Part shown: positions 1 to 64,000 of the stretch, one piece after another | Layout of the letters: each line of letters starts with the position of its first letter | How positions within the stretch are numbered: the stretch's first letter is position 1 | From: a virus | IMG/VR virus record: IMGVR_UViG_3300042566_001051 | Coordinates: 1 to 64,000 of that record | Direction: 5' to 3' (one strand) | DNA length: 64,000 nucleotides | Notes under the pieces: generated by a model | Told to the model about the DNA's origin: nothing | Seen by the model: only the letters and a program-made list of their open reading frames with translations | Database searches by the model: none | Program-made: the position numbers and the translations under genes

Positions 1-1
1 A

Positions 2-115
2 TTACACCTTTGCGAGGCGGCCGCCGATGCCCGAGCCCGAGTGCGACGCGGCGTTGGCGACGTCGAGAAAGAACAGGCCGGCGATCGCGCCGTAGCCCCA
101 ACCGCCGCCGTGGTA
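2..115 (-). other. Putative DGR variable region (VR)
   Basis: Fits the TR-type pattern GG-N-W-N-N-G-A-N-AGLF-Y-L-N-V-N-N-A-A-S-N-S-N-S-N-I-GGRL, with NNY codons at every predicted Asn/Tyr position. No TR in the window. Confidence 0.65.
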
Positions 116-2569
116 GGCAACGCACGATGCGCCACTGTAGAAAATGTCAGGGAATGTCGCGCTGGCGGCAGATGCGTTCGTCGTCTCCGGCGTGAATACC
201 GTACCAAGGTCGTAATCCGTTCCGGTGGTTGTCGCCATCGTTACCGGATACGTGCCGCTTGTTGGGGCGGTCAGCGAGCTCGTCTTGTAGGTCTTGTTGC
301 CGTTCTTGTCCCACACCATGAACTTGGAACTGGCGTCAGTTTGCAGGCCGTCGACCATCTGCCAGACGTTGCCCCAGAGGCCAACGATGCCGCGCCAGGT
401 GGCTTGCGCCACGGTAGCGTTATCGACGGCCAGCGCGGACGAGCCGGACACATGGCCTTGGCCGACCAGCGTCTGGCTATCGGAGCCGCCAATTTCGATC
501 AGCGCCAGGGTTTGGATCGCCGAAAGCTGGTAGATATTCCACAGGCCAAAGCCGGTGACGCCGCCGGTGTTGCGGTTGTTGGCGCGGGTCTGCATGGTCG
601 GGAAGTCGATGGAGACCAAAGGCGTATTTCCAGCGACGGAGCCGAGCTTGGTGCCGCCGTCGTTCGTGCCTTGGTACTTGCCCACCCAGAACTGGTCGAT
701 CTGCGCGCCGGCATTCATGAAGGCCGGATGCACGCTGAAGCCGGAGACGGGCTGGTCGGAAACCATCCAGTAGCGCTTGCCGGCATAGGTGCCAGACGGG
801 ACGGTGCCGGTCTTCAGGTAATACTTCGGCACCTTCATCATGGCCTGGCCGTCGATGGTCTGCGCAACCACGCCGGCATAGGTCGGGTGGTTGTTGAAGG
901 TCGCGGCCGTGGTCGTGATTGCGTTGAAATTCTCGTCGATGCGCTGCCAGGTGCCCGCGCCGCCGCCGGTGGCCGTGCAGACGATGCCGATGATCTGGGC
1001 GAACTGCTGCTTGGTTGTGAAGGCGATGTCGGACGACCACTCGGATGCGCCCAGACTGGTGCCGGTGTGGCGGACGCGCATCACGTACTGGGTCTGACCT
1101 GCAACCAGGACGCCGGCGGGAACCGTGTAGCTGGTCTTGGCCGTGGTGCTGGCGCCGGAATCGTGCAGCGGTGCCGCCCAGGAGCCGGACGCAAGTCGAA
1201 TCTGCCACTGGCTGGATGCGTGCGTGTCGGTGCCGCCGGTCGTGGCAAAGGCGGAGGATTGCAGCGTCGGCTGTTCCGGGATTTCGGTCTGGCCGTTGGT
1301 CGGCGTGGTGACGGTCGGCGTATTGACGTAGGCGTAGGTCGCCTTGGTCGTGAAGCTGGTGATCGTCGCCCAGTCGGACACAAGGCCGGCAACGTCCTTG
1401 ACGCGAGCGCGGACGTAGAAGGTGGTATTGACGGCAAGCACGCCGGCCGGAACCGAGTAGGTCATAGCCGACTTTTCGCCGGAGTCGTGCAGGACGCTGG
1501 CAAAGGTGCTGCTGGTGCTGATCTGGAACTGCGCCGTGGCGAAGGCATTGCCGGCCGGGCTGACGTAGTTCGAAGCGGTCAGCGTCGGCGTCTCGATGAC
1601 GTTGGTCGCGCCGGTGGCCGGGCTGCTGATCGTGGGCGCGTTCGGGCGCATGAGCGGATTGACGTAGCCGCCCTGCTCAGTACCGCCGCCGAGAGCGACG
1701 ATGTGCTTGATAACCATCGGCTCGCCATCGACCACCATGCGCAGATAGCCATCGCCGCGCATGGGCACGACGTATTCGTAGTCGGCGAAGCCTTCCGGCA
1801 CGCCGCTGGTGCCGCCGCCGGAACGACGAACCGACCAGGCGCGCTCAGTCCATGCCGTGGTGTAGGCGTCGCGGAAATACAGGCGGGCCTCACCGGCATT
1901 CAGGCTTCGGCGAATGACGACGGCGCGGGACGTGTTGTTGTCACCCAGGTTGAGAGCGCGAGACACCCACTGGCCGCCGATGGCGCCATCGACGCCGCCT
2001 TCGGGCCGTGCAACGAGCGTGGAGCCGGTCAGCTTGGCGCCGGCGCCCCAGTTGCGGGACAGGTTGGCCGCCAGGCGCAGGCGAGTACCGGAGTGAATCG
2101 CGGTGATCCGCACCAGGGCGGTATCGGTCGCATCGGACAGAAGGTAGTCTTCGCCGACTTTCACGCCGCTGGTATCGGCGATGTCCAGGGAGTCGTCGCC
2201 CATGATGCCGCTGGTGACGGAAACGCCCAGGTGGTTTTGCAGGTTGTAGCCGGCCGCGAAAAGCTCGAAGGCGATGCGGCGATTGCGGTACAGCCAGTCC
2301 AGGGTGACGGCATTCTGTACCGACGTGGGCGATGCCAGGCCGTTCAGGGTGCCGGAAATGCCGCCGATCTGGGTAACGATGGCGTTGATCGTCTCGGACA
2401 GGTTCGGCTTTCCGGCGCGGGCGGCCTCGATTTCGGATTCGATGGCCTCGGCGCGGTTGTCCAGGTTATCGAAATTCTCGTCGATTTCCTGGTAGCGCAC
2501 GTTCCAAAGGGACGGAACGGCATCCGGTTCATTGTTCGGGATGGGGGTGATACTGGGGTTAGGCAACAT
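2..2569 (-). CDS. Tail fibre/receptor-binding protein with two Ig/FN3-like repeats and a C-terminal CLec (Mtd/FGE-like) domain; probable DGR target
   Basis: Lies after the baseplate genes; internal repeats PTISSPATG.../PTVTTPTNG...; GLWGNVWQMVDG motif; ends GGGWGYGAIAGLFFLDVANAASHSGSGIGGRLAKV. Confidence 0.85.
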   Translation of the reverse strand: MLPNPSITPIPNNEPDAVPSLWNVRYQEIDENFDNLDNRAEAIESEIEAARAGKPNLSETINAIVTQIGGISGTLNGLASPTSVQNAVTLDWLYRNRRIAFELFAAGYNLQNHLGVSVTSGIMGDDSLDIADTSGVKVGEDYLLSDATDTALVRITAIHSGTRLRLAANLSRNWGAGAKLTGSTLVARPEGGVDGAIGGQWVSRALNLGDNNTSRAVVIRRSLNAGEARLYFRDAYTTAWTERAWSVRRSGGGTSGVPEGFADYEYVVPMRGDGYLRMVVDGEPMVIKHIVALGGGTEQGGYVNPLMRPNAPTISSPATGATNVIETPTLTASNYVSPAGNAFATAQFQISTSSTFASVLHDSGEKSAMTYSVPAGVLAVNTTFYVRARVKDVAGLVSDWATITSFTTKATYAYVNTPTVTTPTNGQTEIPEQPTLQSSAFATTGGTDTHASSQWQIRLASGSWAAPLHDSGASTTAKTSYTVPAGVLVAGQTQYVMRVRHTGTSLGASEWSSDIAFTTKQQFAQIIGIVCTATGGGAGTWQRIDENFNAITTTAATFNNHPTYAGVVAQTIDGQAMMKVPKYYLKTGTVPSGTYAGKRYWMVSDQPVSGFSVHPAFMNAGAQIDQFWVGKYQGTNDGGTKLGSVAGNTPLVSIDFPTMQTRANNRNTGGVTGFGLWNIYQLSAIQTLALIEIGGSDSQTLVGQGHVSGSSALAVDNATVAQATWRGIVGLWGNVWQMVDGLQTDASSKFMVWDKNGNKTYKTSSLTAPTSGTYPVTMATTTGTDYDLGTVFTPETTNASAASATFPDIFYSGASCVAYHGGGWGYGAIAGLFFLDVANAASHSGSGIGGRLAKV

Positions 2570-2584
2570 TGAGGGCTCCTTGGA

Positions 2585-2965
2585 TCAAAAACGTAGCTTC
2601 AGGGTCACGCCGTAGGTCTCCCCTTCTTCCGTGAATTTCGGCGCGAATGTCTTCCAGCCGACCAGATGCCCATCAGCGTCGATGAGACCAGCCTCGGAAA
2701 TGACGCCGCCGACGATTTCGCTTGAATCGACGACGCCCTTGCCCGTGACAGAAAGCAAATCTTCTTGTGAAATTGAGGTGAGCGGCTTGCGCAGCACTTC
2801 GTGATACAGCGCAGTTACGCTGCTGCCAGCCGCCTTTGGCGTCATATCGGCGTTGTGCCCCCCATCGCCAAATGCCACATAGGCAATCGGCGCAAGTGTT
2901 GCAACGCCGGCCATGTGTGCGGCCAGGCGTTGGCGGAATCCATTGACTGTAACGGCCTCAGACAC
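2585..2965 (-). CDS. Tail collar/fibre attachment protein (P1 gpR position)
   Basis: IAYVAFGDGG and ISEAGLIDADG motifs typical of tail-collar fibre N-terminal domains; synteny. Confidence 0.65.
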   Translation of the reverse strand: MSEAVTVNGFRQRLAAHMAGVATLAPIAYVAFGDGGHNADMTPKAAGSSVTALYHEVLRKPLTSISQEDLLSVTGKGVVDSSEIVGGVISEAGLIDADGHLVGWKTFAPKFTEEGETYGVTLKLRF

Positions 2966-2968
2966 GCT

Positions 2969-4228
2969 CTACTCCTTGATGATTTCGAACTCGAAAGCCG
3001 GGTTTCTGGGGCCGCCGAGCTTCCATTGACCGGAAAGAGTCAGCCGGGCAGGCTTCGGTGGCAACATGACGGCAGGCTTGTGATCGTGGATTCTGAACTC
3101 GCCAAAACGCGGATAAACGGTCATTTTCCGGCTACGGAGCCGGCGCCCGTCTAGGCTGAAATGCCCGATCTGATAGGCGCCGCCGACCGTCCATGTGCCA
3201 TCAAGGCGGCGAATGCGCTCAAAAAGCGTCGTTGGCGGGTCAGGAATGAAATACTCTGGCTCAGGATCGGCGGGGATCGTTTCGACTCGCCACACCAGCG
3301 TATCGCCGGTTATTTCAACGTCAGCAAGGCCACTCGCCCGGCAACTCTTCAGGCGCCAATCGACCTTTCCGCCCTCCAGCTTCCCGAGCTTGAACGTGCC
3401 GAAATGACTTGGGAGGCGCGCCGGCTCGCCGTCGATACCCAACTTCCATCGGCCATCGTTCGCCTCGGTGATAACCCGACCGCACCACGGGTAGCGAATC
3501 GGTATGGTCTTGTCCATCGCCAGCGCGTAGCCCATCGAAACGGATATGCCAAAGGCAATGCGCAGCCAGAACCGGAACACGGGAAGCAGGCGCGCCGGGA
3601 TGACCGAGCGGATGATGTGGATCAGGCTGGCAATCGAGCGAGTATTGACGCTGAAATCCAGCGAAATAAGGATTCGACTGGTCAGGAACATCCCGGCGGT
3701 ATTCACCTTGCGGTTGGCCCGGCTTTCATCGGCGCCGACAATGCGCCGTCCAAGCCCCCAGGAGCCGTCCAGCTTCACGCCATCCTCGCCGACTTGATGC
3801 AGCCACCACGCGAAGCTTGGTTTCGTGGTGTAGAGCGCCGTCGGGTACGGGCTTTCCTTGTCGTGCCAAAGCTGTTCCACCTCGCATTCGTTGGGGAACA
3901 GCATTTGCAGGTAGGTGCGCAGGAAATGCAGGCCACGCCCCTGAACGTCGCCAGACTTCCAGGCCCGGTACAGGTAACGCGTTGCCGCCTCTTCACGGTC
4001 GCCTTGCAGTAGCACCAGACCGTCGGTATTGACCGCCTTGCGCACCAGATCAAGGGAGCCAAGATGCGCAGCACCAAGGACGTTCGCGTCGAACGAGTCT
4101 CCCGCAAGGTTGGCCCCGAACAGATCGAGGAATAGCTTCTTCAGGTCGGCCTCAACCTCGTTTTCGGCAAAGCTGCCTTCGAGGGGGCTTAGTCGCGGAA
4201 GTTGGGCGTTTTGGAAGTCAAGAGACAT
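2969..4228 (-). CDS. Baseplate wedge protein (P1 gp16 position)
   Basis: RGLHFLRTYLQML motif, LDGSW repeats; lies between the baseplate-J-like gene and the fibre genes. Confidence 0.6.
   Translation of the reverse strand: MSLDFQNAQLPRLSPLEGSFAENEVEADLKKLFLDLFGANLAGDSFDANVLGAAHLGSLDLVRKAVNTDGLVLLQGDREEAATRYLYRAWKSGDVQGRGLHFLRTYLQMLFPNECEVEQLWHDKESPYPTALYTTKPSFAWWLHQVGEDGVKLDGSWGLGRRIVGADESRANRKVNTAGMFLTSRILISLDFSVNTRSIASLIHIIRSVIPARLLPVFRFWLRIAFGISVSMGYALAMDKTIPIRYPWCGRVITEANDGRWKLGIDGEPARLPSHFGTFKLGKLEGGKVDWRLKSCRASGLADVEITGDTLVWRVETIPADPEPEYFIPDPPTTLFERIRRLDGTWTVGGAYQIGHFSLDGRRLRSRKMTVYPRFGEFRIHDHKPAVMLPPKPARLTLSGQWKLGGPRNPAFEFEIIKE
3090..3130 (-). promoter_or_regulatory. Putative late promoter (CGGAAAA-N28-CAGAAT) for tail collar/fibre genes
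   Basis: Same motif and spacing as seven other sites; inside the 3' end of the upstream gene. Confidence 0.45.
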
Positions 4229-4237
4229 GGCGGCCCA

Positions 4238-5734
4238 CTACCCGCCCCAGGACGGCGTGACGATATTGACCGTCTCGACGGTAACTGAGAGGCTTTCGGT
4301 GGCGACGTAGCGCCACATTTCAGGCCGGGCCGCCAGCGCTTCAGGTTCCAGGATATTGACGGTCAGGTCAGACTCTCCGCCGGAGAGCGCCGCAACCTTT
4401 TCGCGCAGCAGCGCATAAACTCGCTGATAGAGCGGGCGATTGCGGCCGCGCCGTGATGCTGCCGCCGTCTCGCCAAACTCCGACAAGATGGCCTCGATGA
4501 TTTTCTGGCGCACGTCGGAAGCAACGTATGAGGTTGCCACCCTGGCGCTGATGGTCATGGCGATCTTCGAGCGCACCGGGGTAAAGAAGCGCACCTTATA
4601 GCTGTCGTCGGCGGCCAGGATGGCGGCCTTTATTTCGCGCTGGGTGTCGGTGAGCGATTCGTTGGCGATCACCGCCGGCGGAACCGGTACAGCCGGGTCT
4701 TCTTCGGTCAGGATGCTTTCTTCGCCAGTGCTCGATAGGCAGGCGACGAATAGGGTATTGATGTTATCGAAGCTGGGGCCTCGCGCCCGTTCTTCAGCCG
4801 ATTCATTCCAGACCGACAAGAAGCGCAGCGTCGGAAAGTTCCTGCGCACCAAGAAATCGAACTCGCCCAGGAATACCGCATTGCCGTCATAGACAGACGG
4901 GTAGCGCGCCAGGTCTCGCAGCACCGACATGGGCGGCGGATTCTGACCAGGCAGCAGCATGGCATCCATCTTCATTTCGATGGCCGCCTCCAGCGGAGAG
5001 ACAAGGTACTCGAACGAAAACGGGCTGCCAAACGCCGGGCTTATGTCGCCGGCGGTATAGAACACGGCCAAGGTAATGGCGGCGCCGTCTCGTGGTTGCA
5101 CGCCGACCACGCCATCAAAGCCGAAGCGGACATAGACGCGCTGGCGGTCATCGGCCTCGATGTGGAATACCCGGTCATCCGGGAAGGTGTTGACGTAGCG
5201 GTCGCGGTAGGAGAGCTCTCCATCGCCATCGCTCACGGAAACGCCGCACAGGTAGGAATCGTCTTCGGATGGCGGTATTTCAATGGCGTAGAACGGCTCG
5301 CTACCGCTGACGGTGTGGCGAACGACCAGCGAGCGCAGTTGCACCGCCTCGAATGTCGCCTCTCCATCTGCCGGCACGCTGGCCGGTGTCTCAATCCTGT
5401 AGGAAAGCCCGGATGAATCAAGGATCGTTCTCCCTGATTCGATAACAAAGACCTCTCCGCCCTTATTTGCAGCTCGAATCCGCACCCTTGCCGGAGTCGC
5501 CTTGCGAACGATTCCGCGCATTGCAGCATCGGCCAGAACGGTAGCGTCCCGCGTTTTCTCGAACGGCTCAGACATGGCCGTTTCAAGCTGGGCGGAGAAC
5601 ATCGCCAGCATGGTTGCCATTGCATCAAGATGCTGTAACACGCGCGGGTCTCCGGCCTGGTACAGCGGAGCAATGGCCGGGTAGGATGAAATCGAATCGC
5701 GGATTGCCCGCTGAAAATCTGCCTTGGTCAGCAT
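4238..5734 (-). CDS. Baseplate J-like wedge protein (P1 BplA-like)
   Basis: VYVRFGFDGVVG motif (gp6/J-like), size and synteny. Confidence 0.7.
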   Translation of the reverse strand: MLTKADFQRAIRDSISSYPAIAPLYQAGDPRVLQHLDAMATMLAMFSAQLETAMSEPFEKTRDATVLADAAMRGIVRKATPARVRIRAANKGGEVFVIESGRTILDSSGLSYRIETPASVPADGEATFEAVQLRSLVVRHTVSGSEPFYAIEIPPSEDDSYLCGVSVSDGDGELSYRDRYVNTFPDDRVFHIEADDRQRVYVRFGFDGVVGVQPRDGAAITLAVFYTAGDISPAFGSPFSFEYLVSPLEAAIEMKMDAMLLPGQNPPPMSVLRDLARYPSVYDGNAVFLGEFDFLVRRNFPTLRFLSVWNESAEERARGPSFDNINTLFVACLSSTGEESILTEEDPAVPVPPAVIANESLTDTQREIKAAILAADDSYKVRFFTPVRSKIAMTISARVATSYVASDVRQKIIEAILSEFGETAAASRRGRNRPLYQRVYALLREKVAALSGGESDLTVNILEPEALAARPEMWRYVATESLSVTVETVNIVTPSWGG

Positions 5735-5735
5735 G

Positions 5736-6026
5736 TCACGTCCTCGGAACCTCGATCACTTGGCCGGCAACCTCGATTACAAGATCGAGGCGATCAGGCG
5801 GCGTCTGAACGCCATAGAGATTGATCGATCCAGCAGGGAGCGCCTGAAGAACGGCCACATCGGAGCGCAGCTTTTGCAGGAACGCATCCGGCGCGCCGTC
5901 GGTCTGCGGCTGCTGCAATAGAGCCTTCACGTCCTGCCCGTAGTCAGAGCCCAAATAGCCATTCACTGGCGTTTTCAGCCAGTGTCCGACCATGCCCTGA
6001 ATTTCATTGCCCGTTATCGTCGCCAT
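5736..6026 (-). CDS. Small baseplate protein (gp25/W-like; P1 PmgA position)
   Basis: HWLKTPVNGYLGSDYG motif; directly upstream of the J-like gene. Confidence 0.6.
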   Translation of the reverse strand: MATITGNEIQGMVGHWLKTPVNGYLGSDYGQDVKALLQQPQTDGAPDAFLQKLRSDVAVLQALPAGSINLYGVQTPPDRLDLVIEVAGQVIEVPRT

Positions 6027-6032
6027 GCCCTA

Positions 6033-6074
6033 ATCCTATGGGGCTGGCAACGTCTGGCGACGCGGGTTTTTCCG
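6033..6074 (-). promoter_or_regulatory. Putative late promoter (CGGAAAA-N29-TAGGAT), likely leaderless
   Basis: Intergenic; -10 hexamer 6 nt before the ATG at 6026. Confidence 0.65.
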
Positions 6075-6077
6075 CGA

Positions 6078-8591
6078 TCAGGCGTTACTCAGTCCGCCGG
6101 TGACGATATGAGCAATGCGGCGATCCTTCAGGTCTTGCCCGGCATCCTGCGACGGGGCTGCGACGGCGGCTGCCTTCTTCGTGTCGGCGGACGCCATTGG
6201 GACAGCAACCGTTGGCGCCTCGGCAATTGGCGGCGCTGTCGGAGCGACTGAAACCGGCGGTGCGCTTATGCTTGCGACAACAGGCGGCGCCGGCGAGGCA
6301 ATGGCGGATGATGGTGCCTGCTGTGATGCGACGGCCGTAGGCGCGGCGTCCTGACCGGCGAGCGCCAGAAGCCGATTTTTTTCTTCCACTGCGCGCTTGG
6401 CAGTTCCGGCCCTTACCCCTGCCGATGAGCTCGCAAACAGCTTGTCATTGTTCGCCACCTTGTAGTCCTGGATGGCGGAAACAATATCCGCATCGGACAT
6501 GCTGGCGGTGTCCTTGCCCTTCAGTGACTTCTCGATTAGGGATGAATTCCCTCCGAACTGAACTGACGTGCTCCATACGGCGTCCTGAACCGCCGCGCCG
6601 CGCCCGGAAAGGTCAATTCCGCCTTTCTTCAGCCGGTCGATTTGCGGGTCGTAGTGGCTGGCTTTAATGAAGTCGTGCTGGGCATTGCCGAATTCAGGAT
6701 CGGCCTTGGCGACTTCCTTCCATTTGGCGTTGAACTCAGGCGAGCCAGGCTGTAGTCCAGTGAACTGATCGCCGTATTTGCTCGACTTCAGAAATTTTTG
6801 CAGCGTTCCTTGCGTCGATGAAAGCTGATAGGTGCCATAGGATGCGCCTCCGAAGTCACCTTTCCCGCTTGACACGGTTCCGGCACCGCCTTTGCCCGAC
6901 TCGAACAACTTGCTTGTCTGGCCCAATACCCAGTTTCCGGCGGTCTTTGCGCCTTCCCACGCTTTTGCAACGCCCTTGCCGACGGTCGTGTTGTCAGCGG
7001 CCCACTCAGCGCCTTTCTTGACGCTATCGACTGCCTGCCCGCCGACCTCTACGGCCTTTGTTTTTGCTGATACAGCCGTGTCTGCGGCCCATGTTGCCGC
7101 CCTCTGTGCTCCGGCTTTTGCATCAAACCCGGTTTTGTCCTTGACGAATGAATTGGCGGCATTCGCTTTGTCTGCGGCCCAATCGACGGCTTGGCTTCCG
7201 GCATCCTTGATTCCCTTCCAGGCGTCCGACAGCTTTTCGAGCGCACCATCCCATCCCTTCTTCAGGAAGTCGGTTGTCGCTTCCCAGGCGCCAACGATCT
7301 TGCCGGGTATGTCCGCCTCACGCAGATCAGAAACCCAGCCCCCTACGGTGTCGCCGATTATCTGCCCAGCCTGGTCGCCAAAGAACATGCCGACAGCCCC
7401 GCCCAGGGCGCCGCCGATAGCAACCCCGATAGGGCCGCCGATTGCACCGGCCATTGCCCCCAGCTTGGCGCCAGCGAGCATGCCGCCGACACTACCGGCG
7501 AACCCGCCAACCGCCTTTCCTGCTTTTTCATCCTTCTGACGCCGGGTCAGCGAGTCGTCCGTTTCGCTGCTGTAAATGTCGGAGGCTGCTCCGACGCCGC
7601 CGATCAGCGCGCCAAGCAGCGGGATGCGGCGAAGCATGCCCTTGCCAGCACCAAGCAATCCTTTGCCAGCGCCCATCAAGCCCTTGCTGGCTCCACCAAG
7701 CATCCCAGCGCCGCCGGCCAGCATCGGCCCGATAACCGGGATTTTCGACAATAGGCCGGACATCATGCCAAGCAGGCCGCCGCCGTCTCCGCTGCCCTTT
7801 GCTTCCGGTTTTTCCTCAAGCAGCTTCAAGCTCTTGTTTGCCGCCTTCGAATAGGCCGTCTCTTCCTTCCTGAAGACGCTCAGGGTCGAGAAGATGCGCC
7901 GGAGAAAGCCGGTCTGCTTCTTGTCCTCACTGCCGCCGGTCAGCATTTCATAGCCGCGCGCCATCGGCTGGGCTACCTCATTGAACGCCTTGACGGCCGG
8001 GTCTGCCTCTTCCATGCCGCCGCTTGAATCGGCAACAGCGCCGACGATACGGTCAGCAATCGAGCGCAATGCGCCAGTATCGGCATCGTCCGCCGCATCA
8101 TTTGGCAGCAGCCCATCCGGGCGGCCATCGCCCTTGGTGAATCTGCCTCGCCCATCCCGTCCGGCAGGCTTTGCTACCGACTGTGGCGACTTCCGTTCCG
8201 GTCGCACCATGACGCCAGAGGCGCCAGACTTTGCCGATGTCGATGCGGCTTCATTTCCTTGCCCGCGAACCGGCGTGACAGCCTTCCGCAGCAGGGATGG
8301 AATCTCATCGCTGTAGCGGCGGGCTGGAATTGCTGACGCCGCGCGCTCTCGGCCCCTTGGTGTTGCCTTGACGGCCGGGTCTGCCTCTTCCATGCCGCCG
8401 CGAGGGGTAATAACCCTTGATGCGTCAGCGTGCTTCCCGCCACCTTTGACGGCCGCCTCGCTGGCGCCCATAACAGCCTTGCGGATTGCCCGAACATCGC
8501 TCCTGATGTCATCCCAGACCGCAAGCGCGCGGCCAATATCAATCGGGTCTCCGACAAGGAAGCCCTGCGCATCGTGCTTAAGTGCCGCCAT
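6078..8591 (-). CDS. Tape measure/injection protein (P1 Sit-like) with C-terminal peptidoglycan hydrolase domain (VgrG3-C-like)
   Basis: Gly/Ala-rich hydrophobic segment, W-spaced helical repeats, FESGKGGAGTVSSGKGDFGGASYGTYQL motif. Confidence 0.8.
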   Translation of the reverse strand: MAALKHDAQGFLVGDPIDIGRALAVWDDIRSDVRAIRKAVMGASEAAVKGGGKHADASRVITPRGGMEEADPAVKATPRGRERAASAIPARRYSDEIPSLLRKAVTPVRGQGNEAASTSAKSGASGVMVRPERKSPQSVAKPAGRDGRGRFTKGDGRPDGLLPNDAADDADTGALRSIADRIVGAVADSSGGMEEADPAVKAFNEVAQPMARGYEMLTGGSEDKKQTGFLRRIFSTLSVFRKEETAYSKAANKSLKLLEEKPEAKGSGDGGGLLGMMSGLLSKIPVIGPMLAGGAGMLGGASKGLMGAGKGLLGAGKGMLRRIPLLGALIGGVGAASDIYSSETDDSLTRRQKDEKAGKAVGGFAGSVGGMLAGAKLGAMAGAIGGPIGVAIGGALGGAVGMFFGDQAGQIIGDTVGGWVSDLREADIPGKIVGAWEATTDFLKKGWDGALEKLSDAWKGIKDAGSQAVDWAADKANAANSFVKDKTGFDAKAGAQRAATWAADTAVSAKTKAVEVGGQAVDSVKKGAEWAADNTTVGKGVAKAWEGAKTAGNWVLGQTSKLFESGKGGAGTVSSGKGDFGGASYGTYQLSSTQGTLQKFLKSSKYGDQFTGLQPGSPEFNAKWKEVAKADPEFGNAQHDFIKASHYDPQIDRLKKGGIDLSGRGAAVQDAVWSTSVQFGGNSSLIEKSLKGKDTASMSDADIVSAIQDYKVANNDKLFASSSAGVRAGTAKRAVEEKNRLLALAGQDAAPTAVASQQAPSSAIASPAPPVVASISAPPVSVAPTAPPIAEAPTVAVPMASADTKKAAAVAAPSQDAGQDLKDRRIAHIVTGGLSNA
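7987..8401. repeat. Exact 37-bp direct repeat (7987-8023, 8365-8401) encoding GGMEEADPAVKA twice
   Basis: gccttgacggccgggtctgcctcttccatgccgccgc occurs twice, 378 bp apart, in frame. Confidence 0.95.
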
Positions 8592-8595
8592 GCCG

Positions 8596-9501
8596 TTACG
8601 CCTTCATGAAAGTATCGAGTTGCGAGAACGACATCTGCACCTCCTGTAGTCCGTCCTCGCGGCGAGAAAGGCTGAATTCCAGATTCGCCGGACGGAATAA
8701 CCCGATGTCCTCGTATCCTCCGCGATTGCTGCCTCTGGTGATGAACGCATGCACGACCTTGATCGTGACGGCGTAGCTCGCCGGAACGCCGACAGTTCCG
8801 TCCCTTGCTGCTGCGGCCCCGTGGTGTGCAGCAAACCACTTCTTCAGGAAACCTGACTGGTCGTCCATCGTGGTCAGGCGCAACTCAACCGGCTCGTTTC
8901 CCTGTACGGAATCGACGACAGCCCCGCCAACCTTGCGCTTCTCGCCGGAAACGGTGAATGGGGCGTACTCAACATCGGTGGCGAACAAATTGAACCGCTG
9001 CGATACATCTCCTTGCAGCTTGCTCGATACCTCGATCAGGAATAGGTTTTTCTTGGCGAGGCGCTGCCCGCGCATGTCGTCATAGATACGCCGCGCCTCG
9101 GTCGGGCTGATGCCGCCAAAAAGCGGGGTAGAGGCGCCCCAGTACATGGTCTGCGATGCGACGCCGCTCATTCCTGGAAATAGGTTGTTCAGCATGCCGG
9201 AATCCAGAATGCGCATTCCGGCGCCCTCCCAGTTTCCATTCATGATGTCGCCAACGGCGCCGGCACCAACATTGAGCGCCCGCTGCGCTTGGATTGGGAT
9301 GTGCTTATTGACGAGGTTCATGGCGGCATTCGTCGCCATGTTTGCCCCCATGCCAGCAACCGTAGCCGCCAGCTTGCCGCCGCCAAAAGCATTGGCCGCC
9401 TTGGCCGCAACGCCGCCGACGGAGGAACTGATTCCCGAACTGATGGAGCCCATCAAGCCATTGCTGGACAGGCTTGCAGCCACGTTATTGTACAAACTCA
9501 A
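8596..9501 (-). CDS. Tail tube-like/baseplate tube-initiator protein
   Basis: C-terminal tube-like pattern (LFATDVEY...ELRLTTMDD...QEVQMSFSQ); probable TTG start overlapping the HNH stop. Confidence 0.5.
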   Translation of the reverse strand: MSLYNNVAASLSSNGLMGSISSGISSSVGGVAAKAANAFGGGKLAATVAGMGANMATNAAMNLVNKHIPIQAQRALNVGAGAVGDIMNGNWEGAGMRILDSGMLNNLFPGMSGVASQTMYWGASTPLFGGISPTEARRIYDDMRGQRLAKKNLFLIEVSSKLQGDVSQRFNLFATDVEYAPFTVSGEKRKVGGAVVDSVQGNEPVELRLTTMDDQSGFLKKWFAAHHGAAAARDGTVGVPASYAVTIKVVHAFITRGSNRGGYEDIGLFRPANLEFSLSRREDGLQEVQMSFSQLDTFMKA

Positions 9502-9937
9502 AGCAGCCTCCCATTCTCGGCGGCCCATCGCTCAGGCGGTTTTGCACCCTTCCTCAAATTGCACGTCGGGCAGAGTAGTTGCAGATTGGCCTTGTCGTTC
9601 GATCCGCCAAGCACCAGCGGCTGGATATGATCGACGTGGTAGCCATCGGCGATGCTGACGCGGCAGCAGGCGCACTTGCCGCGCTGAAGCCGGAATAGCC
9701 GCTTGATGTCGGCTGCCGTGTGCTTGCCGCCGACGCGCTTCTTCATGGCAAGTCGATTGTAGAAACTAGCCCTTCTGGCCTCTGGATTTGCTTTCGCCCA
9801 AGCAGAGGCCCTGGCATTGGTTGCCAGCTTCACCTCTGGCCGACTGTGGTATGCAAGAACCTTGGCGGCATTCTCTGGCTTCGCTCTCCATCGATTGCCG
9901 CGAGCAGCGTAGGCATCGCGGTTTCGCTTGAAATATC

Positions 9938-10477
9938 GGCTATTCGTAAAAGCATGTGGAAACCTGCCGCCCAGTGGCGGCAGGTTGCGTGTGGAATCGT
10001 TCAAACCGGAACCCATTGCTCAGGGTTGATGCCAGGATTTGTCCAGCCAACCACCACGCCATCTGCGCCGACCTTGAAGATGATGTAGTCGCCGTAACCG
10101 TTATCACCGACGCACAGGAGGTCGTCAGGGACGTAATAGCCCTTCCATTTGGCGATGCGCTTCTTGGCCTCATCCAGAAGCCAGTATTCGCCGGCATCGC
10201 ATACCTTGTAGTGAATGTCAGCTTCAATGCCTTCAGGCCAATTCATGATGCGGCCCGTAGCCAGTTCGATAACCGGCTCCCACGAGGTTCCTTTTCGGCA
10301 CGGAATCAGCGTTCCGTCGCTGTCTTCCTTGCCATTTACGGTGGCGTCTTCCCAATAGCGAATGTCCGCGCCAACCTCGATGAATTTAGCTTGTTCCACG
10401 TCAATCCTTTCCACACACTTTTGCGTTTTCTGGTTGTTGCTTGGATGGGTCAGTTCCACACCGTTTTACGAATAGCC
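9938..10477. mobile_element. Non-autonomous insertion cassette (MITE/MIC-like) with one passenger gene
   Basis: Perfect 14-bp TIR GGCTATTCGTAAAA (21/24 when extended); 8-bp direct repeat GAAATATC at 9930-9937 and 10478-10485; no transposase. Confidence 0.9.
10001..10399 (-). CDS. Passenger gene, phage-type hypothetical protein (132 aa)
   Basis: AAAGGA RBS before the GTG at 10399; motifs RYWEDATVNG, IHYKVCDAG, GYGDYII. Confidence 0.8.
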   Translation of the reverse strand: MEQAKFIEVGADIRYWEDATVNGKEDSDGTLIPCRKGTSWEPVIELATGRIMNWPEGIEADIHYKVCDAGEYWLLDEAKKRIAKWKGYYVPDDLLCVGDNGYGDYIIFKVGADGVVVGWTNPGINPEQWVPV

Positions 10478-10710
10478 GAAATATCCAGCCATGTGGGCGG
10501 CGTGGTGCGCCTTGTTTTCTGGCCTGGAGTAATACTCTGCCGCATAGGCTGCCGCCTTTTCCTTGGCCTCCTTGCCGCTCCGCCTGGCTTTGTTGTACTC
10601 AGACCAGCAATCTCGGCAACTGCTGCGGAGGCCGTCTTTCTTGGCCGCATCCTTGCTAAATTCAGAGCAATCCTTTTCAGCCCCGCATTTCGAGCATATT
10701 TTCAGCATGG

Positions 10711-12273
10711 CTATTCACCCCCGAAGCCGCCGCCGTCCTGTGGAGGCTTGGCATCCACGATGGTAGCGAACAGCTTTGCCTGATCCTCGTCGAGCATCAT
10801 GGTCTTGGTCAGGAACTCGCTCATGATTTCCTTGCTGGCGCCCATTTCCTTCATCATCTGCATGGACTGCACCAGCAGCATGCCGGCATTCATTGAGTCG
10901 GCACGCGTGCGCTGTTTTTCTGACTCAAGGGCTGAAATTGAGCCGAAGAAGTTGATAACCCAAGGGCGCTCTGTCGGGCTGAACACCACGCCGTAGCGGC
11001 GCATGGTGTGGATGTCGATCACATGATTGAAGAACTCTGACAGCGCAACGCGAATGATGCGCGCCCGCTCCGCAGCCTGAGCGGAAACCCGGAAGAATCC
11101 GCCCTCTCCCAGGCCGCCGGAAAGCTGGTCAGCGAAACCAAGCATTGAAAGATCGACGCCGATGGCGCCAGACAGTAGGCGGGCATGGAGCATCACATCC
11201 TCAATCGTGATACTTCCAGCGCGGCCAGACTGCCCGCCATTCGATGGGCCGATATTGGTCAGTTGCTTTTCGTTGAAAACCGGAATGATGTGGCGGATAC
11301 GCTCCATGACCGGGCGCCCGCTCTTTACGGCCTCTTCGGCGTGCGACTTTGACGCCTTGAGCATGTCCTTGACGGACTCCACAAACCGCTCTTGCTGCTC
11401 CAGGGTCATGGACTCAAGATTGACGGCTACCATCTGCTCATCAATCGAATCCATCCAGCGCTGCCCGACAAGTCCAAGTAGTGATGCGGTCAGGTTGTCG
11501 TAGGCTTCCTCGGCGTTGTACAGCAGCGATCCGCCGGCCATGCTCGGCATGACAGGCAGGCCGTCAATATCGTCCTCGGTGATGGCCAGTCGCAGTGACT
11601 TTTCCACCACGCCATGCTGCGGAACCCACTGGGTACGCGGCATCTTCATGCGCGCAAGCTGCGACACGTCAAGGCGCTCGAAATTGCGCTCACCGGTGTA
11701 GATGGCGTAGCCGACCGTGCGACTCCCGCGCTCGAATGGCTGCACCAGCGGAGGCCGCACCATTTCATCGGCGTAAAGGTCGATCACGCCGCGCGAGTCG
11801 GCATAAATTCTGGCGTAGGCATCACCGAACACTGCCCCCGTGTAGGCGATCTGGAAGGCTACGCGGTTGAATAGCGGCGTCAGATCGGCCGCAACTTCCT
11901 CGGCGATGGTAGAAAGCTGCTTGTTCTTTTTGGCGTCCGGGGTCTTTTCGACAAAAACAAGGTCGCCGTTCGTCTCGTGGCCTCCCAGGGCCGAAGTTAC
12001 CAACAGCAGCAAGGCCGTTGAAACAATCGGGTCGGACTCCATTGTCGACCACTTGTCGTAGATAATCTGTCGAGACCTGGCCGACCGCTTGCCTGTTCCC
12101 AGTAGGGAGGCGACGGTAGTGCTTCCGGCGCCATACAGGAATGTGTCGGATTGGTCGATCTGGTTTGCCGGGCCAAGAAATGACGATGCCCAGCGGCGCG
12201 CCGTCATGCCGAAGCGAGAGAAAATCCCGGCGGATTTGGTTGGAACCTTGATCGGTGCGTTGGAAATGGACAT
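10711..12273 (-). CDS. Portal protein (P1 Prt-like)
   Basis: 520 aa; IYDKWSTMESDPIVSTAL, FGDAYARIY and GGLGEGGFFRVS motifs. Confidence 0.8.
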   Translation of the reverse strand: MSISNAPIKVPTKSAGIFSRFGMTARRWASSFLGPANQIDQSDTFLYGAGSTTVASLLGTGKRSARSRQIIYDKWSTMESDPIVSTALLLLVTSALGGHETNGDLVFVEKTPDAKKNKQLSTIAEEVAADLTPLFNRVAFQIAYTGAVFGDAYARIYADSRGVIDLYADEMVRPPLVQPFERGSRTVGYAIYTGERNFERLDVSQLARMKMPRTQWVPQHGVVEKSLRLAITEDDIDGLPVMPSMAGGSLLYNAEEAYDNLTASLLGLVGQRWMDSIDEQMVAVNLESMTLEQQERFVESVKDMLKASKSHAEEAVKSGRPVMERIRHIIPVFNEKQLTNIGPSNGGQSGRAGSITIEDVMLHARLLSGAIGVDLSMLGFADQLSGGLGEGGFFRVSAQAAERARIIRVALSEFFNHVIDIHTMRRYGVVFSPTERPWVINFFGSISALESEKQRTRADSMNAGMLLVQSMQMMKEMGASKEIMSEFLTKTMMLDEDQAKLFATIVDAKPPQDGGGFGGE

Positions 12274-12302
12274 GTCGCGCCACAGTCATAGACGATGGCA
12301 CG

Positions 12303-12344
12303 AGGGTAGCGCGGCGGGATTGCCCGATTCCCGCCCGTTTTCCG
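12303..12344 (-). promoter_or_regulatory. Putative late promoter (CGGAAAA-N29-TACCCT) for portal
   Basis: Intergenic copy of the shared motif. Confidence 0.6.
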
Positions 12345-12352
12345 CTACAGGG

Positions 12353-12658
12353 TCAGGCGTGCGCGATTTCTGGATGCAGCTTGAGGCCCAGCGCGTGCGT
12401 TACCTTGAGAATGGTCGCAAAACTCGGATTCCCTTCGCCTGAGAGCGCCTTGTAAAGGCTTTCGCGCCCAAGGCCGGTTTCCTTGGCGAGCTGCGTCATG
12501 CCCTTGGCGCGGGCGATAGTGCCCAGCGCCTTGGCGATGAAAGCGGCATCGTCGCCAGCTTCTTCCATGCAGGCTTCAAGGTACATCACCATGTCCTCGT
12601 CGGTCTTGAGGTGCTCGGCACTATCCCATTTGCGCAGTTTCAGCGTTCCCATTTTCAT
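12353..12658 (-). CDS. Addiction-module antidote protein (HI1420-like HTH antitoxin)
   Basis: WDSAEHLKT...ARAKGMTQLAKETGLGRESLYKALSGEGNPSFATILKV. Confidence 0.92.
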   Translation of the reverse strand: MKMGTLKLRKWDSAEHLKTDEDMVMYLEACMEEAGDDAAFIAKALGTIARAKGMTQLAKETGLGRESLYKALSGEGNPSFATILKVTHALGLKLHPEIAHA

Positions 12659-12661
12659 CTC

Positions 12662-12952
12662 CTACAGTTGCCGCGCCAGTTCAAGCGCGGTCTTGATGTC
12701 CTTCGATTGAGTGGATTTGTCGCCACCCGCCAGCAGAATCACAATCTCCATGCCGCGCTGCGCGAAATACACGCGATAACCCGGCCCGTAGTGAATACGC
12801 ATCTCCGACACTCCCTCTCCCACTGGCTCGCAATCACCGAAATTGCCATCTTCAGCCCGGTCGATGCGGGCCTGAATCCGGCGAATCGCTTGCCTGTCAC
12901 GCAGCCCGGAAAACCAATCGTCGAACGTTTCTGTGGTGTGAATGATCTTCAT
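12662..12952 (-). CDS. Addiction-module killer protein (HI1419-like RelE/ParE-family toxin)
   Basis: GNFGDCEPVGEGVSEMRIHYGPGYRVYF...LLAGGDKSTQSKDI; upstream of the antitoxin. Confidence 0.92.
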   Translation of the reverse strand: MKIIHTTETFDDWFSGLRDRQAIRRIQARIDRAEDGNFGDCEPVGEGVSEMRIHYGPGYRVYFAQRGMEIVILLAGGDKSTQSKDIKTALELARQL

Positions 12953-12959
12953 GCGTTCC

Positions 12960-12988
12960 ATTGTATAAATTGGGATACACAAAGTCAA
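12960..12988 (-). promoter_or_regulatory. Sigma70 promoter of the TA operon with TGTAT-N8-ATACA operator
   Basis: TTGACT-N17-TACAAT, 7 nt before the ATG at 12952 (leaderless); palindrome 12962-12979 overlaps it. Confidence 0.75.
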
Positions 12989-13055
12989 TGAGAACGACAG
13001 CACCGAAACGTTCGTCTATTCGTCGGCGGCAAAACAGGATATGTTCGCCGCGTTG

Positions 13056-13084
13056 TTGCATCTCTCGCCGTTCCGGGACATAAT
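13056..13084 (+). promoter_or_regulatory. Promoter of the c4-antirepressor operon
   Basis: TTGCAT-N17-CATAAT. Confidence 0.65.
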
Positions 13085-13196
13085 CAACCCGCTGCCGCAA
13101 CAACGGCAGTCGGGATTGGCGTCCCGGAATCTACAGGCGGACAAGCCGCCAGCAATGCGGCTTTTTTCATGTCCGTCGGCATGGCGCACCTGTTTA

Positions 13197-13273
13197 TGGG
13201 CGGGCCGTGCGGGGAGTCTTCGGACTCGCCGGTTTCCTGTAGGCCGGTACGCCAACCTGTACGGTTCCGCCCA
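13197..13273 (+). ncRNA. c4: C4-type antisense RNA (P1 immI / P4 CI-like)
   Basis: Closing stem TGGGCGG/CCGCCCA; internal CCTGTAG (13236-42) and ACGCCAA (13249-55) are complementary to TTGGCGT/CTACAGG pairs upstream (13116, 13131) and downstream (13280, 13312); the last overlaps the antirepressor RBS. Confidence 0.85.
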
Positions 13274-13327
13274 CCCTGATTGGCGTCGGGGAAGCGGAGA
13301 CATAAACCGCACTACAGGAGTAATGCC

Positions 13328-13942
13328 ATGACTGCAACAGCACTCGTGCCCGTCTTCACCAGCACTATCCAGAATCAACCCGCCCAGCTTTGCAATGCCC
13401 GCGACCTGCACGCCTTCCTTGATGTCGGCCGTGACTTCGCCACCTGGATCAAGGATCGAATCGCCGAATACGGCTTTTCAGAGAATGATGACTACTTTCT
13501 GATTGATTCCCCGAAACGGGGGAATCAAAAAAGCCGTGGCGGAGACCGGCGCAGCAAGGATTACCACCTGACTCTGGACATGGCGAAGGAACTGGCAATG
13601 GTCGAACGCAACGAGAAAGGCCGGCAGGTTCGCCGCTACTTCATCGAATGCGAGCGCCGGGCATTGGCCGCCGTCCCGCCAGCGCCGACTTTGCCGAAGT
13701 CCGGCCTTGGCCGCTCGCTGCGGGAGGAAATCCGGCAGGCCGTGGCCGAAGCGGTGGGGGCCGAACTGCCGAAGCTGACCGCGCCGCTCTACAGCCTCAA
13801 GAATGTCTGGGCGCACCTGTCCGCCGGAAATGGCATGTACATCGACAGCGACACCCTCGCCGAGATTGCCAGCGACTGCAATGCGAAACTCGCCAGTCGG
13901 GCGGCGTTCTATCAGCAACGGGCGCTGGCGGCGAGGCATTGA
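13328..13942 (+). CDS. AntA/AntB-family antirepressor
   Basis: CNARDLHAFLDVGRDFATWIKDRIAEYGF...DYHLTLDMAKELAMVERNEKGRQVRRYFIECE; RBS AGGAG. Confidence 0.92.
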   Translation: MTATALVPVFTSTIQNQPAQLCNARDLHAFLDVGRDFATWIKDRIAEYGFSENDDYFLIDSPKRGNQKSRGGDRRSKDYHLTLDMAKELAMVERNEKGRQVRRYFIECERRALAAVPPAPTLPKSGLGRSLREEIRQAVAEAVGAELPKLTAPLYSLKNVWAHLSAGNGMYIDSDTLAEIASDCNAKLASRAAFYQQRALAARH

Positions 13943-13944
13943 AA

Positions 13945-14478
13945 ATGGCACAGAAAACCGAGTTGACCGCAGCATTGCTCCGGGAACTGTTCGACTACGG
14001 TACTGACACCGGCCTTTTCACGCGCAAGGTCAGCACGACCAACCGCGTGAAGGTTGGTGACGTAGCCGGCGCCAAAAACCAGAAGGGCTACATCAACATC
14101 ATGGTTTGCGGCAGGCTTCACCCGGCGCACCGTCTGGCGTGGCTGTACGTGCATGGGGTCTGGCCGCAAGGCCAGATTGACCATATCAACGGCATCCGGG
14201 ACGACAACCGCATCGGTAATTTGCGGGAAGCAACCAATGCCCAGAACAAGCAGAACATGCGAGCGGCACGGTCGGACAGCAAAACCGGCCTGCTCGGCGT
14301 CCGTTGGAATGATCGGCACCAGTGCTGGCAGTCCCGGATCATGGTGGATGGCAAGGGGCGGCATCTGGGCAACTTCGGCACCGCAGAGGACGCCCATGCC
14401 GCCTACCTGTCAGCCAAGCGCGAACTTCACGAATTCGGCGAAATCGCCAAGGCCGGGGCTTCCATGTCGGCATCGTAG
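13945..14478 (+). CDS. HNH-AP2 homing endonuclease
   Basis: AHRLAWLYVHG...IDHINGIRDDNRIGNLR; AP2-like C-terminus. Confidence 0.92.
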   Translation: MAQKTELTAALLRELFDYGTDTGLFTRKVSTTNRVKVGDVAGAKNQKGYINIMVCGRLHPAHRLAWLYVHGVWPQGQIDHINGIRDDNRIGNLREATNAQNKQNMRAARSDSKTGLLGVRWNDRHQCWQSRIMVDGKGRHLGNFGTAEDAHAAYLSAKRELHEFGEIAKAGASMSAS

Positions 14479-14858
14479 AGCGTCCAGAATTCTCCGCTCT
14501 CGCCGTCGAGCATGAATTTGTTGGTGTAGATCATCTGGGTGCGCAGGTACTCGGTGCGGAACTCATCGGCGGCGATGAGCGTTTCGACATCGGTTTCGCC
14601 CCGGTATTCCTTGGCAATCAGCGGGTCGGACTGGTCGCCAAGGTTGTACCCGTTCCGGTTCATGACTTCCTTGAGGGCAAACCAAAACGGCCCGTAATCT
14701 CGATACCTCGGCGGATCGACGCGCAACCGCTCGGCAACAACGCCCAAGCCAAACGCCAGGAGATTGGAAAACCCCCGGTTGGCCCGGAGGTTTGCGGAGC
14801 GCTCCGCGACGAGCGCCTTGAGCATTTCCTTGTCGAACTTGTATTCAGTGAAGGCCAT
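14427..14858 (-). CDS. ulx: Ulx-like antirestriction accessory head protein
   Basis: YRDYGPFWFALK and TLIAA motifs as recalled for P1 Ulx; directly downstream of darB as in P1. Confidence 0.75.
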   Translation of the reverse strand: MAFTEYKFDKEMLKALVAERSANLRANRGFSNLLAFGLGVVAERLRVDPPRYRDYGPFWFALKEVMNRNGYNLGDQSDPLIAKEYRGETDVETLIAADEFRTEYLRTQMIYTNKFMLDGESGEFWTLYDADMEAPALAISPNS

Positions 14859-14868
14859 GATTCATTCC

Positions 14869-17800
14869 TCAAATTGAACGGGTTGCGTCGGCAAGCTCAA
14901 GCTGCTCGGCTGCCCTTGGATAGGTGCTGACGAGATAATCCCACGTCGAGCGATAGACGTTCCATACCAGTGCATCGCCGTCCCACTTGAACTTGCCAAA
15001 GCCGGCCAGGTTCGCGCAGTTCTTGATGGTCTCCTTCCACGGCTTGGTATTGCCCTTGATGCCCACCACGTCGGTAGGAAGATTTCCCTTCGGTGCGGAG
15101 CCGGACAGTGCCTTGCTCACGGCCGCCTCGATGGCCGACTTGTAGGCCCAAGGAAGGTAGTCGCTGGCTGGGTCTTTGCCCTTATAGTCGAACCATGACG
15201 CAGCGCCCTGCATGAACGATGCGGCCTGCTCACGAATCTCAGGCTCGGACTCGCCAGTTAAGGCGGCCTTCAAGTTGTCGAGCGATACCGTCTTCTCGAT
15301 CTGCTTCTGCAACCAGATGTCGAAGTCGTCGAAATCTGCAATGGTCAGCTTTACGCCCGTTGCGGCAGCGTACTCACGCAGCGCGTCAAACTTCGATTCG
15401 CTGCTGCTGCCATGCTGCCGGCGCTCAACCGCCAGGCTGCTTGATACTACGAAGCTGCCGGAATCGAAAGACTTGATAACGCTCGCCTGGGAATCGAAGA
15501 TGCTGCGCATGGCCGGCGTCTTGTCGGCATCGTTCGGCAGAATCACGAATGGGAAATGCGGCTGCGGAAGCTGGTACTCATGGGCGCTGTAGGCCGCAAT
15601 GGCTTCAACCTTGCGGCGTTGCGCGACTTCCGGCACGACCTTGTTGAAACCGTTTTCGACAGTACCCCCCTCGTTGATCCGGTCTTCAATCTCAGCCGCC
15701 TCAGTGATGCAGGCATCGTACTCTGCGGAGCCCTGGTAAATCCACTCGCCGGCCATGATGTCGCGGTCGGCCAGTGGCGAACCGTCACGGCTTCGGCCAA
15801 AGGCTCCAGGGCGGCCATTGACCAGCGTCAGCACGGCCAAGCCGGAGCCAAGCCGGACGAATGCGCCATGCAGGAGCGGCTTGCCGTTATAGACGATGCC
15901 GTTCCCGTTGGCGATGGCGTCCGCCACGGCCGCCGGATAGGCGCCAGACTCTTCGGCCTGACGGAAGAAGCTGGACTTCGATTCATCGATCATGGATTTC
16001 GCCATATCGACCTCGGACTGCCATTCGTTGGAGATCGTGCCTCCATCGATGGCATCAATGCCGAAGGTCGGCCAAATCTTGCCCAACAGCATGGACTCGA
16101 TGTCGTCATCCTTTTGCTTTTTGCCGCCGCGCACAGCAGTAAAGAAGCTATCCAGGGAGACGGTTTCCTTGCTCTGCCCGCCGGCGCGCCACTCGCTGCG
16201 ATAAATGGTCGCGGAGCCTTCAATCTGGCGGCGAAGTCCGCCGATGCTTGCCATCAATTCAGCCAGCAGGCTTTCGTTCTTGGCAACAGCCGTTGCCGTG
16301 GCCTTCGGGTTGTTGATCCGGTCGCGCAGCATGCCGGCCTGCTTCTCCATGTTCCACAGGCCGATGATCTTGCGGATGATGAAATTCGCCGGCGTCGGGT
16401 TCTCGCTCAGGAAAGCATTCTGCTTGCGGATGGTGTCGATGTTAATCATCTGCCGGTCGCGGTTGCTTGATGCGCGCGAAGCTGCCTCCTTTGCGGCGAT
16501 GGTTTCCTGCATGCGGCGCATTGCGTCAGCATCGCCTACAACGTCGATCAGGGCCTCCATCTGCTCCTTCGACAGGCCGCCGGTGACGGCAACGCTATCG
16601 GAACCATTCACATCCATAACCTGGCTGATCCAGTCGGCTTTCTTGTTCACCATTGCACGCTTGCTGGTGTCAAAGGTTCCGTCGGCATCGTAGTAGTAGA
16701 GGCTGACGCGCGCCGTCTTATTGCCCTGGCGGACGCCGCGCCCATTGCGCTGCTCCAGGCTATCTGGCGTCCATCCGATGGTCAGATGGTGGATAGCCTG
16801 CGTTCCCTTCTGGAGGTTGATGCCGACCTCTGCCTTCTCGTTGGCGATCACGACGCGGTACTTGTTGTCCTCGCCGCCGGCGTTGAACCCGTCCTGCACC
16901 GCCATGATTTCATCGGGTGCATTGTTGGTCTTGCCGGTGATGACAGCCACGGCGCCAGACGGCACGCCGGCGCGCTTCGAAAGAAGGCGCTTGATCTTGT
17001 TATGCAGCGGCAGGATGTCGCAAAACACGATCTGCTTGACGATGGGCGACTTGCCGCCGCTCTCGTCAATTCCGCGCGGCGTGGCTTGTTCGTGCTGGAA
17101 GTTCTCCAGCATGGCGGCCAGTTTCGGAGGGACGGAGACATCCAGGTCAAGGCCAAGTTTTTCGGCGATGGCTTCGAATGCGCTCTGGGTATCTGGGTCG
17201 ATGGTGTCAATCGCAACCCGGTTTCCATCGATCGCCTTGGCGCGAACCTCGATCTTCAGGAGCTCGCTCTCATTTCCTGCGGCGTCCTTGGTGGTCTTAC
17301 GGCCAACAATGGCGCTCTCATCGGTCATTGGCGACGGGCGCGGACGGTCTTCGCTGAACCGCTTGGCGTTGAACTGCTCAATGGCTGCCTTTGCCTTGTC
17401 TGCCTGGGCTGCAATGAAACTGTAGAAGGTGGCGCGCTGGTCAAGCTCAGGGTCGGCGATCAACAGCGTCATCTTGTTGATGAGGTTGAACGGGTGCCCG
17501 ACCAGTGCCATTTCCTCGCCGAAGTGGCGCGAGACTTCATCGAATGCGCCCTTGTCTCCACGGTTCGGCGACTTCTCGGAGATTTCGTCAATGGCCCAGC
17601 GGAAAGCGCCCTTGTAGAGCTTCAGGCGATCAACGATGTCCTTGGGAAGCGTCACCGGTGTAGCCTTCTCTTCGCGGTCAGGAACAACAATCTGCTCGCC
17701 GACATCCTCTGCTGAACGGATGGTGAAGGCGCTCGAAAGCGCCTTGCGCAGCACGCCGACGTTGTTGAGGCCGACGAACACGTCCGTGGTGCGAGCTACG

Positions 17801-20800
17801 CCGTCCATTGTCACGTCGTCCTGGTTCTCCTTGGCGCACATCATTTCCATGAAGTTGTCGGCGCCCTTGATACCAAGGCACATGTCATTGACGCGCTCAT
17901 GCCCAATGGCCAGCGACAGCATGGCGTAGATTTCCAGCGGGCTATTGGTGATCGGCGTGGCGGTCAGCATCAGGACGCCATCCTTCAGTTCCGACTTTCC
18001 ACGGATGAGCCAGGATTTGGCCTGGGCATCAATGCCGCGCTTCGATGCCGGAGACAAGGAAAGGAACTTGGCGGCCTTGAAATCGACGGTCTGGGCGGAA
18101 TTCTTGAAGACATGCGCCTCGTCGAACACGATGCTATCGACGCCCATGTCTTCAAGATATGGGGCGCTGCCGCTCTTGTTTGACAGGAAGGAAAGAAGTC
18201 CGGCCTGCTTGCCCTTGGCGCGCTCGTCCTCCTTCTTGTCCTCGCTCTCGGCAAAGCTGGCGTCAGCCTTGCGCATGAACTGCTCATAGGAGGCGATGGT
18301 TTCGTCTCGCAGTCGGATGCGCTCGAACGCTTCCAGTGTCATGAAAATCTTGCTGTGCCGGTTCTCCATGACGGCCGTCAGGTCGGCGTCGAAGTTCGAC
18401 GAGCTCACAACCGGTTTTCCGCCCTTGCCTTCGCGCAGGCCGACAAACAGGCAGTCGTCGGTTGAAGAATAGGCGCGCATGGCCTCCTTGCGCCAGTTGG
18501 ACAGCACGGAATTGGGAACCACGAAGAGCGTCTTGGTCTTGACGCCGATGCTCTGGGCGTATTGAACCGCAACCAGTCCCTGGAAGGTCTTGCCAAGCCC
18601 TACGCCATCGCCGTTGCCGCCACCAAATTCGCGGCCTTGCAAGCGGACAAATGCGTTTTGGTAGCCATGCAGCTTGAGTTCAGGGTTAAGGCCAGGAACC
18701 GGCAACGGCGATTCGTCGCTGACAGAGCGGAAGCGCAGCTTCTCGGGGTCGGATGCGACACTTTCCAGTCGGCTCACAATGGCGCGATTGCCGCGCACCC
18801 AGCCGTTGAACTGCTCGTTGGCGGTATTGACCATCTTGCGCAGCTCCTGGAGCGCCTTGGCATCATCCATGCCAAGTTTGGCGCCGCCAAGCGTAATGGT
18901 GCCGTTCTTCAGGTAGTCTCCGATGCGGTTCAGCAGCTTCTCGCGGTCGGTCAGCTTGCTGCCAGGAACATCAATATCGACGCGCTTTTCGCCAGTCTTC
19001 TCGTCATAGATGACAGAGGCAGACGGATGCACGAAACGGCGAAGGAATTCCGCCTTCTCTTCCAGTGTGACGTGAGGACTGAACAGGTTGAAGGTCAGCT
19101 TCGACACATCAACCTTGTCGATTCGGGCGGCGGCGTCCAGCTTCTGGCGCAGCAGCTTGGCCCGGATTTTCTCGTCGGTTGCTGCGGCGATGTCGGCGTC
19201 GGCGCGCTTCAGGAAGTCGGCGTAGTTGCCGACGTAATAGTCATCGGCGCGGGTGACGCTCTTCCCGTCAGGGGAGACGCACCAGGCCGGGTCTTCGTAT
19301 GGCTCGAATCCATCGCCATAGATGGCCTTGGCCTCGTCCATGCCGGCCCAGATGGATTTCGTTTTGTAGCGCAGCCCCTCGAAGCTGGAATCTGCCGTGA
19401 TTTCGACGGTTGGCGCCTGCTGCTGCACATCGCCACGCCACACGGCGGAGAACCCGGTTTTCTTCTGGTAGTGGTTGCCGATTGTGGCGAGCCCCTCCTT
19501 AACCTTCCCGCCAAGCACGGACGGCCGCTTTTTCGCGGCCACGGATACGCGCTGCATGGCGTCGGTCAGGGCGGGATATTCCTCGGCGAAATTGACGCCG
19601 ATTTCCTCGCCAAGTCGCTCTTCCAGGACTTGGGCGACTGACATCCCAACAATCCCGGCATTCCAAAACTGTGCGCGCTCGCCGGCGTCCTTCAGTCGGC
19701 GGATTTCGGCCATTGCGCCGCGTAGCCACGCCGGTATGTCGAGAGATTGCGAAGTCTCGATCATGTAATCGACGCACTTTTCAGCCTCGATCCAGGTGAC
19801 GCGGCTCTCAAAGGCGGAATACGGCGTCTTCAGCTTCCCGACCAGTTCGGCGGCGTCCGCGCTTTCCTCGCTGCGCATCATGGGCACCCAGCGGCCGCCC
19901 TGCATCTGAAGCGTCTGGCCGGACTGGGTGATCGTATCGCCATCGCGGTAAATGATCGGCGTGGTTTCAACCGTGCCCAGCAAGTCCCAATTCACTCTGG
20001 AATCAGGGAAGCGCTTCAGCATCTTGCCGATTTCTCCGACGCTGGCCTGAGTGATGACGCGATCCACGTCGCGGAACTTGTTCGGGTCTTTTGGAACGAA
20101 GTCGCCCAGCACGAATCGCTTTCCTTCGCCGTCGAAGTAACGGCCCTCGATGAACGGCTGCCATTGCACATTGGCATCGATCAGGGATTGCGGCGACTGC
20201 TCGCGCAATTCGGCGATCTTATCCAGGGTCTCGCGGCTGTACTTGCGGAAAGCAATCACGTCGGTCATGGTGTCGGCGCTTGCTGTGCCGAATACCGCGT
20301 TTGGCAGCCGGTAGGCGCCAAGGAATTCAGCCGCGTAGCTCGCCTTGACGCGCAATTCCTCTTCCTTGCCGCCCTTGCCGGAGACGCAGCGCGGCGGCGT
20401 GATGAAAACAGCCAGGCCGCCAGGCTTCAGCTTCTCCAGGGAGCGCAGAATGAAGTAGTTTTGCAGCGGCTCCTTCTGGTAGCGGTTGTCGTGCAACTGG
20501 TTGCCGCCTCGATCTGCGACGCCGCCAAACGGAACATTTGTCACGATGGCGTCGTATTGCTCGTCCGGCGTTCCGGCTGCCACCTTCTCGAAAGGGGCAA
20601 CAGTAGCCGTATAGCCTGGGCCTGCATTCACCAGTCCATTTATTCGGCCTGATGTCTCGTTGAGCTCCACGGCGTCAATAGCCGCGCTCAGTGGCGCCGT
20701 AGCGCCGAAAATGCCAACGCCAGCGCACGGGTCAAGCACCTTGCCGCCCTGAAAGCCAAGCTCTGACATCAATTCCCAAACGCCCTCGGCAATCGGCTTC

Positions 20801-21300
20801 GGGGTGTAATACTCGTAGGCGCTGCCCTTCTTGCCGTCGGCCCCGACCAGCGCGCCGCCTGTACCGGAATACTTCGCAAGCGCCAGCTTTTCCTCTGGCG
20901 TCAGCCGGGACGGATCAATCTCGCCGGAATCGATGCGCGACAAAAGAGACATCGCGGCCGCGTTGTCCTTCTTGCGCTGGGCTGGCTTGCGGTTCGGGTC
21001 GAATTCGTAATACTGCGCCGTCTGGTTGCGCGGCGCCTGCGGCTCTTCGCCGCCTTCCTGCCGCTGTGAAACCGGTTCCGCGCGGGCGGCATTGGCGCCA
21101 AGATCGACGCGAATCTGGTTGGCTCTGGACGCCAGTTTCAGGCGTTTGACGGAGGCCAGCGGGCCGTCGCCGACATCCTTCAGGCCAACCTTGATCTTGG
21201 CAAGTTCGCCGACCAGCTTCAGGCGGGCCAGCAGCCCGCCGCTTCCGACGGCATCATCAAAGGCGATTCGATTCAGCATTTCTCGTTCTTCCTCATGCAA
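14869..21300 (-). CDS. darB: DarB-like antirestriction protein (N6-adenine MTase plus SNF2-type helicase)
   Basis: EYYTP, VLDPCAGVG, TNVPF (MTase); VGLGKT, DEAH, LTATPITNSPLE, EQRNGRGVRQGN (helicase); 2143 aa. Confidence 0.9.
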   Translation of the reverse strand: MHEEEREMLNRIAFDDAVGSGGLLARLKLVGELAKIKVGLKDVGDGPLASVKRLKLASRANQIRVDLGANAARAEPVSQRQEGGEEPQAPRNQTAQYYEFDPNRKPAQRKKDNAAAMSLLSRIDSGEIDPSRLTPEEKLALAKYSGTGGALVGADGKKGSAYEYYTPKPIAEGVWELMSELGFQGGKVLDPCAGVGIFGATAPLSAAIDAVELNETSGRINGLVNAGPGYTATVAPFEKVAAGTPDEQYDAIVTNVPFGGVADRGGNQLHDNRYQKEPLQNYFILRSLEKLKPGGLAVFITPPRCVSGKGGKEEELRVKASYAAEFLGAYRLPNAVFGTASADTMTDVIAFRKYSRETLDKIAELREQSPQSLIDANVQWQPFIEGRYFDGEGKRFVLGDFVPKDPNKFRDVDRVITQASVGEIGKMLKRFPDSRVNWDLLGTVETTPIIYRDGDTITQSGQTLQMQGGRWVPMMRSEESADAAELVGKLKTPYSAFESRVTWIEAEKCVDYMIETSQSLDIPAWLRGAMAEIRRLKDAGERAQFWNAGIVGMSVAQVLEERLGEEIGVNFAEEYPALTDAMQRVSVAAKKRPSVLGGKVKEGLATIGNHYQKKTGFSAVWRGDVQQQAPTVEITADSSFEGLRYKTKSIWAGMDEAKAIYGDGFEPYEDPAWCVSPDGKSVTRADDYYVGNYADFLKRADADIAAATDEKIRAKLLRQKLDAAARIDKVDVSKLTFNLFSPHVTLEEKAEFLRRFVHPSASVIYDEKTGEKRVDIDVPGSKLTDREKLLNRIGDYLKNGTITLGGAKLGMDDAKALQELRKMVNTANEQFNGWVRGNRAIVSRLESVASDPEKLRFRSVSDESPLPVPGLNPELKLHGYQNAFVRLQGREFGGGNGDGVGLGKTFQGLVAVQYAQSIGVKTKTLFVVPNSVLSNWRKEAMRAYSSTDDCLFVGLREGKGGKPVVSSSNFDADLTAVMENRHSKIFMTLEAFERIRLRDETIASYEQFMRKADASFAESEDKKEDERAKGKQAGLLSFLSNKSGSAPYLEDMGVDSIVFDEAHVFKNSAQTVDFKAAKFLSLSPASKRGIDAQAKSWLIRGKSELKDGVLMLTATPITNSPLEIYAMLSLAIGHERVNDMCLGIKGADNFMEMMCAKENQDDVTMDGVARTTDVFVGLNNVGVLRKALSSAFTIRSAEDVGEQIVVPDREEKATPVTLPKDIVDRLKLYKGAFRWAIDEISEKSPNRGDKGAFDEVSRHFGEEMALVGHPFNLINKMTLLIADPELDQRATFYSFIAAQADKAKAAIEQFNAKRFSEDRPRPSPMTDESAIVGRKTTKDAAGNESELLKIEVRAKAIDGNRVAIDTIDPDTQSAFEAIAEKLGLDLDVSVPPKLAAMLENFQHEQATPRGIDESGGKSPIVKQIVFCDILPLHNKIKRLLSKRAGVPSGAVAVITGKTNNAPDEIMAVQDGFNAGGEDNKYRVVIANEKAEVGINLQKGTQAIHHLTIGWTPDSLEQRNGRGVRQGNKTARVSLYYYDADGTFDTSKRAMVNKKADWISQVMDVNGSDSVAVTGGLSKEQMEALIDVVGDADAMRRMQETIAAKEAASRASSNRDRQMINIDTIRKQNAFLSENPTPANFIIRKIIGLWNMEKQAGMLRDRINNPKATATAVAKNESLLAELMASIGGLRRQIEGSATIYRSEWRAGGQSKETVSLDSFFTAVRGGKKQKDDDIESMLLGKIWPTFGIDAIDGGTISNEWQSEVDMAKSMIDESKSSFFRQAEESGAYPAAVADAIANGNGIVYNGKPLLHGAFVRLGSGLAVLTLVNGRPGAFGRSRDGSPLADRDIMAGEWIYQGSAEYDACITEAAEIEDRINEGGTVENGFNKVVPEVAQRRKVEAIAAYSAHEYQLPQPHFPFVILPNDADKTPAMRSIFDSQASVIKSFDSGSFVVSSSLAVERRQHGSSSESKFDALREYAAATGVKLTIADFDDFDIWLQKQIEKTVSLDNLKAALTGESEPEIREQAASFMQGAASWFDYKGKDPASDYLPWAYKSAIEAAVSKALSGSAPKGNLPTDVVGIKGNTKPWKETIKNCANLAGFGKFKWDGDALVWNVYRSTWDYLVSTYPRAAEQLELADATRSI

Positions 21301-24300
21301 GTTCAGCGGTGGCGGCCATCATGGCGTTCTGGTAGGCACTCACGGCCTGCTCGAACAGGCTGACAAGCGCGGGGTCGGTTTGCTGGCGGTAATAGGCGGC
21401 CTCCAGTGAGTCGGCCAGTTCAGGCGCAAGAATGTCAGGGACGTTGCCGTCGATCACGGACTGGAACAGCGCCTGGTCTGCTTGCTTTTGCCGGTCTTCG
21501 GGCGAAGCTTCTGGCGCGGCCTCCTGCGTAGCGGGCTCGCCCTTGCTCTTGATCTGACCGATGGTCTTTGGCGAGAAGTGGAAATCAAGCTCAACGCCGG
21601 CGCTGATGAGTTCTTCGATGCTGATGTAGCCAAGCTCGCCGCCATAACCCAAGTCAGCCAAGCCGAAAGCCTGCTGGGTGCCTTTGCCTTCCATGTCCTT
21701 TTCGGTGATGTACCAGTCAGCGGCACCCCTGAAGTAGTGGAGGTGCGCTACAGCAGAATCTCCCATTCCGTCCTGGTCGTAGGTCTTGGGCATGGCGGCG
21801 ATGACGCCGGCCAGTTCTTTCATCTTGTCCGCGAAGAACTGCCATTCTTCGCCCATGAGTCCGGCGATCACGGCCTTGTTCTGACCTTCCGACATCCAGA
21901 CGTTCATGCCGGTATCGGTCAGCATCTTGAGCGCGGACGCGCGATCTTTTGCCGGTCCTTCAATCGCCTCGGGCACCGCGTTCGCTGCCTTGGTGGAAAA
22001 TAGGGCGTCAATCATCGCTGCTGCATCCTCATCGGAATAGGTTGCCTCCGTGCCGGATGGGAATACGACGCGCTGGTCGCCGGACGCGCCGACGAACACC
22101 ATTGCCTTGCCGTCGCCGCCAATGTCGATACGCCCAACCACTTCTCCGCCCTTCTTGACTTTGCCGACATAGCCGTCGGAATCAACGCCGTCGAGCGAGA
22201 CGGAATCGAAGCCGTCGCGTGGCTGGTTGTCGATATGCGGATACTTGGCTTTCATTTCAGGCGTGCGCAGCAGGTTCCGCGCGCCGGTATGGCGAATGCG
22301 CTTGGTCAGGTAGTCGCTGATGGTGCGAGCGTCGTGGGCATAGTCAGCCAGGCGCTTGTCCTGCTCCGGCGTCAGATCGGGAATGCCGGCCTTGCGGTTG
22401 ATGGCGATGTCGATAAGGCTGCGCAAGCGGCGCTTGGCCTCTTCCTTGTCCATGACATCGCCGGCCGCCGTCCATCCGTATGCCGATTCAGGAACCTTCG
22501 CAAACTTGGCGTCCGATGCGATGAAGTCGCGGAAATACTGGAGCAATGCCTTGGTCGCGGAAATGGCCTGCTTTTCGACGCCAAGGTAGGCGCCGTCGGC
22601 GCTGTCCAGGGTCGCGGATTCCGCCTCGAACAGCCCGCCAATTTCCTCTTCGCTCGGGCCGTAGTCAGCCTCGGAAAGGATTCCGATGGCCTCCTTGATG
22701 CTGTCGGAGACTTCGGCCTCAAGGTTGGCCTGGCCGATATTCCCCTCGGCGCGATTGATCGGCTCGTTGGTGGCAACAACATCAAGCGCGCGCTCAAGCT
22801 CGGCAACGGCAGCGCCTACGCCGTCCAGCGCCGCACCGGAGAACATCCCCCAATCGACACTGGCGCCGTTACGCTGGGCCGCTTGATCCATTTCCTTGGC
22901 TGTGACGAACGGGGAGTATTCTGGCTTGTCCAGGTAGTCGGCGAGCCACGCCTTGAATTCGTCCGTTGCGCTGGCGAACTGATAGGCCGCATCAACACTC
23001 ACTGCCTTGTCTCCGTCCGCATTTCCGACTGGTTCAATGGCGCCGACTGATTCAAGCGCTTTGCGCAGTCCGCCGAATGCCATTGCCGCCTTCAGGAAGC
23101 CGTTGAAGCTGCGGTTGTTGACGTAGCGGAGCGCGCTCCCCTTCTTCATGCCGTAGATCGTTGCTGCGCCCTTCTTGCCGGTGCCGGCCTCGTCGTATCC
23201 TTCGGCAAACTGGCGCAACAGGTACTGCTGCCCATCAACCACGTCGGCGCCGTCTCGCACCTTCATGCTCTTCAGCCAGCCCCAGGAATCCCTGACGCCT
23301 TCCTCAGCCTTGCGAGCCTGCCACGCCGCATCTTTAGCGGCCTCAATCTCGGCGCGCTTCTCGGCTGTGATGCCAGCCCATTCGTCGATCTGCTTGGCGC
23401 GCTCCTTCTGAGTCTTTGCCAGCTTGAAGCCTGCCGCCCGTTCGAAAATCTCCATGCTGGCCTTGTTGCTGTCGCTGCCAACGCCGGCCAGGATGCTGCG
23501 CAGCGCCTCGGCGTCCTTTTCATTGACGGCGGTGACGACGCGGGAAACCCAGTCGCTACGCTGCCCCATGTCGATGCCGTGCTTGCGATAGATGGCGCGG
23601 GCCGCGTCTTCAAGTGAAGCGTCTTCAGGAAGGGCTGCAAGCTCCGCCTTGCCTGCCTCGATCAGTTTTTCCTTGGCGATGGCTTGAATCTTGTCCATTG
23701 CCTCGCGGTAGGCATCCATTGCCTTGCTTTGTGCCTGGAATTCCTCGGTTTCAGTGACACCAGACAGGCGGGAATCCCATGTCTTCATGCCGGCCGCCTC
23801 CAGAGCATCGCGGGCCTTGATAATCGGCCGTTCGCTGTTGGCGGCGCTTTGCAGCTTCTGGATTTCTGCCGTCGCGCTGGCGTTGTCGACGATCCCTTCC
23901 CAATTCACGGCAGCCACGGCGGCATTGACCATCGCCGCCTCTTCTCCCCACGCCTTGATGTAGGCGTCGATCAGGGCCTGTTCGTTTGAAGCAGGGGCGC
24001 CTTCTGCCTGAAGCGGCGGGAGCCCAAACCCCTCGCGCCAGCGGTTCTCGTTCTGCTCCTTGTCTCCAATCTTGGTTATCGCGGCATAGCTGCGCTCCAT
24101 GTCTTCGATCATGCTTGCCTTGGTATCGCTCTTGAACCCTGCTCCGTTGCCGTCAGCGGGGTTCATCTCCTTGCCGTTTTCCAAGACGCGAACGCCCCAT
24201 ACCCGCTGTTTCCCTTGCCTGATCTTGACGGCGAAAGCTTGGAATTTGACGGAGCCGACAGAGAACACATCGGGCGACTCATCCTGTTCGCCGGATTTCT

Positions 24301-26011
24301 GTGTCAGTTCGGCCAGCAGGGCGTCATCATCGGCTGCGGTCAGCGTGCTGGTGTCCTCGGCCACGGTGTATCCGGCCTTGCGCAGTTGCTCAATGGTTGG
24401 CTCGGCATGTGCTGCCAGCACCTTGCCGCCCTCGGCTCCCGGTGTGGCATTGATGATGTTCCACGCCTTTTCGCCTTCCGGCGTGTCCGGGAAGAACGAC
24501 GTAAAGAGGCCGTCGGCGCTGTTGCGATAGGTGATGTCGGGCTTCTGCTGCGCAGACTTTGCGGAGGCTTCCGGCACGACAGAGGCAATAGCCTTTTCAA
24601 CGTCATCCGGGTGGTTTTCAAGAATCTTGTCGATGGCAGCAAATCGGCCTAGCTTCAGGGTAACAACCGTCACCAGCGACGGGCTTGCGCCGACTTGCGT
24701 GATCTGCTCGTCAGTCATGCCTTCGAGGATGGCGCGAGCCGCTTCCTCTCGCTTGGCAAGTGCAGCCTGCTCTTCGTCCGTCAGCAGTGTGCGGGCCGGC
24801 GCAGTCTCAGCGGCCACTTTTGCCACTTCGAGTTCATGCTGCGCCGTCGCCAACTCGGTTTCCAGCGTGGTGATTTCATCCTTCAGCGCCTGGATTCCCT
24901 GCATGCGCTCCGCGCGCTTGGTGTTGGCGCGCTGGAATGCCGGGCTGTTTTTCTCGGCAAGCCGAATGATGCGGCGTGCAACTTCGCGGACATTGAGGTC
25001 TTCGCCGCGCTCGGGCGCCACAACGATGGTGATGTCCTTCTTGTTCAGGAGCCACTTCCACGAGATAACCTCATCACTCGCCGCCATCTTGTTCGGCGTC
25101 ACGTCCGGGTTGTGGAAGAAGATCGAAACGGTTTGGCCGTCGGATAGCTCGAAAATGGCTGCCACGTTGGCGACGCCGCGCTGCTTGAATGGCTCGGTAA
25201 CCTGCATGGCAACCGGCTTGACGGACTCGCCAGAGCGAACCATGACGCCCTGTAGAACCTCCATCTTCCGCTCCAGCTTGGCGTATGGCGTCACCAGTGC
25301 ATCAAACGCCAGGGCGCCGTCGGCGTCTTCAATGATGTCCTTGGCGCTCACAGCGTCCAGCAATAGGCTTTCGCCAGCGTCTGATCGCCGGATTTCGTAC
25401 AGCACTTGGTCAAGGGTCTGGTCGTAGGGCAGCGCTTCGCTGTTCCATTGCACTTTGCGGGTCATGGTTTCGAGTCCTTCGTGAGGGAGATTTTCAGCAC
25501 GCAGCGGCCGGCGCATGTCTCCATTCTTGAGCCACCACTTGAGTTGAGAAACGGATAGGGAAACGACGCTGGCGAGGCCATTCCAGCCGCGCTCGTAACT
25601 GTCCAGGTAGGCGCGCCGCGCGGACTCTTCGTCCGGGTAAGCAAGCATCACCTTGTGCTCGTCGAACTTTCCGCCGACGTTCTGGTTGATGACGAATGCC
25701 GCCTGGGATTGGGGGTAGAAGCCGATGAAGCAATCAACGCAGTCGCCGTCGTTGCCTTTTGTGCCGTTGATGTAGCCGTAGTGGGCCGCCATCCGGCTTG
25801 CCCAGCGCTTTCCGGTCTTGGAATCGATCCCGGTTCGATAGCTGCCGCGCGGCTGCTCGATGGCAATGGCCAGGCCGTAGATGTTGGCCCGGCCTACCTT
25901 GTAATTTCCAGAGAGGCATTGCGCCTCGGTCGGCGCCGGAATCGGGTTATCCCCGAAGGCGCCGCCGTGGGCGGCAGTCTCGATCTGAAGGAAGGTGGAA
26001 TCGGCGCTCAT
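21293..26011 (-). CDS. darA: DarA-like polyvalent internal head protein
   Basis: N-terminal pyrophosphatase-like domain (GNYKVG...HYGYINGTKGNDGD...DEHKVM), DarA-N motif FELSDGQTVSIFFH, DUF2958-like LHYF...DWYITE...GELGYIS, DarA-like C-terminus. Confidence 0.8.
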   Translation of the reverse strand: MSADSTFLQIETAAHGGAFGDNPIPAPTEAQCLSGNYKVGRANIYGLAIAIEQPRGSYRTGIDSKTGKRWASRMAAHYGYINGTKGNDGDCVDCFIGFYPQSQAAFVINQNVGGKFDEHKVMLAYPDEESARRAYLDSYERGWNGLASVVSLSVSQLKWWLKNGDMRRPLRAENLPHEGLETMTRKVQWNSEALPYDQTLDQVLYEIRRSDAGESLLLDAVSAKDIIEDADGALAFDALVTPYAKLERKMEVLQGVMVRSGESVKPVAMQVTEPFKQRGVANVAAIFELSDGQTVSIFFHNPDVTPNKMAASDEVISWKWLLNKKDITIVVAPERGEDLNVREVARRIIRLAEKNSPAFQRANTKRAERMQGIQALKDEITTLETELATAQHELEVAKVAAETAPARTLLTDEEQAALAKREEAARAILEGMTDEQITQVGASPSLVTVVTLKLGRFAAIDKILENHPDDVEKAIASVVPEASAKSAQQKPDITYRNSADGLFTSFFPDTPEGEKAWNIINATPGAEGGKVLAAHAEPTIEQLRKAGYTVAEDTSTLTAADDDALLAELTQKSGEQDESPDVFSVGSVKFQAFAVKIRQGKQRVWGVRVLENGKEMNPADGNGAGFKSDTKASMIEDMERSYAAITKIGDKEQNENRWREGFGLPPLQAEGAPASNEQALIDAYIKAWGEEAAMVNAAVAAVNWEGIVDNASATAEIQKLQSAANSERPIIKARDALEAAGMKTWDSRLSGVTETEEFQAQSKAMDAYREAMDKIQAIAKEKLIEAGKAELAALPEDASLEDAARAIYRKHGIDMGQRSDWVSRVVTAVNEKDAEALRSILAGVGSDSNKASMEIFERAAGFKLAKTQKERAKQIDEWAGITAEKRAEIEAAKDAAWQARKAEEGVRDSWGWLKSMKVRDGADVVDGQQYLLRQFAEGYDEAGTGKKGAATIYGMKKGSALRYVNNRSFNGFLKAAMAFGGLRKALESVGAIEPVGNADGDKAVSVDAAYQFASATDEFKAWLADYLDKPEYSPFVTAKEMDQAAQRNGASVDWGMFSGAALDGVGAAVAELERALDVVATNEPINRAEGNIGQANLEAEVSDSIKEAIGILSEADYGPSEEEIGGLFEAESATLDSADGAYLGVEKQAISATKALLQYFRDFIASDAKFAKVPESAYGWTAAGDVMDKEEAKRRLRSLIDIAINRKAGIPDLTPEQDKRLADYAHDARTISDYLTKRIRHTGARNLLRTPEMKAKYPHIDNQPRDGFDSVSLDGVDSDGYVGKVKKGGEVVGRIDIGGDGKAMVFVGASGDQRVVFPSGTEATYSDEDAAAMIDALFSTKAANAVPEAIEGPAKDRASALKMLTDTGMNVWMSEGQNKAVIAGLMGEEWQFFADKMKELAGVIAAMPKTYDQDGMGDSAVAHLHYFRGAADWYITEKDMEGKGTQQAFGLADLGYGGELGYISIEELISAGVELDFHFSPKTIGQIKSKGEPATQEAAPEASPEDRQKQADQALFQSVIDGNVPDILAPELADSLEAAYYRQQTDPALVSLFEQAVSAYQNAMMAATAELA

Positions 26012-26018
26012 GCACGGC

Positions 26019-26060
26019 ATGGTATGCCGCGCGCAACAGCCCGATTGGCGAGGTTTTCCG
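26019..26060 (-). promoter_or_regulatory. Putative late promoter (CGGAAAA-N29-TACCAT) for darA-darB-ulx
   Basis: Intergenic copy; ATG at 26011 is 7 nt downstream of the -10. Confidence 0.65.
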
Positions 26061-26061
26061 C

Positions 26062-26553
26062 TTACGCAGCGGCGGTTTTGACCGCTGTCAGTCCAGATAT
26101 TTCGGAGCGGACGGCGGCAATCGCCGACTTCAGTGCGTCGCGCTTGTCGGTGAGAACCTGCTCCATTTTTGGCGCTGCCGTGCGGATGCCGGCGGGAGGC
26201 TTCACCTTGGCCGCTGCAAGAATCTTCTGGAACTTCGAGCGGCCGGCATCCATCGCCTGAACAATCTCAGCGATAGCCTTGACGTGATCGTCCTGATTCT
26301 TGATTGGCAGCACCTTGCCGTTCAGCAGCACTTGGAAAATGTCGCCGCTCTGCTTGATGCGCAGCACGACGGTCTGGGAGTCGGCAAAGGTGAGCGCCAT
26401 TTCGCGGTAGGTGACGCCGGATGATCGCTTGAGCGCGGACGGGATGTCCTGCTGCACGACGTTGGCGCCGGCGCGCGAGAAGTAGCGGATGGCTTGCTTG
26501 GCCGCCTTATCCTTGGCCGTCAGGTCTTCGAAGCTGAAAAGTAGATTCTTCAT
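26062..26553 (-). CDS. hdf: Hdf-like protein (DarA N-terminal family)
   Basis: LTFADSQTVVLRIKQSGDIFQVLLNGKVLP resembles the DarA-N motif; directly upstream of darA as in P1. Confidence 0.65.
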   Translation of the reverse strand: MKNLLFSFEDLTAKDKAAKQAIRYFSRAGANVVQQDIPSALKRSSGVTYREMALTFADSQTVVLRIKQSGDIFQVLLNGKVLPIKNQDDHVKAIAEIVQAMDAGRSKFQKILAAAKVKPPAGIRTAAPKMEQVLTDKRDALKSAIAAVRSEISGLTAVKTAAA

Positions 26554-26843
26554 TATGCGTTATCCTCACAAAAAACATCCGGGCTTCCAGTCATGCAGAA
26601 CGATCCGCAATCAACAGGATCGCCGATTCGCGCAAGGTCTAGGCCGTTTACAAAAACCGTTGGGCTACCTTTTGCCAGGTTTCCACCGTGACATGGCGGG
26701 CAGCAGTGAACTGCCCAATCGTCTGTTCGTCGGTGGATTCCCAGGCCGTTAACAAATACGTCCGCGCTGGCCTGGATGTTTGGCCGAGAAGGCCAGCAAC
26801 CGTGTCCGGTACAGATGTCGGTGTGCCTATGAACCGCCGGCAT
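26553..26843 (-). CDS. PAAR-domain spike tip
   Basis: MPAVHR.TD.CTGH, VFVNG twice, ARIGDPVDCGS. Confidence 0.92.
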   Translation of the reverse strand: MPAVHRHTDICTGHGCWPSRPNIQASADVFVNGLGIHRRTDDWAVHCCPPCHGGNLAKGSPTVFVNGLDLARIGDPVDCGSFCMTGSPDVFCEDNA

Positions 26844-27012
26844 CTTTGACAAGCTCCATGTAGCGGTCGTAAATCTTCGACCCCTCCATTGACGCCATCT
26901 GCATTGCCTCTGAGCGCACAACGGAATTCTTTTGACATACCGCCGTTTGCTCCATTGCGGCCGCAATTCGTTCGAGCGCAACAGCAACTCTCTCAATCAT
27001 CGCGTCGCTCAC
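26827..27012 (-). CDS. Small hypothetical protein
   Basis: Overlaps both neighbours in an operon-like way; GGGGAA RBS. Confidence 0.5.
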   Translation of the reverse strand: MSDAMIERVAVALERIAAAMEQTAVCQKNSVVRSEAMQMASMEGSKIYDRYMELVKDAGGS

Positions 27013-27572
27013 GTTTCCCCCTTCTTGGTCAGGTCGTCGCTACCTATCTTCCTGAAAATCTTCCCGCCTCCCCAGGCCGCAATCGCCTTAACTGCTTCCA
27101 TCCACGGATAAGTGATTGCGGCAAGGAATGGCCTTGGGTGCGGCAGGTTGTAGTCGATACGGGCTGCGTCAATCCAGATATTGTCTGGCGTCATAATTAC
27201 CGTACTTGACGCGCCACCCGTTCCGCAAACCAGCCTCAATTCCTGATCGGCGATCAGCTCAATATTCTTATGGTGCCAGCGCCTCCAATCGGTCGAATTT
27301 CCGGTTCTTGGGTTTCTTGCGCCAGTGATGACTGGGTAGCGCGGATCGCCGCCGACAAAGGCAACCCAAACGGCATCATCCGGGTTGATCTCTATTTCAG
27401 TTTCCCAAAATCCAGCGCGCGACTTGTCGCCTATTGGGTACTCGATTTCAGCTTCAGGTAGAACGTCCGCGCCGTCAGTCAATCCTGGGATTTCGATTCT
27501 GCAAGTTCTCCGTTCCTGGTCGTAGGATTTGACGATGGCCGGATAGCGCCCCGGCATGAGTCCGTATTCCAT
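27009..27572 (-). CDS. Baseplate central spike (gp5/gpV OB-fold)
   Basis: VWVAFVGGDPRYPVITG motif; upstream of PAAR. Confidence 0.85.
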   Translation of the reverse strand: MEYGLMPGRYPAIVKSYDQERRTCRIEIPGLTDGADVLPEAEIEYPIGDKSRAGFWETEIEINPDDAVWVAFVGGDPRYPVITGARNPRTGNSTDWRRWHHKNIELIADQELRLVCGTGGASSTVIMTPDNIWIDAARIDYNLPHPRPFLAAITYPWMEAVKAIAAWGGGKIFRKIGSDDLTKKGET

Positions 27573-28471
27573 TACCCCTCCAGACTGCCCAGCCAAAGCC
27601 GGGTATAGGTGTTGCTGGCGCCGCCGTCGTCCGTGCCGCTCTCGAAGACATGCGCCGCCGTGATGATGCAGAGCTTGTCGCCGCCAACGAAATTGACAAG
27701 ATCGCCGGCGACAATCTGCCCAGAAAAGTCGATTTTCGATGTCTTGCGATGCACCAGGCAGCGCGTCATATTGCGCAGGCGCTGGACATCCTTGAACGGC
27801 GCGTAGCGCACCGCCCTGGGCTTTTCTTGGTTGCCGAACACGAAGCCTGCGGTCTCGTTCAGAGAAAAGAACCACGGCACTTCGTGGCGCTCCAGGAACC
27901 CGCTATCAACATCATCTGATGCGTTGTTTGGAAGATCGAGAACCGGCTTCTGCTTAAACAGATCGGGCAGGCGGACAAATTGCAGGCGGCCGGACTTCCA
28001 GCGCACGGCGCCGCCTTCTTCCTGCAATACGCGGGCGATGTGGAACGTCGGTGTTTCTCCGACCGGGCAGTAGAAGCGCGGAACAGGGAAGTCAGCATCA
28101 ACCGCCTTGATGGTCGCGCCGGCAGCCCGGTAGATCGCGGACAGGGCCGCGCTCTCCTTGATGATCGCCCGACTGCGCACAAAGGCTGCGCTGTGACACG
28201 AATCAAGCATGGCCGTGATGCGGATCGCGGTCATTTCGCGTTCGCCTTGAGCGGCCCGGCCAACAGCCCTGACAGACTTCACGATACGCAGCGAATCCCC
28301 GGTTCCAACAGAAACAAGCTGCCCCTCGGCGAGCCGCTTCTCCATGTCGTCGTCGCCGGCGCGGATTTCAGCCTCAAGCGTCACCGGTATGGGCGCCAGG
28401 TCGTAACGAAGCGCGGCCGACTTGATGAGGTCGCCGCGAATCTGCTTGCCGTCGGCGAGGAACAGAATCAC
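27572..28471 (-). CDS. Baseplate hub-like protein
   Basis: Directly upstream of the spike; C-terminal IITAAHVF...YTRLWL pattern like gp27/D hubs. Confidence 0.55.
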   Translation of the reverse strand: MILFLADGKQIRGDLIKSAALRYDLAPIPVTLEAEIRAGDDDMEKRLAEGQLVSVGTGDSLRIVKSVRAVGRAAQGEREMTAIRITAMLDSCHSAAFVRSRAIIKESAALSAIYRAAGATIKAVDADFPVPRFYCPVGETPTFHIARVLQEEGGAVRWKSGRLQFVRLPDLFKQKPVLDLPNNASDDVDSGFLERHEVPWFFSLNETAGFVFGNQEKPRAVRYAPFKDVQRLRNMTRCLVHRKTSKIDFSGQIVAGDLVNFVGGDKLCIITAAHVFESGTDDGGASNTYTRLWLGSLEG

Positions 28472-28475
28472 GCCG

Positions 28476-28859
28476 CTACACCGTTATGATGGGGCGAAAG
28501 AAGGCCCGGTGCGGTAGCTCCGCCTCGAACTGGAGAATATCTGCCGCCACCTCGCTTGAGGATCGCCCGAAAACATCCATGCCAAGGCCACGAGAAGCCT
28601 CAAGCTGCAATGCCGTCTCGCGTTCGACGTACAGCAGGAACAGCGGCCGAATCAGCGCCCATTCTGAGTTGCTGATTTCAGTGTCGCCAGAAACGTCAGG
28701 CGCAGGCGATACACCCGCATGGGCGCGCAGTTCTGCATACCCGGCATAGAGACGGGTTGCAGCCACGGCCTGAGCAAGAACGGAAGGCCCGTCCAGCAGA
28801 TTGCCAGCCGGGCGCTCGTTCGTTGCGAAGTTATCCGCTAGGGCGGAAAGAGTTGCCAT
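28476..28859 (-). CDS. Virion morphogenesis protein, unknown function
   Basis: Coupled ORF in the tail operon. Confidence 0.55.
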   Translation of the reverse strand: MATLSALADNFATNERPAGNLLDGPSVLAQAVAATRLYAGYAELRAHAGVSPAPDVSGDTEISNSEWALIRPLFLLYVERETALQLEASRGLGMDVFGRSSSEVAADILQFEAELPHRAFFRPIITV

Positions 28860-29359
28860 TACCGGTAGTCGCCGGAGTTACCAGGAACGACTTCGCCGAA
28901 GTAGTGGTAGAACAGCGTGCCGGAGAAGATCAGAATCTGGGAACGGTTCTCCCAATCGCGGTCTGGCGCGTCAAGCTGGATGAAGCAATCGACGATGCGC
29001 TTGGCCTTCAGGAACTTCTGAGGAGTGCCCTCGTAAATCTTGGCATTGAACGTGCCGCCCTTGGCGATCAGGCTGACCATCATGTTGTCGATGCTGCCAG
29101 CAACGGTCTCCATCATGGAAATCTGGCCCTGCTGCGCGATTTCGACTTGCTGCGGCTGCCACATTTTGGCGCCCATCGGCGTGGGAACTTCGATTTCACC
29201 AGCCGGAGAAATCTCAGGCCAAGGCGCCTGCTTGCACAGCAGGTAGTTCTGTTCGAAGCCCTCGATTTCGAACGTGAAGTCACTGGAAACAACCTTGGCG
29301 CCAAGCGCCTTGGTCGTGTCGTAAAAGCCTTTGAGGTAGGCGGCATTGGAAACGGTCAT
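28859..29359 (-). CDS. bplB: Tail tube protein (P1 BplB-like)
   Basis: YLKGFYD...GAKVVSSDF...METVAGSI resembles P1 BplB as recalled; strong RBS and its own promoter. Confidence 0.7.
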   Translation of the reverse strand: MTVSNAAYLKGFYDTTKALGAKVVSSDFTFEIEGFEQNYLLCKQAPWPEISPAGEIEVPTPMGAKMWQPQQVEIAQQGQISMMETVAGSIDNMMVSLIAKGGTFNAKIYEGTPQKFLKAKRIVDCFIQLDAPDRDWENRSQILIFSGTLFYHYFGEVVPGNSGDYR

Positions 29360-29703
29360 GGCATGTCCTTTCGGTGAATAGGTTGCTTCCCTGCACTGTA
29401 TTGCACGGCATTTGGCTCAATCGGCGTGTTTTCCGGGCCTTCCTGGCAGGACTTGACGGCCGCCTCAAGCTCGGTTTCGTATCCCTGGCGCTGGCTTCGC
29501 TCGGCGCGCAAGGCTTTCATCTGCTCCCATATTCCTGAGCCGACAGGGAGCGAATCAACGGCAAGCGCAGGGCGATCAGGAATCGCCACCTTGCACGGAA
29601 CTGGTACGGGCACAAGAACCTCTTGAACCTTTGGGGCCGTGGATACGCACCCAGACAGTGCCACGGCCATCACGATGGCTATTGCAAACATGCGCATAGT
29701 CAC
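29356..29703 (-). CDS. o-spanin (Rz1-like lipoprotein)
   Basis: Lipobox LSGC, Pro-rich VPVPVPC. Confidence 0.8.
   Translation of the reverse strand: MTMRMFAIAIVMAVALSGCVSTAPKVQEVLVPVPVPCKVAIPDRPALAVDSLPVGSGIWEQMKALRAERSQRQGYETELEAAVKSCQEGPENTPIEPNAVQYSAGKQPIHRKDMP
29395..29435 (-). promoter_or_regulatory. Putative late promoter (CGGAAAA-N28-TACAGT) for the tube operon
   Basis: Shared motif 36 nt upstream of the tube ATG. Confidence 0.6.
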
Positions 29704-30131
29704 TTTCCTCTCTCTTCTCTAAGTTCGATGTCGAACGCCTCTCGTGCAGCAGTGCATTCGTCTGTTCCAGGCGGCAATTTGAGGCCCATGATGGCCGTTG
29801 CTTTGCTCTTGAATGCGGATGACTCGGCCTTTGCCTTGGCAATGGCGATGTCCGCCAGGCGCTGGCGCTCTGCCGAATCGGCGCGCAGCTTGTTGATGGC
29901 GTCGTTCTGGCGCTGCGTTGCGCCGACCAGTGCGTTGTAGGCCGTCTCAAATTCAGTAGCGCGATCCTCGGCGGCCTTCGCCCGCATCTCTAGCTTCTCA
30001 ATCTTTGGCTGGTAATAGGCTTGCGTGGCCTTGTGGCCTCCCCATGCGCCGGCTCCGGCGATAACGGCGACGGCCGCCAGCCATAACAGCCAGCGGTACG
30101 GGGCTGGGATAAGCGCGCTTGCGATGCTCAT
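29700..30131 (-). CDS. i-spanin (Rz-like)
   Basis: N-terminal TM helix, coiled coil, C-terminal Cys; upstream of the lipoprotein. Confidence 0.8.
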   Translation of the reverse strand: MSIASALIPAPYRWLLWLAAVAVIAGAGAWGGHKATQAYYQPKIEKLEMRAKAAEDRATEFETAYNALVGATQRQNDAINKLRADSAERQRLADIAIAKAKAESSAFKSKATAIMGLKLPPGTDECTAAREAFDIELREERGK

Positions 30132-30517
30132 TTCACGGACTCCGGTAGGTCGGGAAGCGGTACGGTTTGGCCTGCCAGCTCGTGCGTGCAGTCGCTCAAG
30201 AACTGGATTTGGCCGTTGGTGACAAATGAATGGCAGATGCCGCACGGCCAAGGCCACGGCCCCTCGTCCGGGTATCGTTCTTGGTAATCGCAGGCGCAAT
30301 CACCGGGCTGCTGGCCTGGGTTGCAGTAATGCCCGGTTCGCACCAGCACGGACGGCGTGAAAGTCGGATTATCGGCGTTGCCGTTGTAAGTCCAGCCAGG
30401 CCCAGCGCCGTCGCCAATGCGAATCGTGTGAGTGTCCTTGCAGCCTGGGCAGTAGAACGCCACGCGGCCGCCTTCGACGGTGCGTAGCTTGCTGGAAATG
30501 GCGCCCATGTCAGCCAT
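30128..30517 (-). CDS. Cys/His-rich protein in the lysis cassette (DUF6527-like)
   Basis: FYCPGC...WTYNGN...PTFTPSVL...CHSFVTNGQIQFLSDCTH. Confidence 0.75.
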   Translation of the reverse strand: MADMGAISSKLRTVEGGRVAFYCPGCKDTHTIRIGDGAGPGWTYNGNADNPTFTPSVLVRTGHYCNPGQQPGDCACDYQERYPDEGPWPWPCGICHSFVTNGQIQFLSDCTHELAGQTVPLPDLPESVK

Positions 30518-31001
30518 CCCCAAGGCACTGCCGGCACTCTTCATGCCGGCGCTTTGCCAGCCCGCCGCAGAGGCGAGCATTCTCAGGCGCTGCGCAGTTC
30601 TTCCCTTGGAAATATGTCCAGCGCAGAATTTCTCCGCATGCCCCCTTGTAGTCGCCGGCGTTCAGTTTCTTGACGATCCCAGACCGGCAGAATGCAGCGG
30701 AGCCGACGTTGTAGGAGAAGCCGACAAAGGCGTCGTACTCGTGTTGGTGAAGCGGGACGGTGACGCATTGCTTCAGCGCCCCCTCGAACTTCTGCACATC
30801 GGTCAGTGCGCGCGCCAGGGCCTTGGGCGGTGTAATCGTGTCGCCCATCTTGACGCCGCCGGTCGTGCCAAAGCCGATTGTCGGGACATCGCCCTTGACC
30901 GGGATGACGGCGCGTTCGGTGTAGCCCTCTTGCATGACGATCCCCACCAAGGCGGCAGCGGATAGGGTCAGCGCGGCAAGCGCATTGCGTGGCCGGTTCA
31001 T
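30510..31001 (-). CDS. SAR endolysin, GH24 lysozyme
   Basis: Weakly hydrophobic N-terminus; E-x10-D-x5/6-T-type catalytic region (QEGY...GDVPTIGFGTT); FSYNVG; GLAKRR. Confidence 0.92.
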   Translation of the reverse strand: MNRPRNALAALTLSAAALVGIVMQEGYTERAVIPVKGDVPTIGFGTTGGVKMGDTITPPKALARALTDVQKFEGALKQCVTVPLHQHEYDAFVGFSYNVGSAAFCRSGIVKKLNAGDYKGACGEILRWTYFQGKNCAAPENARLCGGLAKRRHEECRQCLGDG

Positions 31002-31207
31002 TGGTGCATCCTCGGCTGGGAGACGACGCGGGCGACTGCGGCGCCGACGACGGCAACAAACGATAGGGAGGCGAAGAGATTTCGCGGCAGCACGTCGATA
31101 AACAACGGCAAGACAACTTCAGCCCCGGAGAGCATGGCGGCAATGATGGAAAGGCGAATGCTCCACGCCCGGCGGGCGATGCGCTTCCAGTCGGGCAAAA
31201 GTTCCAT
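30998..31207 (-). CDS. Putative holin (two TM segments)
   Basis: DWKRIARRAWSIRL followed by two hydrophobic helices; abuts the endolysin. Confidence 0.65.
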   Translation of the reverse strand: MELLPDWKRIARRAWSIRLSIIAAMLSGAEVVLPLFIDVLPRNLFASLSFVAVVGAAVARVVSQPRMHQ

Positions 31208-31506
31208 CAGTGCCCCCCGTTGATTTTCGATACGATGCCTGCCCACACGGCGGCCGCCAGTGCGGCAGCAGCAACGCCGAAGAAGGCCAACATGCCGTGA
31301 TCGGCTACCTTGCGAAGGCGCCGGCCAAATCGCAAGTCTTCCCGGAATTCCTCGACGCTCTCCGGTCGGTCAATATCCACACCAAGAATGGCGAACACCT
31401 TCTTGACGGCGGAGTCGGCAGCATCTTCCGATGCCTGCTCTGCATGGTGGCAAAGCTCCCGCTCTGCATCGCATGTCGCCATGCGCCTCATGGGCTTCTC
31501 GCTCAT
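31207..31506 (-). CDS. Membrane protein, holin/antiholin candidate
   Basis: C-terminal TM helix; first gene of the lysis cluster. Confidence 0.5.
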   Translation of the reverse strand: MSEKPMRRMATCDAERELCHHAEQASEDAADSAVKKVFAILGVDIDRPESVEEFREDLRFGRRLRKVADHGMLAFFGVAAAALAAAVWAGIVSKINGGH

Positions 31507-31670
31507 CACCGAGACCTCGCTACCGTCTTGGCGACTATCCCGCATGCGCGAATCACGTCATTGAGACGATTCACGATGGCTGCCTGTGTTTTCAACTCGG
31601 ACTCCCTTCCCCGCTTCCACTCTTCGAAGGGCTTTCCTTCGAAGAACTTCCTTGCCGTGCTGGCCTGCAT
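31506..31670 (-). CDS. Small tail-assembly protein; frame is open to 31841, so possibly a frameshift extension of the upstream gene
   Basis: Fills the gap between the 256-aa gene and the lysis genes; start uncertain. Confidence 0.5.
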   Translation of the reverse strand: MQASTARKFFEGKPFEEWKRGRESELKTQAAIVNRLNDVIRACGIVAKTVARSR

Positions 31671-31699
31671 AGCCAGCGCGTCGGTTAATGATGTGTGGG

Positions 31700-31741
31700 A
31701 ATATAGGGCGAGACTAGACGCCAGATTCGTGAGGTTTTCCG
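31700..31741 (-). promoter_or_regulatory. Putative late promoter (CGGAAAA-N29-TATATT) upstream of the lysis cassette
   Basis: Shared motif and spacing. Confidence 0.55.
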
Positions 31742-32484
31742 ACCAACTCGCGCGCCATTCCAGAGAGGCAGGTATGGGCCGGAAATCGGGCTGGCGGCAA
31801 ATTGCTTGCAGCCCCTCCTTTCGGCATAGCCACGATGCCATCCGATGTGAATTCGATCCTGAAAAGGTGGTGCAGCTTGTCGCGCCCGATCATGTACTTG
31901 GTCATGAGTGCGGCAAAGTCGCTCTCCGGGAAGGCCGACATCACGCGCATTCGGCCAACCAGGAACTCATCAAAAGCGCCTTCGCCGTCCGATGCGTCTG
32001 GAACACTCTCGCCGGAGCGCACCATCTGGCACGCCATGCCGCCCAACAGCCAGTGCAGCCGGCCGGAAATTCCCTCAACCTCACCAGTCATGCGCTCGAT
32101 TGATTCAGCCATCGCGCCGGTCAGGTGCCGGATGTGCCAGACATCGCCGCCGACCTCGCCAATCTCGACTGATGCAACCGCCGTTGGTATGTCGGATGCG
32201 CCGTCCAGGTAGTCGGAGTAGCGCCCATCACCCAGGGAGAAATCCGGGCCGTCCTCGGCTGTCGATGCCAGGTAGTGGCAGACGGCGAGCATGCGCTCCT
32301 GTACCGTCCAGTGCGCCGGGTCTTCGATGCCCTTGGATGTATCGACAGCGCGGCGCAGGAACGCCGTGCAGGACGCCTCTTCAAGATGCGCCGGCATGGC
32401 GGCAATGGCAATCGACTCGCCAATAGACAGTTCGCGCAGTTGTGCCGTCAGGCGCCTGGTGCGCAGAGGCGGGAAGTGGATCAT
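31714..32484 (-). CDS. Tail/baseplate assembly protein (chaperone-like)
   Basis: LRELSIG and IRHLTG repeats typical of tail assembly chaperones; tail operon. Confidence 0.5.
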   Translation of the reverse strand: MIHFPPLRTRRLTAQLRELSIGESIAIAAMPAHLEEASCTAFLRRAVDTSKGIEDPAHWTVQERMLAVCHYLASTAEDGPDFSLGDGRYSDYLDGASDIPTAVASVEIGEVGGDVWHIRHLTGAMAESIERMTGEVEGISGRLHWLLGGMACQMVRSGESVPDASDGEGAFDEFLVGRMRVMSAFPESDFAALMTKYMIGRDKLHHLFRIEFTSDGIVAMPKGGAASNLPPARFPAHTCLSGMARELVGKPHESGV

Positions 32485-32498
32485 GGCTTGCTCTCCTG

Positions 32499-33290
32499 TT
32501 ACAGGGATGCCGCTCTAGCCCAGTCGTTACGATCCAGGGCGGTGAGCGTGCAAAGGGTCATTGGAATTGCCAGTTCGACGTAGCGGCCGTTCTTATCGAC
32601 CGGCGAAGTCATCGGCTGCCCGATGGACTCAATCACCAGTGGCGAATAGATGCGCCCCTTGTATTTCATGGCGATGCGGGTAGGCGACTTGGAAGGCATC
32701 AGAGCCTCGACATAGCCCATGTCGCCCTTTGCCGTCTCGGCGGCTCGCGCCAGAACTGAGCCGTCTTTCGATAGCTCGATGGGCAGAGCCCACTCCATGA
32801 GCTTGTTGAATGGCGCCTCAACCTCCTTCATGGAGTCACGCCAGGCCCGGAACAGCGCCGTGACTTGAATCTTCACCGGCGGCATGCCGTTGAACACCTG
32901 GGTGGAATTCAGCTTTGTGATGCCGGTGCGGCCCTCGAACTGCGCGAGGAAATCGTTCGATTTCTGCTGCGCCCCGCCTTGCTCCTTCTGCTTGCCCATG
33001 ACCGAATCGACAATCGGCTGCAAAGCGCCTGATTGCAGCATCGCCATCAAGGCTGGCGCCTTCGACTCAGGCCCGGCCTGCTCGAATGGGCTCTGCCAGT
33101 TCAGTGCGATTTCCATGTTCGCCTCAGTGAGTGGGGCGAGCACGGTCTTGGGGTCAGTCTTGCCTGTCCGCCCCCAGGCGTCGTCTCCCGTCTTCGTCAC
33201 TTCGTAGAAACTGGCGATCAGGTGCGGCGATAGCCCATCCCAGAGAGAGGAAAGGGTGTTTGCATCAAGGCTTGGCATGTTCGTCGTCAT
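32499..33290 (-). CDS. Tail/baseplate structural protein
   Basis: PLVIESIG...PVDKNG pattern; downstream of the sheath operon. Confidence 0.5.
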   Translation of the reverse strand: MTTNMPSLDANTLSSLWDGLSPHLIASFYEVTKTGDDAWGRTGKTDPKTVLAPLTEANMEIALNWQSPFEQAGPESKAPALMAMLQSGALQPIVDSVMGKQKEQGGAQQKSNDFLAQFEGRTGITKLNSTQVFNGMPPVKIQVTALFRAWRDSMKEVEAPFNKLMEWALPIELSKDGSVLARAAETAKGDMGYVEALMPSKSPTRIAMKYKGRIYSPLVIESIGQPMTSPVDKNGRYVELAIPMTLCTLTALDRNDWARAASL

Positions 33291-33293
33291 GGC

Positions 33294-33326
33294 AAAAAAA
33301 TGGCGCTACCGAGAAGCAGCGCCATT
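33294..33326 (-). terminator. Rho-independent terminator after capsid-sheath-core genes
   Basis: AATGGCGCT...AGCGCCATT stem followed by a T run. Confidence 0.7.
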
Positions 33327-33351
33327 CCCCCGGTTAAGGTTGCAAGGGTGG

Positions 33352-34026
33352 TCAGATGCCCATCTTCCGGCGCATACGCATGGACTTCATGCGGCGCATC
33401 ATCGCGCCCGCAGAATGGCTCTTCATGCGCGCCTTGCGGATGGCGAGTTTCTGTTTTGCGGAGAGGCGCACCGTTCCGGAAATGCGCTTGCGGATGCGCA
33501 TCTTCTTGCCGCCGCGAACCGCCATCTTCATCTTGTAGACGGCATCCAAGGCGGGCTCCTGGTCGGACTCGCTGAAAACGAAGCTGTCGATTTCGGCGCT
33601 GGCCTCGTCATCGCCTTCCGGCAGCACAGAGGCAACCAGATCACGCACGCGGTCAGCGGCTTCATCGTCCCAGTCGTTCAACAGTGCGCCGGCGTCCTCT
33701 TCGGTTGCGCCGCACTTGACCAGATAGTCCCAGGCCGCATTGAGTGCAACTTCCAGCACGCCCTGTTCGTCCTCGGTGATGTCGCCGTCCTTGTTGGCAT
33801 CGGCAATACCCACCACGAGGGCCATCAGGCGGTCTGCGTAGCTCTCGCCATCGTCCAGATCGTCGGTTTCCGCCCATTGCTGGACGGCGGATACCGCAGA
33901 CATGGAAATGTCGGCGATGGTGTAGTTGTCGGCCCCTGCGAGCGCCGGCTCTTCGCCGGTGGAATCCAGGGTCTTGGTAGCATCGCGGCGCTTCATCGCC
34001 CCGCGCAGCAGTTCGGTCATGCTCAT
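33352..34026 (-). CDS. Prohead core/scaffold-like protein (P1 gp21 position; T4 gp68-like basic tail)
   Basis: Acidic body plus C-terminal AVRGGKK...KQKLAIRKARMKS...RMKSMRMRRKMGI. Confidence 0.6.
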   Translation of the reverse strand: MSMTELLRGAMKRRDATKTLDSTGEEPALAGADNYTIADISMSAVSAVQQWAETDDLDDGESYADRLMALVVGIADANKDGDITEDEQGVLEVALNAAWDYLVKCGATEEDAGALLNDWDDEAADRVRDLVASVLPEGDDEASAEIDSFVFSESDQEPALDAVYKMKMAVRGGKKMRIRKRISGTVRLSAKQKLAIRKARMKSHSAGAMMRRMKSMRMRRKMGI

Positions 34027-34053
34027 GTTTCTGTCCTTTCCTTGTGGGAGGGG

Positions 34054-35697
34054 TTAGCGAGTCAGCGTCTGGGTGACGAAAATCTGGCGGACGGTGCCGT
34101 CATAGCGAAGCCAGTACGAGCAATCCATCCGGTCGTAAGGCCGCACCTCATTTGGGCGAACGTCGAACTTCCACGCCTTGCCGTTCATTTCAGGCGCACT
34201 GGATGGAACCAGCCAGCCGGAAGACTCGGCGCCCTCGAAGAGCTCGACCAGGAAGTCCTGCATGCGCTTCACGGCTACCTGCATCGGCAGTTGCAGCATG
34301 TCCTTGCCGGCACGAGTGACGGCATCGTCGATGCTTGTGGACATGTCGGCCACGGAAATCAGCTTTTTCAGGCTGGATTCAACCAGGGCGCACGTCAGGG
34401 AGTCGCGGAAGACGTAGCGGCCGCCGCCGGTATAGACCTCGTACATCACCGGGTTGATCTTGGCGCGGGCCAGGGCGTTCAGTTCCTGGTCGCGTGGCGA
34501 ATAAACCTGGGTCATGCGAGTGCGACGGATAGGCCACTCGCGGCCGGCAATGACGTAGTTCTTCGGGGCAAAGCCCTTGGCATTGGTCTGAGCGTTGCGC
34601 AGGCAGGCGTAGGCGATGTTCAGCGTGGCCGTGCCAAGATGGCCCTTGGGGTTAATGCCCGTCGGGTCGTCCGACTTGATTGGAGACCAGAAGGCGTGCA
34701 TCAGGTGGGCCGTCATGCTGGCGCCCATGTTCAACTGCTCCACGAAGGTGATAGCCGCCTCCGGGTTCAGGTTGCCAGGGATGTCGAAGCGCAATTGACG
34801 GTTGGTATCGAACGCCAGTTGTGCCAGTTGCGCCAGCAGGGCCGGCGCCTGGGTGCCGCCGGACGAAATGTAGGCATAGTTGAACGGGGTGTATTGCAGC
34901 TTCTCGCGCGCAGCCATGTAGTCCTGCGTGGTGTAGCCGGTGCCACCTTCAGTGAAGCACACCAGGACGGCGGACTTCGCCCACTTCTCTTGCCCATTCA
35001 CGTCGTAGCCATAGGCCGGCGATGCGGGATCGACCGTTGCGCCGGCGCCGATGGTGCCGACTTTGATTTCGACCGCATCAGTCAGCGCCAAAGCAACGTC
35101 AGGCAGGTAGGCCGAGTTGCCGTAGTCGTCCTTGGCTTCCGGGTTCAGAGAGCCGTAGAACTCGTAAAGCAGGACGCCATCCTTGTCGCGGATGCGCAAG
35201 GTCAGCTTGTCGTTTGCGGCAGCTACTCCGCCAACCTTGTTTTCATCTGCCCGGTATTCGAGCTTGATGCCATCGTTGTAGCACTCAAGGTGCTTCACGG
35301 CGAACAGGTACGGCGCGACGGGATCGGTTTCCGATGCTGAAAAGGTGACAGCCTTGGTTTCTGCATCAACCGTTGCAACAGCCCACTTGATGATGGCGGC
35401 GGAGGTGGTCAGGCGCTGGACAACGGCCTCATAGGCGCCGTTGTTCAGGGCCTCGACGACATGCACCCAAGCCTCGTTGAGGGCGGAGACGCGAATCTGC
35501 TCACCCTTGCCGAGTTTCTTGAACACGTTGCCGCGATCAACCTTGAAAGGTTTGTCGATGCGGCCACGAGTGGCCCGCATCATGATGCCGAAGACCTGAT
35601 CGGCGTTGTCGGCTACCGGAATCTCGGAGTTATCGCGCAGCGGATTAAGCTGCACGCCGGATTCGGCGCCAAGTTGTCTCACAAAAGCGGTACTCAT
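34054..35697 (-). CDS. Tail sheath protein (P1 gp22-like)
   Basis: 547 aa; ATRGRIDKP, LARAKINPV, VFRDSLT motifs. Confidence 0.85.
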   Translation of the reverse strand: MSTAFVRQLGAESGVQLNPLRDNSEIPVADNADQVFGIMMRATRGRIDKPFKVDRGNVFKKLGKGEQIRVSALNEAWVHVVEALNNGAYEAVVQRLTTSAAIIKWAVATVDAETKAVTFSASETDPVAPYLFAVKHLECYNDGIKLEYRADENKVGGVAAANDKLTLRIRDKDGVLLYEFYGSLNPEAKDDYGNSAYLPDVALALTDAVEIKVGTIGAGATVDPASPAYGYDVNGQEKWAKSAVLVCFTEGGTGYTTQDYMAAREKLQYTPFNYAYISSGGTQAPALLAQLAQLAFDTNRQLRFDIPGNLNPEAAITFVEQLNMGASMTAHLMHAFWSPIKSDDPTGINPKGHLGTATLNIAYACLRNAQTNAKGFAPKNYVIAGREWPIRRTRMTQVYSPRDQELNALARAKINPVMYEVYTGGGRYVFRDSLTCALVESSLKKLISVADMSTSIDDAVTRAGKDMLQLPMQVAVKRMQDFLVELFEGAESSGWLVPSSAPEMNGKAWKFDVRPNEVRPYDRMDCSYWLRYDGTVRQIFVTQTLTR

Positions 35698-35709
35698 GGC
35701 CTAGCCCCC

Positions 35710-36075
35710 TTACTGAGCTTGCGTTTCAGTGGTAGCAGCGCCGCCGGTCTTGCCCTTGGTGGGCGCGACAACCGCAACCTCTTCGATGGTCAGTGCCAGT
35801 TCGTAGCCATTCAGTTCGGCGATCTGCTCGATGCTGGATGCCAGGCGCTGGAACTGGTCTTCGCTTTCGATGGAGACCTCTTTTTGACGGCCAGCCTCGT
35901 CGGCGCAGTGGCGAAGGTGCAGCCCCTCCACCTCGGGGAACACGGCATTGCGCGGCATGTGGTTCGTCACCACAACCTTGAACGGGTACTTGACCTTGGC
36001 GAACTCCTTTGCCACCAGATCATTGGCGTCCTTCCCGGTGAGGGAAGGAGCGCCCAAATCGACTTTACGGGTCAT
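35710..36075 (-). CDS. Hypothetical virion-associated protein
   Basis: AAGGAG RBS; between capsid and sheath genes. Confidence 0.6.
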   Translation of the reverse strand: MTRKVDLGAPSLTGKDANDLVAKEFAKVKYPFKVVVTNHMPRNAVFPEVEGLHLRHCADEAGRQKEVSIESEDQFQRLASSIEQIAELNGYELALTIEEVAVVAPTKGKTGGAATTETQAQ

Positions 36076-36100
36076 GTTGGTTGCTCCTTATCCAGCCCGA

Positions 36101-37771
36101 TTACTTCAGGTTGGTGATGTTGATGAGTGCGCAGCCCAGCGAAGACGGGCCGTGCGGATTGACTGCCGTGAAGTTGCGGGCGTAGAAACCAGCGCCCTGC
36201 TTCAGGTCAGCCCCAACAGACAGCGGGATCACGGTCGGCGGAACGGCGTCGCCCAAAATGAACGGGTTGCGCGTCACGTCGGTAGCGCGGCCAACGCACA
36301 GAATTTGCGATGCGGTTTCGCTCTCGGTGATGCCCTTCGGGGTGTAATAGACCTCGAACCGGCCAAACAGGCGGCCGATGCGGAAGATGCCGGGACGCTC
36401 GGCGACGCCGGACGGCTCGAAAATCTCGCGCGGCAGCGACATGAACTGAGCGGCGACGTTCTTGCCGACGTACAGATGGGTGATACCGTGATTCATGGTA
36501 TCCAGCGCCATCTGCTGCGATGCGGCAGCCAGGACATGGCCGAAATCAAGCCAGAGCATCGCGCGGTTCATCTGCGGCGAACGTGCGGCCCACTCGAAGT
36601 CGTAATCAACTTGGTTGTTGGCGGCCAGGCGGCGAGCCTTAGCCAGAACCTCGTAGTGACGCTCATTGGCGAACTGCGCCTGAATGGCAATCACGCTCTC
36701 GCTGTACGGGTCGAGGCCCAATTCATTCGCCATCTGAGTACGGCTGTCGATGGTCTGGTGAGTGGTTACGCGCCAGGGCTTGGCGTGCAGCTTGTAGGTA
36801 TTGACCGCCGTGATGATCGAGGGGGTCAGTTCCGGGGCGCGCTCGTAGTCGATGAAGCCTTCAACGACGACCGGGATAGTGACGGGCATAGCCGGCGCAG
36901 TGGTCAGGGCATAGACGCCGGTATCGGTGTTGATGGTGCCGCCGATAACGTAGTTGGTGCCGGCGATGGTGATATTGCCGGACACGGGCGAGTTGCCGGA
37001 ACCGGTCGAATCAACTTCCTTGGCTGCCAGAACGCCATTCACATAAACCAGGGAGCGGCCACGCAACAGCTTGACGGCAGCAGCGCCGGCGTCGCAGGTT
37101 TCGTCGGTCGTCTGGATCGTGGTCAGCTTGCCGGTGACGGCGCCAGTATCGACAACCGGCATCGACTTGTTGATGCGGGACGAGGACACATAGGTATTGC
37201 CCGACAAGGAGCCGTCCATCAGCCCGCCCTCGGCATAGCGGCCGTAGGTATTGCCGGCGTTGTGGCTCATGATGGCAAGAACTGCCTCATTGGAACCGAT
37301 GTCGGCAGGCAGGTAGTGGGCGAACGGGATGGCATCGCCCATTGCGGAGAGAATTGCCACAATGGCGCGGTTCGGCTGCAATGCCAGGGCGTCGTGATGC
37401 GCGGAGCTTGCGGAGTCCAGGCTGAACTTGCGGCGCGCGGAGTCCGTGGTGGCAAAGGCCAGGTGCAGGGCTTGCTCGATCACGTCGGCAGGGGCTGCAA
37501 TGCCGTGCTGGGATTCGTAGGCGGAAACGCCATCGAGAATCGCGCGGGTGACGAGTGCTGCATCATCGCCCTTGGCTTCATCCAGAACGACTTGCAGGGT
37601 CTCGGGAACCTTGACGCCGGAATTCTGGTTGCTCGCGGTCGCAATGAAGTCTGCGGCAGCGGCGGAATCGAAGGTGCCAGCCTTGACGGCATTGTCCTTC
37701 AGGTTATCAACGAACTGGGCTACCTCGGCGGTTTCGCGCTTGAAGTAATCCTGGTGGATGCGCTTGGTCAT
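36101..37771 (-). CDS. Major capsid protein (P1 gp23-like)
   Basis: About 556 aa; strongly biased codons, strong RBS, own promoter; capsid-sheath-core order as in P1. Confidence 0.8.
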   Translation of the reverse strand: MTKRIHQDYFKRETAEVAQFVDNLKDNAVKAGTFDSAAAADFIATASNQNSGVKVPETLQVVLDEAKGDDAALVTRAILDGVSAYESQHGIAAPADVIEQALHLAFATTDSARRKFSLDSASSAHHDALALQPNRAIVAILSAMGDAIPFAHYLPADIGSNEAVLAIMSHNAGNTYGRYAEGGLMDGSLSGNTYVSSSRINKSMPVVDTGAVTGKLTTIQTTDETCDAGAAAVKLLRGRSLVYVNGVLAAKEVDSTGSGNSPVSGNITIAGTNYVIGGTINTDTGVYALTTAPAMPVTIPVVVEGFIDYERAPELTPSIITAVNTYKLHAKPWRVTTHQTIDSRTQMANELGLDPYSESVIAIQAQFANERHYEVLAKARRLAANNQVDYDFEWAARSPQMNRAMLWLDFGHVLAAASQQMALDTMNHGITHLYVGKNVAAQFMSLPREIFEPSGVAERPGIFRIGRLFGRFEVYYTPKGITESETASQILCVGRATDVTRNPFILGDAVPPTVIPLSVGADLKQGAGFYARNFTAVNPHGPSSLGCALINITNLK

Positions 37772-37834
37772 AATCGTGAGTCCTTTCGGAAAGTTCAAAC
37801 ACAAGAAACGCCGGCTGGTAGCCGACTTGTGTGT

Positions 37835-37875
37835 ATTCTGAAAGGCTGAAAACTGACCAAACGGGGCTTTTTCCG
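37835..37875 (-). promoter_or_regulatory. Putative late promoter (CGGAAAA-N28-CAGAAT) for the capsid operon
   Basis: Intergenic copy of the shared motif. Confidence 0.65.
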
Positions 37876-37896
37876 GGTTTGCTGCCCCGCCTCCGA

Positions 37897-38382
37897 CTAC
37901 GGCAAATCAAGGTCTCCGCGCCGGTTGCACACATACCGCGTCACGAATGGCGGGATATTGACGGTGGTCTCGGTGCCAACAACCTCATACGCCAGCCTCA
38001 CGTCATCCGACAGAACGAGGTAGATCACGTCTCGGTTGCGGATGTCGAAGAACCCAGGCATGCCGGACGGCTCTTCTGGCTCCACGAGAAAGCGGAATTC
38101 GGCGCCACTGCCGTTATTCGCATCCTGGCGATCCATCATCGGCGACGCCATGAACGCCTCTGCCTGCAATGCGTACCCGTTCCCAAGGTGGTCGTACTCG
38201 ACAGACTCTTCATCCTCGGAGTCCAGAACGCCAAGCCCGCCCATCGTTGGCAAGCCGCCGACGGGCTCGCCTCCGGTGCGCGTGACGCGCTTCCCGAATA
38301 CCTGGCACTCCCATGTATTCGGGTGGTTGATTACGACGTTGCGCGCCATGCGATTCACGGCGCTTGGTACATTAGTGAGCAT
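37897..38382 (-). CDS. Head-tail/neck protein candidate
   Basis: Morphogenesis operon; beta-rich head-closure-like pattern. Confidence 0.45.
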   Translation of the reverse strand: MLTNVPSAVNRMARNVVINHPNTWECQVFGKRVTRTGGEPVGGLPTMGGLGVLDSEDEESVEYDHLGNGYALQAEAFMASPMMDRQDANNGSGAEFRFLVEPEEPSGMPGFFDIRNRDVIYLVLSDDVRLAYEVVGTETTVNIPPFVTRYVCNRRGDLDLP

Positions 38383-38384
38383 GC

Positions 38385-39485
38385 CTATCCTTTCAGTGCT
38401 GCCATGATGTCTTCTGGCGCTTTGCCAAGACGGCGAAGCTGGGCGATCAGGTCTTCCGCCGTAATTTCCCCCTTGTCGATCTGGGCCTCAAGCCGCCTGG
38501 TCGCTGCCGGCTTCTTGGCTTTCGAGCGGGGCGCGGCTTTCACGGCCGCCTTTGCCACCCGGCGCTCTTTTGCCTTTGCGGCTTCGGCCTTGCGCTGGTC
38601 GCTGGTCTTGATCTTTGTCACACTCTTGGCGTCCGCCGCCTCTTCGGCTTCATTCTGTGCGGCCTGAATGCGTGCAGTGTTGTCGGCTGACGCCTGCAAC
38701 TTCTCCATGTACTTCTCAAGGAAGCGCAGCACGGCGTTCGACGACTCTATTTCCGTCATCACGCGCAGCACATGCTTACAAGCAACGCCCTTCAGCCCAG
38801 GATTGCGAATCTTCGGGAAGCCCCATTCCTGCCGGCCAGCAGCAAAACCACCGATGGTGGCGACGTAACGCAGGAAATAGCGATGCCGGCCGCAGTCGCA
38901 ATCGAATGACAGCTTCTGCTTCCTGAGCCAGTTGGCTACCTGCTTTGGTGACTTCCGGTCTTTTGCCTCGGTGGCGGCCAGCTTGTGACCGGCTTCATCG
39001 AAGGCGTTGAACATCACAACGACGTGGTGCCGTGTAACGTCAGAATCCTTTCCGGCGTTGGTGATGAATCGAACCATGCCGTTGTGAGCGGAAACTGGGA
39101 TGCCGGACGTAATTTCCTTGCGCGCCTTGTCAATGTCGCTCGACGCTTCGTTTGGGTTCGCCGACACATAGGACAGCGGCTGAGACGAAGCCATGTCGAT
39201 CACCTGGCGGGCTGTGATGCCTTTCCCGCCCTTGAATCTCGACTGCGCCATGCGCATGTTATGGCGGAACGTAGCCAGGTCGTCTGAAGTGATTCGACGC
39301 GAGCCTCCGCCTATGGTCGTCATGAGTACGCGATTTGCGTCCCATTCGCCCTGAACCTCCTGCTTGGTCAGGATTATCGACTTCGGCGACTTCTCAGCCT
39401 CTTCCCGCTGCTTCTTGTCGGCAGAAAAGCGGTCTTTCGCCTCGCCGACGTGGCCCTTTACCTTGCCAAGCCATGAATCGGCCAT
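38385..39485 (-). CDS. SWIM-like zinc-finger protein
   Basis: CDCGRHRY...RNPGLKGVACKH. Confidence 0.65.
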   Translation of the reverse strand: MADSWLGKVKGHVGEAKDRFSADKKQREEAEKSPKSIILTKQEVQGEWDANRVLMTTIGGGSRRITSDDLATFRHNMRMAQSRFKGGKGITARQVIDMASSQPLSYVSANPNEASSDIDKARKEITSGIPVSAHNGMVRFITNAGKDSDVTRHHVVVMFNAFDEAGHKLAATEAKDRKSPKQVANWLRKQKLSFDCDCGRHRYFLRYVATIGGFAAGRQEWGFPKIRNPGLKGVACKHVLRVMTEIESSNAVLRFLEKYMEKLQASADNTARIQAAQNEAEEAADAKSVTKIKTSDQRKAEAAKAKERRVAKAAVKAAPRSKAKKPAATRRLEAQIDKGEITAEDLIAQLRRLGKAPEDIMAALKG

Positions 39486-39488
39486 GCG

Positions 39489-39827
39489 TTACCCCTCAGC
39501 CCAGGTGGGCGCGTAGTCTTCTCGGTATCCTGGGATGGACTCAAAGCCAGTGCGGCGCTTGATGGCGTAAAGCTGCCCTTCATTCGGCAGAACAATGCGT
39601 TTCTGTGGCAGCGGCTGATCTACGGTATCAAGCCCAGCGGCGGCCATGACGGCAAGGAACTCGTCACGCCGGCCATATACGCGCTGCGATACCAGCGTCA
39701 GGTCGAAAGCCTCGTCTGGCTTTGTCTCATAGAAAATTGCCGTGGCGTCCCAGGGCTTGGTGCTCTCGGCGAATTTGCGCACCTCTCGGTAGAAGGACTT
39801 GGCCGCTCGGGTGTCTTTTTCGATCAT
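39489..39827 (-). CDS. Baseplate LysM/gp53-like protein
   Basis: DEAFDLTLVSQRVYG...VMAAAGL...IVLP. Confidence 0.65.
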   Translation of the reverse strand: MIEKDTRAAKSFYREVRKFAESTKPWDATAIFYETKPDEAFDLTLVSQRVYGRRDEFLAVMAAAGLDTVDQPLPQKRIVLPNEGQLYAIKRRTGFESIPGYREDYAPTWAEG

Positions 39828-39964
39828 TCCTGGTCACTTCCCACGATATACCTTGTGCCAGGTGTCCCAGAATTCAGCGGCGACATCAAGCGGAAGAACG
39901 ATCGCTTTCGTGATCGCCTTGATCCACGCGCCGGCGTACCAATGAGCAAGCATGTCAGTCCCTT

Positions 39965-40453
39965 TCAGATTGTGATGACGCCGCCACGGGTCAGGAAGCG
40001 GAACGATTCAGCCATCTTCACGGTGCGCTCAACCGTATCGGAGCGGGTCGCGTGCAGGCACGTCGCCAATGCGGCAATCTGCCCGCAGGTAACGCCCTCT
40101 GCAATGCGGTATTTCGGCCCGCCGGCGTCGATGCCGTCTTTCTCGATAGCCTGATCCGGGTTGGCTCGCGCGGCGCGGTCAGCGAAAGCGATGCGCGAAC
40201 TCTTGCCGTCGGCGGCGATGCCGGCCTTCAGGGAATAGAACGCCGATATGGCGCGCATCAGATCGGCATCGGTAAAGAGCTCGTCGCGCGGTATGTCCTG
40301 GTCGTTGGTCAGCACGATACAGCCAGCCCGGCGCTCGGTTCGATAATCCGCCTCAGCCCCGACAACCAGGACGCGGGCATCAGGGTCGTAGGCTGAAAAA
40401 AGGCTGCACGGGCGGCCGCCGTAGCCGGTGAAAGTAGCCTGAATCTGGATCAC
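39965..40453 (-). CDS. Hypothetical morphogenesis protein
   Basis: Coupled to the upstream gene in the late operon. Confidence 0.55.
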   Translation of the reverse strand: MIQIQATFTGYGGRPCSLFSAYDPDARVLVVGAEADYRTERRAGCIVLTNDQDIPRDELFTDADLMRAISAFYSLKAGIAADGKSSRIAFADRAARANPDQAIEKDGIDAGGPKYRIAEGVTCGQIAALATCLHATRSDTVERTVKMAESFRFLTRGGVITI

Positions 40454-41229
40454 AGGTCGCGCTCCCCATTGACGACGTATGGCCTGACGACGACGGAGCC
40501 GCCGTTATCACCGCTCTCCATGCTCTCGGCGTTGATTTCCTGCACAAGCGGATAGCCTGCCGGGTCTGCCGTGCCTGGCGTGCCCTTGCCGTCGTTCGGC
40601 TGCCCCTCGGCAGGCGCGTCGAACAGCGGGATTTCGGCCTTCAGGGTGATGTCAATGGCGAGGATGGTGAGATTCTTCGCCTCGGTCTGGATTGACATGG
40701 CCGGAGCGTCCGGCGACTCGACCTGTACCGGCCAATCCATCGGCTCGCCGGCGAAGTTGTATCGCGCCGTGAATCGTCGATTCGGCACGGCATCAAGGAA
40801 CAGCAGGAACTGAGCGGCAATGGAGCGGGCGGACGGCTCGTCATGGGCGAATATGCAAATCTGCGCCCGGATGTCACCGGCGACGGCGCGAACACCGAAA
40901 ACGCGCTCCTTGTCATCGCCGGGAATCATGACCATGACAGATTCAGCTACCTGGCGGGTGAAGTCTCGCCCTGTCGGCGTGTAATCCTTGGCCATTGCAA
41001 CGATGATGACTGGCATGTTCGCCGGCTTGGTTGCGGCGCTGTCCGTGTCGTTACGCTGCCAGCTTGAAAGCATGTCCTCGGCCGCGTCGATCATCCTGGA
41101 CGGCGCCCAAACAACACTCTTTGCCAGGCCGCGCGTGACGTACCCCTCCAATGCTTTGGTGGTTGGCACGATGGAGGCGTAAAAGCCCCCCATGTATTCG
41201 CCGAACGCGGCTTTGACTGGCTGGAGCAT
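40450..41229 (-). CDS. Tail terminator/completion protein candidate (P1 gp24-like)
   Basis: Size, NMPVIIVA motif, late operon. Confidence 0.45.
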   Translation of the reverse strand: MLQPVKAAFGEYMGGFYASIVPTTKALEGYVTRGLAKSVVWAPSRMIDAAEDMLSSWQRNDTDSAATKPANMPVIIVAMAKDYTPTGRDFTRQVAESVMVMIPGDDKERVFGVRAVAGDIRAQICIFAHDEPSARSIAAQFLLFLDAVPNRRFTARYNFAGEPMDWPVQVESPDAPAMSIQTEAKNLTILAIDITLKAEIPLFDAPAEGQPNDGKGTPGTADPAGYPLVQEINAESMESGDNGGSVVVRPYVVNGERDL

Positions 41230-41235
41230 TGGTAG

Positions 41236-42072
41236 TTACCGGGTGAATTTGCCCAACAGGCGGTCGTATAGCGGCGAGGAAGGCGCGGCATCTTCTGCCG
41301 GAGCGACGAAGGTGGGCAGATCGGCAGCCCGGAACAGCTTGGCGTCTCGGCTGATCCGGTCGGCGGAGCTGATCGAAACCGCTACCGGCAGAATTGATGC
41401 AGCATCAAGGACGGCAGATGGCTCAATGCCCTTCTTGGCGAGCATCGAGAGAAGCTGCTCGTTTTCCGATTGCAGGCGCTCAATCACGGCGCTCGTCGCG
41501 GAGCGCTCCGCATTGATGTTGTCCAGAATGGCGATCACGGCCTGAGCCTGCTCATCTTGCTCCGCCGCGTAAATGTCGTCGTAAGTCAGCGCGCCAACAT
41601 TCCCGCCCATCGCATCATCCAGTGCGATTCCACGGAATGAATTGTTCAGGTAGTTGGGCTGGGCAACATAGTCAAACCCGTAGAACTCCGGGCGAGACTG
41701 ATCTATCGCCGATGAAAACCCGCCCACCTTCTCTTCCCATAATTTGGCAGCAAGGCGGCCCGCTGCCGTATCGAGGAACTGGGCGCGGTGCTCAACGTTT
41801 CCGTCGTAGTCCGCCTTCAGGTAGGTGGTAACAATGGCCGGCTCGACCGGAGCATACTTACCGCCCTCGATACCGCCTTCGACTGGGGCCATGCCATAGC
41901 GGACGCGCGGAAGGTGCCCATAGAAGCCCAGCATCCCGCGCGACGCGACCATTTCCTGACACGCTGGGCCGTTGATGGCGTCACAAATGGCCTTAATGTT
42001 GAAATTACGATGCTGGCCGGTATGTTGCCGGCCGCGATCCTTGAGGTTGTAGCGGATAACCGGGGTTTCCAT
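41236..42072 (-). CDS. Prohead protease (P1 Pro / T4 gp21-like)
   Basis: LGFYGH, GGFSSA and GFDYVAQPNY catalytic motifs; AAGGAG RBS. Confidence 0.85.
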   Translation of the reverse strand: METPVIRYNLKDRGRQHTGQHRNFNIKAICDAINGPACQEMVASRGMLGFYGHLPRVRYGMAPVEGGIEGGKYAPVEPAIVTTYLKADYDGNVEHRAQFLDTAAGRLAAKLWEEKVGGFSSAIDQSRPEFYGFDYVAQPNYLNNSFRGIALDDAMGGNVGALTYDDIYAAEQDEQAQAVIAILDNINAERSATSAVIERLQSENEQLLSMLAKKGIEPSAVLDAASILPVAVSISSADRISRDAKLFRAADLPTFVAPAEDAAPSSPLYDRLLGKFTR

Positions 42073-42104
42073 CGTGCGAACTCCTTGTGAATAGGTGCTC
42101 GCAC

Positions 42105-42146
42105 AATCTTCGCACTCCACTACATGCCAATCATTGCCATTTTCCG
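42105..42146 (-). promoter_or_regulatory. Putative late promoter (CGGAAAA-N29-AAGATT) for the protease operon
   Basis: Shared motif overlapping the HNH 3' end; -10 is weak. Confidence 0.45.
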
Positions 42147-42827
42147 CGCTTGCACCGCTTCATCCAGGGTATCGAACGTGCCGACGCAAACTTGCCTGCC
42201 GCCCTTGGTGTAGTAGGCGCGGAACCGGCCTCTGCGCACCCATACGCCCGGCTCACCCGTGCCTTTCTTGCGCTCAAGTCGCTCCGGTATGGCGGAAGGC
42301 TCTTCAAGCGTGCCGAATGGGTGCGTATCACGCTTGGCCTTCAGGTATGCAGCCTCTGCCTCTTCTGCTGTTGCGTAGCTGCCAAGGTATTTCCGCTTGC
42401 CGCCGGACTGGATCATCACGACGAACCGGCCCCGCTTGGTCAGGCTTACCCCAAGGATTCCAGCCTTGTTGTTCCAGTGCGCCTTGCGCTGGTTTTGAAG
42501 GTTCTCATCCCTGAGAGCTTTTCGCAGGTTTGCGATCCGGTTGTCAGCCTTGTTGCCGTTGATGTGGTCAAGCTCTACGGGCCACTCGCCGTAGTAATGG
42601 AGCCAAGCGAGTTGATGGGCTTGGTATCGTCTGCCGAATAATGCGATGCGGACATAGCCTGTGGATGACACTCCGCCGGCATCGGCCCCTGATTTTGCGG
42701 CACCCATGCTTTTCAGCCAGACGAACCTACCTGTATCGGGACAGTACCCAAGCGTCTTGCGCAAGACTTCTGCGGTCAACGTTAATTTATCGTCGAAAGT
42801 CGGCGCTGGCGGGACAGTGGTTTTCAT
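42120..42827 (-). CDS. HNH homing endonuclease with two AP2-like domains
   Basis: AHQLAWLHYYG...LDHINGNKADNRIANLR; YLGSYATAEEA and CVGTFDTLDEA. Confidence 0.92.
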   Translation of the reverse strand: MKTTVPPAPTFDDKLTLTAEVLRKTLGYCPDTGRFVWLKSMGAAKSGADAGGVSSTGYVRIALFGRRYQAHQLAWLHYYGEWPVELDHINGNKADNRIANLRKALRDENLQNQRKAHWNNKAGILGVSLTKRGRFVVMIQSGGKRKYLGSYATAEEAEAAYLKAKRDTHPFGTLEEPSAIPERLERKKGTGEPGVWVRRGRFRAYYTKGGRQVCVGTFDTLDEAVQARKMAMIGM

Positions 42828-43042
42828 TTACCGTTCGATACATCAGGCCACGGCTCGTTTCGCAGCAGGTAGTTTTGCTCAAAGCCTTCGATTTTGAAGG
42901 TGAAGTCGCTCGGAATGTCTCTTGGCTCAATGGCTTTGATTGAGTCGTAAAATCCTTTTAGATAAAGGTAATTTGGCGACTTTCTGTTGGCAAAAATATC
43001 TAATAGCCGCTTGTTTCTGCGATTTTGTTTGGCTCGTTTCAT
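42824..43042 (-). CDS. Small protein carrying a diverged copy of the tail tube N-terminus
   Basis: YLKGFYD..KA......SDFTF.IEGFEQNYLL...PWP matches 28859-29359; 4-bp overlaps with both neighbours. Confidence 0.7.
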   Translation of the reverse strand: MKRAKQNRRNKRLLDIFANRKSPNYLYLKGFYDSIKAIEPRDIPSDFTFKIEGFEQNYLLRNEPWPDVSNGK

Positions 43043-43506
43043 TTTTCGCCCCGCCTGTTGCTAGCAAGAAAACTTTTCCCGCTGCTTACAGTTGCCTCGA
43101 CATCACGAAGTTGCCTAACCGTAATAAATTCGCTTCCATTCCCAAAAACAACAACAGAATCATCGGCACTCTCAAGATGTCCATTTAGAAATCTCGCAAA
43201 TGGCCCCATGACCTCAATCGCTGTTGCGTAGTTTTCATTGGCAATCGCAACAGCCCTTGAAAGCTCCGATTTTTGTCGTTCCTGGTCAGCCTGCATGCTG
43301 TCATAAAAATTCCCTTCTATGACTTCATAGTGTCTGCTCTCCAACAGATCAATAGCTGATTTGACTTGGCTATCTGGAGCGTTGATGAACATTGAAACCG
43401 CTCGCCTGATTAGCTCGCTTACCGGAACCCCTGTTTCGAGCGACATGGTTTTCAGCGCATCAAGCATGGGCTGAGGATAGTAGAAGTTCGTGCGCTTCAT
43501 TTTCAT
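43039..43506 (-). CDS. Ribbon-helix-helix regulator with C-terminal extension
   Basis: MKRTNFYYPQPMLDALKTMSLETGVPVSELIRRAV. Confidence 0.8.
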   Translation of the reverse strand: MKMKRTNFYYPQPMLDALKTMSLETGVPVSELIRRAVSMFINAPDSQVKSAIDLLESRHYEVIEGNFYDSMQADQERQKSELSRAVAIANENYATAIEVMGPFARFLNGHLESADDSVVVFGNGSEFITVRQLRDVEATVSSGKSFLASNRRGEK

Positions 43507-43766
43507 TCTTTGCTTTCTTTGCGCTCTTTTAAGTCGTTGGGCGTCTTCGCGCGCTTTGCGATCATGCGAAGTATCTTCTTCCCGTACTTGTATTTTAGTC
43601 TCCAAAACGTGTCCTTATCTGCATCACTAATGAGGCCGCCTTTGTCCACGCACGCATCGCAAATCGAAATCCAAGCATTACACCACTCGTCATTTTGTCC
43701 AGATCCCTCCCAGAACGAAATGATATTTTCAATCTCGTTACCTGTAAGTTCTTTTATTTCACTCAT
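43503..43766 (-). CDS. Hypothetical protein (AT-rich cassette)
   Basis: First ORF after the cassette promoter; 4-bp overlap with the RHH gene. Confidence 0.6.
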   Translation of the reverse strand: MSEIKELTGNEIENIISFWEGSGQNDEWCNAWISICDACVDKGGLISDADKDTFWRLKYKYGKKILRMIAKRAKTPNDLKERKESKE

Positions 43767-43795
43767 TTTTCATCCAGTCTCTCTTAACATCCCGC

Positions 43796-43826
43796 TTAAT
43801 ATGTGCCATATCATAGCACATATTAA
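43796..43826 (-). promoter_or_regulatory. Palindromic operator over an extended -10 promoter
   Basis: TTAATATGTGC-N9-GCACATATTAA; TGC-TATGAT on the - strand. Confidence 0.6.
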
Positions 43827-45331
43827 ACGTCGGCAAACAAGCTCTCGGCACGAGACACAACGCTTTCTGCCAGGCTTCCGCTGAACCCGGCCCCACCCTC
43901 GCAAATCATGTAGGTGGCGTCCTCAAGGAACATGAAGCAGATCGCATCGAACAAGTCAGGCGACGGCAGGCCCATCTTCCGCATTTCGTCCTTCCGCTCG
44001 ATCACGTAGCGCGCTTTCTCGTCAAAGTGGAACGGAACCCGGCTCATCTGATCCAATAGCTCTTTCACCCACGGGCCGTCGGCAATACCAAGCCGCCCCT
44101 CCTTGGCGGCCCGCGCGGCATGCACCATCGCTTGCGCCCGCAGGTTGAAAAACCGCTCCTTGTTGCGCTGCTTGAAGCATGGCGCTCCCCATTTCACGCG
44201 CTTAACCTCTGGCAGCCCCATGCTTTCCAGCGCCTGGCAGACAGCAACGCCCATGCCGCCGGCGTCAACCAGCGTCGTGACGTTCTCCAATTCGCTTGCC
44301 GTATTGAAGATCGCCCCGGAAAAGTCTTGCAGGTTGCGCGTATTGGAATTGATCGGCACGCCTACAATCTGAACGCGGCGAGCGTCCGGCCCAAAATCGC
44401 TATGCCCTGTCACATGAGCGACAATGGCGACGGACTTGTCGCGGTACTCCCCAGCCCCCACGTCGCACGAAAGCATGATGCCGTAGCTTTCCCCTTGCTG
44501 AATTACCTTGCGCCCGATGCAGGCTTCGGCGGCCTTTCTGCCCAGCAGGTAGTCATCACGCGACTCGGGGAATTCGCCTAGCACCTTGATGGTGTATTCC
44601 TCTTCGGTGTATTCCTGCTTCTTTTCCTCGATGAAAGCCTTGGAAACCAGCGGCGAATCGTTCGAATCCATGCGTATCGCGTTCCATACACCGCCGTTGT
44701 GCATCGCCAGCTTGTTGTGGGTGTCGTAGAAGAACCCGGACGGTCTGGTGGGCTGCGAAAGCATCAGCATCCGGTTTCTGGCGTCCGTCAGCGCGCCCGT
44801 GATAACGGCGTAGTTCGGGTCTGGGATGCCGGATGCCTCGTCGGCAATCACCAGATACCAATCCCGGTGCATGCCGGCCAGATTCTCAGGGTTTCCGCGC
44901 GGCGCCGTCTTGGCGAAGACGAACCATGTCTGCTTGAAGCCCTTCACATAGACGCGCTCCGCCTCAAATGTGACGTAATCAGCAATCCACGACTGCCCGC
45001 CCTTGCTTCGGATCAGGTCAAGCACATCGGCCATTTCCTTCCATGCCACGTTGCGCACCTGTTCGATCTTCGGCGCGGTAATCATCGTGTTGGATTTCGG
45101 GTAGCACAACAGATGCCACAGGGCGATAACGGCCAATGATCGAGACTTTCCTGAGCCGTGGCCGCTTCGAACGGATGTCCGACTGCCTGGCGGAGATACC
45201 GAATCCAGCAATTCAAGCTGCTGGTGGGTCGGCATCATCCCGACCACCTCGGCGGCAAACCTCGCCAGGCTGAATGCGTACCTTGCGGCAAACGGTAGAT
45301 AGCGCGGGTCATCAAGCAGCCTCATTGCCAT
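43823..45331 (-). CDS. Terminase large subunit (P1 PacB-like)
   Basis: SGHGSGKS Walker A, VIADEASG Walker B, SCDVGAG, SPDLFDA. Confidence 0.95.
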   Translation of the reverse strand: MAMRLLDDPRYLPFAARYAFSLARFAAEVVGMMPTHQQLELLDSVSPPGSRTSVRSGHGSGKSRSLAVIALWHLLCYPKSNTMITAPKIEQVRNVAWKEMADVLDLIRSKGGQSWIADYVTFEAERVYVKGFKQTWFVFAKTAPRGNPENLAGMHRDWYLVIADEASGIPDPNYAVITGALTDARNRMLMLSQPTRPSGFFYDTHNKLAMHNGGVWNAIRMDSNDSPLVSKAFIEEKKQEYTEEEYTIKVLGEFPESRDDYLLGRKAAEACIGRKVIQQGESYGIMLSCDVGAGEYRDKSVAIVAHVTGHSDFGPDARRVQIVGVPINSNTRNLQDFSGAIFNTASELENVTTLVDAGGMGVAVCQALESMGLPEVKRVKWGAPCFKQRNKERFFNLRAQAMVHAARAAKEGRLGIADGPWVKELLDQMSRVPFHFDEKARYVIERKDEMRKMGLPSPDLFDAICFMFLEDATYMICEGGAGFSGSLAESVVSRAESLFADV

Positions 45332-45908
45332 CGGTAGCGCCCCGCTCCTTGCGCACAGCCTCGCGCATTTCCTCCGACTTCTTCATTGCCTGCGCAAACA
45401 TGGCGTCAAGCTCATCCAGCGTTGCCACGCCGCTTGAGTTGTCCTCGGCAATGGCGTCCAGCCCCCACGCCTTGCGCTCGCCTTCCTGTCTGATCTTGAT
45501 GGCCTCAGCCGCCGTCTTCGCCACGCGGGCAACGCCAAGCCCATCCTCGCCCAGCATGTCCTTCAACGTGAATAGCCGGCGATGGTCGCCCCATTCCTCG
45601 CGGTGCTTCTCGATCACGTCGGCGCGCAGATCAACCGACTCTGATTCAGTTAGCGGACTAACTTTCCCGCTAACTTTGCGACTAACTTTCTCGTCAGCCT
45701 TGGCCTGGGCGCGTTCAACAATGGTCTTGAGACTGGCCTTCTTAGCCCATCCTTCCTTGCGGGCGCGCTTGAGAACGGCAACGTCAGAGACGGACAAATT
45801 CATTTCCGTCACGATCCATGTGTAGCCGTCTCGCGGGTCGGTTTCCCACTTGGCGCGAATCCCGGCCCACTCTTCGGGAGACATTCGTTTTTTGGTCGTC
45901 GTGGTCAT
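45312..45908 (-). CDS. Terminase small subunit
   Basis: N-terminal HTH (AVLKRARKEGW), IRQEGERKAWGLD; directly upstream of terL. Confidence 0.8.
   Translation of the reverse strand: MTTTTKKRMSPEEWAGIRAKWETDPRDGYTWIVTEMNLSVSDVAVLKRARKEGWAKKASLKTIVERAQAKADEKVSRKVSGKVSPLTESESVDLRADVIEKHREEWGDHRRLFTLKDMLGEDGLGVARVAKTAAEAIKIRQEGERKAWGLDAIAEDNSSGVATLDELDAMFAQAMKKSEEMREAVRKERGATDGNEAA
45658..45689. repeat. Three CTAACTTT repeats at 12-bp period inside terS (pac-site candidate)
   Basis: 45658, 45670, 45682. Confidence 0.6.
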
Positions 45909-45930
45909 TTCTGCAACCTCTCTCAGATCG

Positions 45931-46548
45931 TCAGATCGTCAGGCTTAGTTGATTCGTGTCGGCGGCGGCGATGGAGCATTCAAGCCGGAACCGCGTCATC
46001 TTTGCCTTGGCGTTCTTGGCGGCATCGGCAGCGCGCCCGATTGATCCGGTCAGCCTGCTACCGGCTTTCATGTCCTCGAATTCAGGGTTGAGCTCAATGA
46101 ACCGTTCCAGGGCGGCGCCGGTCTCGTCAGAAGCAGCGAGCATCGTGGCAATCGCCTCTTCCATTGCCTCCACCTTGTTGTGCAATTTTCGCAAGGTCTC
46201 CATGTCTCGCCGGCGGGCCTTTTCCCACGTATCGAACAGCCACGCGGAGGTTTCGCGCTCCTGGGTCATGCGGGAGCCAGCCTCCCAGTCATCCGAACAG
46301 CCAAAAAGGTAGTCGATTGAAACCTCATACACGCTGGCGGCGCGCACGATCAGCCACAAGGGGACAGAGTTGGTATCGGTTGCCCATTCCACCTTGGAGA
46401 GCTTCGATGGATTCGAGTACCCAAGCCGACGGGCTGCCGCGCTCTGGGACATGTTGCACAGTTCGCGGGCCTCTCTCATCCGGGCGCCGATGGTTTTCAC
46501 CACGGCCGCCTGTTCGATTCGAGTTGATGAAGGTTTCTTCTCTGGCAT
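45931..46548 (-). CDS. XRE-family HTH regulator with coiled coil (late activator candidate)
   Basis: IGARMREARELCNMSQSAAARRLG...YEVSIDYLFG. Confidence 0.8.
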   Translation of the reverse strand: MPEKKPSSTRIEQAAVVKTIGARMREARELCNMSQSAAARRLGYSNPSKLSKVEWATDTNSVPLWLIVRAASVYEVSIDYLFGCSDDWEAGSRMTQERETSAWLFDTWEKARRRDMETLRKLHNKVEAMEEAIATMLAASDETGAALERFIELNPEFEDMKAGSRLTGSIGRAADAAKNAKAKMTRFRLECSIAAADTNQLSLTI

Positions 46549-47003
46549 TAGACCCCCTTGATTTTCCAGCCGCCGCCGTCCTTCTTCGCCAGTTTTTGGC
46601 AGAGGAAGAACCTGAACGGGAACATCCCGGCGGCGATCTTGAGCTTCTGCCAGCCGTCCTCCCGGATGAACCCACCTTTTGTCTCGTGAATCTCGAACTC
46701 TCCGTTGGGCAACATCACAGCGAAGTCCGGCGTATATCGTGTGTCGTCCGCCAACTTGAAGGTGATGGCCTCGTACTTCCACCAGGCGATTTCCCGCCTG
46801 GCCTTGCGCTCTTCCAGCATCCCGGCGTATTCCGCCTCGGTCCTGTTCATTCCTTGGTCGCGCTCGGCGCCAATAGCCACTGGAAGCGGTTGCGCTTTGG
46901 AAACTTCCGGCGCCTTCAATTCCTTCCTGGGCGGATTCGATGCAGCCGCGCGCTCCCGGTGGGCCGCAAGCTGCTCTTCTGACCATCGAACGACGTTACT
47001 CAC
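46548..47003 (-). CDS. PD-(D/E)xK nuclease-like protein (DUF1064-like)
   Basis: RYTPDF...EIHETKG. Confidence 0.75.
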   Translation of the reverse strand: MSNVVRWSEEQLAAHRERAAASNPPRKELKAPEVSKAQPLPVAIGAERDQGMNRTEAEYAGMLEERKARREIAWWKYEAITFKLADDTRYTPDFAVMLPNGEFEIHETKGGFIREDGWQKLKIAAGMFPFRFFLCQKLAKKDGGGWKIKGV

Positions 47004-47223
47004 GGTCAGAGCCCCTCTTTTCAAGCCACGCCTTGCGGCCGGCGAGCACATCATCAGCCGCGATCACCCATTGCTTGCACTCCCTCGGGTAGGTTGCCGA
47101 CATGAATTCGTGCCCGTTTTTCTTCGGTGCGCACAGCCCAAAGCCGAACTTCGCCATGTCCTTGGCGTCCTTCAAGCGGAAGTGGTCGCAATCGACGCAG
47201 CGGACGGACTCGGCTACCGGCAT
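46996..47223 (-). CDS. Small Cys-containing hypothetical protein
   Basis: CVDC..C..C; coupled ORF. Confidence 0.55.
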   Translation of the reverse strand: MPVAESVRCVDCDHFRLKDAKDMAKFGFGLCAPKKNGHEFMSATYPRECKQWVIAADDVLAGRKAWLEKRGSDRE

Positions 47224-47507
47224 CGCGCCCCCAGTTTCTCAATGGTCAGCGCCAACAGATCGAGCTCGTTCAGTCGATAGGTGCGCTCAAACGCCTTCGC
47301 CCCCAGGCCATGAATGCCGGAAGCGCCCTGGTGATGCTCTGGGCACAGCGGAATCGTCAGGAAGTTGCTGGCGCGCTGACCCATGCCTTGCCCTTCCCGG
47401 ATGTGATGAACATGGGCCGGCGTGGCGCCAAGGCCAAGGTGATGGCACAGAATGCAGCCAACCTCGGCGACTTTGCCCATATGGCGCTTCTCGGCGGCCG
47501 TGCTCAC
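47214..47507 (-). CDS. Ref/DUF968-like HNH-type nuclease
   Basis: GCILC...HVHH...TIPLCPEHH...GIH. Confidence 0.8.
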   Translation of the reverse strand: MSTAAEKRHMGKVAEVGCILCHHLGLGATPAHVHHIREGQGMGQRASNFLTIPLCPEHHQGASGIHGLGAKAFERTYRLNELDLLALTIEKLGARCR

Positions 47508-47980
47508 GAGTCGAACCTCATCAGCTCATCGACAACGCGCTCAACCTCAGACTCGGTCTCATACCCGGCATTGCGCAGCACTCGGTTCCAGACCACATTC
47601 AGCACGGCCCGGAAAACCTTCTCGAAACGATCCTCGGCCATGCTGGCAAAGGACAGGCTTTCCGCCTCAAGCCTCACCTCTCCGCGAGCGTTATAGACGG
47701 CCTTGTAGAAGCCAGCCAGGATGGTCATGTCCTTGCGGAACCGGTCAAAATCCTTGGATACCGCCTTGCCCTTGTAGGTCTGTGGCGTCTCAGGCTCCCA
47801 AACATCGAAGGCCAGCTTGAACAGGGCAAACGCCTTGCGGTGGAAGCGCACATTCCGGGCGCGCTTGATGGTGGCGCGGACACCTTGACCGGCTTTCAGC
47901 TTCTCCACCAACGCGCGGGCTTCCTCGTCTGCCGGCGCCAGGGCTCCGCCCGGGGTCTTGACCAGAACCAACTCAGTCAT
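47504..47980 (-). CDS. DUF1367 (NinB-like) protein
   Basis: RNVRFHRKAFAL...FDRFRKD.TILAGF...SLSFASM. Confidence 0.85.
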   Translation of the reverse strand: MTELVLVKTPGGALAPADEEARALVEKLKAGQGVRATIKRARNVRFHRKAFALFKLAFDVWEPETPQTYKGKAVSKDFDRFRKDMTILAGFYKAVYNARGEVRLEAESLSFASMAEDRFEKVFRAVLNVVWNRVLRNAGYETESEVERVVDELMRFDS

Positions 47981-48759
47981 GCAGCAGCCTTCCCCCGGTA
48001 GCTTTCCCAGTCGAAGACGATTGACTCTCCGCCATCCTCGCGCAAACGGTCGAAAATGCGCTCACCAAGGAAGGCGCGAACATCGTCAAGCCCAAGGTTC
48101 GAAAGCATCAGCGTCGGGCGGCGCTTCTCATACCTCTCGTTCAGCACGTCGAACAGGATCAGCTTTTCGGTATCGCTTCCGAACTGGACGCCAACCTCAT
48201 CCAGAATCAGCAGATCGGGGAAGACCAGGGCGGCAATGGCGTCTGTCTCGCTCTCGCGGCTGTCACGGCTCCATGTGTCCTTTACCCTGCGAATGGCGCG
48301 CATCACCGTCGTGAAAAGAACGCTCCGGTTATCGCGCTGCATGATCTGCATGCCGATGCCGACGGCCAGGTGCGTCTTGCCAGTTCCGGGCTTTCCGAGA
48401 AACAGGGCGCTTCGCCCTGTCTTCAGCGCAGCATCGAAGTTATCGGCGTACCCCTTGGCGAATTCGAGTGCATTGCCCTGGGCGCCGGTCTTGACGACAA
48501 ACCTGGACAGGCTTCGATCACGGAACCGCTCAGGGATTCCAGCGTCGCCGATCTTGCGCTGCCACGCCTGCAAACGGCTCTCGCGCTCCCGCGTTTCAGC
48601 CTCGGAACGTTCTTTTGCGGCCGTCTCGGCGCCGCATGCCGGGCACCTCGACCAGATCGAGCCGATGAAGCACCGGCTTTCGTAGGCGCCGTGCGTTTCG
48701 CACACAGCGGGCTTGGTTTTCGGCTCGGCATGGAGCCCGATGTCAGCAATGGCCTTCAT
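47977..48759 (-). CDS. DnaC/IstB-like helicase loader ATPase
   Basis: GKPGTGKTHLA, LLILDEVG, RIFDRL. Confidence 0.93.
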   Translation of the reverse strand: MKAIADIGLHAEPKTKPAVCETHGAYESRCFIGSIWSRCPACGAETAAKERSEAETRERESRLQAWQRKIGDAGIPERFRDRSLSRFVVKTGAQGNALEFAKGYADNFDAALKTGRSALFLGKPGTGKTHLAVGIGMQIMQRDNRSVLFTTVMRAIRRVKDTWSRDSRESETDAIAALVFPDLLILDEVGVQFGSDTEKLILFDVLNERYEKRRPTLMLSNLGLDDVRAFLGERIFDRLREDGGESIVFDWESYRGKAAA

Positions 48760-49637
48760 AGCCTTCCCCCAGTCCCGTAATTCACGTTGTCGAAGTTGTC
48801 TCGCGGCGGAATCTTGGCTGCCGGGCGCGCGCCCTTGGCCTGCCCGCTGGCGTTGGAGCGGCGAATCCAGTTGCGCCAGGTGGCCTCCCAGTCGGCCTTG
48901 CGCGCATCGGCTCCGGCCTTGCCGTGCCAGTGGTCAGCAAAGCAGGCGGCTTCACGGCGCACGTCGTCAGCAGTCAGGTCGTTGCGCTCGGCAAGCGCCC
49001 ATTCTCCCCAAGCCTTCGGCAAAACCCAGCCTTCAGGCAAACGAGTGCCGGTAGGCGAGGCCTTTGGTTTCGGCGTAGCCGGAGGCGGAGCATCGCCGTC
49101 CTGCGACGGCGCCAAAGCTTGTTCCTGTTCCTGCTTCTGTTCCTGCTTCTGTTCCTGCTTCTGTTCCTGCTTCTGGCTTGGCAGGGGCTTAGAAGGGGCT
49201 TCAGAGGGGCTATCGCATTCCCCGCTTTCAGGGAGGTGGTAGGCGTCGCGGTATTTCGCATAAAAGCCTTGTTTTATCGGGCCTTCAGGCAGGTTTTCAT
49301 ACTGCTTTTGGATGTCTTTGACGCGGTTGTCAGACGCCTTCAGCGAGTCACCGATCTGGAATTTCGCCATTTCGTGAATCCAGACCGTTTCGGAGTCCTC
49401 GTCATAGGTGCAAAAACCCCCTTCGATCAGCTTTTTAAGCCCCTCATAAGCCCCTTCCAAGGGGCTTCCTGTCTCGTGAGAAATGTAGATAACAGGGCAG
49501 TTGAAGACCCCGATCATGTTTGAATGGGGGCTTGTCATCAGATACAGGGCAACGATCTGTGTTTGCATGTCGCCACGCAAAGAGCGGCCCGTTTTTCCAG
49601 TCCAGAACTGGGCAGAAACCTTCGAATAGTCACGCAT
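48756..49637 (-). CDS. Phage replication initiator
   Basis: MRDYSKV...LYLMTSPHSNMIG N-terminus, QKQE linker, DWEATWRNW C-terminus; upstream of the DnaC-like gene. Confidence 0.85.
   Translation of the reverse strand: MRDYSKVSAQFWTGKTGRSLRGDMQTQIVALYLMTSPHSNMIGVFNCPVIYISHETGSPLEGAYEGLKKLIEGGFCTYDEDSETVWIHEMAKFQIGDSLKASDNRVKDIQKQYENLPEGPIKQGFYAKYRDAYHLPESGECDSPSEAPSKPLPSQKQEQKQEQKQEQKQEQEQALAPSQDGDAPPPATPKPKASPTGTRLPEGWVLPKAWGEWALAERNDLTADDVRREAACFADHWHGKAGADARKADWEATWRNWIRRSNASGQAKGARPAAKIPPRDNFDNVNYGTGGRL
49128..49215. repeat. 12-bp tandem repeat x4 (49128-49175) plus AGGGGCT iteron-like repeats; probable origin
   Basis: TTCCTGCTTCTG x4; AGGGGCT x3 at 49183-49211, with further copies near 49437-49468. 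Confidence 0.7.
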
Positions 49638-49890
49638 TCTTGGCGCCCTTCCTCGTGTTGCAGACGGTGCATAGAACGCGCAAATTCGACCTGTCGTTTG
49701 TTCCACCATTGGACTTTGGAACAATGTGATCGATGCTCAGATACACGCCTTCGGCGTGCGTGTAGTAGCCGTAGCCGCCCCTTGGAAACCGCTTCTCGAA
49801 GCCAGGAACTCCGCATGACGCGCACTTGAGCCCATCCTCGCGGAAAACACGCCTCCTGAGTGATGTCGGGACGCCAGAACCGTTAGGCAT
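49630..49890 (-). CDS. Small HNH endonuclease
   Basis: CASCG...IDHIVPKSNGGTNDRSNLRVLCTVCNTRKG. Confidence 0.88.
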   Translation of the reverse strand: MPNGSGVPTSLRRRVFREDGLKCASCGVPGFEKRFPRGGYGYYTHAEGVYLSIDHIVPKSNGGTNDRSNLRVLCTVCNTRKGAKNA

Positions 49891-49932
49891 AGCTCCCCCT
49901 TGTTGATCTGTTTTTCATGTTTTCTCCATCGC

Positions 49933-50178
49933 CTACTGAATCAGGGTGGCTTGCATTGCCGCCTCTTTGTTCTTCGCGTCCAGCTTGTACCGCGCAACCC
50001 GGCATTCCTCCCCGAAGCGGTTGTTCACCGCAACCAGTTCCCGGACGATTTCATGGCCCTGGGCCTTCAGATCGAAAACGCGAGCGCCAAGGCGGTAAAT
50101 GCCAAGTTCGCTCCAGGCTTCCATCGGGGTGATTGGCCCGCGCTTCAGGCGGGCAAGGAGGCGGTCGCACTGGCTCAT
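49933..50178 (-). CDS. Small winged-HTH protein
   Basis: ITPMEAWSELGIYRLGARVFDLK. Confidence 0.8.
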   Translation of the reverse strand: MSQCDRLLARLKRGPITPMEAWSELGIYRLGARVFDLKAQGHEIVRELVAVNNRFGEECRVARYKLDAKNKEAAMQATLIQ

Positions 50179-50182
50179 GGCG

Positions 50183-50644
50183 TTACCCGCGAATGGCTTG
50201 CAACAGTTCGCCGGTCGCCTTCATGAGAGACAGCAACATTGGTTCGAGCATCTTTCGCTCGTCCGGGTCAAAGCGACCATCCTTGGCGGCGTCACTGCCC
50301 TTGCCAAGAACGTCGCCGACGGTGTGCATCAGCGTCAGGAACAGCCGGACGGCTTCCGCCGGAGAGCGCTGCTCAAGCTCAAAATCCATCGGAACCTGTC
50401 CGACAAGCTGGGCCAGGGCGAACACTGAGCGCTTGGCCTGAGCCAATACGACTATCTCCAAGATGGCAGAAAACGATGGTGGCGGCGCATCATGGTCGGG
50501 GTTGATGCCGTTCGATAGCGTGTTGCCATTCACCCCCATGACTTCGGCGATGGCCTTCACGCCGCCTGGGTATTCCTTTGAATCGGCCTGAAGCGCCAGG
50601 AAGAGCGCCCGATGTGTCTGCTTGGTCGGTCTTGTATGTCTCAT
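50183..50644 (-). CDS. Phage regulatory CII-family protein
   Basis: YPGGVKAIAEVMG...LSNGINP; downstream of cro. Confidence 0.75.
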   Translation of the reverse strand: MRHTRPTKQTHRALFLALQADSKEYPGGVKAIAEVMGVNGNTLSNGINPDHDAPPPSFSAILEIVVLAQAKRSVFALAQLVGQVPMDFELEQRSPAEAVRLFLTLMHTVGDVLGKGSDAAKDGRFDPDERKMLEPMLLSLMKATGELLQAIRG

Positions 50645-50708
50645 GACGAATGCCTTTCAAAAGTCGCCTATCGCCGAACCGGCGCCGGGCAGATACTTGT
50701 TTCACGCC

Positions 50709-50743
50709 AAAAAAATGGCGCCAGGCCGGAGAGGCCCAGCGCC
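50709..50743 (-). terminator. tR1-like intrinsic terminator between cro and cII
   Basis: GGCGCTGGGCC-TCTCC-GGCCTGGCGCC followed by ATTTTTTT. Confidence 0.65.
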
Positions 50744-50780
50744 GCAAACCGCCTAATGGCGATGGAGGAAAAGGAAATGG

Positions 50781-51014
50781 TCATACCGATGTCTCGCCAG
50801 ACCCGCCTTCTGCGACATAGATGTCGTCAAAGGACACCGAGACACCACGCTCCTGGGCAGCCGCGATGATGCGGCGCGCCACGTCGGGAGAAACGTCCTG
50901 GCGCTGGCACTCGTAGTGGCTGATGTTGCCCTGCGATACGCCGATAGCCTCGGCGAATGACGCCTGAGACAGCCCAAGTCGCTCCCGAACTTGCTTGATG
51001 TTGTTCGTTCTCAT
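50781..51014 (-). CDS. cro: Cro-like repressor
   Basis: 77-aa XRE HTH divergent from cI. Confidence 0.85.
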   Translation of the reverse strand: MRTNNIKQVRERLGLSQASFAEAIGVSQGNISHYECQRQDVSPDVARRIIAAAQERGVSVSFDDIYVAEGGSGETSV

Positions 51015-51020
51015 GCCGCG

Positions 51021-51090
51021 ATATTAGTCGGACTGTTGCGCCTCGTCAATAGTCGGACTGTTTTGTAATTATTAGCCTGCGTAATAACCT
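51021..51090. promoter_or_regulatory. OR/PR/PRM-like switch
   Basis: TAGTCGGACTGTT at 51025 and 51050; PR TTGACG-N17-TAATAT (- strand); TAACCT 6 nt before the cI ATG (leaderless). Confidence 0.85.
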
Positions 51091-51096
51091 ACTGAC

Positions 51097-51990
51097 ATGC
51101 CAGCCAAACCACTCACGCCAGAGCAACAGGGTGACGCACAGCGCCTCATGGCCATCTTCGAAGAGCACAAGACCAAGCACGGCCTGACGCAGGCAACGCT
51201 TGCGGATGACCTTGGCTACTCGGTGCAAAGCTCTGTCAGCCAGTACCTGAAAGGAAAAATCCCGCTGAACGTTGAAGCGGCGGTGAAATTTGCAGGCCGT
51301 TTCGGGTGCGCAGTTTCTGAGTTCAGTCCATCAATTCAAAAAGAAATTGACAGGATTGCCGGTTTTTCAACCAAGTCAGGAGACGCAGGGAGGCGCAAAT
51401 TGACTGATTTTGAGAAAGAAAAAGAAAACGCAACCAAACTAAATCAGCAAATTGAAAATGATCGCCGCGCCATTGATGAGTATCTTGTGGCCGGCATGCC
51501 GGACGCTAAATTGATAGATGGTGAATTTAGCGTTGTTTCGGCGAACGATGATTTTGTTAGGTTTGAAATCTACGACGTGAGAATGTCAGCAGGGCCTGGC
51601 GCAGAGCAGGTAGCTCACCCTGATATGGTTGAGTACCTACCGGTTTTGAAAGAATGGGCGAACGAGAACCTTGGCACTACCGATCACAATCGGATAAAGC
51701 TGGTAACGTGCTCAGGGGTAAGCATGCAGCCAACAATTGACGACGGATCGCTGATGTTTGTTGATGTCACTGTCAAAAACTACCGTGGCGACGGGCTGTA
51801 TTGCCTTGCATTTAGAGACGGGCTGATCGTGAAAAGGCTGGTTGCCGACGTGAAAAGCCGTCGAATTCGCCTTGTCTCGGACAACCCTGATAAGACGAAT
51901 TATCAAGATCAAATCATTGAGCCTGACGAAGAGGATAGACTCACGATTATTGGTCAGGTGAAGAGGTGGTTCAAAACATGCAAGCCATGA
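51097..51990 (+). CDS. cI: CI-like repressor (HTH plus S24 peptidase)
   Basis: HTH (LTQATLADDLG...VSQYLKG), SAGPG cleavage site, GVSMQP, IVKRL. Confidence 0.95.
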   Translation: MPAKPLTPEQQGDAQRLMAIFEEHKTKHGLTQATLADDLGYSVQSSVSQYLKGKIPLNVEAAVKFAGRFGCAVSEFSPSIQKEIDRIAGFSTKSGDAGRRKLTDFEKEKENATKLNQQIENDRRAIDEYLVAGMPDAKLIDGEFSVVSANDDFVRFEIYDVRMSAGPGAEQVAHPDMVEYLPVLKEWANENLGTTDHNRIKLVTCSGVSMQPTIDDGSLMFVDVTVKNYRGDGLYCLAFRDGLIVKRLVADVKSRRIRLVSDNPDKTNYQDQIIEPDEEDRLTIIGQVKRWFKTCKP

Positions 51991-52745
51991 AAATAGCTGG
52001 TTTTTTGGCATTGATAACGGCAGCCGTCCCGTCGGTTGCTTTTGCCGATATTGGCGGCACATATTCAAAGAAAAACTCTATTGCTGAAATAAAGCAGCAG
52101 GGAAAATCTGTTGAGTTCTCAATCAATTCGTCAGCCAACCAAGGCGCCTGCGAATTAGAGGGTGTGGCGGCGATGATCGACGAAAACCGTGCCGCCTACA
52201 CATCGGGAGAAGGTTCCGACAAATGCGTTGCCGTACTTAATTTTTCAGGCGGTCAGCTTGTCGTGACAACCAAGGGGTGCGAAGGCTATTGCGGATTGAA
52301 TGCGGCCGGATCAATGGACGGAACATACAAGACGAGCAAGGGCGCAAATTCGGCGCCTCAAGGGGCCCTCGTGAGTGACGATAAGGCTTTTGCTATCGCT
52401 GGAGATATGTACAAGGCGTACCGATATGGCGGAGCAAGCGAGATGCTTGCAATTGAGAATTCATGCTGGAGCGCCCTTCACAAGCAAGGCAAGAAGAACG
52501 AGGCTGGCGCCGCCTCTTGTTCGGTTGCTGGGCTTTCAGGCGCCTTCGTAGAAGGAACCATTGCCAGAAGCCAGCGCAGGTCTCCAACCCCGATCTACAG
52601 CGGTGATGGGGTAAGAGGGAGAATACTGAAGAACATGGCTAAGGCTGGAATCGACGAGGCCCAGGCGCAACAGATTCTCGAAACATCGGTTCAGACAAAG
52701 CAAGGATCGATACTCTCCGGGCTATCAGCCGCTGGGATGCGGTAA
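51987..52745 (+). CDS. Exported/periplasmic protein co-transcribed with cI
   Basis: Signal peptide MKIAGFLALITAAVPSVAFA; six Cys; ATGA overlap with cI. Confidence 0.75.
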   Translation: MKIAGFLALITAAVPSVAFADIGGTYSKKNSIAEIKQQGKSVEFSINSSANQGACELEGVAAMIDENRAAYTSGEGSDKCVAVLNFSGGQLVVTTKGCEGYCGLNAAGSMDGTYKTSKGANSAPQGALVSDDKAFAIAGDMYKAYRYGGASEMLAIENSCWSALHKQGKKNEAGAASCSVAGLSGAFVEGTIARSQRRSPTPIYSGDGVRGRILKNMAKAGIDEAQAQQILETSVQTKQGSILSGLSAAGMR

Positions 52746-52768
52746 CAGAACGTAGCGAACAAACAACG

Positions 52769-52793
52769 ACCCACCAATCGGTGGGTTTTTTTT
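52769..52793 (+). terminator. Rho-independent terminator of the cI operon
   Basis: ACCCACC-AATC-GGTGGGT plus T run. Confidence 0.85.
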
Positions 52794-52805
52794 GGCCTAA
52801 ATAAT

Positions 52806-52845
52806 TAGTCGGACTGTTGACAGCATGAAACAGTCCGACTAATAT
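52806..52845 (+). promoter_or_regulatory. OL/PL-like promoter
   Basis: Operators at 52806-52818 and, inverted, 52829-52841; TTGACA-N17-TAATAT. Confidence 0.9.
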
Positions 52846-52890
52846 CCAGTCTCAGAAACAAGCAACGTCAGGCAACGCCCGGCGGCGCAA

Positions 52891-52938
52891 CGCTCCTTAA
52901 CAACACGTTGGATGAATAGAGGCTAGGCCCGCAAGGGC
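52891..52938 (+). promoter_or_regulatory. nut-like antitermination site
   Basis: boxA-like CGCTCCTTAACAA, then GCCC-GCAA-GGGC hairpin. Confidence 0.5.
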
Positions 52939-53453
52939 GACAACCTCCTGCGCCGTGGCGCGTGCCGCAGAAGTAAAAGCACGCGAAATCCGAGGCTCCC
53001 TGGGGGAGTGGCCCGTGGGGCTGCGATGAAACCAAAGACTCGGTCGAAAGACGCCCATCCGGAGGTGGCGAGGTAACACCGGGCACCAAAGCGGCTTTTA
53101 ACAAGGCTGCTTTGGCGGCTGACCAGAGGGCCGACACAAATTCTCTGGAGGTCTGGCGGTTTCCAAAACTAACGCCCGAAGCATGAGAGCAAGCCGGAAG
53201 GACAGACCCTGGAATTCGTAGGCCAGCCGCAGAAGTCATGCGGTGAAACGCTGACGAACCGCGATCTACAGACGCAATCAGGAACCACCTTCCGCCGGTG
53301 CTCGCATTCGACACATGCCGCAACGATGGACGAAAGATTCGTGACAGCCCGGAGAGACGGGCACTAATCCCCCCCCAACGTAGCCGGAAACGTCCTCCCT
53401 TCCTCGCGCCCGCCGAGGCTTCCGGCAGCGGGCACTTTTACAAGGAGGCAACC

Positions 53454-53714
53454 ATGCCGCAAGCAATCGATTACGGAGTCATGTCGGACGATGAGCAAGT
53501 AGGCCGCTTGTCTCCGAAAGACTTGGAAATGTGCGGGGTGGCGATGAAGCCATTCCGCGTCAAGGTCTATCGCCGCACGCCGGCAGGCCGTCAGGTTGAG
53601 CGAATCGGCGTTCTGGCTACATCGGGCTGCGATGCAATCCTCCGCGCCTTCGAGATTTTCGGCGACGGCGACGCAGTAGGCGCTTTCGCACAACCAGCCG
53701 GGAGCGTGCAATGA
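53454..53714 (+). CDS. Hypothetical early protein
   Basis: AAGGAGG RBS. Confidence 0.65.
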   Translation: MPQAIDYGVMSDDEQVGRLSPKDLEMCGVAMKPFRVKVYRRTPAGRQVERIGVLATSGCDAILRAFEIFGDGDAVGAFAQPAGSVQ

Positions 53715-53800
53715 AAAAGCTCCTATCTGATTTTCTGTACTACCTCAAACGCGGGCATTCGATTCAAAACGCCTGGCGCCTTGCGAGGCTGACTCTATGA
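53711..53800 (+). CDS. 29-aa early peptide (not in the ORF track)
   Basis: MKKLLSDFLYYLKRGHSIQNAWRLARLTL; ATGA overlaps on both sides. Confidence 0.6.
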   Translation: MKKLLSDFLYYLKRGHSIQNAWRLARLTL

Positions 53801-54033
53801 GCCGCACCGCGATTCATTTCCTCTGGCTGTTCGCCCTGGTCAATGCCGGGCCGGCGCTATACCTGATTGGCCGCAGCGATGGCAAAGAGGTTGCACAGCG
53901 CAGTTGCCCGCCTGCCCAGCAAGGCGAAAAGCTCTTGAGTACCGTTCAAAACCTGGACGGAACAGTCTGGTGCTCCTACGCGGAAAGCGGAACCGGATAC
54001 GGACGAGCGATCACCCGAAGGAAGGCGTCATGA
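53797..54033 (+). CDS. Small membrane-anchored hypothetical protein
   Basis: N-terminal hydrophobic helix; coupled ORF. Confidence 0.6.
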   Translation: MSRTAIHFLWLFALVNAGPALYLIGRSDGKEVAQRSCPPAQQGEKLLSTVQNLDGTVWCSYAESGTGYGRAITRRKAS

Positions 54034-54230
54034 GCCCATGTCAGTGCGCAGCCTATCCATTCCCTCATCGGCCAGATGGCGGCAAATGCATCAACCCCGG
54101 CACAGAACCGCGCTCATGCGGCGATTGCCATTACAGCCAGCGGCTTGTTGATCCCTACGGAACCGGCGACCGCTGGTATTCGATCACCGAGTGCACGGCA
54201 GACGACGGATGCCCTTGGGGCAAAGACTGA
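54030..54230 (+). CDS. Small Cys-rich hypothetical protein
   Basis: CQCAAYPFPHR..GGKC; ATGA overlap. Confidence 0.6.
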   Translation: MSPCQCAAYPFPHRPDGGKCINPGTEPRSCGDCHYSQRLVDPYGTGDRWYSITECTADDGCPWGKD

Positions 54231-54240
54231 AAGGAAGACC

Positions 54241-55038
54241 ATGAAGGAAATCATCACCATCCGGGCAAGCAGCTTGTCCGATCTGATGGACTGCCCGGCG
54301 CGCTGGGCGGCCAAGCACATCGACAAGAAATGGATGCCGACATCAGCCGCCGCGCAGCTTGGCACGGCCGTTCATGCCGGCGCCGAAGCATTCGACAAGG
54401 CCATCTTGTCAGGCAGCCAGATCACGATTGACGACGCCGCTGGCGCCGTGGTCGATGCGATCAACAAGCCAGACGAGGAAGTCGATTGGAGCGAGCAGGC
54501 GCCAAGCGAGGCAGAACGCATCGCCCTGTCTCTGCACGTCAAGTATTGCTCCGAGATTGCGCCAGCGCAGATTTACACCGGAATCGAGGTTATGTGCGAG
54601 CGGCTGGAAATCTCCGATCTTGGGATTGCGCTGACCGGAACCACAGACCGCATTCGCCAAACCGCCGAAGGGCTTGGCGTTGCCGACCTGAAGACCGGAA
54701 AGACCGCCGTCGGCTCCGATGGCGTGGCGGCAACTGGTAAGCACGCCTTACAGATTGGCGTCTATGAGCTTCTGGCCGAGCATTCCACCGGCCAGCAGAT
54801 CACGGCTCCCGGCCAGATCATCGGCATGAACACGGCCAAGACGCCGGCCTCTCAGCGAATCGGAACCGGCGAAGTGCGCAATGCGAAATCGCTGCTGATT
54901 GGCTCAGAGGGCAGTCCGGGTGCGCTGGAAATCGCGTCGAAGATCATCCACAGCGGCATGTTCTACGGCAACGCAAGAAGCCAGCTATGCACGCCGAAGT
55001 TCTGCCCGATCTACGGGGCATGCAAGTGGAGGGGTTGA
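54241..55038 (+). CDS. PD-(D/E)xK exonuclease (RecE/Cas4-like)
   Basis: GTAVH, LTGTTDRI...ADLKTG, QIGVY, C-terminal Cys cluster. Confidence 0.88.
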   Translation: MKEIITIRASSLSDLMDCPARWAAKHIDKKWMPTSAAAQLGTAVHAGAEAFDKAILSGSQITIDDAAGAVVDAINKPDEEVDWSEQAPSEAERIALSLHVKYCSEIAPAQIYTGIEVMCERLEISDLGIALTGTTDRIRQTAEGLGVADLKTGKTAVGSDGVAATGKHALQIGVYELLAEHSTGQQITAPGQIIGMNTAKTPASQRIGTGEVRNAKSLLIGSEGSPGALEIASKIIHSGMFYGNARSQLCTPKFCPIYGACKWRG

Positions 55039-55039
55039 C

Positions 55040-55528
55040 ATGGCCCGCCCTGCAATCGAAATCAACACGGCAGCAATCGCCTGCATGTACTCAGCAGGCA
55101 AGCCGGCGTGCGAGATAGCGGAAGAAATTGGCGTTTCGACGCAAACCGTTCTCCGCCGGCTGAAGGCCGCCGGGATGCACGTCAAGCCGCAGGGCGAGCG
55201 AATGCGCGGGACGACTTCAAAGCCAGAATTCGTTGGCCCTGCCCTGCCGCGAGGCGCCCGCAACTCGATCAACAAGCTGGGTTCTTCCGGTTTGAGCAGT
55301 CAAGGCTATGTCCGCATCAACACCGGTTCGCGCAAGCGCCAATACGAGCATGTCCTGAAAGCAGAAAAGGCGCTTGGGCGGCGCCTAAAACCCGGCGAGG
55401 TCGTGCATCACATCAACTGCGACCGAACCGATAACCGAAGTGAAAACCTGCTTGTGTGCTCGCACAAGTACCACCTCCAACTCCACGCCAGGATGCGTCG
55501 CAACGACTACTGGCGCCAATTCAACTGA
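55040..55528 (+). CDS. HTH-HNH endonuclease
   Basis: YEHVLKAEKALGRRL...VVHHINCDRTDNRSENL. Confidence 0.88.
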   Translation: MARPAIEINTAAIACMYSAGKPACEIAEEIGVSTQTVLRRLKAAGMHVKPQGERMRGTTSKPEFVGPALPRGARNSINKLGSSGLSSQGYVRINTGSRKRQYEHVLKAEKALGRRLKPGEVVHHINCDRTDNRSENLLVCSHKYHLQLHARMRRNDYWRQFN

Positions 55529-55542
55529 AAGGACGGCCCAAC

Positions 55543-56676
55543 ATGGCTACCACTAACCTCTCCAACCTCCAGCAGGGGCAGCAGCAACAGACCGCCCGCC
55601 GACCCAAGACCATCTTCGACTTCCTGGACGACCCGCGCGTCCAGAAGGGTATCGGCGCCGTGGCCGGAAAGTTCCTGACGCCCGACCGCTTCCTGCGTTT
55701 GGCGATCAACGCGGTGAAGAAAACTCCGCTGCTTGCCCAGTGCGATCCGCAAAGCGTCCTGGGTTCCTTCATGGCATCTGCTGCCCTGGGCCTGGAGCCG
55801 AACACAGTACAGCAGCAAGCGTTTCTGATTCCCTACAAGAAGCGTGCCAAGGTCGATAACCAGTGGGTGGATATTTACGAATGCCAGTTCCAGATTGGCT
55901 ATCGCGGCTTTATCACCCTCGCCCACCGCTCTCCGCACATCGCCAGCGTCCAGGCCGAAGCGATCCACGACGGCGACCTGTTCGACCACATGCTGGGCTC
56001 CGAGTCGTTCCTGAAGTACCGCAAGGCGCTCAAGGATCGTGGCGGCCTGATCGGCTCGTTCTGCTACACGAAGCTGGAATCCGGCATTGAAATGGCGACC
56101 GTTCTTCCGCTCTCCGAGGTGGAGAAGATTCGCGGCAAGAGCGAGACCTACAACGCCCTGATGCGCAACGTCGAGCAGGCCGACAACCAGAAAGACCGCG
56201 AGAAGGCCGAAAAGAAGCTGGCCGAAACGCCCTGGGTCATGTGGGAAGACGACATGGCCGCCAAGTCGGCGATCAAGAAGCACGCCAAGCAGTTGCCGTT
56301 GATGCCCGGTGACGCGATGTCGGCCGCTGCTGAAATCGACTCCAACGCCGACCGCAACGTCATCGACATGTCGGCGATGGCTGACCCGGATGTCGTGCGC
56401 GGCGTGGTGCAGGACGGCTACAGCCCGCCGGCGATTGAGCACCAAGAGGCCGAGCACCTGCCCGCCGACCTTGGCAAAGGAAATCGCCAGGCCGAACCGG
56501 TTGAGGCCCGCCAAGCCCGCCAGCAGCCGGCCCGGCGCGCCGCCCAGGCCAACGTCGATCAAGAGACCGGCGAAATCCAGGGAGGCGGCGACAACTGGGA
56601 GCCGACGGCAGAAGAGCTTGCCGAGATTCAAGCGCGCGAACTCGCTGAGTCCGGCGGCTTCGGCAACGTCGATTAA
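55543..56676 (+). CDS. recT: RecT-family single-strand annealing recombinase
   Basis: CDPQSVLG...LGLEP...AFLIPY...QFQIGYRG...MAAKS. Confidence 0.93.
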   Translation: MATTNLSNLQQGQQQQTARRPKTIFDFLDDPRVQKGIGAVAGKFLTPDRFLRLAINAVKKTPLLAQCDPQSVLGSFMASAALGLEPNTVQQQAFLIPYKKRAKVDNQWVDIYECQFQIGYRGFITLAHRSPHIASVQAEAIHDGDLFDHMLGSESFLKYRKALKDRGGLIGSFCYTKLESGIEMATVLPLSEVEKIRGKSETYNALMRNVEQADNQKDREKAEKKLAETPWVMWEDDMAAKSAIKKHAKQLPLMPGDAMSAAAEIDSNADRNVIDMSAMADPDVVRGVVQDGYSPPAIEHQEAEHLPADLGKGNRQAEPVEARQARQQPARRAAQANVDQETGEIQGGGDNWEPTAEELAEIQARELAESGGFGNVD

Positions 56677-56721
56677 CTCACAACCACCGGGCGGCCACCG
56701 CGCCGCCCCAGGGAGAACCCC

Positions 56722-57243
56722 ATGCAAGTTATTCGCATCACCATGCCGGACGGCGCCAAGTACGACGTTCCGACAGAAATCATCGCCCGCAACCGGGCCA
56801 AGTATTACGCCGACAAGGAGTTTGACGGCGACATCGAGCGTTCGCTGGCCGAGGACACGCTCCCGCTCTTCCAGTCCGACGACTACGAAATTCACGACTG
56901 GGCCGCCAACAACATGAACTGGAGCGACGTGAAGGATCACGCGACCCTTGCATCGCTGCCGGAAGACAGAGAAGCGTCGCACCAGGAAGGCTGGATCAAC
57001 GGCGAGTACGAAATCATCGACAAGCCGGACGGCGCCGCTGCCGACCTTTTGAACCTTGAACGGCTGGCAAGCATGCCGCTGAAGGTCATCACCCGCTCCA
57101 TGTCTCTCGCCGGCGCCAGCAAGGTGCAACTGGTTTTTGAGACCGCAGGGGAAAAGCCGGTCGGGGCAATCATTCTGCTGACCGGCGACGACACCGAACG
57201 CTACCTGAAGGCCATCGAGGCGGAAGCTGAATCCGAAGGCTGA
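56722..57243 (+). CDS. Hypothetical protein
   Basis: GGAG RBS; DWAANNMNWSDV phage-type motif. Confidence 0.7.
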   Translation: MQVIRITMPDGAKYDVPTEIIARNRAKYYADKEFDGDIERSLAEDTLPLFQSDDYEIHDWAANNMNWSDVKDHATLASLPEDREASHQEGWINGEYEIIDKPDGAAADLLNLERLASMPLKVITRSMSLAGASKVQLVFETAGEKPVGAIILLTGDDTERYLKAIEAEAESEG

Positions 57244-57259
57244 CCACGAAAGGACGGAC

Positions 57260-59101
57260 ATGAAAATAGAATCCATTGGCGTCAGCAACTTCCAAATGCT
57301 GACCGACATCAACATCAATCTCGCCGGCACGCCGATCTGCCTGATCGCCGGCGCCAACGAACAAGGCAAGTCGTCATTGCACGAGGCCATCCGCTTCGCG
57401 CTGACCGGCGAAAGCACCCGCGTCAAGCTGAAGAAGGACATGGACGCCCTGGTGCGCGATGGCACGAAAACGGGCGGCGTCATCGTCCGCCTGGAAAACG
57501 GCAACAGCGCCGAGCTCGAATTGCCGGCCGGCAAAGTTTCGACGGTCGGCACGCTGGTCAATGACTTGCAGTTGAAGGCGCTTCCGCTGGTTATGGATGC
57601 CGGCCGCTTCGCCGCCATGACCGAGAACGACCGCCGTGCCTTCCTGTTCGATCTGTCCGGACTGCAATGCGACAGCAAGAACGTCGGCGACCGCCTCGTT
57701 GCGCGTGGCTGCGACGCCAAGAAGGTTGAGGCAATCGCCCCGCTGCTGCGCAACGGATTTCCGGCAGCCGAGACCGAGGCGCGAACCAAGGTGCGCGAGA
57801 AAAAGGCAAGCTGGAAGACCGTGACTGGCGGCGAGACCTGGGGAAAAGACAAGGCGGCAAAGTGGCAGCCGGCCGCCCTGCCTCCTGAGTCGGACAAGGC
57901 GGCGGGACGGGCGGAGAATGCGCGCCAAAAAGCCAGCGAGGTTGAGCGCGAGCTTTCGGCAGCGCAGCAGGAACTTGGCGCGGCCCGTGCCGAATTGCAG
58001 CGCCGGCAGCAGGCCGAGACCGAGCGCGAACATCTTGCCGAAAAAGCTGGCACCGTCGGCCGGTTTAAGTCAAAGCTGGCGCACGACGAGGCGGAATTGA
58101 AGCAGTGGGAGGCAAAGGTTGAAGAAACCCGCGCCAAGGCCGGCGCCGCAAGCGTCAATCCGAAAGCACCGGGCGAGTACCTGTTGCGCGGCCTGGCCGC
58201 CGTGGCAGACGAATTCCTTGTCGTGGCTGAAAATCACCATGACATCGAGTGGCCGGAAGGGCTAGTCAGCCGCGCATCCGCTCATTTGGCTGAATACAAA
58301 AAGCTGCATGGCTGGCCGTTCAAGAGCGGCGACCAGGCAGACCCGGAGGCAGTTGCGCGGTTGCCTGAGCATGAGCGCGCACTGACCTTGCTGCAAAGCG
58401 CCGTTGCCAACAGCAAGCGCGACCTGGCAGCCGCTGAAGCCGCCGCCACCAAGCTGGCTGAACTGGATGGCGAGAAGGTCGAGGCAATCGACTTGGAGGC
58501 GATTCAGGCCAAGGTCAGTGAGTTGAGCGAAAAGCGCAACGGCTGGCGCGCCGACGCCGAAAAATACCAGGCCATTGCCGAGCAGGCAAAGCGGCACCAG
58601 GAAGTCATCGACCAAGCGGCCGCGCTGCATGGCGACATCCTTGCGTGGTCTGACATCGCCGACGCCCTGGCTCCCGATGGAATCCCCGGTGAAATGCTGG
58701 CCGATGCCATCAAGCCGCTGAACGACCGACTGCGCGCAACGTCGATTGCCACTGGCTGGGATCAGGTTTCGATTGATGCCGACATGACCATCCGAATCAA
58801 CGGCCGCCTGTATTCGCTGGGCAGCCAGTCGGCGCGCTACCGGGCAAACATGGCGATGGTCGAGGCTATTTCGTTCCTGTCTGGCCTGCGCTTCTTCGCT
58901 ATCGACGAATTCGACTGCCTTGATTCCGATAACCGCATGGCTGGCCTCAAGTGGTTTCATCAGCTTGCGGTATCCGGCGATGCGGAAACGATGCTGGTGT
59001 TTGGCACCTTCAAGCAGCCGCCGCAAGCGCCTAACACGTTTCAGGTCTTGTGGATGGAGCGCGGCTCTGTCGGAGGTGACTCGTTACGGAGGGCTGCATA
59101 A
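57260..59101 (+). CDS. SMC/Rad50-like ATPase
   Basis: GANEQGKSS Walker A, long coiled coil, FAIDEFDCLD Walker B. Confidence 0.88.
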   Translation: MKIESIGVSNFQMLTDININLAGTPICLIAGANEQGKSSLHEAIRFALTGESTRVKLKKDMDALVRDGTKTGGVIVRLENGNSAELELPAGKVSTVGTLVNDLQLKALPLVMDAGRFAAMTENDRRAFLFDLSGLQCDSKNVGDRLVARGCDAKKVEAIAPLLRNGFPAAETEARTKVREKKASWKTVTGGETWGKDKAAKWQPAALPPESDKAAGRAENARQKASEVERELSAAQQELGAARAELQRRQQAETEREHLAEKAGTVGRFKSKLAHDEAELKQWEAKVEETRAKAGAASVNPKAPGEYLLRGLAAVADEFLVVAENHHDIEWPEGLVSRASAHLAEYKKLHGWPFKSGDQADPEAVARLPEHERALTLLQSAVANSKRDLAAAEAAATKLAELDGEKVEAIDLEAIQAKVSELSEKRNGWRADAEKYQAIAEQAKRHQEVIDQAAALHGDILAWSDIADALAPDGIPGEMLADAIKPLNDRLRATSIATGWDQVSIDADMTIRINGRLYSLGSQSARYRANMAMVEAISFLSGLRFFAIDEFDCLDSDNRMAGLKWFHQLAVSGDAETMLVFGTFKQPPQAPNTFQVLWMERGSVGGDSLRRAA

Positions 59102-59328
59102 TGTCAGCAAATCAAAACAACAAAAGCCGGGAGGAATTGGCGGGGTTCGATAATCTTCCAGACTCTGCAAACGTCAGGATTCGAATCGTCATGGGGCTGC
59201 TCTCCTGCTCAGACGCGACCGTCTGGCGTATGTCCAAGGATGGCCGCATACCCAAACCAAGGAAGCTCTCAAAGCGAGTAACCGCCTGGAACGTAGGCGA
59301 GTTGCGCAAAGCGCTCGCCGCACTGTAA
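59101..59328 (+). CDS. AlpA-family regulator/excisionase
   Basis: SDATVWRMSKDGRIPKPRKLSKRVTAW. Confidence 0.88.
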   Translation: MSANQNNKSREELAGFDNLPDSANVRIRIVMGLLSCSDATVWRMSKDGRIPKPRKLSKRVTAWNVGELRKALAAL

Positions 59329-59337
59329 GGGGCGGCC

Positions 59338-59652
59338 ATGACTCGATACTGCACGCAATACGGCGCCTATGAAATTGATAGCGTGCCAGGCCAACCCCAG
59401 CTTGCACACTGCCACGGCTTCTTTGTGGCACCGGAACATCGCGGCAAAGGGATTGGGCACTTCCTGAAGCAAGAGCAGATGCAGATGCTGGCATCGCTTC
59501 GCTACGACGCCGCAACTTGCACGGTCGACGGCGGGAATGCAGCCCAAAAGCGGGTTCTTGAAAAGGCTGGCTGGGCGAAAGTCGGCGGATTCAAGAACGG
59601 GAAAACAGGCGCTTTGACTGAGGTCTGGTTTTGGGAAGTTGGTTCGACATGA
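59338..59652 (+). CDS. GNAT acetyltransferase
   Basis: FVAPEHRGKGIG; NAAQKRVLEKAGW. Confidence 0.85.
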   Translation: MTRYCTQYGAYEIDSVPGQPQLAHCHGFFVAPEHRGKGIGHFLKQEQMQMLASLRYDAATCTVDGGNAAQKRVLEKAGWAKVGGFKNGKTGALTEVWFWEVGST

Positions 59653-60188
59653 GCGCCGTATCGCCAGCGCCGACTTTTGACGAAAAATCCACGTTGACCG
59701 TAGAAGTCCTGCGCAACCTCATGAGCTACGACGCGGAAACCGGGATTTTCACCTGGAGAGGGAAGCCGAATGGCAGGGTTGCCCACGGCGCACAAGCCGG
59801 GACGCTGCTGCCGGATGGTTACGTCAGGATCAAGCTGCGCCGCAAGCTCTACCTCGCCCACCGGCTGGCATGGTTTTACGTGCATGGCGTCTGGCCGGAA
59901 AACGAGATTGACCACATCAACCGAACCCGCTCTGACAACCGCATCGCCAATCTTCGAGAGGCGACCAAATCAGAGAACCTTCAAAACCAGATTTCCGCCC
60001 AGCGCCACAACACCACGAGCAAGTTGCTTGGGGCGAGTTGGCACGAAGGCTGCCAAAAGTGGCAGGCGCAAATCTACATCAACGGGAAAGCCAAGTATCC
60101 AGGGCTATTCAAAACCAAGGAAGAGGCGCACGCCGCCTACCTTGCTGCGAAACGCGAACTGCACCCGTTCAGCACCATTGAGGATTGA
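59649..60188 (+). CDS. HNH-AP2 homing endonuclease
   Basis: AHRLAWFYVHG...IDHINRTRSDNRIANLR. Confidence 0.92.
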   Translation: MSAVSPAPTFDEKSTLTVEVLRNLMSYDAETGIFTWRGKPNGRVAHGAQAGTLLPDGYVRIKLRRKLYLAHRLAWFYVHGVWPENEIDHINRTRSDNRIANLREATKSENLQNQISAQRHNTTSKLLGASWHEGCQKWQAQIYINGKAKYPGLFKTKEEAHAAYLAAKRELHPFSTIED

Positions 60189-60191
60189 TCC

Positions 60192-60812
60192 ATGCAAGAA
60201 CAACTGATTGAAATTCTATCCAGGGCAACCGGCTGGATGACGGCCGCCGAAATCGCCGCCGAAGGAAAGTGGCGCAGCGCATCGAATGTCTCTGTTGCCC
60301 TAAAGCAGCTTGAGAAGTCCGGCGCCGTTACTCACCGCTCCCGCATGACCGGCGACGGAAAGGAAGTCCAGTGGCGGCATGCCGACAAGGACTTCGACGA
60401 TGCCGGCGAGGTCGGCGCGAAGGCCAAGCGCAAGCCGAAAGGCGCCGCCGATCAGACGGACGCAACCAAGGCGCCGGAAATCAGCGCCGACGAATTGCGG
60501 GCAGAAATCCAGCGCCAGAAAGGCATTGCCCAGGAGTTCATCGACAAGGCAAACCGCCTTGAGCAGAAATTCTCCGAGGCTGTAGAGGAAGTGACCCGGC
60601 TTGACCGCGAGCTTGCGGCCGCCAAAGCCAAGGCCATGCCGGAGAAAAAATCCAGCAAGCCGCGCAAGCCGTTCAGCGTCACCGGTCTTGCTGGGTTCCA
60701 TGCAGGCGGCGACCGGGTGACGCTCTTCCTAGATCGTCGCCTTCACGCCAAGTCGATCACCTTGCCGGCTGACAAGTTGCACCAACTGGCAGAAATGGCG
60801 AGGGCAGCATGA
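60192..60812 (+). CDS. Winged-HTH plus coiled-coil protein
   Basis: MTAAEIA...NVSVALKQLEKSG. Confidence 0.65.
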   Translation: MQEQLIEILSRATGWMTAAEIAAEGKWRSASNVSVALKQLEKSGAVTHRSRMTGDGKEVQWRHADKDFDDAGEVGAKAKRKPKGAADQTDATKAPEISADELRAEIQRQKGIAQEFIDKANRLEQKFSEAVEEVTRLDRELAAAKAKAMPEKKSSKPRKPFSVTGLAGFHAGGDRVTLFLDRRLHAKSITLPADKLHQLAEMARAA

Positions 60813-61381
60813 GCCAAAACAAGGAGCCTGAAAAGATCGTTCCCTATGACTCCGCCGAGGCCGCGAGCATCCAGACCGTAACCGGCTGGGTTTCTCGCTC
60901 CGGTCGATTCTGGGGAAACGACGAGCACATGGCGCGCTACGACGGCTGCACCCATCGCAAGTGTGACGCCTGTGATGCGCTGATACCGGTTCGCGGATAC
61001 ACGATCTGCGACCAGTGCCGCGAGTCCAAGGAAATCGAGAAATGGCAAGCGATGCCGCGCCAAGAGTGGGACGGCAAAAGCCTCCTGTATTCACAGGCGG
61101 CCGATGTTTTCTTCCAGGACTCCGACGACCTGTCATGTCACTGCGAAGAGAACGAATGCACGCCGCAATCGCTGCGCCTGGTGATATGCGATCCGCAATA
61201 CGCCAGACAGATCGACGCGGAAGACCACTACTCGGACGAACTGCCAGAAGACGGCGACCTTCCGCCGGAGCTTGAAGAGGCTTTCGAGCGACTGAACGAA
61301 GCGATCAAGGCATGCCGGACGCCGCTCTCGTGGATTCCAGGCAAGTTCGCACCGACCGACCAATCCGTAACCATTGACTGA
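60809..61381 (+). CDS. Phage hypothetical protein
   Basis: [25 protein letters not shown]; Cys pairs. Confidence 0.7.
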
Positions 61382-61395
61382 AAGGGGATAGCAGA

Positions 61396-62517
61396 ATGCT
61401 CGCCCGCAACGCAACAATCCTGACATTTGCCGGCATCACGCTGGACACCATTGATGCCGCCGTTGCGCGGCGACCGTTCATCCCTTGCGGAGCCTCCGAG
61501 GCAAGCAGCCGAGGGTTTATCCCGCCAGTTGCCGGCATGGAGGGCCTGATCCGCTTCGCCGATAACGTAGCGGCAATCGCCATGCGTGAAGACGACAAGA
61601 TTCTTCCAGCCTGTGTCGTTCAGGCGGAGTCCAAGCGGCGGGCGGAAGAGATTGAAGAGCAGCAAGGCTACAAACCTGGGCGCAAGCAGATGCGCGAAAT
61701 CAAGGAGCTCGTCACCAAGGAATTGCTCGCCAAGGCATTTATCAGAACAACCGTCGTCCGCGCCTGGCTGGATTTCGGCGCCGGGCTGATGGTTGTCGAT
61801 GCCGCCAGCGAAACCAAAGTGGACAACCTCATCGGAACCCTGATCCGCAACTTCGACGAAATGCCGAAGCTGCGGCGCTGGCGCACCAAGGGCGTGCCGG
61901 CAAGCCACTTCACGGCATGGGTTCAGTCCGGCGAGGCGCCAGACTTCTTCACCATCGACGACCGCGCCCTTCTCACAAACCCGGAGGGCGGAAAAATCCG
62001 GCTCACCAACCAGAGCATGGTCGATGACGAGGTGCGGAGGCTGGTTGAGCACGGCCGGACATGCTCAGAACTGGCTGTGACGCACGCCGACAAGCTGTCC
62101 TTCGTTCTCACCCAGTCGCTGGTGCTGAAGCGAATCGCTCACATCGGCGTCAATGAAGAGCGCGACCCAGCCCAGGCGGACATGATGGAGGAAGAGCGCC
62201 ACGACGCCGAAATCATCCTGAACGCCGGCGCAGTCCGCGAAGCCTTTGCAGCCATCAACGAGGCGTTGGGCGGAATTCAGGAGCACGAAGAAGAGCCGGC
62301 GGCTTCAATTTCTGGCGTCGGCGACGAAGATGATCCGCTGTACGAGCAGGCCCGCCAGATCGTTATCGACAACGGCCGGGCGTCTATCTCGCTGGTGCAG
62401 CGCCATTTGCGCATCGGATACAACCGCGCGGCCCGGCTGGTCGAGCAAATGGAGCGCTTCGGCGTCGTCAGCCCGATGGATTCTTCCGGCTCGCGCAAGG
62501 TGCTGATGGCTGCATAG
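61396..62517 (+). CDS. rdgC: RdgC-like protein fused to an FtsK gamma domain
   Basis: [21 protein letters not shown] (RdgC); DPLYEQA...[25 protein letters not shown] (FtsK-gamma). Confidence 0.88.
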
Positions 62518-62531
62518 CCAAGGGGAGCAAC

Positions 62532-63554
62532 ATGGCAGAAAACACGAAAATCGAGTGGGCCAACCACACGTTCAACCCTTGGTTTGGCTGCCAGAAGGTC
62601 GGGCCTGGCTGCGACCACTGCTACGCCGAGGGCTGGGCCAAGCGTAGCGGCCTGGTGCAGTGGGGGCCGGGAGCCGACCGGCGCCGCAGCAGCGAGGCGA
62701 ACTGGCGGAAGCCTATCAAGTGGAACCGACAGTCCGAGATTCAGCACAACGCTTGGCAGGCATTCAAGGAGGCGCATCCTGGACTCACCGATGCCCAGCT
62801 TGTTGATGCCGGCTTCTCCAAGCCCGAGCGGCCAAGGGTGTTTTGCGCGTCGCTGGCCGATGTCTTCGACAACGCCGTTCCTGACGCCTGGCGCATGGAC
62901 TTGTTCAGCCTGATCGCCAAGACGCCGTACCTTGACTGGCTGCTGGTGACAAAGCGCGTCGGCAACGTCATGCGGATGTGTTCCGGCGACGGCCTGATGT
63001 TCGACATGATCGCTGATCGTGTCTGGCTTGGCGTGACGATATGCAACCAGGAAGAGGCCGACCGCGACATTCCGAAGCTGATGCGGATACCCGCAAAAGT
63101 TCGCTGGTTGAGCATGGAGCCGCTACTTGGGTCAGTTGATCTGAGCCAGTGGCTTGACATCATCCAGTACGAGGACGGCGCCGCCTGGATGCGCCGCAAC
63201 ATCGGCCACTTGCACGACATGCTCGATTGGGTTGTGGTCGGCGGCGAGAGCGGGCCGCACGCCAGGCCGATGAATCCAGACTGGGCTTATGAGCTACGCG
63301 ACCAGTGCGATGCGGCTGACGTGCCTTTCCTGTTCAAGCAATGGGGCGAATGGGCAACGGCCGGAAACCGTGCATTCGGCACCGTCAAGGGCGAAGTGAG
63401 GCACATCCGGTCTGATGGCAGCTTCTGGGGTGACGATCTTCCAGAGGATGAAAACGCCGACGTGCTTACCGTGGTGAAGGTGGGCAAGGCGGCCGCCGGC
63501 AGGCTGTTGGGCGGCGTGCAGCATGACGGGTATCCGAAAGGAGGCGCAGCATGA
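62532..63554 (+). CDS. Gp37/Gp68 (DUF5131) family protein
   Basis: TKIEW...TFNPWFGCQKVGPGCDHCYA; VFCASLADVF; SMEPLL; WVVVGGESG; FKQWG. Confidence 0.92.
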   Translation: MAENTKIEWANHTFNPWFGCQKVGPGCDHCYAEGWAKRSGLVQWGPGADRRRSSEANWRKPIKWNRQSEIQHNAWQAFKEAHPGLTDAQLVDAGFSKPERPRVFCASLADVFDNAVPDAWRMDLFSLIAKTPYLDWLLVTKRVGNVMRMCSGDGLMFDMIADRVWLGVTICNQEEADRDIPKLMRIPAKVRWLSMEPLLGSVDLSQWLDIIQYEDGAAWMRRNIGHLHDMLDWVVVGGESGPHARPMNPDWAYELRDQCDAADVPFLFKQWGEWATAGNRAFGTVKGEVRHIRSDGSFWGDDLPEDENADVLTVVKVGKAAAGRLLGGVQHDGYPKGGAA

Positions 63555-64000
63555 CGCGCGATACTACAGAGGCCGATTTCCTCAAGGACGTGGCCGCGCA
63601 TGAAATGGAGGTTTTGCGCGACGACGGCGTCTATCGGCACATCCGATTCAAGAAGCCGGGAACCGGGTGCATGCACTTCGATCTAGTGACGTGGCCGGGA
63701 TACCTGGCCTACTCCGGCGACATGGGCTGCTATGTCTTTTCTCGCCTGAACGACATGTTCGAGTTCTTCCGCGCCGACCGGGAATACTTGCAGCGCGACG
63801 GGCGCCAGCTTTGCATCAATCTTGGCTACTGGTCGGAGAAATTGCAGGCCGTGGATGGGGGCCGGCGAGAAGGCTCCGCCAAGGAGTTCAGCGAAGAAAA
63901 GTTCAGTCGCGCCGTTATTGAAGACCTCATCGCATGGATTCGCGGCAACGCATACCGGACAACCAAAGATGAGCGCCGCGAGTTGTGGGGTGCGGTCATG
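63551..64000 (+). CDS. Phage hypothetical protein, runs off the window (not in the ORF track)
   Basis: GGAGG RBS; MTRDTTEADFLKDVAAHEMEVLRDDGVYRH...TWPGYLAYSGDMG; no stop before the end. Confidence 0.8.
   Translation, partial: MTRDTTEADFLKDVAAHEMEVLRDDGVYRHIRFKKPGTGCMHFDLVTWPGYLAYSGDMGCYVFSRLNDMFEFFRADREYLQRDGRQLCINLGYWSEKLQAVDGGRREGSAKEFSEEKFSRAVIEDLIAWIRGNAYRTTKDERRELWGAVM

What the first reader, a model, noticed from the sequence alone, without database searches (positions are those of the whole stretch)
42824..43826. Self-regulated AT-rich cassette encoding a mimic of the phage's own tail-tube N-terminus
Seen: the 72-aa ORF matches tube residues 8-51 at 28/44 positions (DNA 42836-42964 vs 29207-29338). 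13 of the 28 identical residues use different codons and the only indel is in frame. It is translationally coupled behind an 87-aa gene and an RHH regulator, under an 11-bp-arm palindrome covering an extended -10. Inference: the pattern fits protein-level conservation or capture from a related phage. A truncated tube subunit could poison tail polymerisation of superinfecting relatives or act as a decoy for host sensors of tail proteins. This is the best candidate here for an undescribed system, but it may be a recombination relic.
Basis: partly seen in the sequence, partly recalled or inferred. Interest (0 to 1): 0.75.

Follow-up and report, generated by a model that had tools for sequence, protein, structure and literature searches.

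The report
Tail-tube gene fragment in homing-endonuclease cassette
A temperate phage carries a foreign 1.75-kb insertion whose third small gene is a real, diverged copy of the first third of a tail-tube gene, but the evidence favours a fragment carried along with a mobile homing-endonuclease cassette over a purpose-built tube mimic.

Summary
The 72-aa ORF (43042-42824, minus strand) matches residues 5-51 of the phage's own tail tube at 29/47 positions (E 3e-20). The tube is distantly related to phage P1 BplB. Thirteen identical residues use different codons. The only indel is in frame. ATGA overlaps link orf87, the RHH gene, orf72 and the next gene. A 17-nt-arm palindrome covers TGCTATGAT.

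The block 43822-42073 is an insertion between the large terminase and the next head gene. The two closest relatives lack it. Ten related viral records, some 60 further tube loci of relatives and the protein searches show no second tube copy.

The orf72 family has five intact members in two lineages. Both share a basic 19-23-aa leader that no real tube carries. A 53-aa tube/orf72 chimera also exists. One variant of the cassette joins the RHH gene directly to the HNH gene without orf72.

Best reading (0.5): a captured tube fragment, translated as a coupled leader ORF ahead of the endonuclease. A functional tube-derived protein remains possible (about 0.25).

The parts
43793..43829 (.). Near-perfect palindrome (17-nt arms, 3-nt centre) directly after and overlapping the TerL stop codon. 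Candidate operator of the RHH protein.
   Evidence: I1, 88% complementary; the 11-nt half-site is unique in the window at 0 mismatches; as RNA it folds into a 17-bp hairpin, z -3.6
43810..43818 (-). Extended -10-like element TGCTATGAT at the centre of the palindrome. Candidate cassette promoter.
   Evidence: read from the sequence. The two-hexamer consensus scan did not flag it, so it is a candidate only.
43503..43766 (-). orf87, an orphan 87-aa protein and first gene of the AT-rich cassette.
   Evidence: no Pfam, PHROG, PADLOC or NCBIfam family above threshold; no usable Atlas hit; one 99% variant, P0028
43039..43506 (-). 155-aa ribbon-helix-helix protein. Its ATG overlaps the orf87 stop (ATGA).
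   Evidence: Pfam RHH_3 29.7 bits and RHH_1 22.8 bits, both above their cut-offs; Arc-like repressor PHROGs; relatives share only the first ~40 residues
42974..43042 (-). orf72 leader: 23 basic codons (MKRAK...RKSP) with no counterpart in any tube protein or tube upstream region. Its ATG overlaps the RHH stop.
   Evidence: The leader is shared with P0012, with a 4-codon in-frame indel. No similarity to 47 tube upstream regions.
42824..42973 (-). orf72 tube-like part: equivalent of tube codons 5 to about 55, then a stop that overlaps the HNH start (ATGA).
42120..42827 (-). 235-aa HNH_3 + AP2 free-standing homing-endonuclease-type gene, last gene of the insertion.
   Evidence: Pfam HNH_3 E 3.7e-13 and AP2 E 1.7e-10; phrog_99 E 1e-63; PADLOC HEase; paralogues elsewhere in the window
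28859..29359 (-). Resident full-length tail-tube gene (166 aa), the paralogue of the fragment.
   Evidence: phrog_1120 E 4e-46; PDB 8jan phage P1 BplB E 1e-5
43823..45331 (-). Large terminase subunit, upstream border of the insertion.
   Evidence: 82% and 78% identical homologues in L025 and L026
41236..42072 (-). 278-aa head-module protein (phrog_30560), downstream border of the insertion. In relatives it follows TerL directly.

Best explanation
Block 43822-42073 is a foreign, mobile insertion in the late operon of a temperate myovirus whose tail tube is distantly related to phage P1 BplB. It consists of a candidate promoter and operator, orf87, an RHH regulator, orf72 and an HNH-AP2 homing endonuclease. 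All four ORFs are chained by ATGA stop/start overlaps. orf72 is a piece of another phage's tail-tube gene (codons 5 to about 55) that was captured by illegitimate or endonuclease-stimulated recombination and travels with the cassette. It is probably translated, but mainly as a coupled leader ORF that delivers ribosomes to the endonuclease start. What is kept is the open frame, not a tube-like function. Shown: the homology, the insertion, the gene overlaps, the adjacent endonuclease, the rarity and the variants. Inferred: the capture mechanism, RHH autoregulation at the palindrome, and translation only as a leader.
For: 1. The block is an insertion. In L026 the TerL stop is followed within 17 nt by the start of the 278-aa homologue. 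L025 has a different 220-bp spacer at that place. Homology to both resumes at about 42072.
2. The tube homology runs up to the ATG of an HNH_3+AP2 endonuclease. This phage has at least two further paralogues of that endonuclease. One of them (59.6 kb) also overlaps the stop of its upstream gene by ATGA.
3. The 5' ends of the two paralogues share an 89% identical 55-nt patch. In three natural HNH variants the first ~50 residues vary, with indels, while the rest is nearly invariant in the alignment. The orf72/HNH junction is therefore a recombination-prone zone.
4. A contig in run X6 joins 43049 to 42782 through 27 other letters. As I read those letters, the RHH stop then overlaps a TTG start of a shortened HNH, with no orf72. 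The cassette therefore exists without orf72.
5. The fragment is rare. Only five leader-bearing sequences turned up in searches of 5.8 and 1.8 billion proteins. There is no second copy in 10 related viral records, in the roughly 70 tube loci of relatives held here, IMG/VR, metagenome and GTDB together, or in cultured phages and plasmids.
6. Tube-type constraint looks relaxed. orf72 departs at 3 of 17 near-invariant tube columns (G20E, K22R, E31K), whereas real tubes depart at 2 at most, and it has lost one codon. Two of the six polymorphisms in the tube part fall on near-invariant columns, roughly as expected at random.
7. The fragment is cut inside a domain. By the HMMER alignment to P1 BplB and the published structure (PMC10304247), it covers the N-terminal rim helix and the first sandwich strands and stops where the beta-hairpin begins. 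P0012 stops even earlier, at codon 41, and ends in GGRK before its stop. That is what differently truncated remnants would look like.
Against: The frame is intact in all five family members. These span two lineages that are only 55% identical, including a 4-codon in-frame indel in the leader, and the MKRAK start is kept. The ORF is neatly delimited by ATGA overlaps at both ends. Fourteen of 17 near-invariant tube residues are kept. The contigs of variants P0004 and P0005 (5.2 and 11.8 kb) do not appear among the contigs of the RHH, orf87, HNH or 278-aa clusters. orf72 may therefore also occur in other neighbourhoods, which would suit an independent gene. No donor arrangement was found: there is no tube gene with this leader, and no HNH or RHH next to a tube gene in roughly 70 loci of relatives.
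Confidence: 0.5

Rival explanations
1. orf72 is a functional small protein derived from the tube N-terminal domain: a basic leader, the rim helix and the first two strands. In this reading it is expressed from the RHH-controlled promoter, for example in lysogens. It could cap growing tubes or occupy the terminator or hairpin-plug interface of superinfecting relatives. Alternatively it could occupy host sensors of tube protein.
For: The open frame and the leader are kept across two diverged lineages. Translational coupling is tidy. The core tube motifs are retained. In P1 the N-terminal region of BplB forms the rim that receives the next ring's hairpin plug, and in the top ring it becomes a strand bound to the terminator (PMC10304247). 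The phage is temperate, with a CI/LexA-like repressor at 51097-51990, and relatives are classed as proviruses. Defences that block tail assembly exist: Tab (PMC10884400) and Tai (PMC11364771).
Against: There is no evidence of expression, folding or binding. The fragment ends inside the beta-sandwich. It differs from the resident tube at invariant positions. It is dispensable in one variant of the same cassette. It is extremely rare. No counter-measure that would protect the phage's own tail assembly is evident. There is no match to any defence family model.
Confidence: 0.25
2. The fragment matters as DNA. In this reading it is what remains of the endonuclease's former home in a tube gene. It still serves as a homology patch through which the HNH cassette and tube genes exchange sequence, by one-sided homing or gene conversion.
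For: P0002 (53 aa) is an exact chimera. Tube residues 1-41 are identical to the resident tube and the last 12 residues plus stop are identical to orf72. Exchange between the two copies therefore seems to occur in nature. The tube homology runs right up to the HNH start. The HNH 5' region is a recombination zone.
Against: The shared patch is only about 130 bp at 75% identity, with exact runs of 12 nt or less. There is no tube homology downstream of the HNH gene. No relative carries an HNH in or next to its tube gene. P0002 rests on a single 995-bp contig whose DNA could not be read. The HNH target is unknown.
Confidence: 0.1
3. orf87, RHH and orf72 form a toxin-antitoxin-like or other self-contained regulatory module, with the RHH protein acting as antitoxin and repressor. 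The tube similarity of orf72 would then be incidental to its role.
For: An RHH gene upstream of a small overlapping ORF, behind a palindromic operator, is the usual layout of type II modules. RHH relatives of the same length keep the DNA-binding domain (about 80% identity) but carry unrelated C-terminal domains.
Against: orf72 and orf87 match no toxin family. orf72 is clearly tube-derived. A cassette variant lacks orf72 but keeps the RHH gene and the HNH gene.
Confidence: 0.04

Closest known systems
Free-standing HNH homing endonuclease genes of phages (T4 mobE and seg genes; HEGs at boundaries of genetic exchange; PMC2988022, PMC2790892, PMC10448857)
   Same: An HNH-family endonuclease gene sits between conserved late genes and is absent from close relatives. 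Several paralogues occur in one genome. The flanks are foreign, and recombination breakpoints lie at the gene's edge.
   Different: Here the endonuclease is the last gene of a four-ORF translationally coupled string that has its own RHH gene and palindrome. The ORF directly upstream is a fragment of a structural gene that lies 13.5 kb away. Cleavage and homing were not tested.
Phage morons (AT-rich, self-promoted inserts between late genes)
   Same: GC content is lower than the backbone. The insert lies at a gene junction in the late operon and has a candidate promoter of its own.
   Different: No terminator was found. The cargo is a regulator, two orphan ORFs and an endonuclease, not a recognisable host-fitness gene.
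Tab and Tai tail-assembly-interference defences of prophages and satellites (PMC10884400, PMC11364771)
   Same: Only the hypothesised outcome is shared: a prophage-borne small protein that blocks tail assembly of other phages.
   Different: By its section heading, Tab activity targets the tail tape measure protein. Neither abstract describes Tab or Tai as derived from a tube gene. Both papers describe a counter-defence partner, and none is evident here. No functional data exist for orf72.
Phage P1 tail tube protein BplB (PDB 8jan) / phrog_1120
   Same: orf72 residues 24-69 are homologous to the N-terminal domain and first sandwich strands of this tube family.
   Different: Only about 50 of 166 residues are present. 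A basic 23-residue leader replaces the MTVS start. Three near-invariant residues are changed.

Membership tests
BplB-type tail tube protein (phrog_1120) | Significant sequence similarity to the family | tested here: met
   E 3e-20 to the resident tube; phrog_1120 E 0.002
BplB-type tail tube protein (phrog_1120) | Complete beta-sandwich with hairpin and O-loop (about 166 aa) | tested here: not met
   Only tube residues 5 to about 55 are present. The boundaries were mapped on BplB through.
BplB-type tail tube protein (phrog_1120) | Near-invariant N-terminal residues kept | tested here: inconclusive
   14 of 17 are kept. G20, K22 and E31 are changed, more than in any of 32 real tubes.
Free-standing HNH homing endonuclease (gene 42827-42120) | HNH nuclease domain plus a DNA-binding module | tested here: met
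   HNH_3 49.3 bits and AP2 41.4 bits, both above their cut-offs; phrog_99 E 1e-63
Free-standing HNH homing endonuclease (gene 42827-42120) | Present or absent at an otherwise conserved site in relatives | tested here: met
   L025 and L026 lack the block between TerL and the next gene
Free-standing HNH homing endonuclease (gene 42827-42120) | Site-specific cleavage of the endonuclease-free allele, followed by homing | not testable with these tools
   needs the enzyme and substrates
Ribbon-helix-helix (CopG/Arc/MetJ) repressor | RHH domain above the curated threshold | tested here: met
   RHH_3 29.7 bits against 21.6; RHH_1 22.8 bits against 20.5. The strand-helix-helix pattern also appears in a low-confidence model.
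Ribbon-helix-helix (CopG/Arc/MetJ) repressor | Binds an operator at its own promoter | not testable with these tools
   A palindrome is present. Binding was not shown.
Tab/Tai tail-assembly-interference systems | Blocks tail assembly of invading phage; paired counter-defence gene | not testable with these tools
   There is no functional assay. The PADLOC 2023 models give no hit, and that library predates both papers.
Type II toxin-antitoxin module | Recognisable toxin family downstream of the RHH antitoxin | tested here: not met
   orf72 and orf87 match no toxin family
Group I intron with an HNH ORF | Intron RNA structure around the endonuclease gene | tested here: not met
   Rfam search of 40500-46000 at E up to 1 found no intron family

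The most novel reading that the evidence does not exclude
The leader-plus-tube-N-domain ORFs (orf72 cluster and P0012) are a real, selected family of small phage proteins. In this reading they are made from the RHH-controlled promoter and act by subunit mimicry. They would cap tube polymerisation or occupy the terminator or plug interface of competing phages with this tube type, or blunt host sensors of tube protein. That would be a tail-assembly-interference or anti-sensing mechanism built from a truncated structural gene.
Probability: 0.2. Interest if true: 0.75.

Novelty: new variant of a known kind. Interest (0 to 1): 0.35.

Why it matters
If the fragment is a relic, the locus shows how homing-endonuclease cassettes carry pieces of structural genes between phages and seed short chimeric ORFs. 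It also shows why annotators should not read function into such pieces. The RHH-headed, fully overlapped endonuclease operon is itself an uncommon layout. If the peptide is functional, it would be a new route to tail-assembly interference or immune evasion, by a truncated subunit. It could be tested directly with a 72-codon clone.

Tried and rejected
- Complex prediction (tube x2 plus orf72, both as alignments) returned 'no answer' with score 0.01. It is neither support nor counter-evidence.
- The AlphaFold2 models of the RHH protein (pLDDT 45) and of the tube with 14 sequences (pLDDT 38) were too poor for fold searches. None was run.
The contigs of P0001, P0002, P0004, P0005 and P0012 could not be read, so no dN/dS on the family and no neighbourhoods.
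- Read laying on four wastewater runs gave contigs only, so depth cannot rank genes. The much lower summed depth over 43025-43625 than over the flanks is only a hint that most relatives lack the cassette. No contig joining TerL directly to the 278-aa gene was among the rows shown. The tube/orf72 joint expected from P0002 was not shown either. The runs labelled RNA are probably DNA, so expression remains untested.
- A group I intron around the HNH gene was rejected: no Rfam hit.
- The leader as a translated tube upstream region was rejected: no similarity to 47 upstream regions, best z 1.9.
- An HNH or RHH next to tube genes in relatives was not found. RHH, orf72 or tube next to 32 distant HNH homologues was not found.
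- orf87 has no family, no Atlas neighbour and no IMG/VR relative.
- Other short tube N-terminal proteins in the databases start with the normal MTVS. They either end at a contig end (P0023-P0026) or run into unrelated sequence after breakpoints scattered between residues 36 and 103 (P0013, P0015-P0018, P0020-P0022). I read them as contig-end or frameshift artefacts, not family members.

Full report
**What is there.** All genes concerned lie on the minus strand. In the direction of transcription the order is:
- TerL (45331-43823);
- a palindrome overlapping its stop codon;
- orf87 (43766-43503);
- a 155-aa ribbon-helix-helix protein (43506-43039);
- orf72 (43042-42824);
- a 235-aa HNH_3 + AP2 endonuclease (42827-42120);
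- a 278-aa head-module protein (42072-41236).

The three junctions orf87/RHH, RHH/orf72 and orf72/HNH are each an ATGA stop/start overlap. orf87, RHH and orf72 have 42-46% GC. TerL, the HNH gene, the 278-aa gene and the window as a whole have 58-60%.

The palindrome has 17-nt arms that are 88% complementary, with perfect 11-nt cores. It spans TGCTATGAT, an extended -10-like element. Its half-site occurs nowhere else in the window without a mismatch. The two-hexamer promoter scan did not flag the element, so the promoter is only a candidate.

**The tube similarity is real.** The resident tube (29359-28859, 166 aa) belongs to phrog_1120 (E 4e-46). It also matches the solved phage P1 tube protein BplB (8jan, E 1e-5). 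Its neighbours include a sheath, an Hdf-like protein and a PAAR-like protein. A CI/LexA-like repressor is also present. This is therefore a temperate myovirus, and its tube, and the Hdf-like protein, are of the kinds known from phage P1.

Relatives of the tube lie mostly in Burkholderiales, Rhodocyclales and some Gammaproteobacteria, many as proviruses.

orf72 residues 24-69 match tube residues 5-51 at 29/47 positions, E 3e-20. Thirteen of the 29 identities use different codons, and the single indel is one codon. Synonymous sites between the fragment and every tube examined are saturated (pS 0.6-1.0). dN to the nearest tubes, which come from low-GC relatives, is 0.16-0.18. The fragment is therefore not a recent copy of the resident gene. 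It is an old or foreign tube sequence, in line with its AT-rich setting.

**It sits in an insertion that ends in a homing endonuclease.**
- In the two closest viral relatives (TerL 82% and 78% identical) TerL is followed by the 278-aa homologue. The gap is 17 nt in L026, and L025 has an unrelated 220-bp spacer. DNA and protein homology to the window stops near the TerL stop and resumes at about 42072.
- The inserted 1.75 kb ends in an endonuclease of the phage HNH-AP2 type. The window holds at least two paralogues of it, at 59.6 kb and 14 kb.
- The 59.6-kb paralogue also overlaps its upstream gene by ATGA. It shares an 89% identical 55-nt patch with the 5' end of the gene studied here.
- In three natural variants of this HNH protein the first ~50 residues vary, with indels, while the rest is nearly invariant in the alignment.
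- The tube homology runs to within a few bases of the HNH start codon. The fragment therefore lies exactly at a recombination-prone edge of a mobile gene.

**How widespread is the fragment?**
- Searches of 5.8 billion clustered proteins and 1.8 billion representatives found only five sequences with the leader. They are the window's own, three 92-94% variants (all intact, eight variable positions in total), and P0012.
- P0012 is a 60-aa protein, 55% identical to orf72. It has the same MKRAK...SPNY leader with a 4-codon in-frame indel, and its tube part ends already at tube codon 41.
- No full-length tube carries the leader. The leader DNA resembles none of 47 tube upstream regions.
- A sixth sequence, P0002, is an exact chimera. 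Its first 41 residues are those of the resident tube, and its last 12 residues plus stop are those of orf72.
- The roughly 70 tube loci of relatives from IMG/VR, JGI metagenomes and GTDB genomes, ten whole related viral records, and cultured phages and plasmids show one tube gene each and no second fragment.

**Variants of the cassette.** Contigs of public wastewater runs were laid on the region.
- One contig from a study other than the source covers 43016-43462 with four differences. The RHH/orf72 junction therefore recurs outside the source sample.
- Another contig joins 43049 to 42782 through 27 other letters. As I read those letters, the RHH stop overlaps a TTG start of a shortened HNH gene and orf72 is missing.
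- A third joint removes orf87.
- RHH relatives of the same length share about 80% identity in the first 40 residues but have unrelated C-terminal domains.
- One of these relatives lies on a contig of the same length (1557 bp) as a 227-aa HNH variant. This is length evidence only.
- The 5.2-kb and 11.8-kb contigs that carry two orf72 variants do not appear among the contigs of the RHH, orf87, HNH or 278-aa clusters. Their neighbourhoods may differ.

**Weighing relic against function.**

For a relic or leader ORF:
- It lies next to the endonuclease and at an edge where recombination is visible.
- It is dispensable in a sister cassette.
- It is extremely rare.
- It is cut inside the tube's beta-sandwich. 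By the alignment to BplB and the published structure, the fragment holds the rim helix and first strands and stops where the hairpin begins.
- P0012 has a different and shorter 3' end.
- It departs at 3 of 17 near-invariant tube positions, more than any of 32 real tubes. Its polymorphisms fall on conserved and variable tube columns alike.

For a selected protein:
- The frame is open in all five members across two diverged lineages, with an in-frame indel.
- The start and the leader are conserved.
- The ORF has exact ATGA boundaries.
- It may occur in other contexts.

The open frame could also be kept simply because translation must end at the HNH start for coupling. The tube part could be refreshed by exchange with functional tubes, as P0002 suggests. 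I therefore put the relic/leader reading at about 0.5 and a functional tube-derived protein at about 0.25. A DNA-level role as a homology patch gets about 0.1 and a TA-like module about 0.04.

**Comparison with what is known.** The cassette works like a free-standing homing-endonuclease gene or a moron inserted at a late-gene junction (PMC2988022, PMC2790892, PMC10448857). Two things are unusual. It is a self-contained operon headed by an RHH gene and chained by overlaps. It also embeds a fragment of a structural gene. Neither abstract describes those proteins as tube-derived, and both systems come with counter-defence partners that are not seen here.

**Verdict.** This is best filed as a new variant of a known kind, a homing-endonuclease cassette carrying a captured tube fragment. 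Interest is moderate to low (0.35). There is a 0.2 chance of the more interesting reading, that the leader-plus-tube-N-domain ORFs are a selected family acting by subunit mimicry.

Noticed in passing
window 51097-52745 (+): The only other AT-rich island of the window (about 51200-52300, GC below 50%). It holds a CI/LexA-like repressor (phrog_4 E 1e-37, S24-type C-terminus) and an orphan 259-aa ORF, probably an exchanged immunity region. A 1-mismatch copy of the cassette's palindrome half-site lies at 52057-52067.
   Followed up: partly
window 59649-60188 (+), 13954-14445 (+), 55283-55450 (+): Further HNH-AP2 endonuclease paralogues (48%, 44% and a weak 41% identity). The 59.6-kb copy overlaps by ATGA the stop of an upstream 104-aa ORF. 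By eye that ORF looks acetyltransferase-like; this was not tested.
   Followed up: partly
proteins P0030-P0032 against window 42120-42827: Natural variants of the HNH protein differ almost only in the first ~50 residues (substitutions and 4- to 8-residue indels). The remaining ~185 residues are nearly invariant.
   Followed up: partly
window 29408-31207: Contigs from all four wastewater runs join about 29408 to about 31205. They skip or replace the 1.8 kb directly upstream of the tube gene, which holds the spanin-like ORFs and a 150-aa ORF. This is a second variable region of this phage population.
   Followed up: no
L030:5965-6141 (IMGVR_UViG_3300033485_000038): In an unrelated viral contig a short RHH protein with the same MKMKRTNFYYP start (73% identity over 37 residues) lies directly behind a large terminase gene. 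This RHH type may recur at terminase 3' ends.
   Followed up: no
L025:5056-5275: The closest relative has a different, AT-richer 220-bp spacer with a small reverse ORF at the TerL/head-gene junction. This junction looks like an insertion hot spot.
   Followed up: no
window 14869-26020 (-): Two adjoining giant ORFs of 2143 and 1575 aa lie downstream of the tail genes. They were not examined.
   Followed up: no
window 26062-26996 (-): An Hdf-like antirestriction homologue (phrog_1620 E 5e-40) lies next to a PAAR-motif protein (phrog_281 E 3e-32). Hdf is a phage P1 protein, which fits the distant P1 link of the tube.
   Followed up: no
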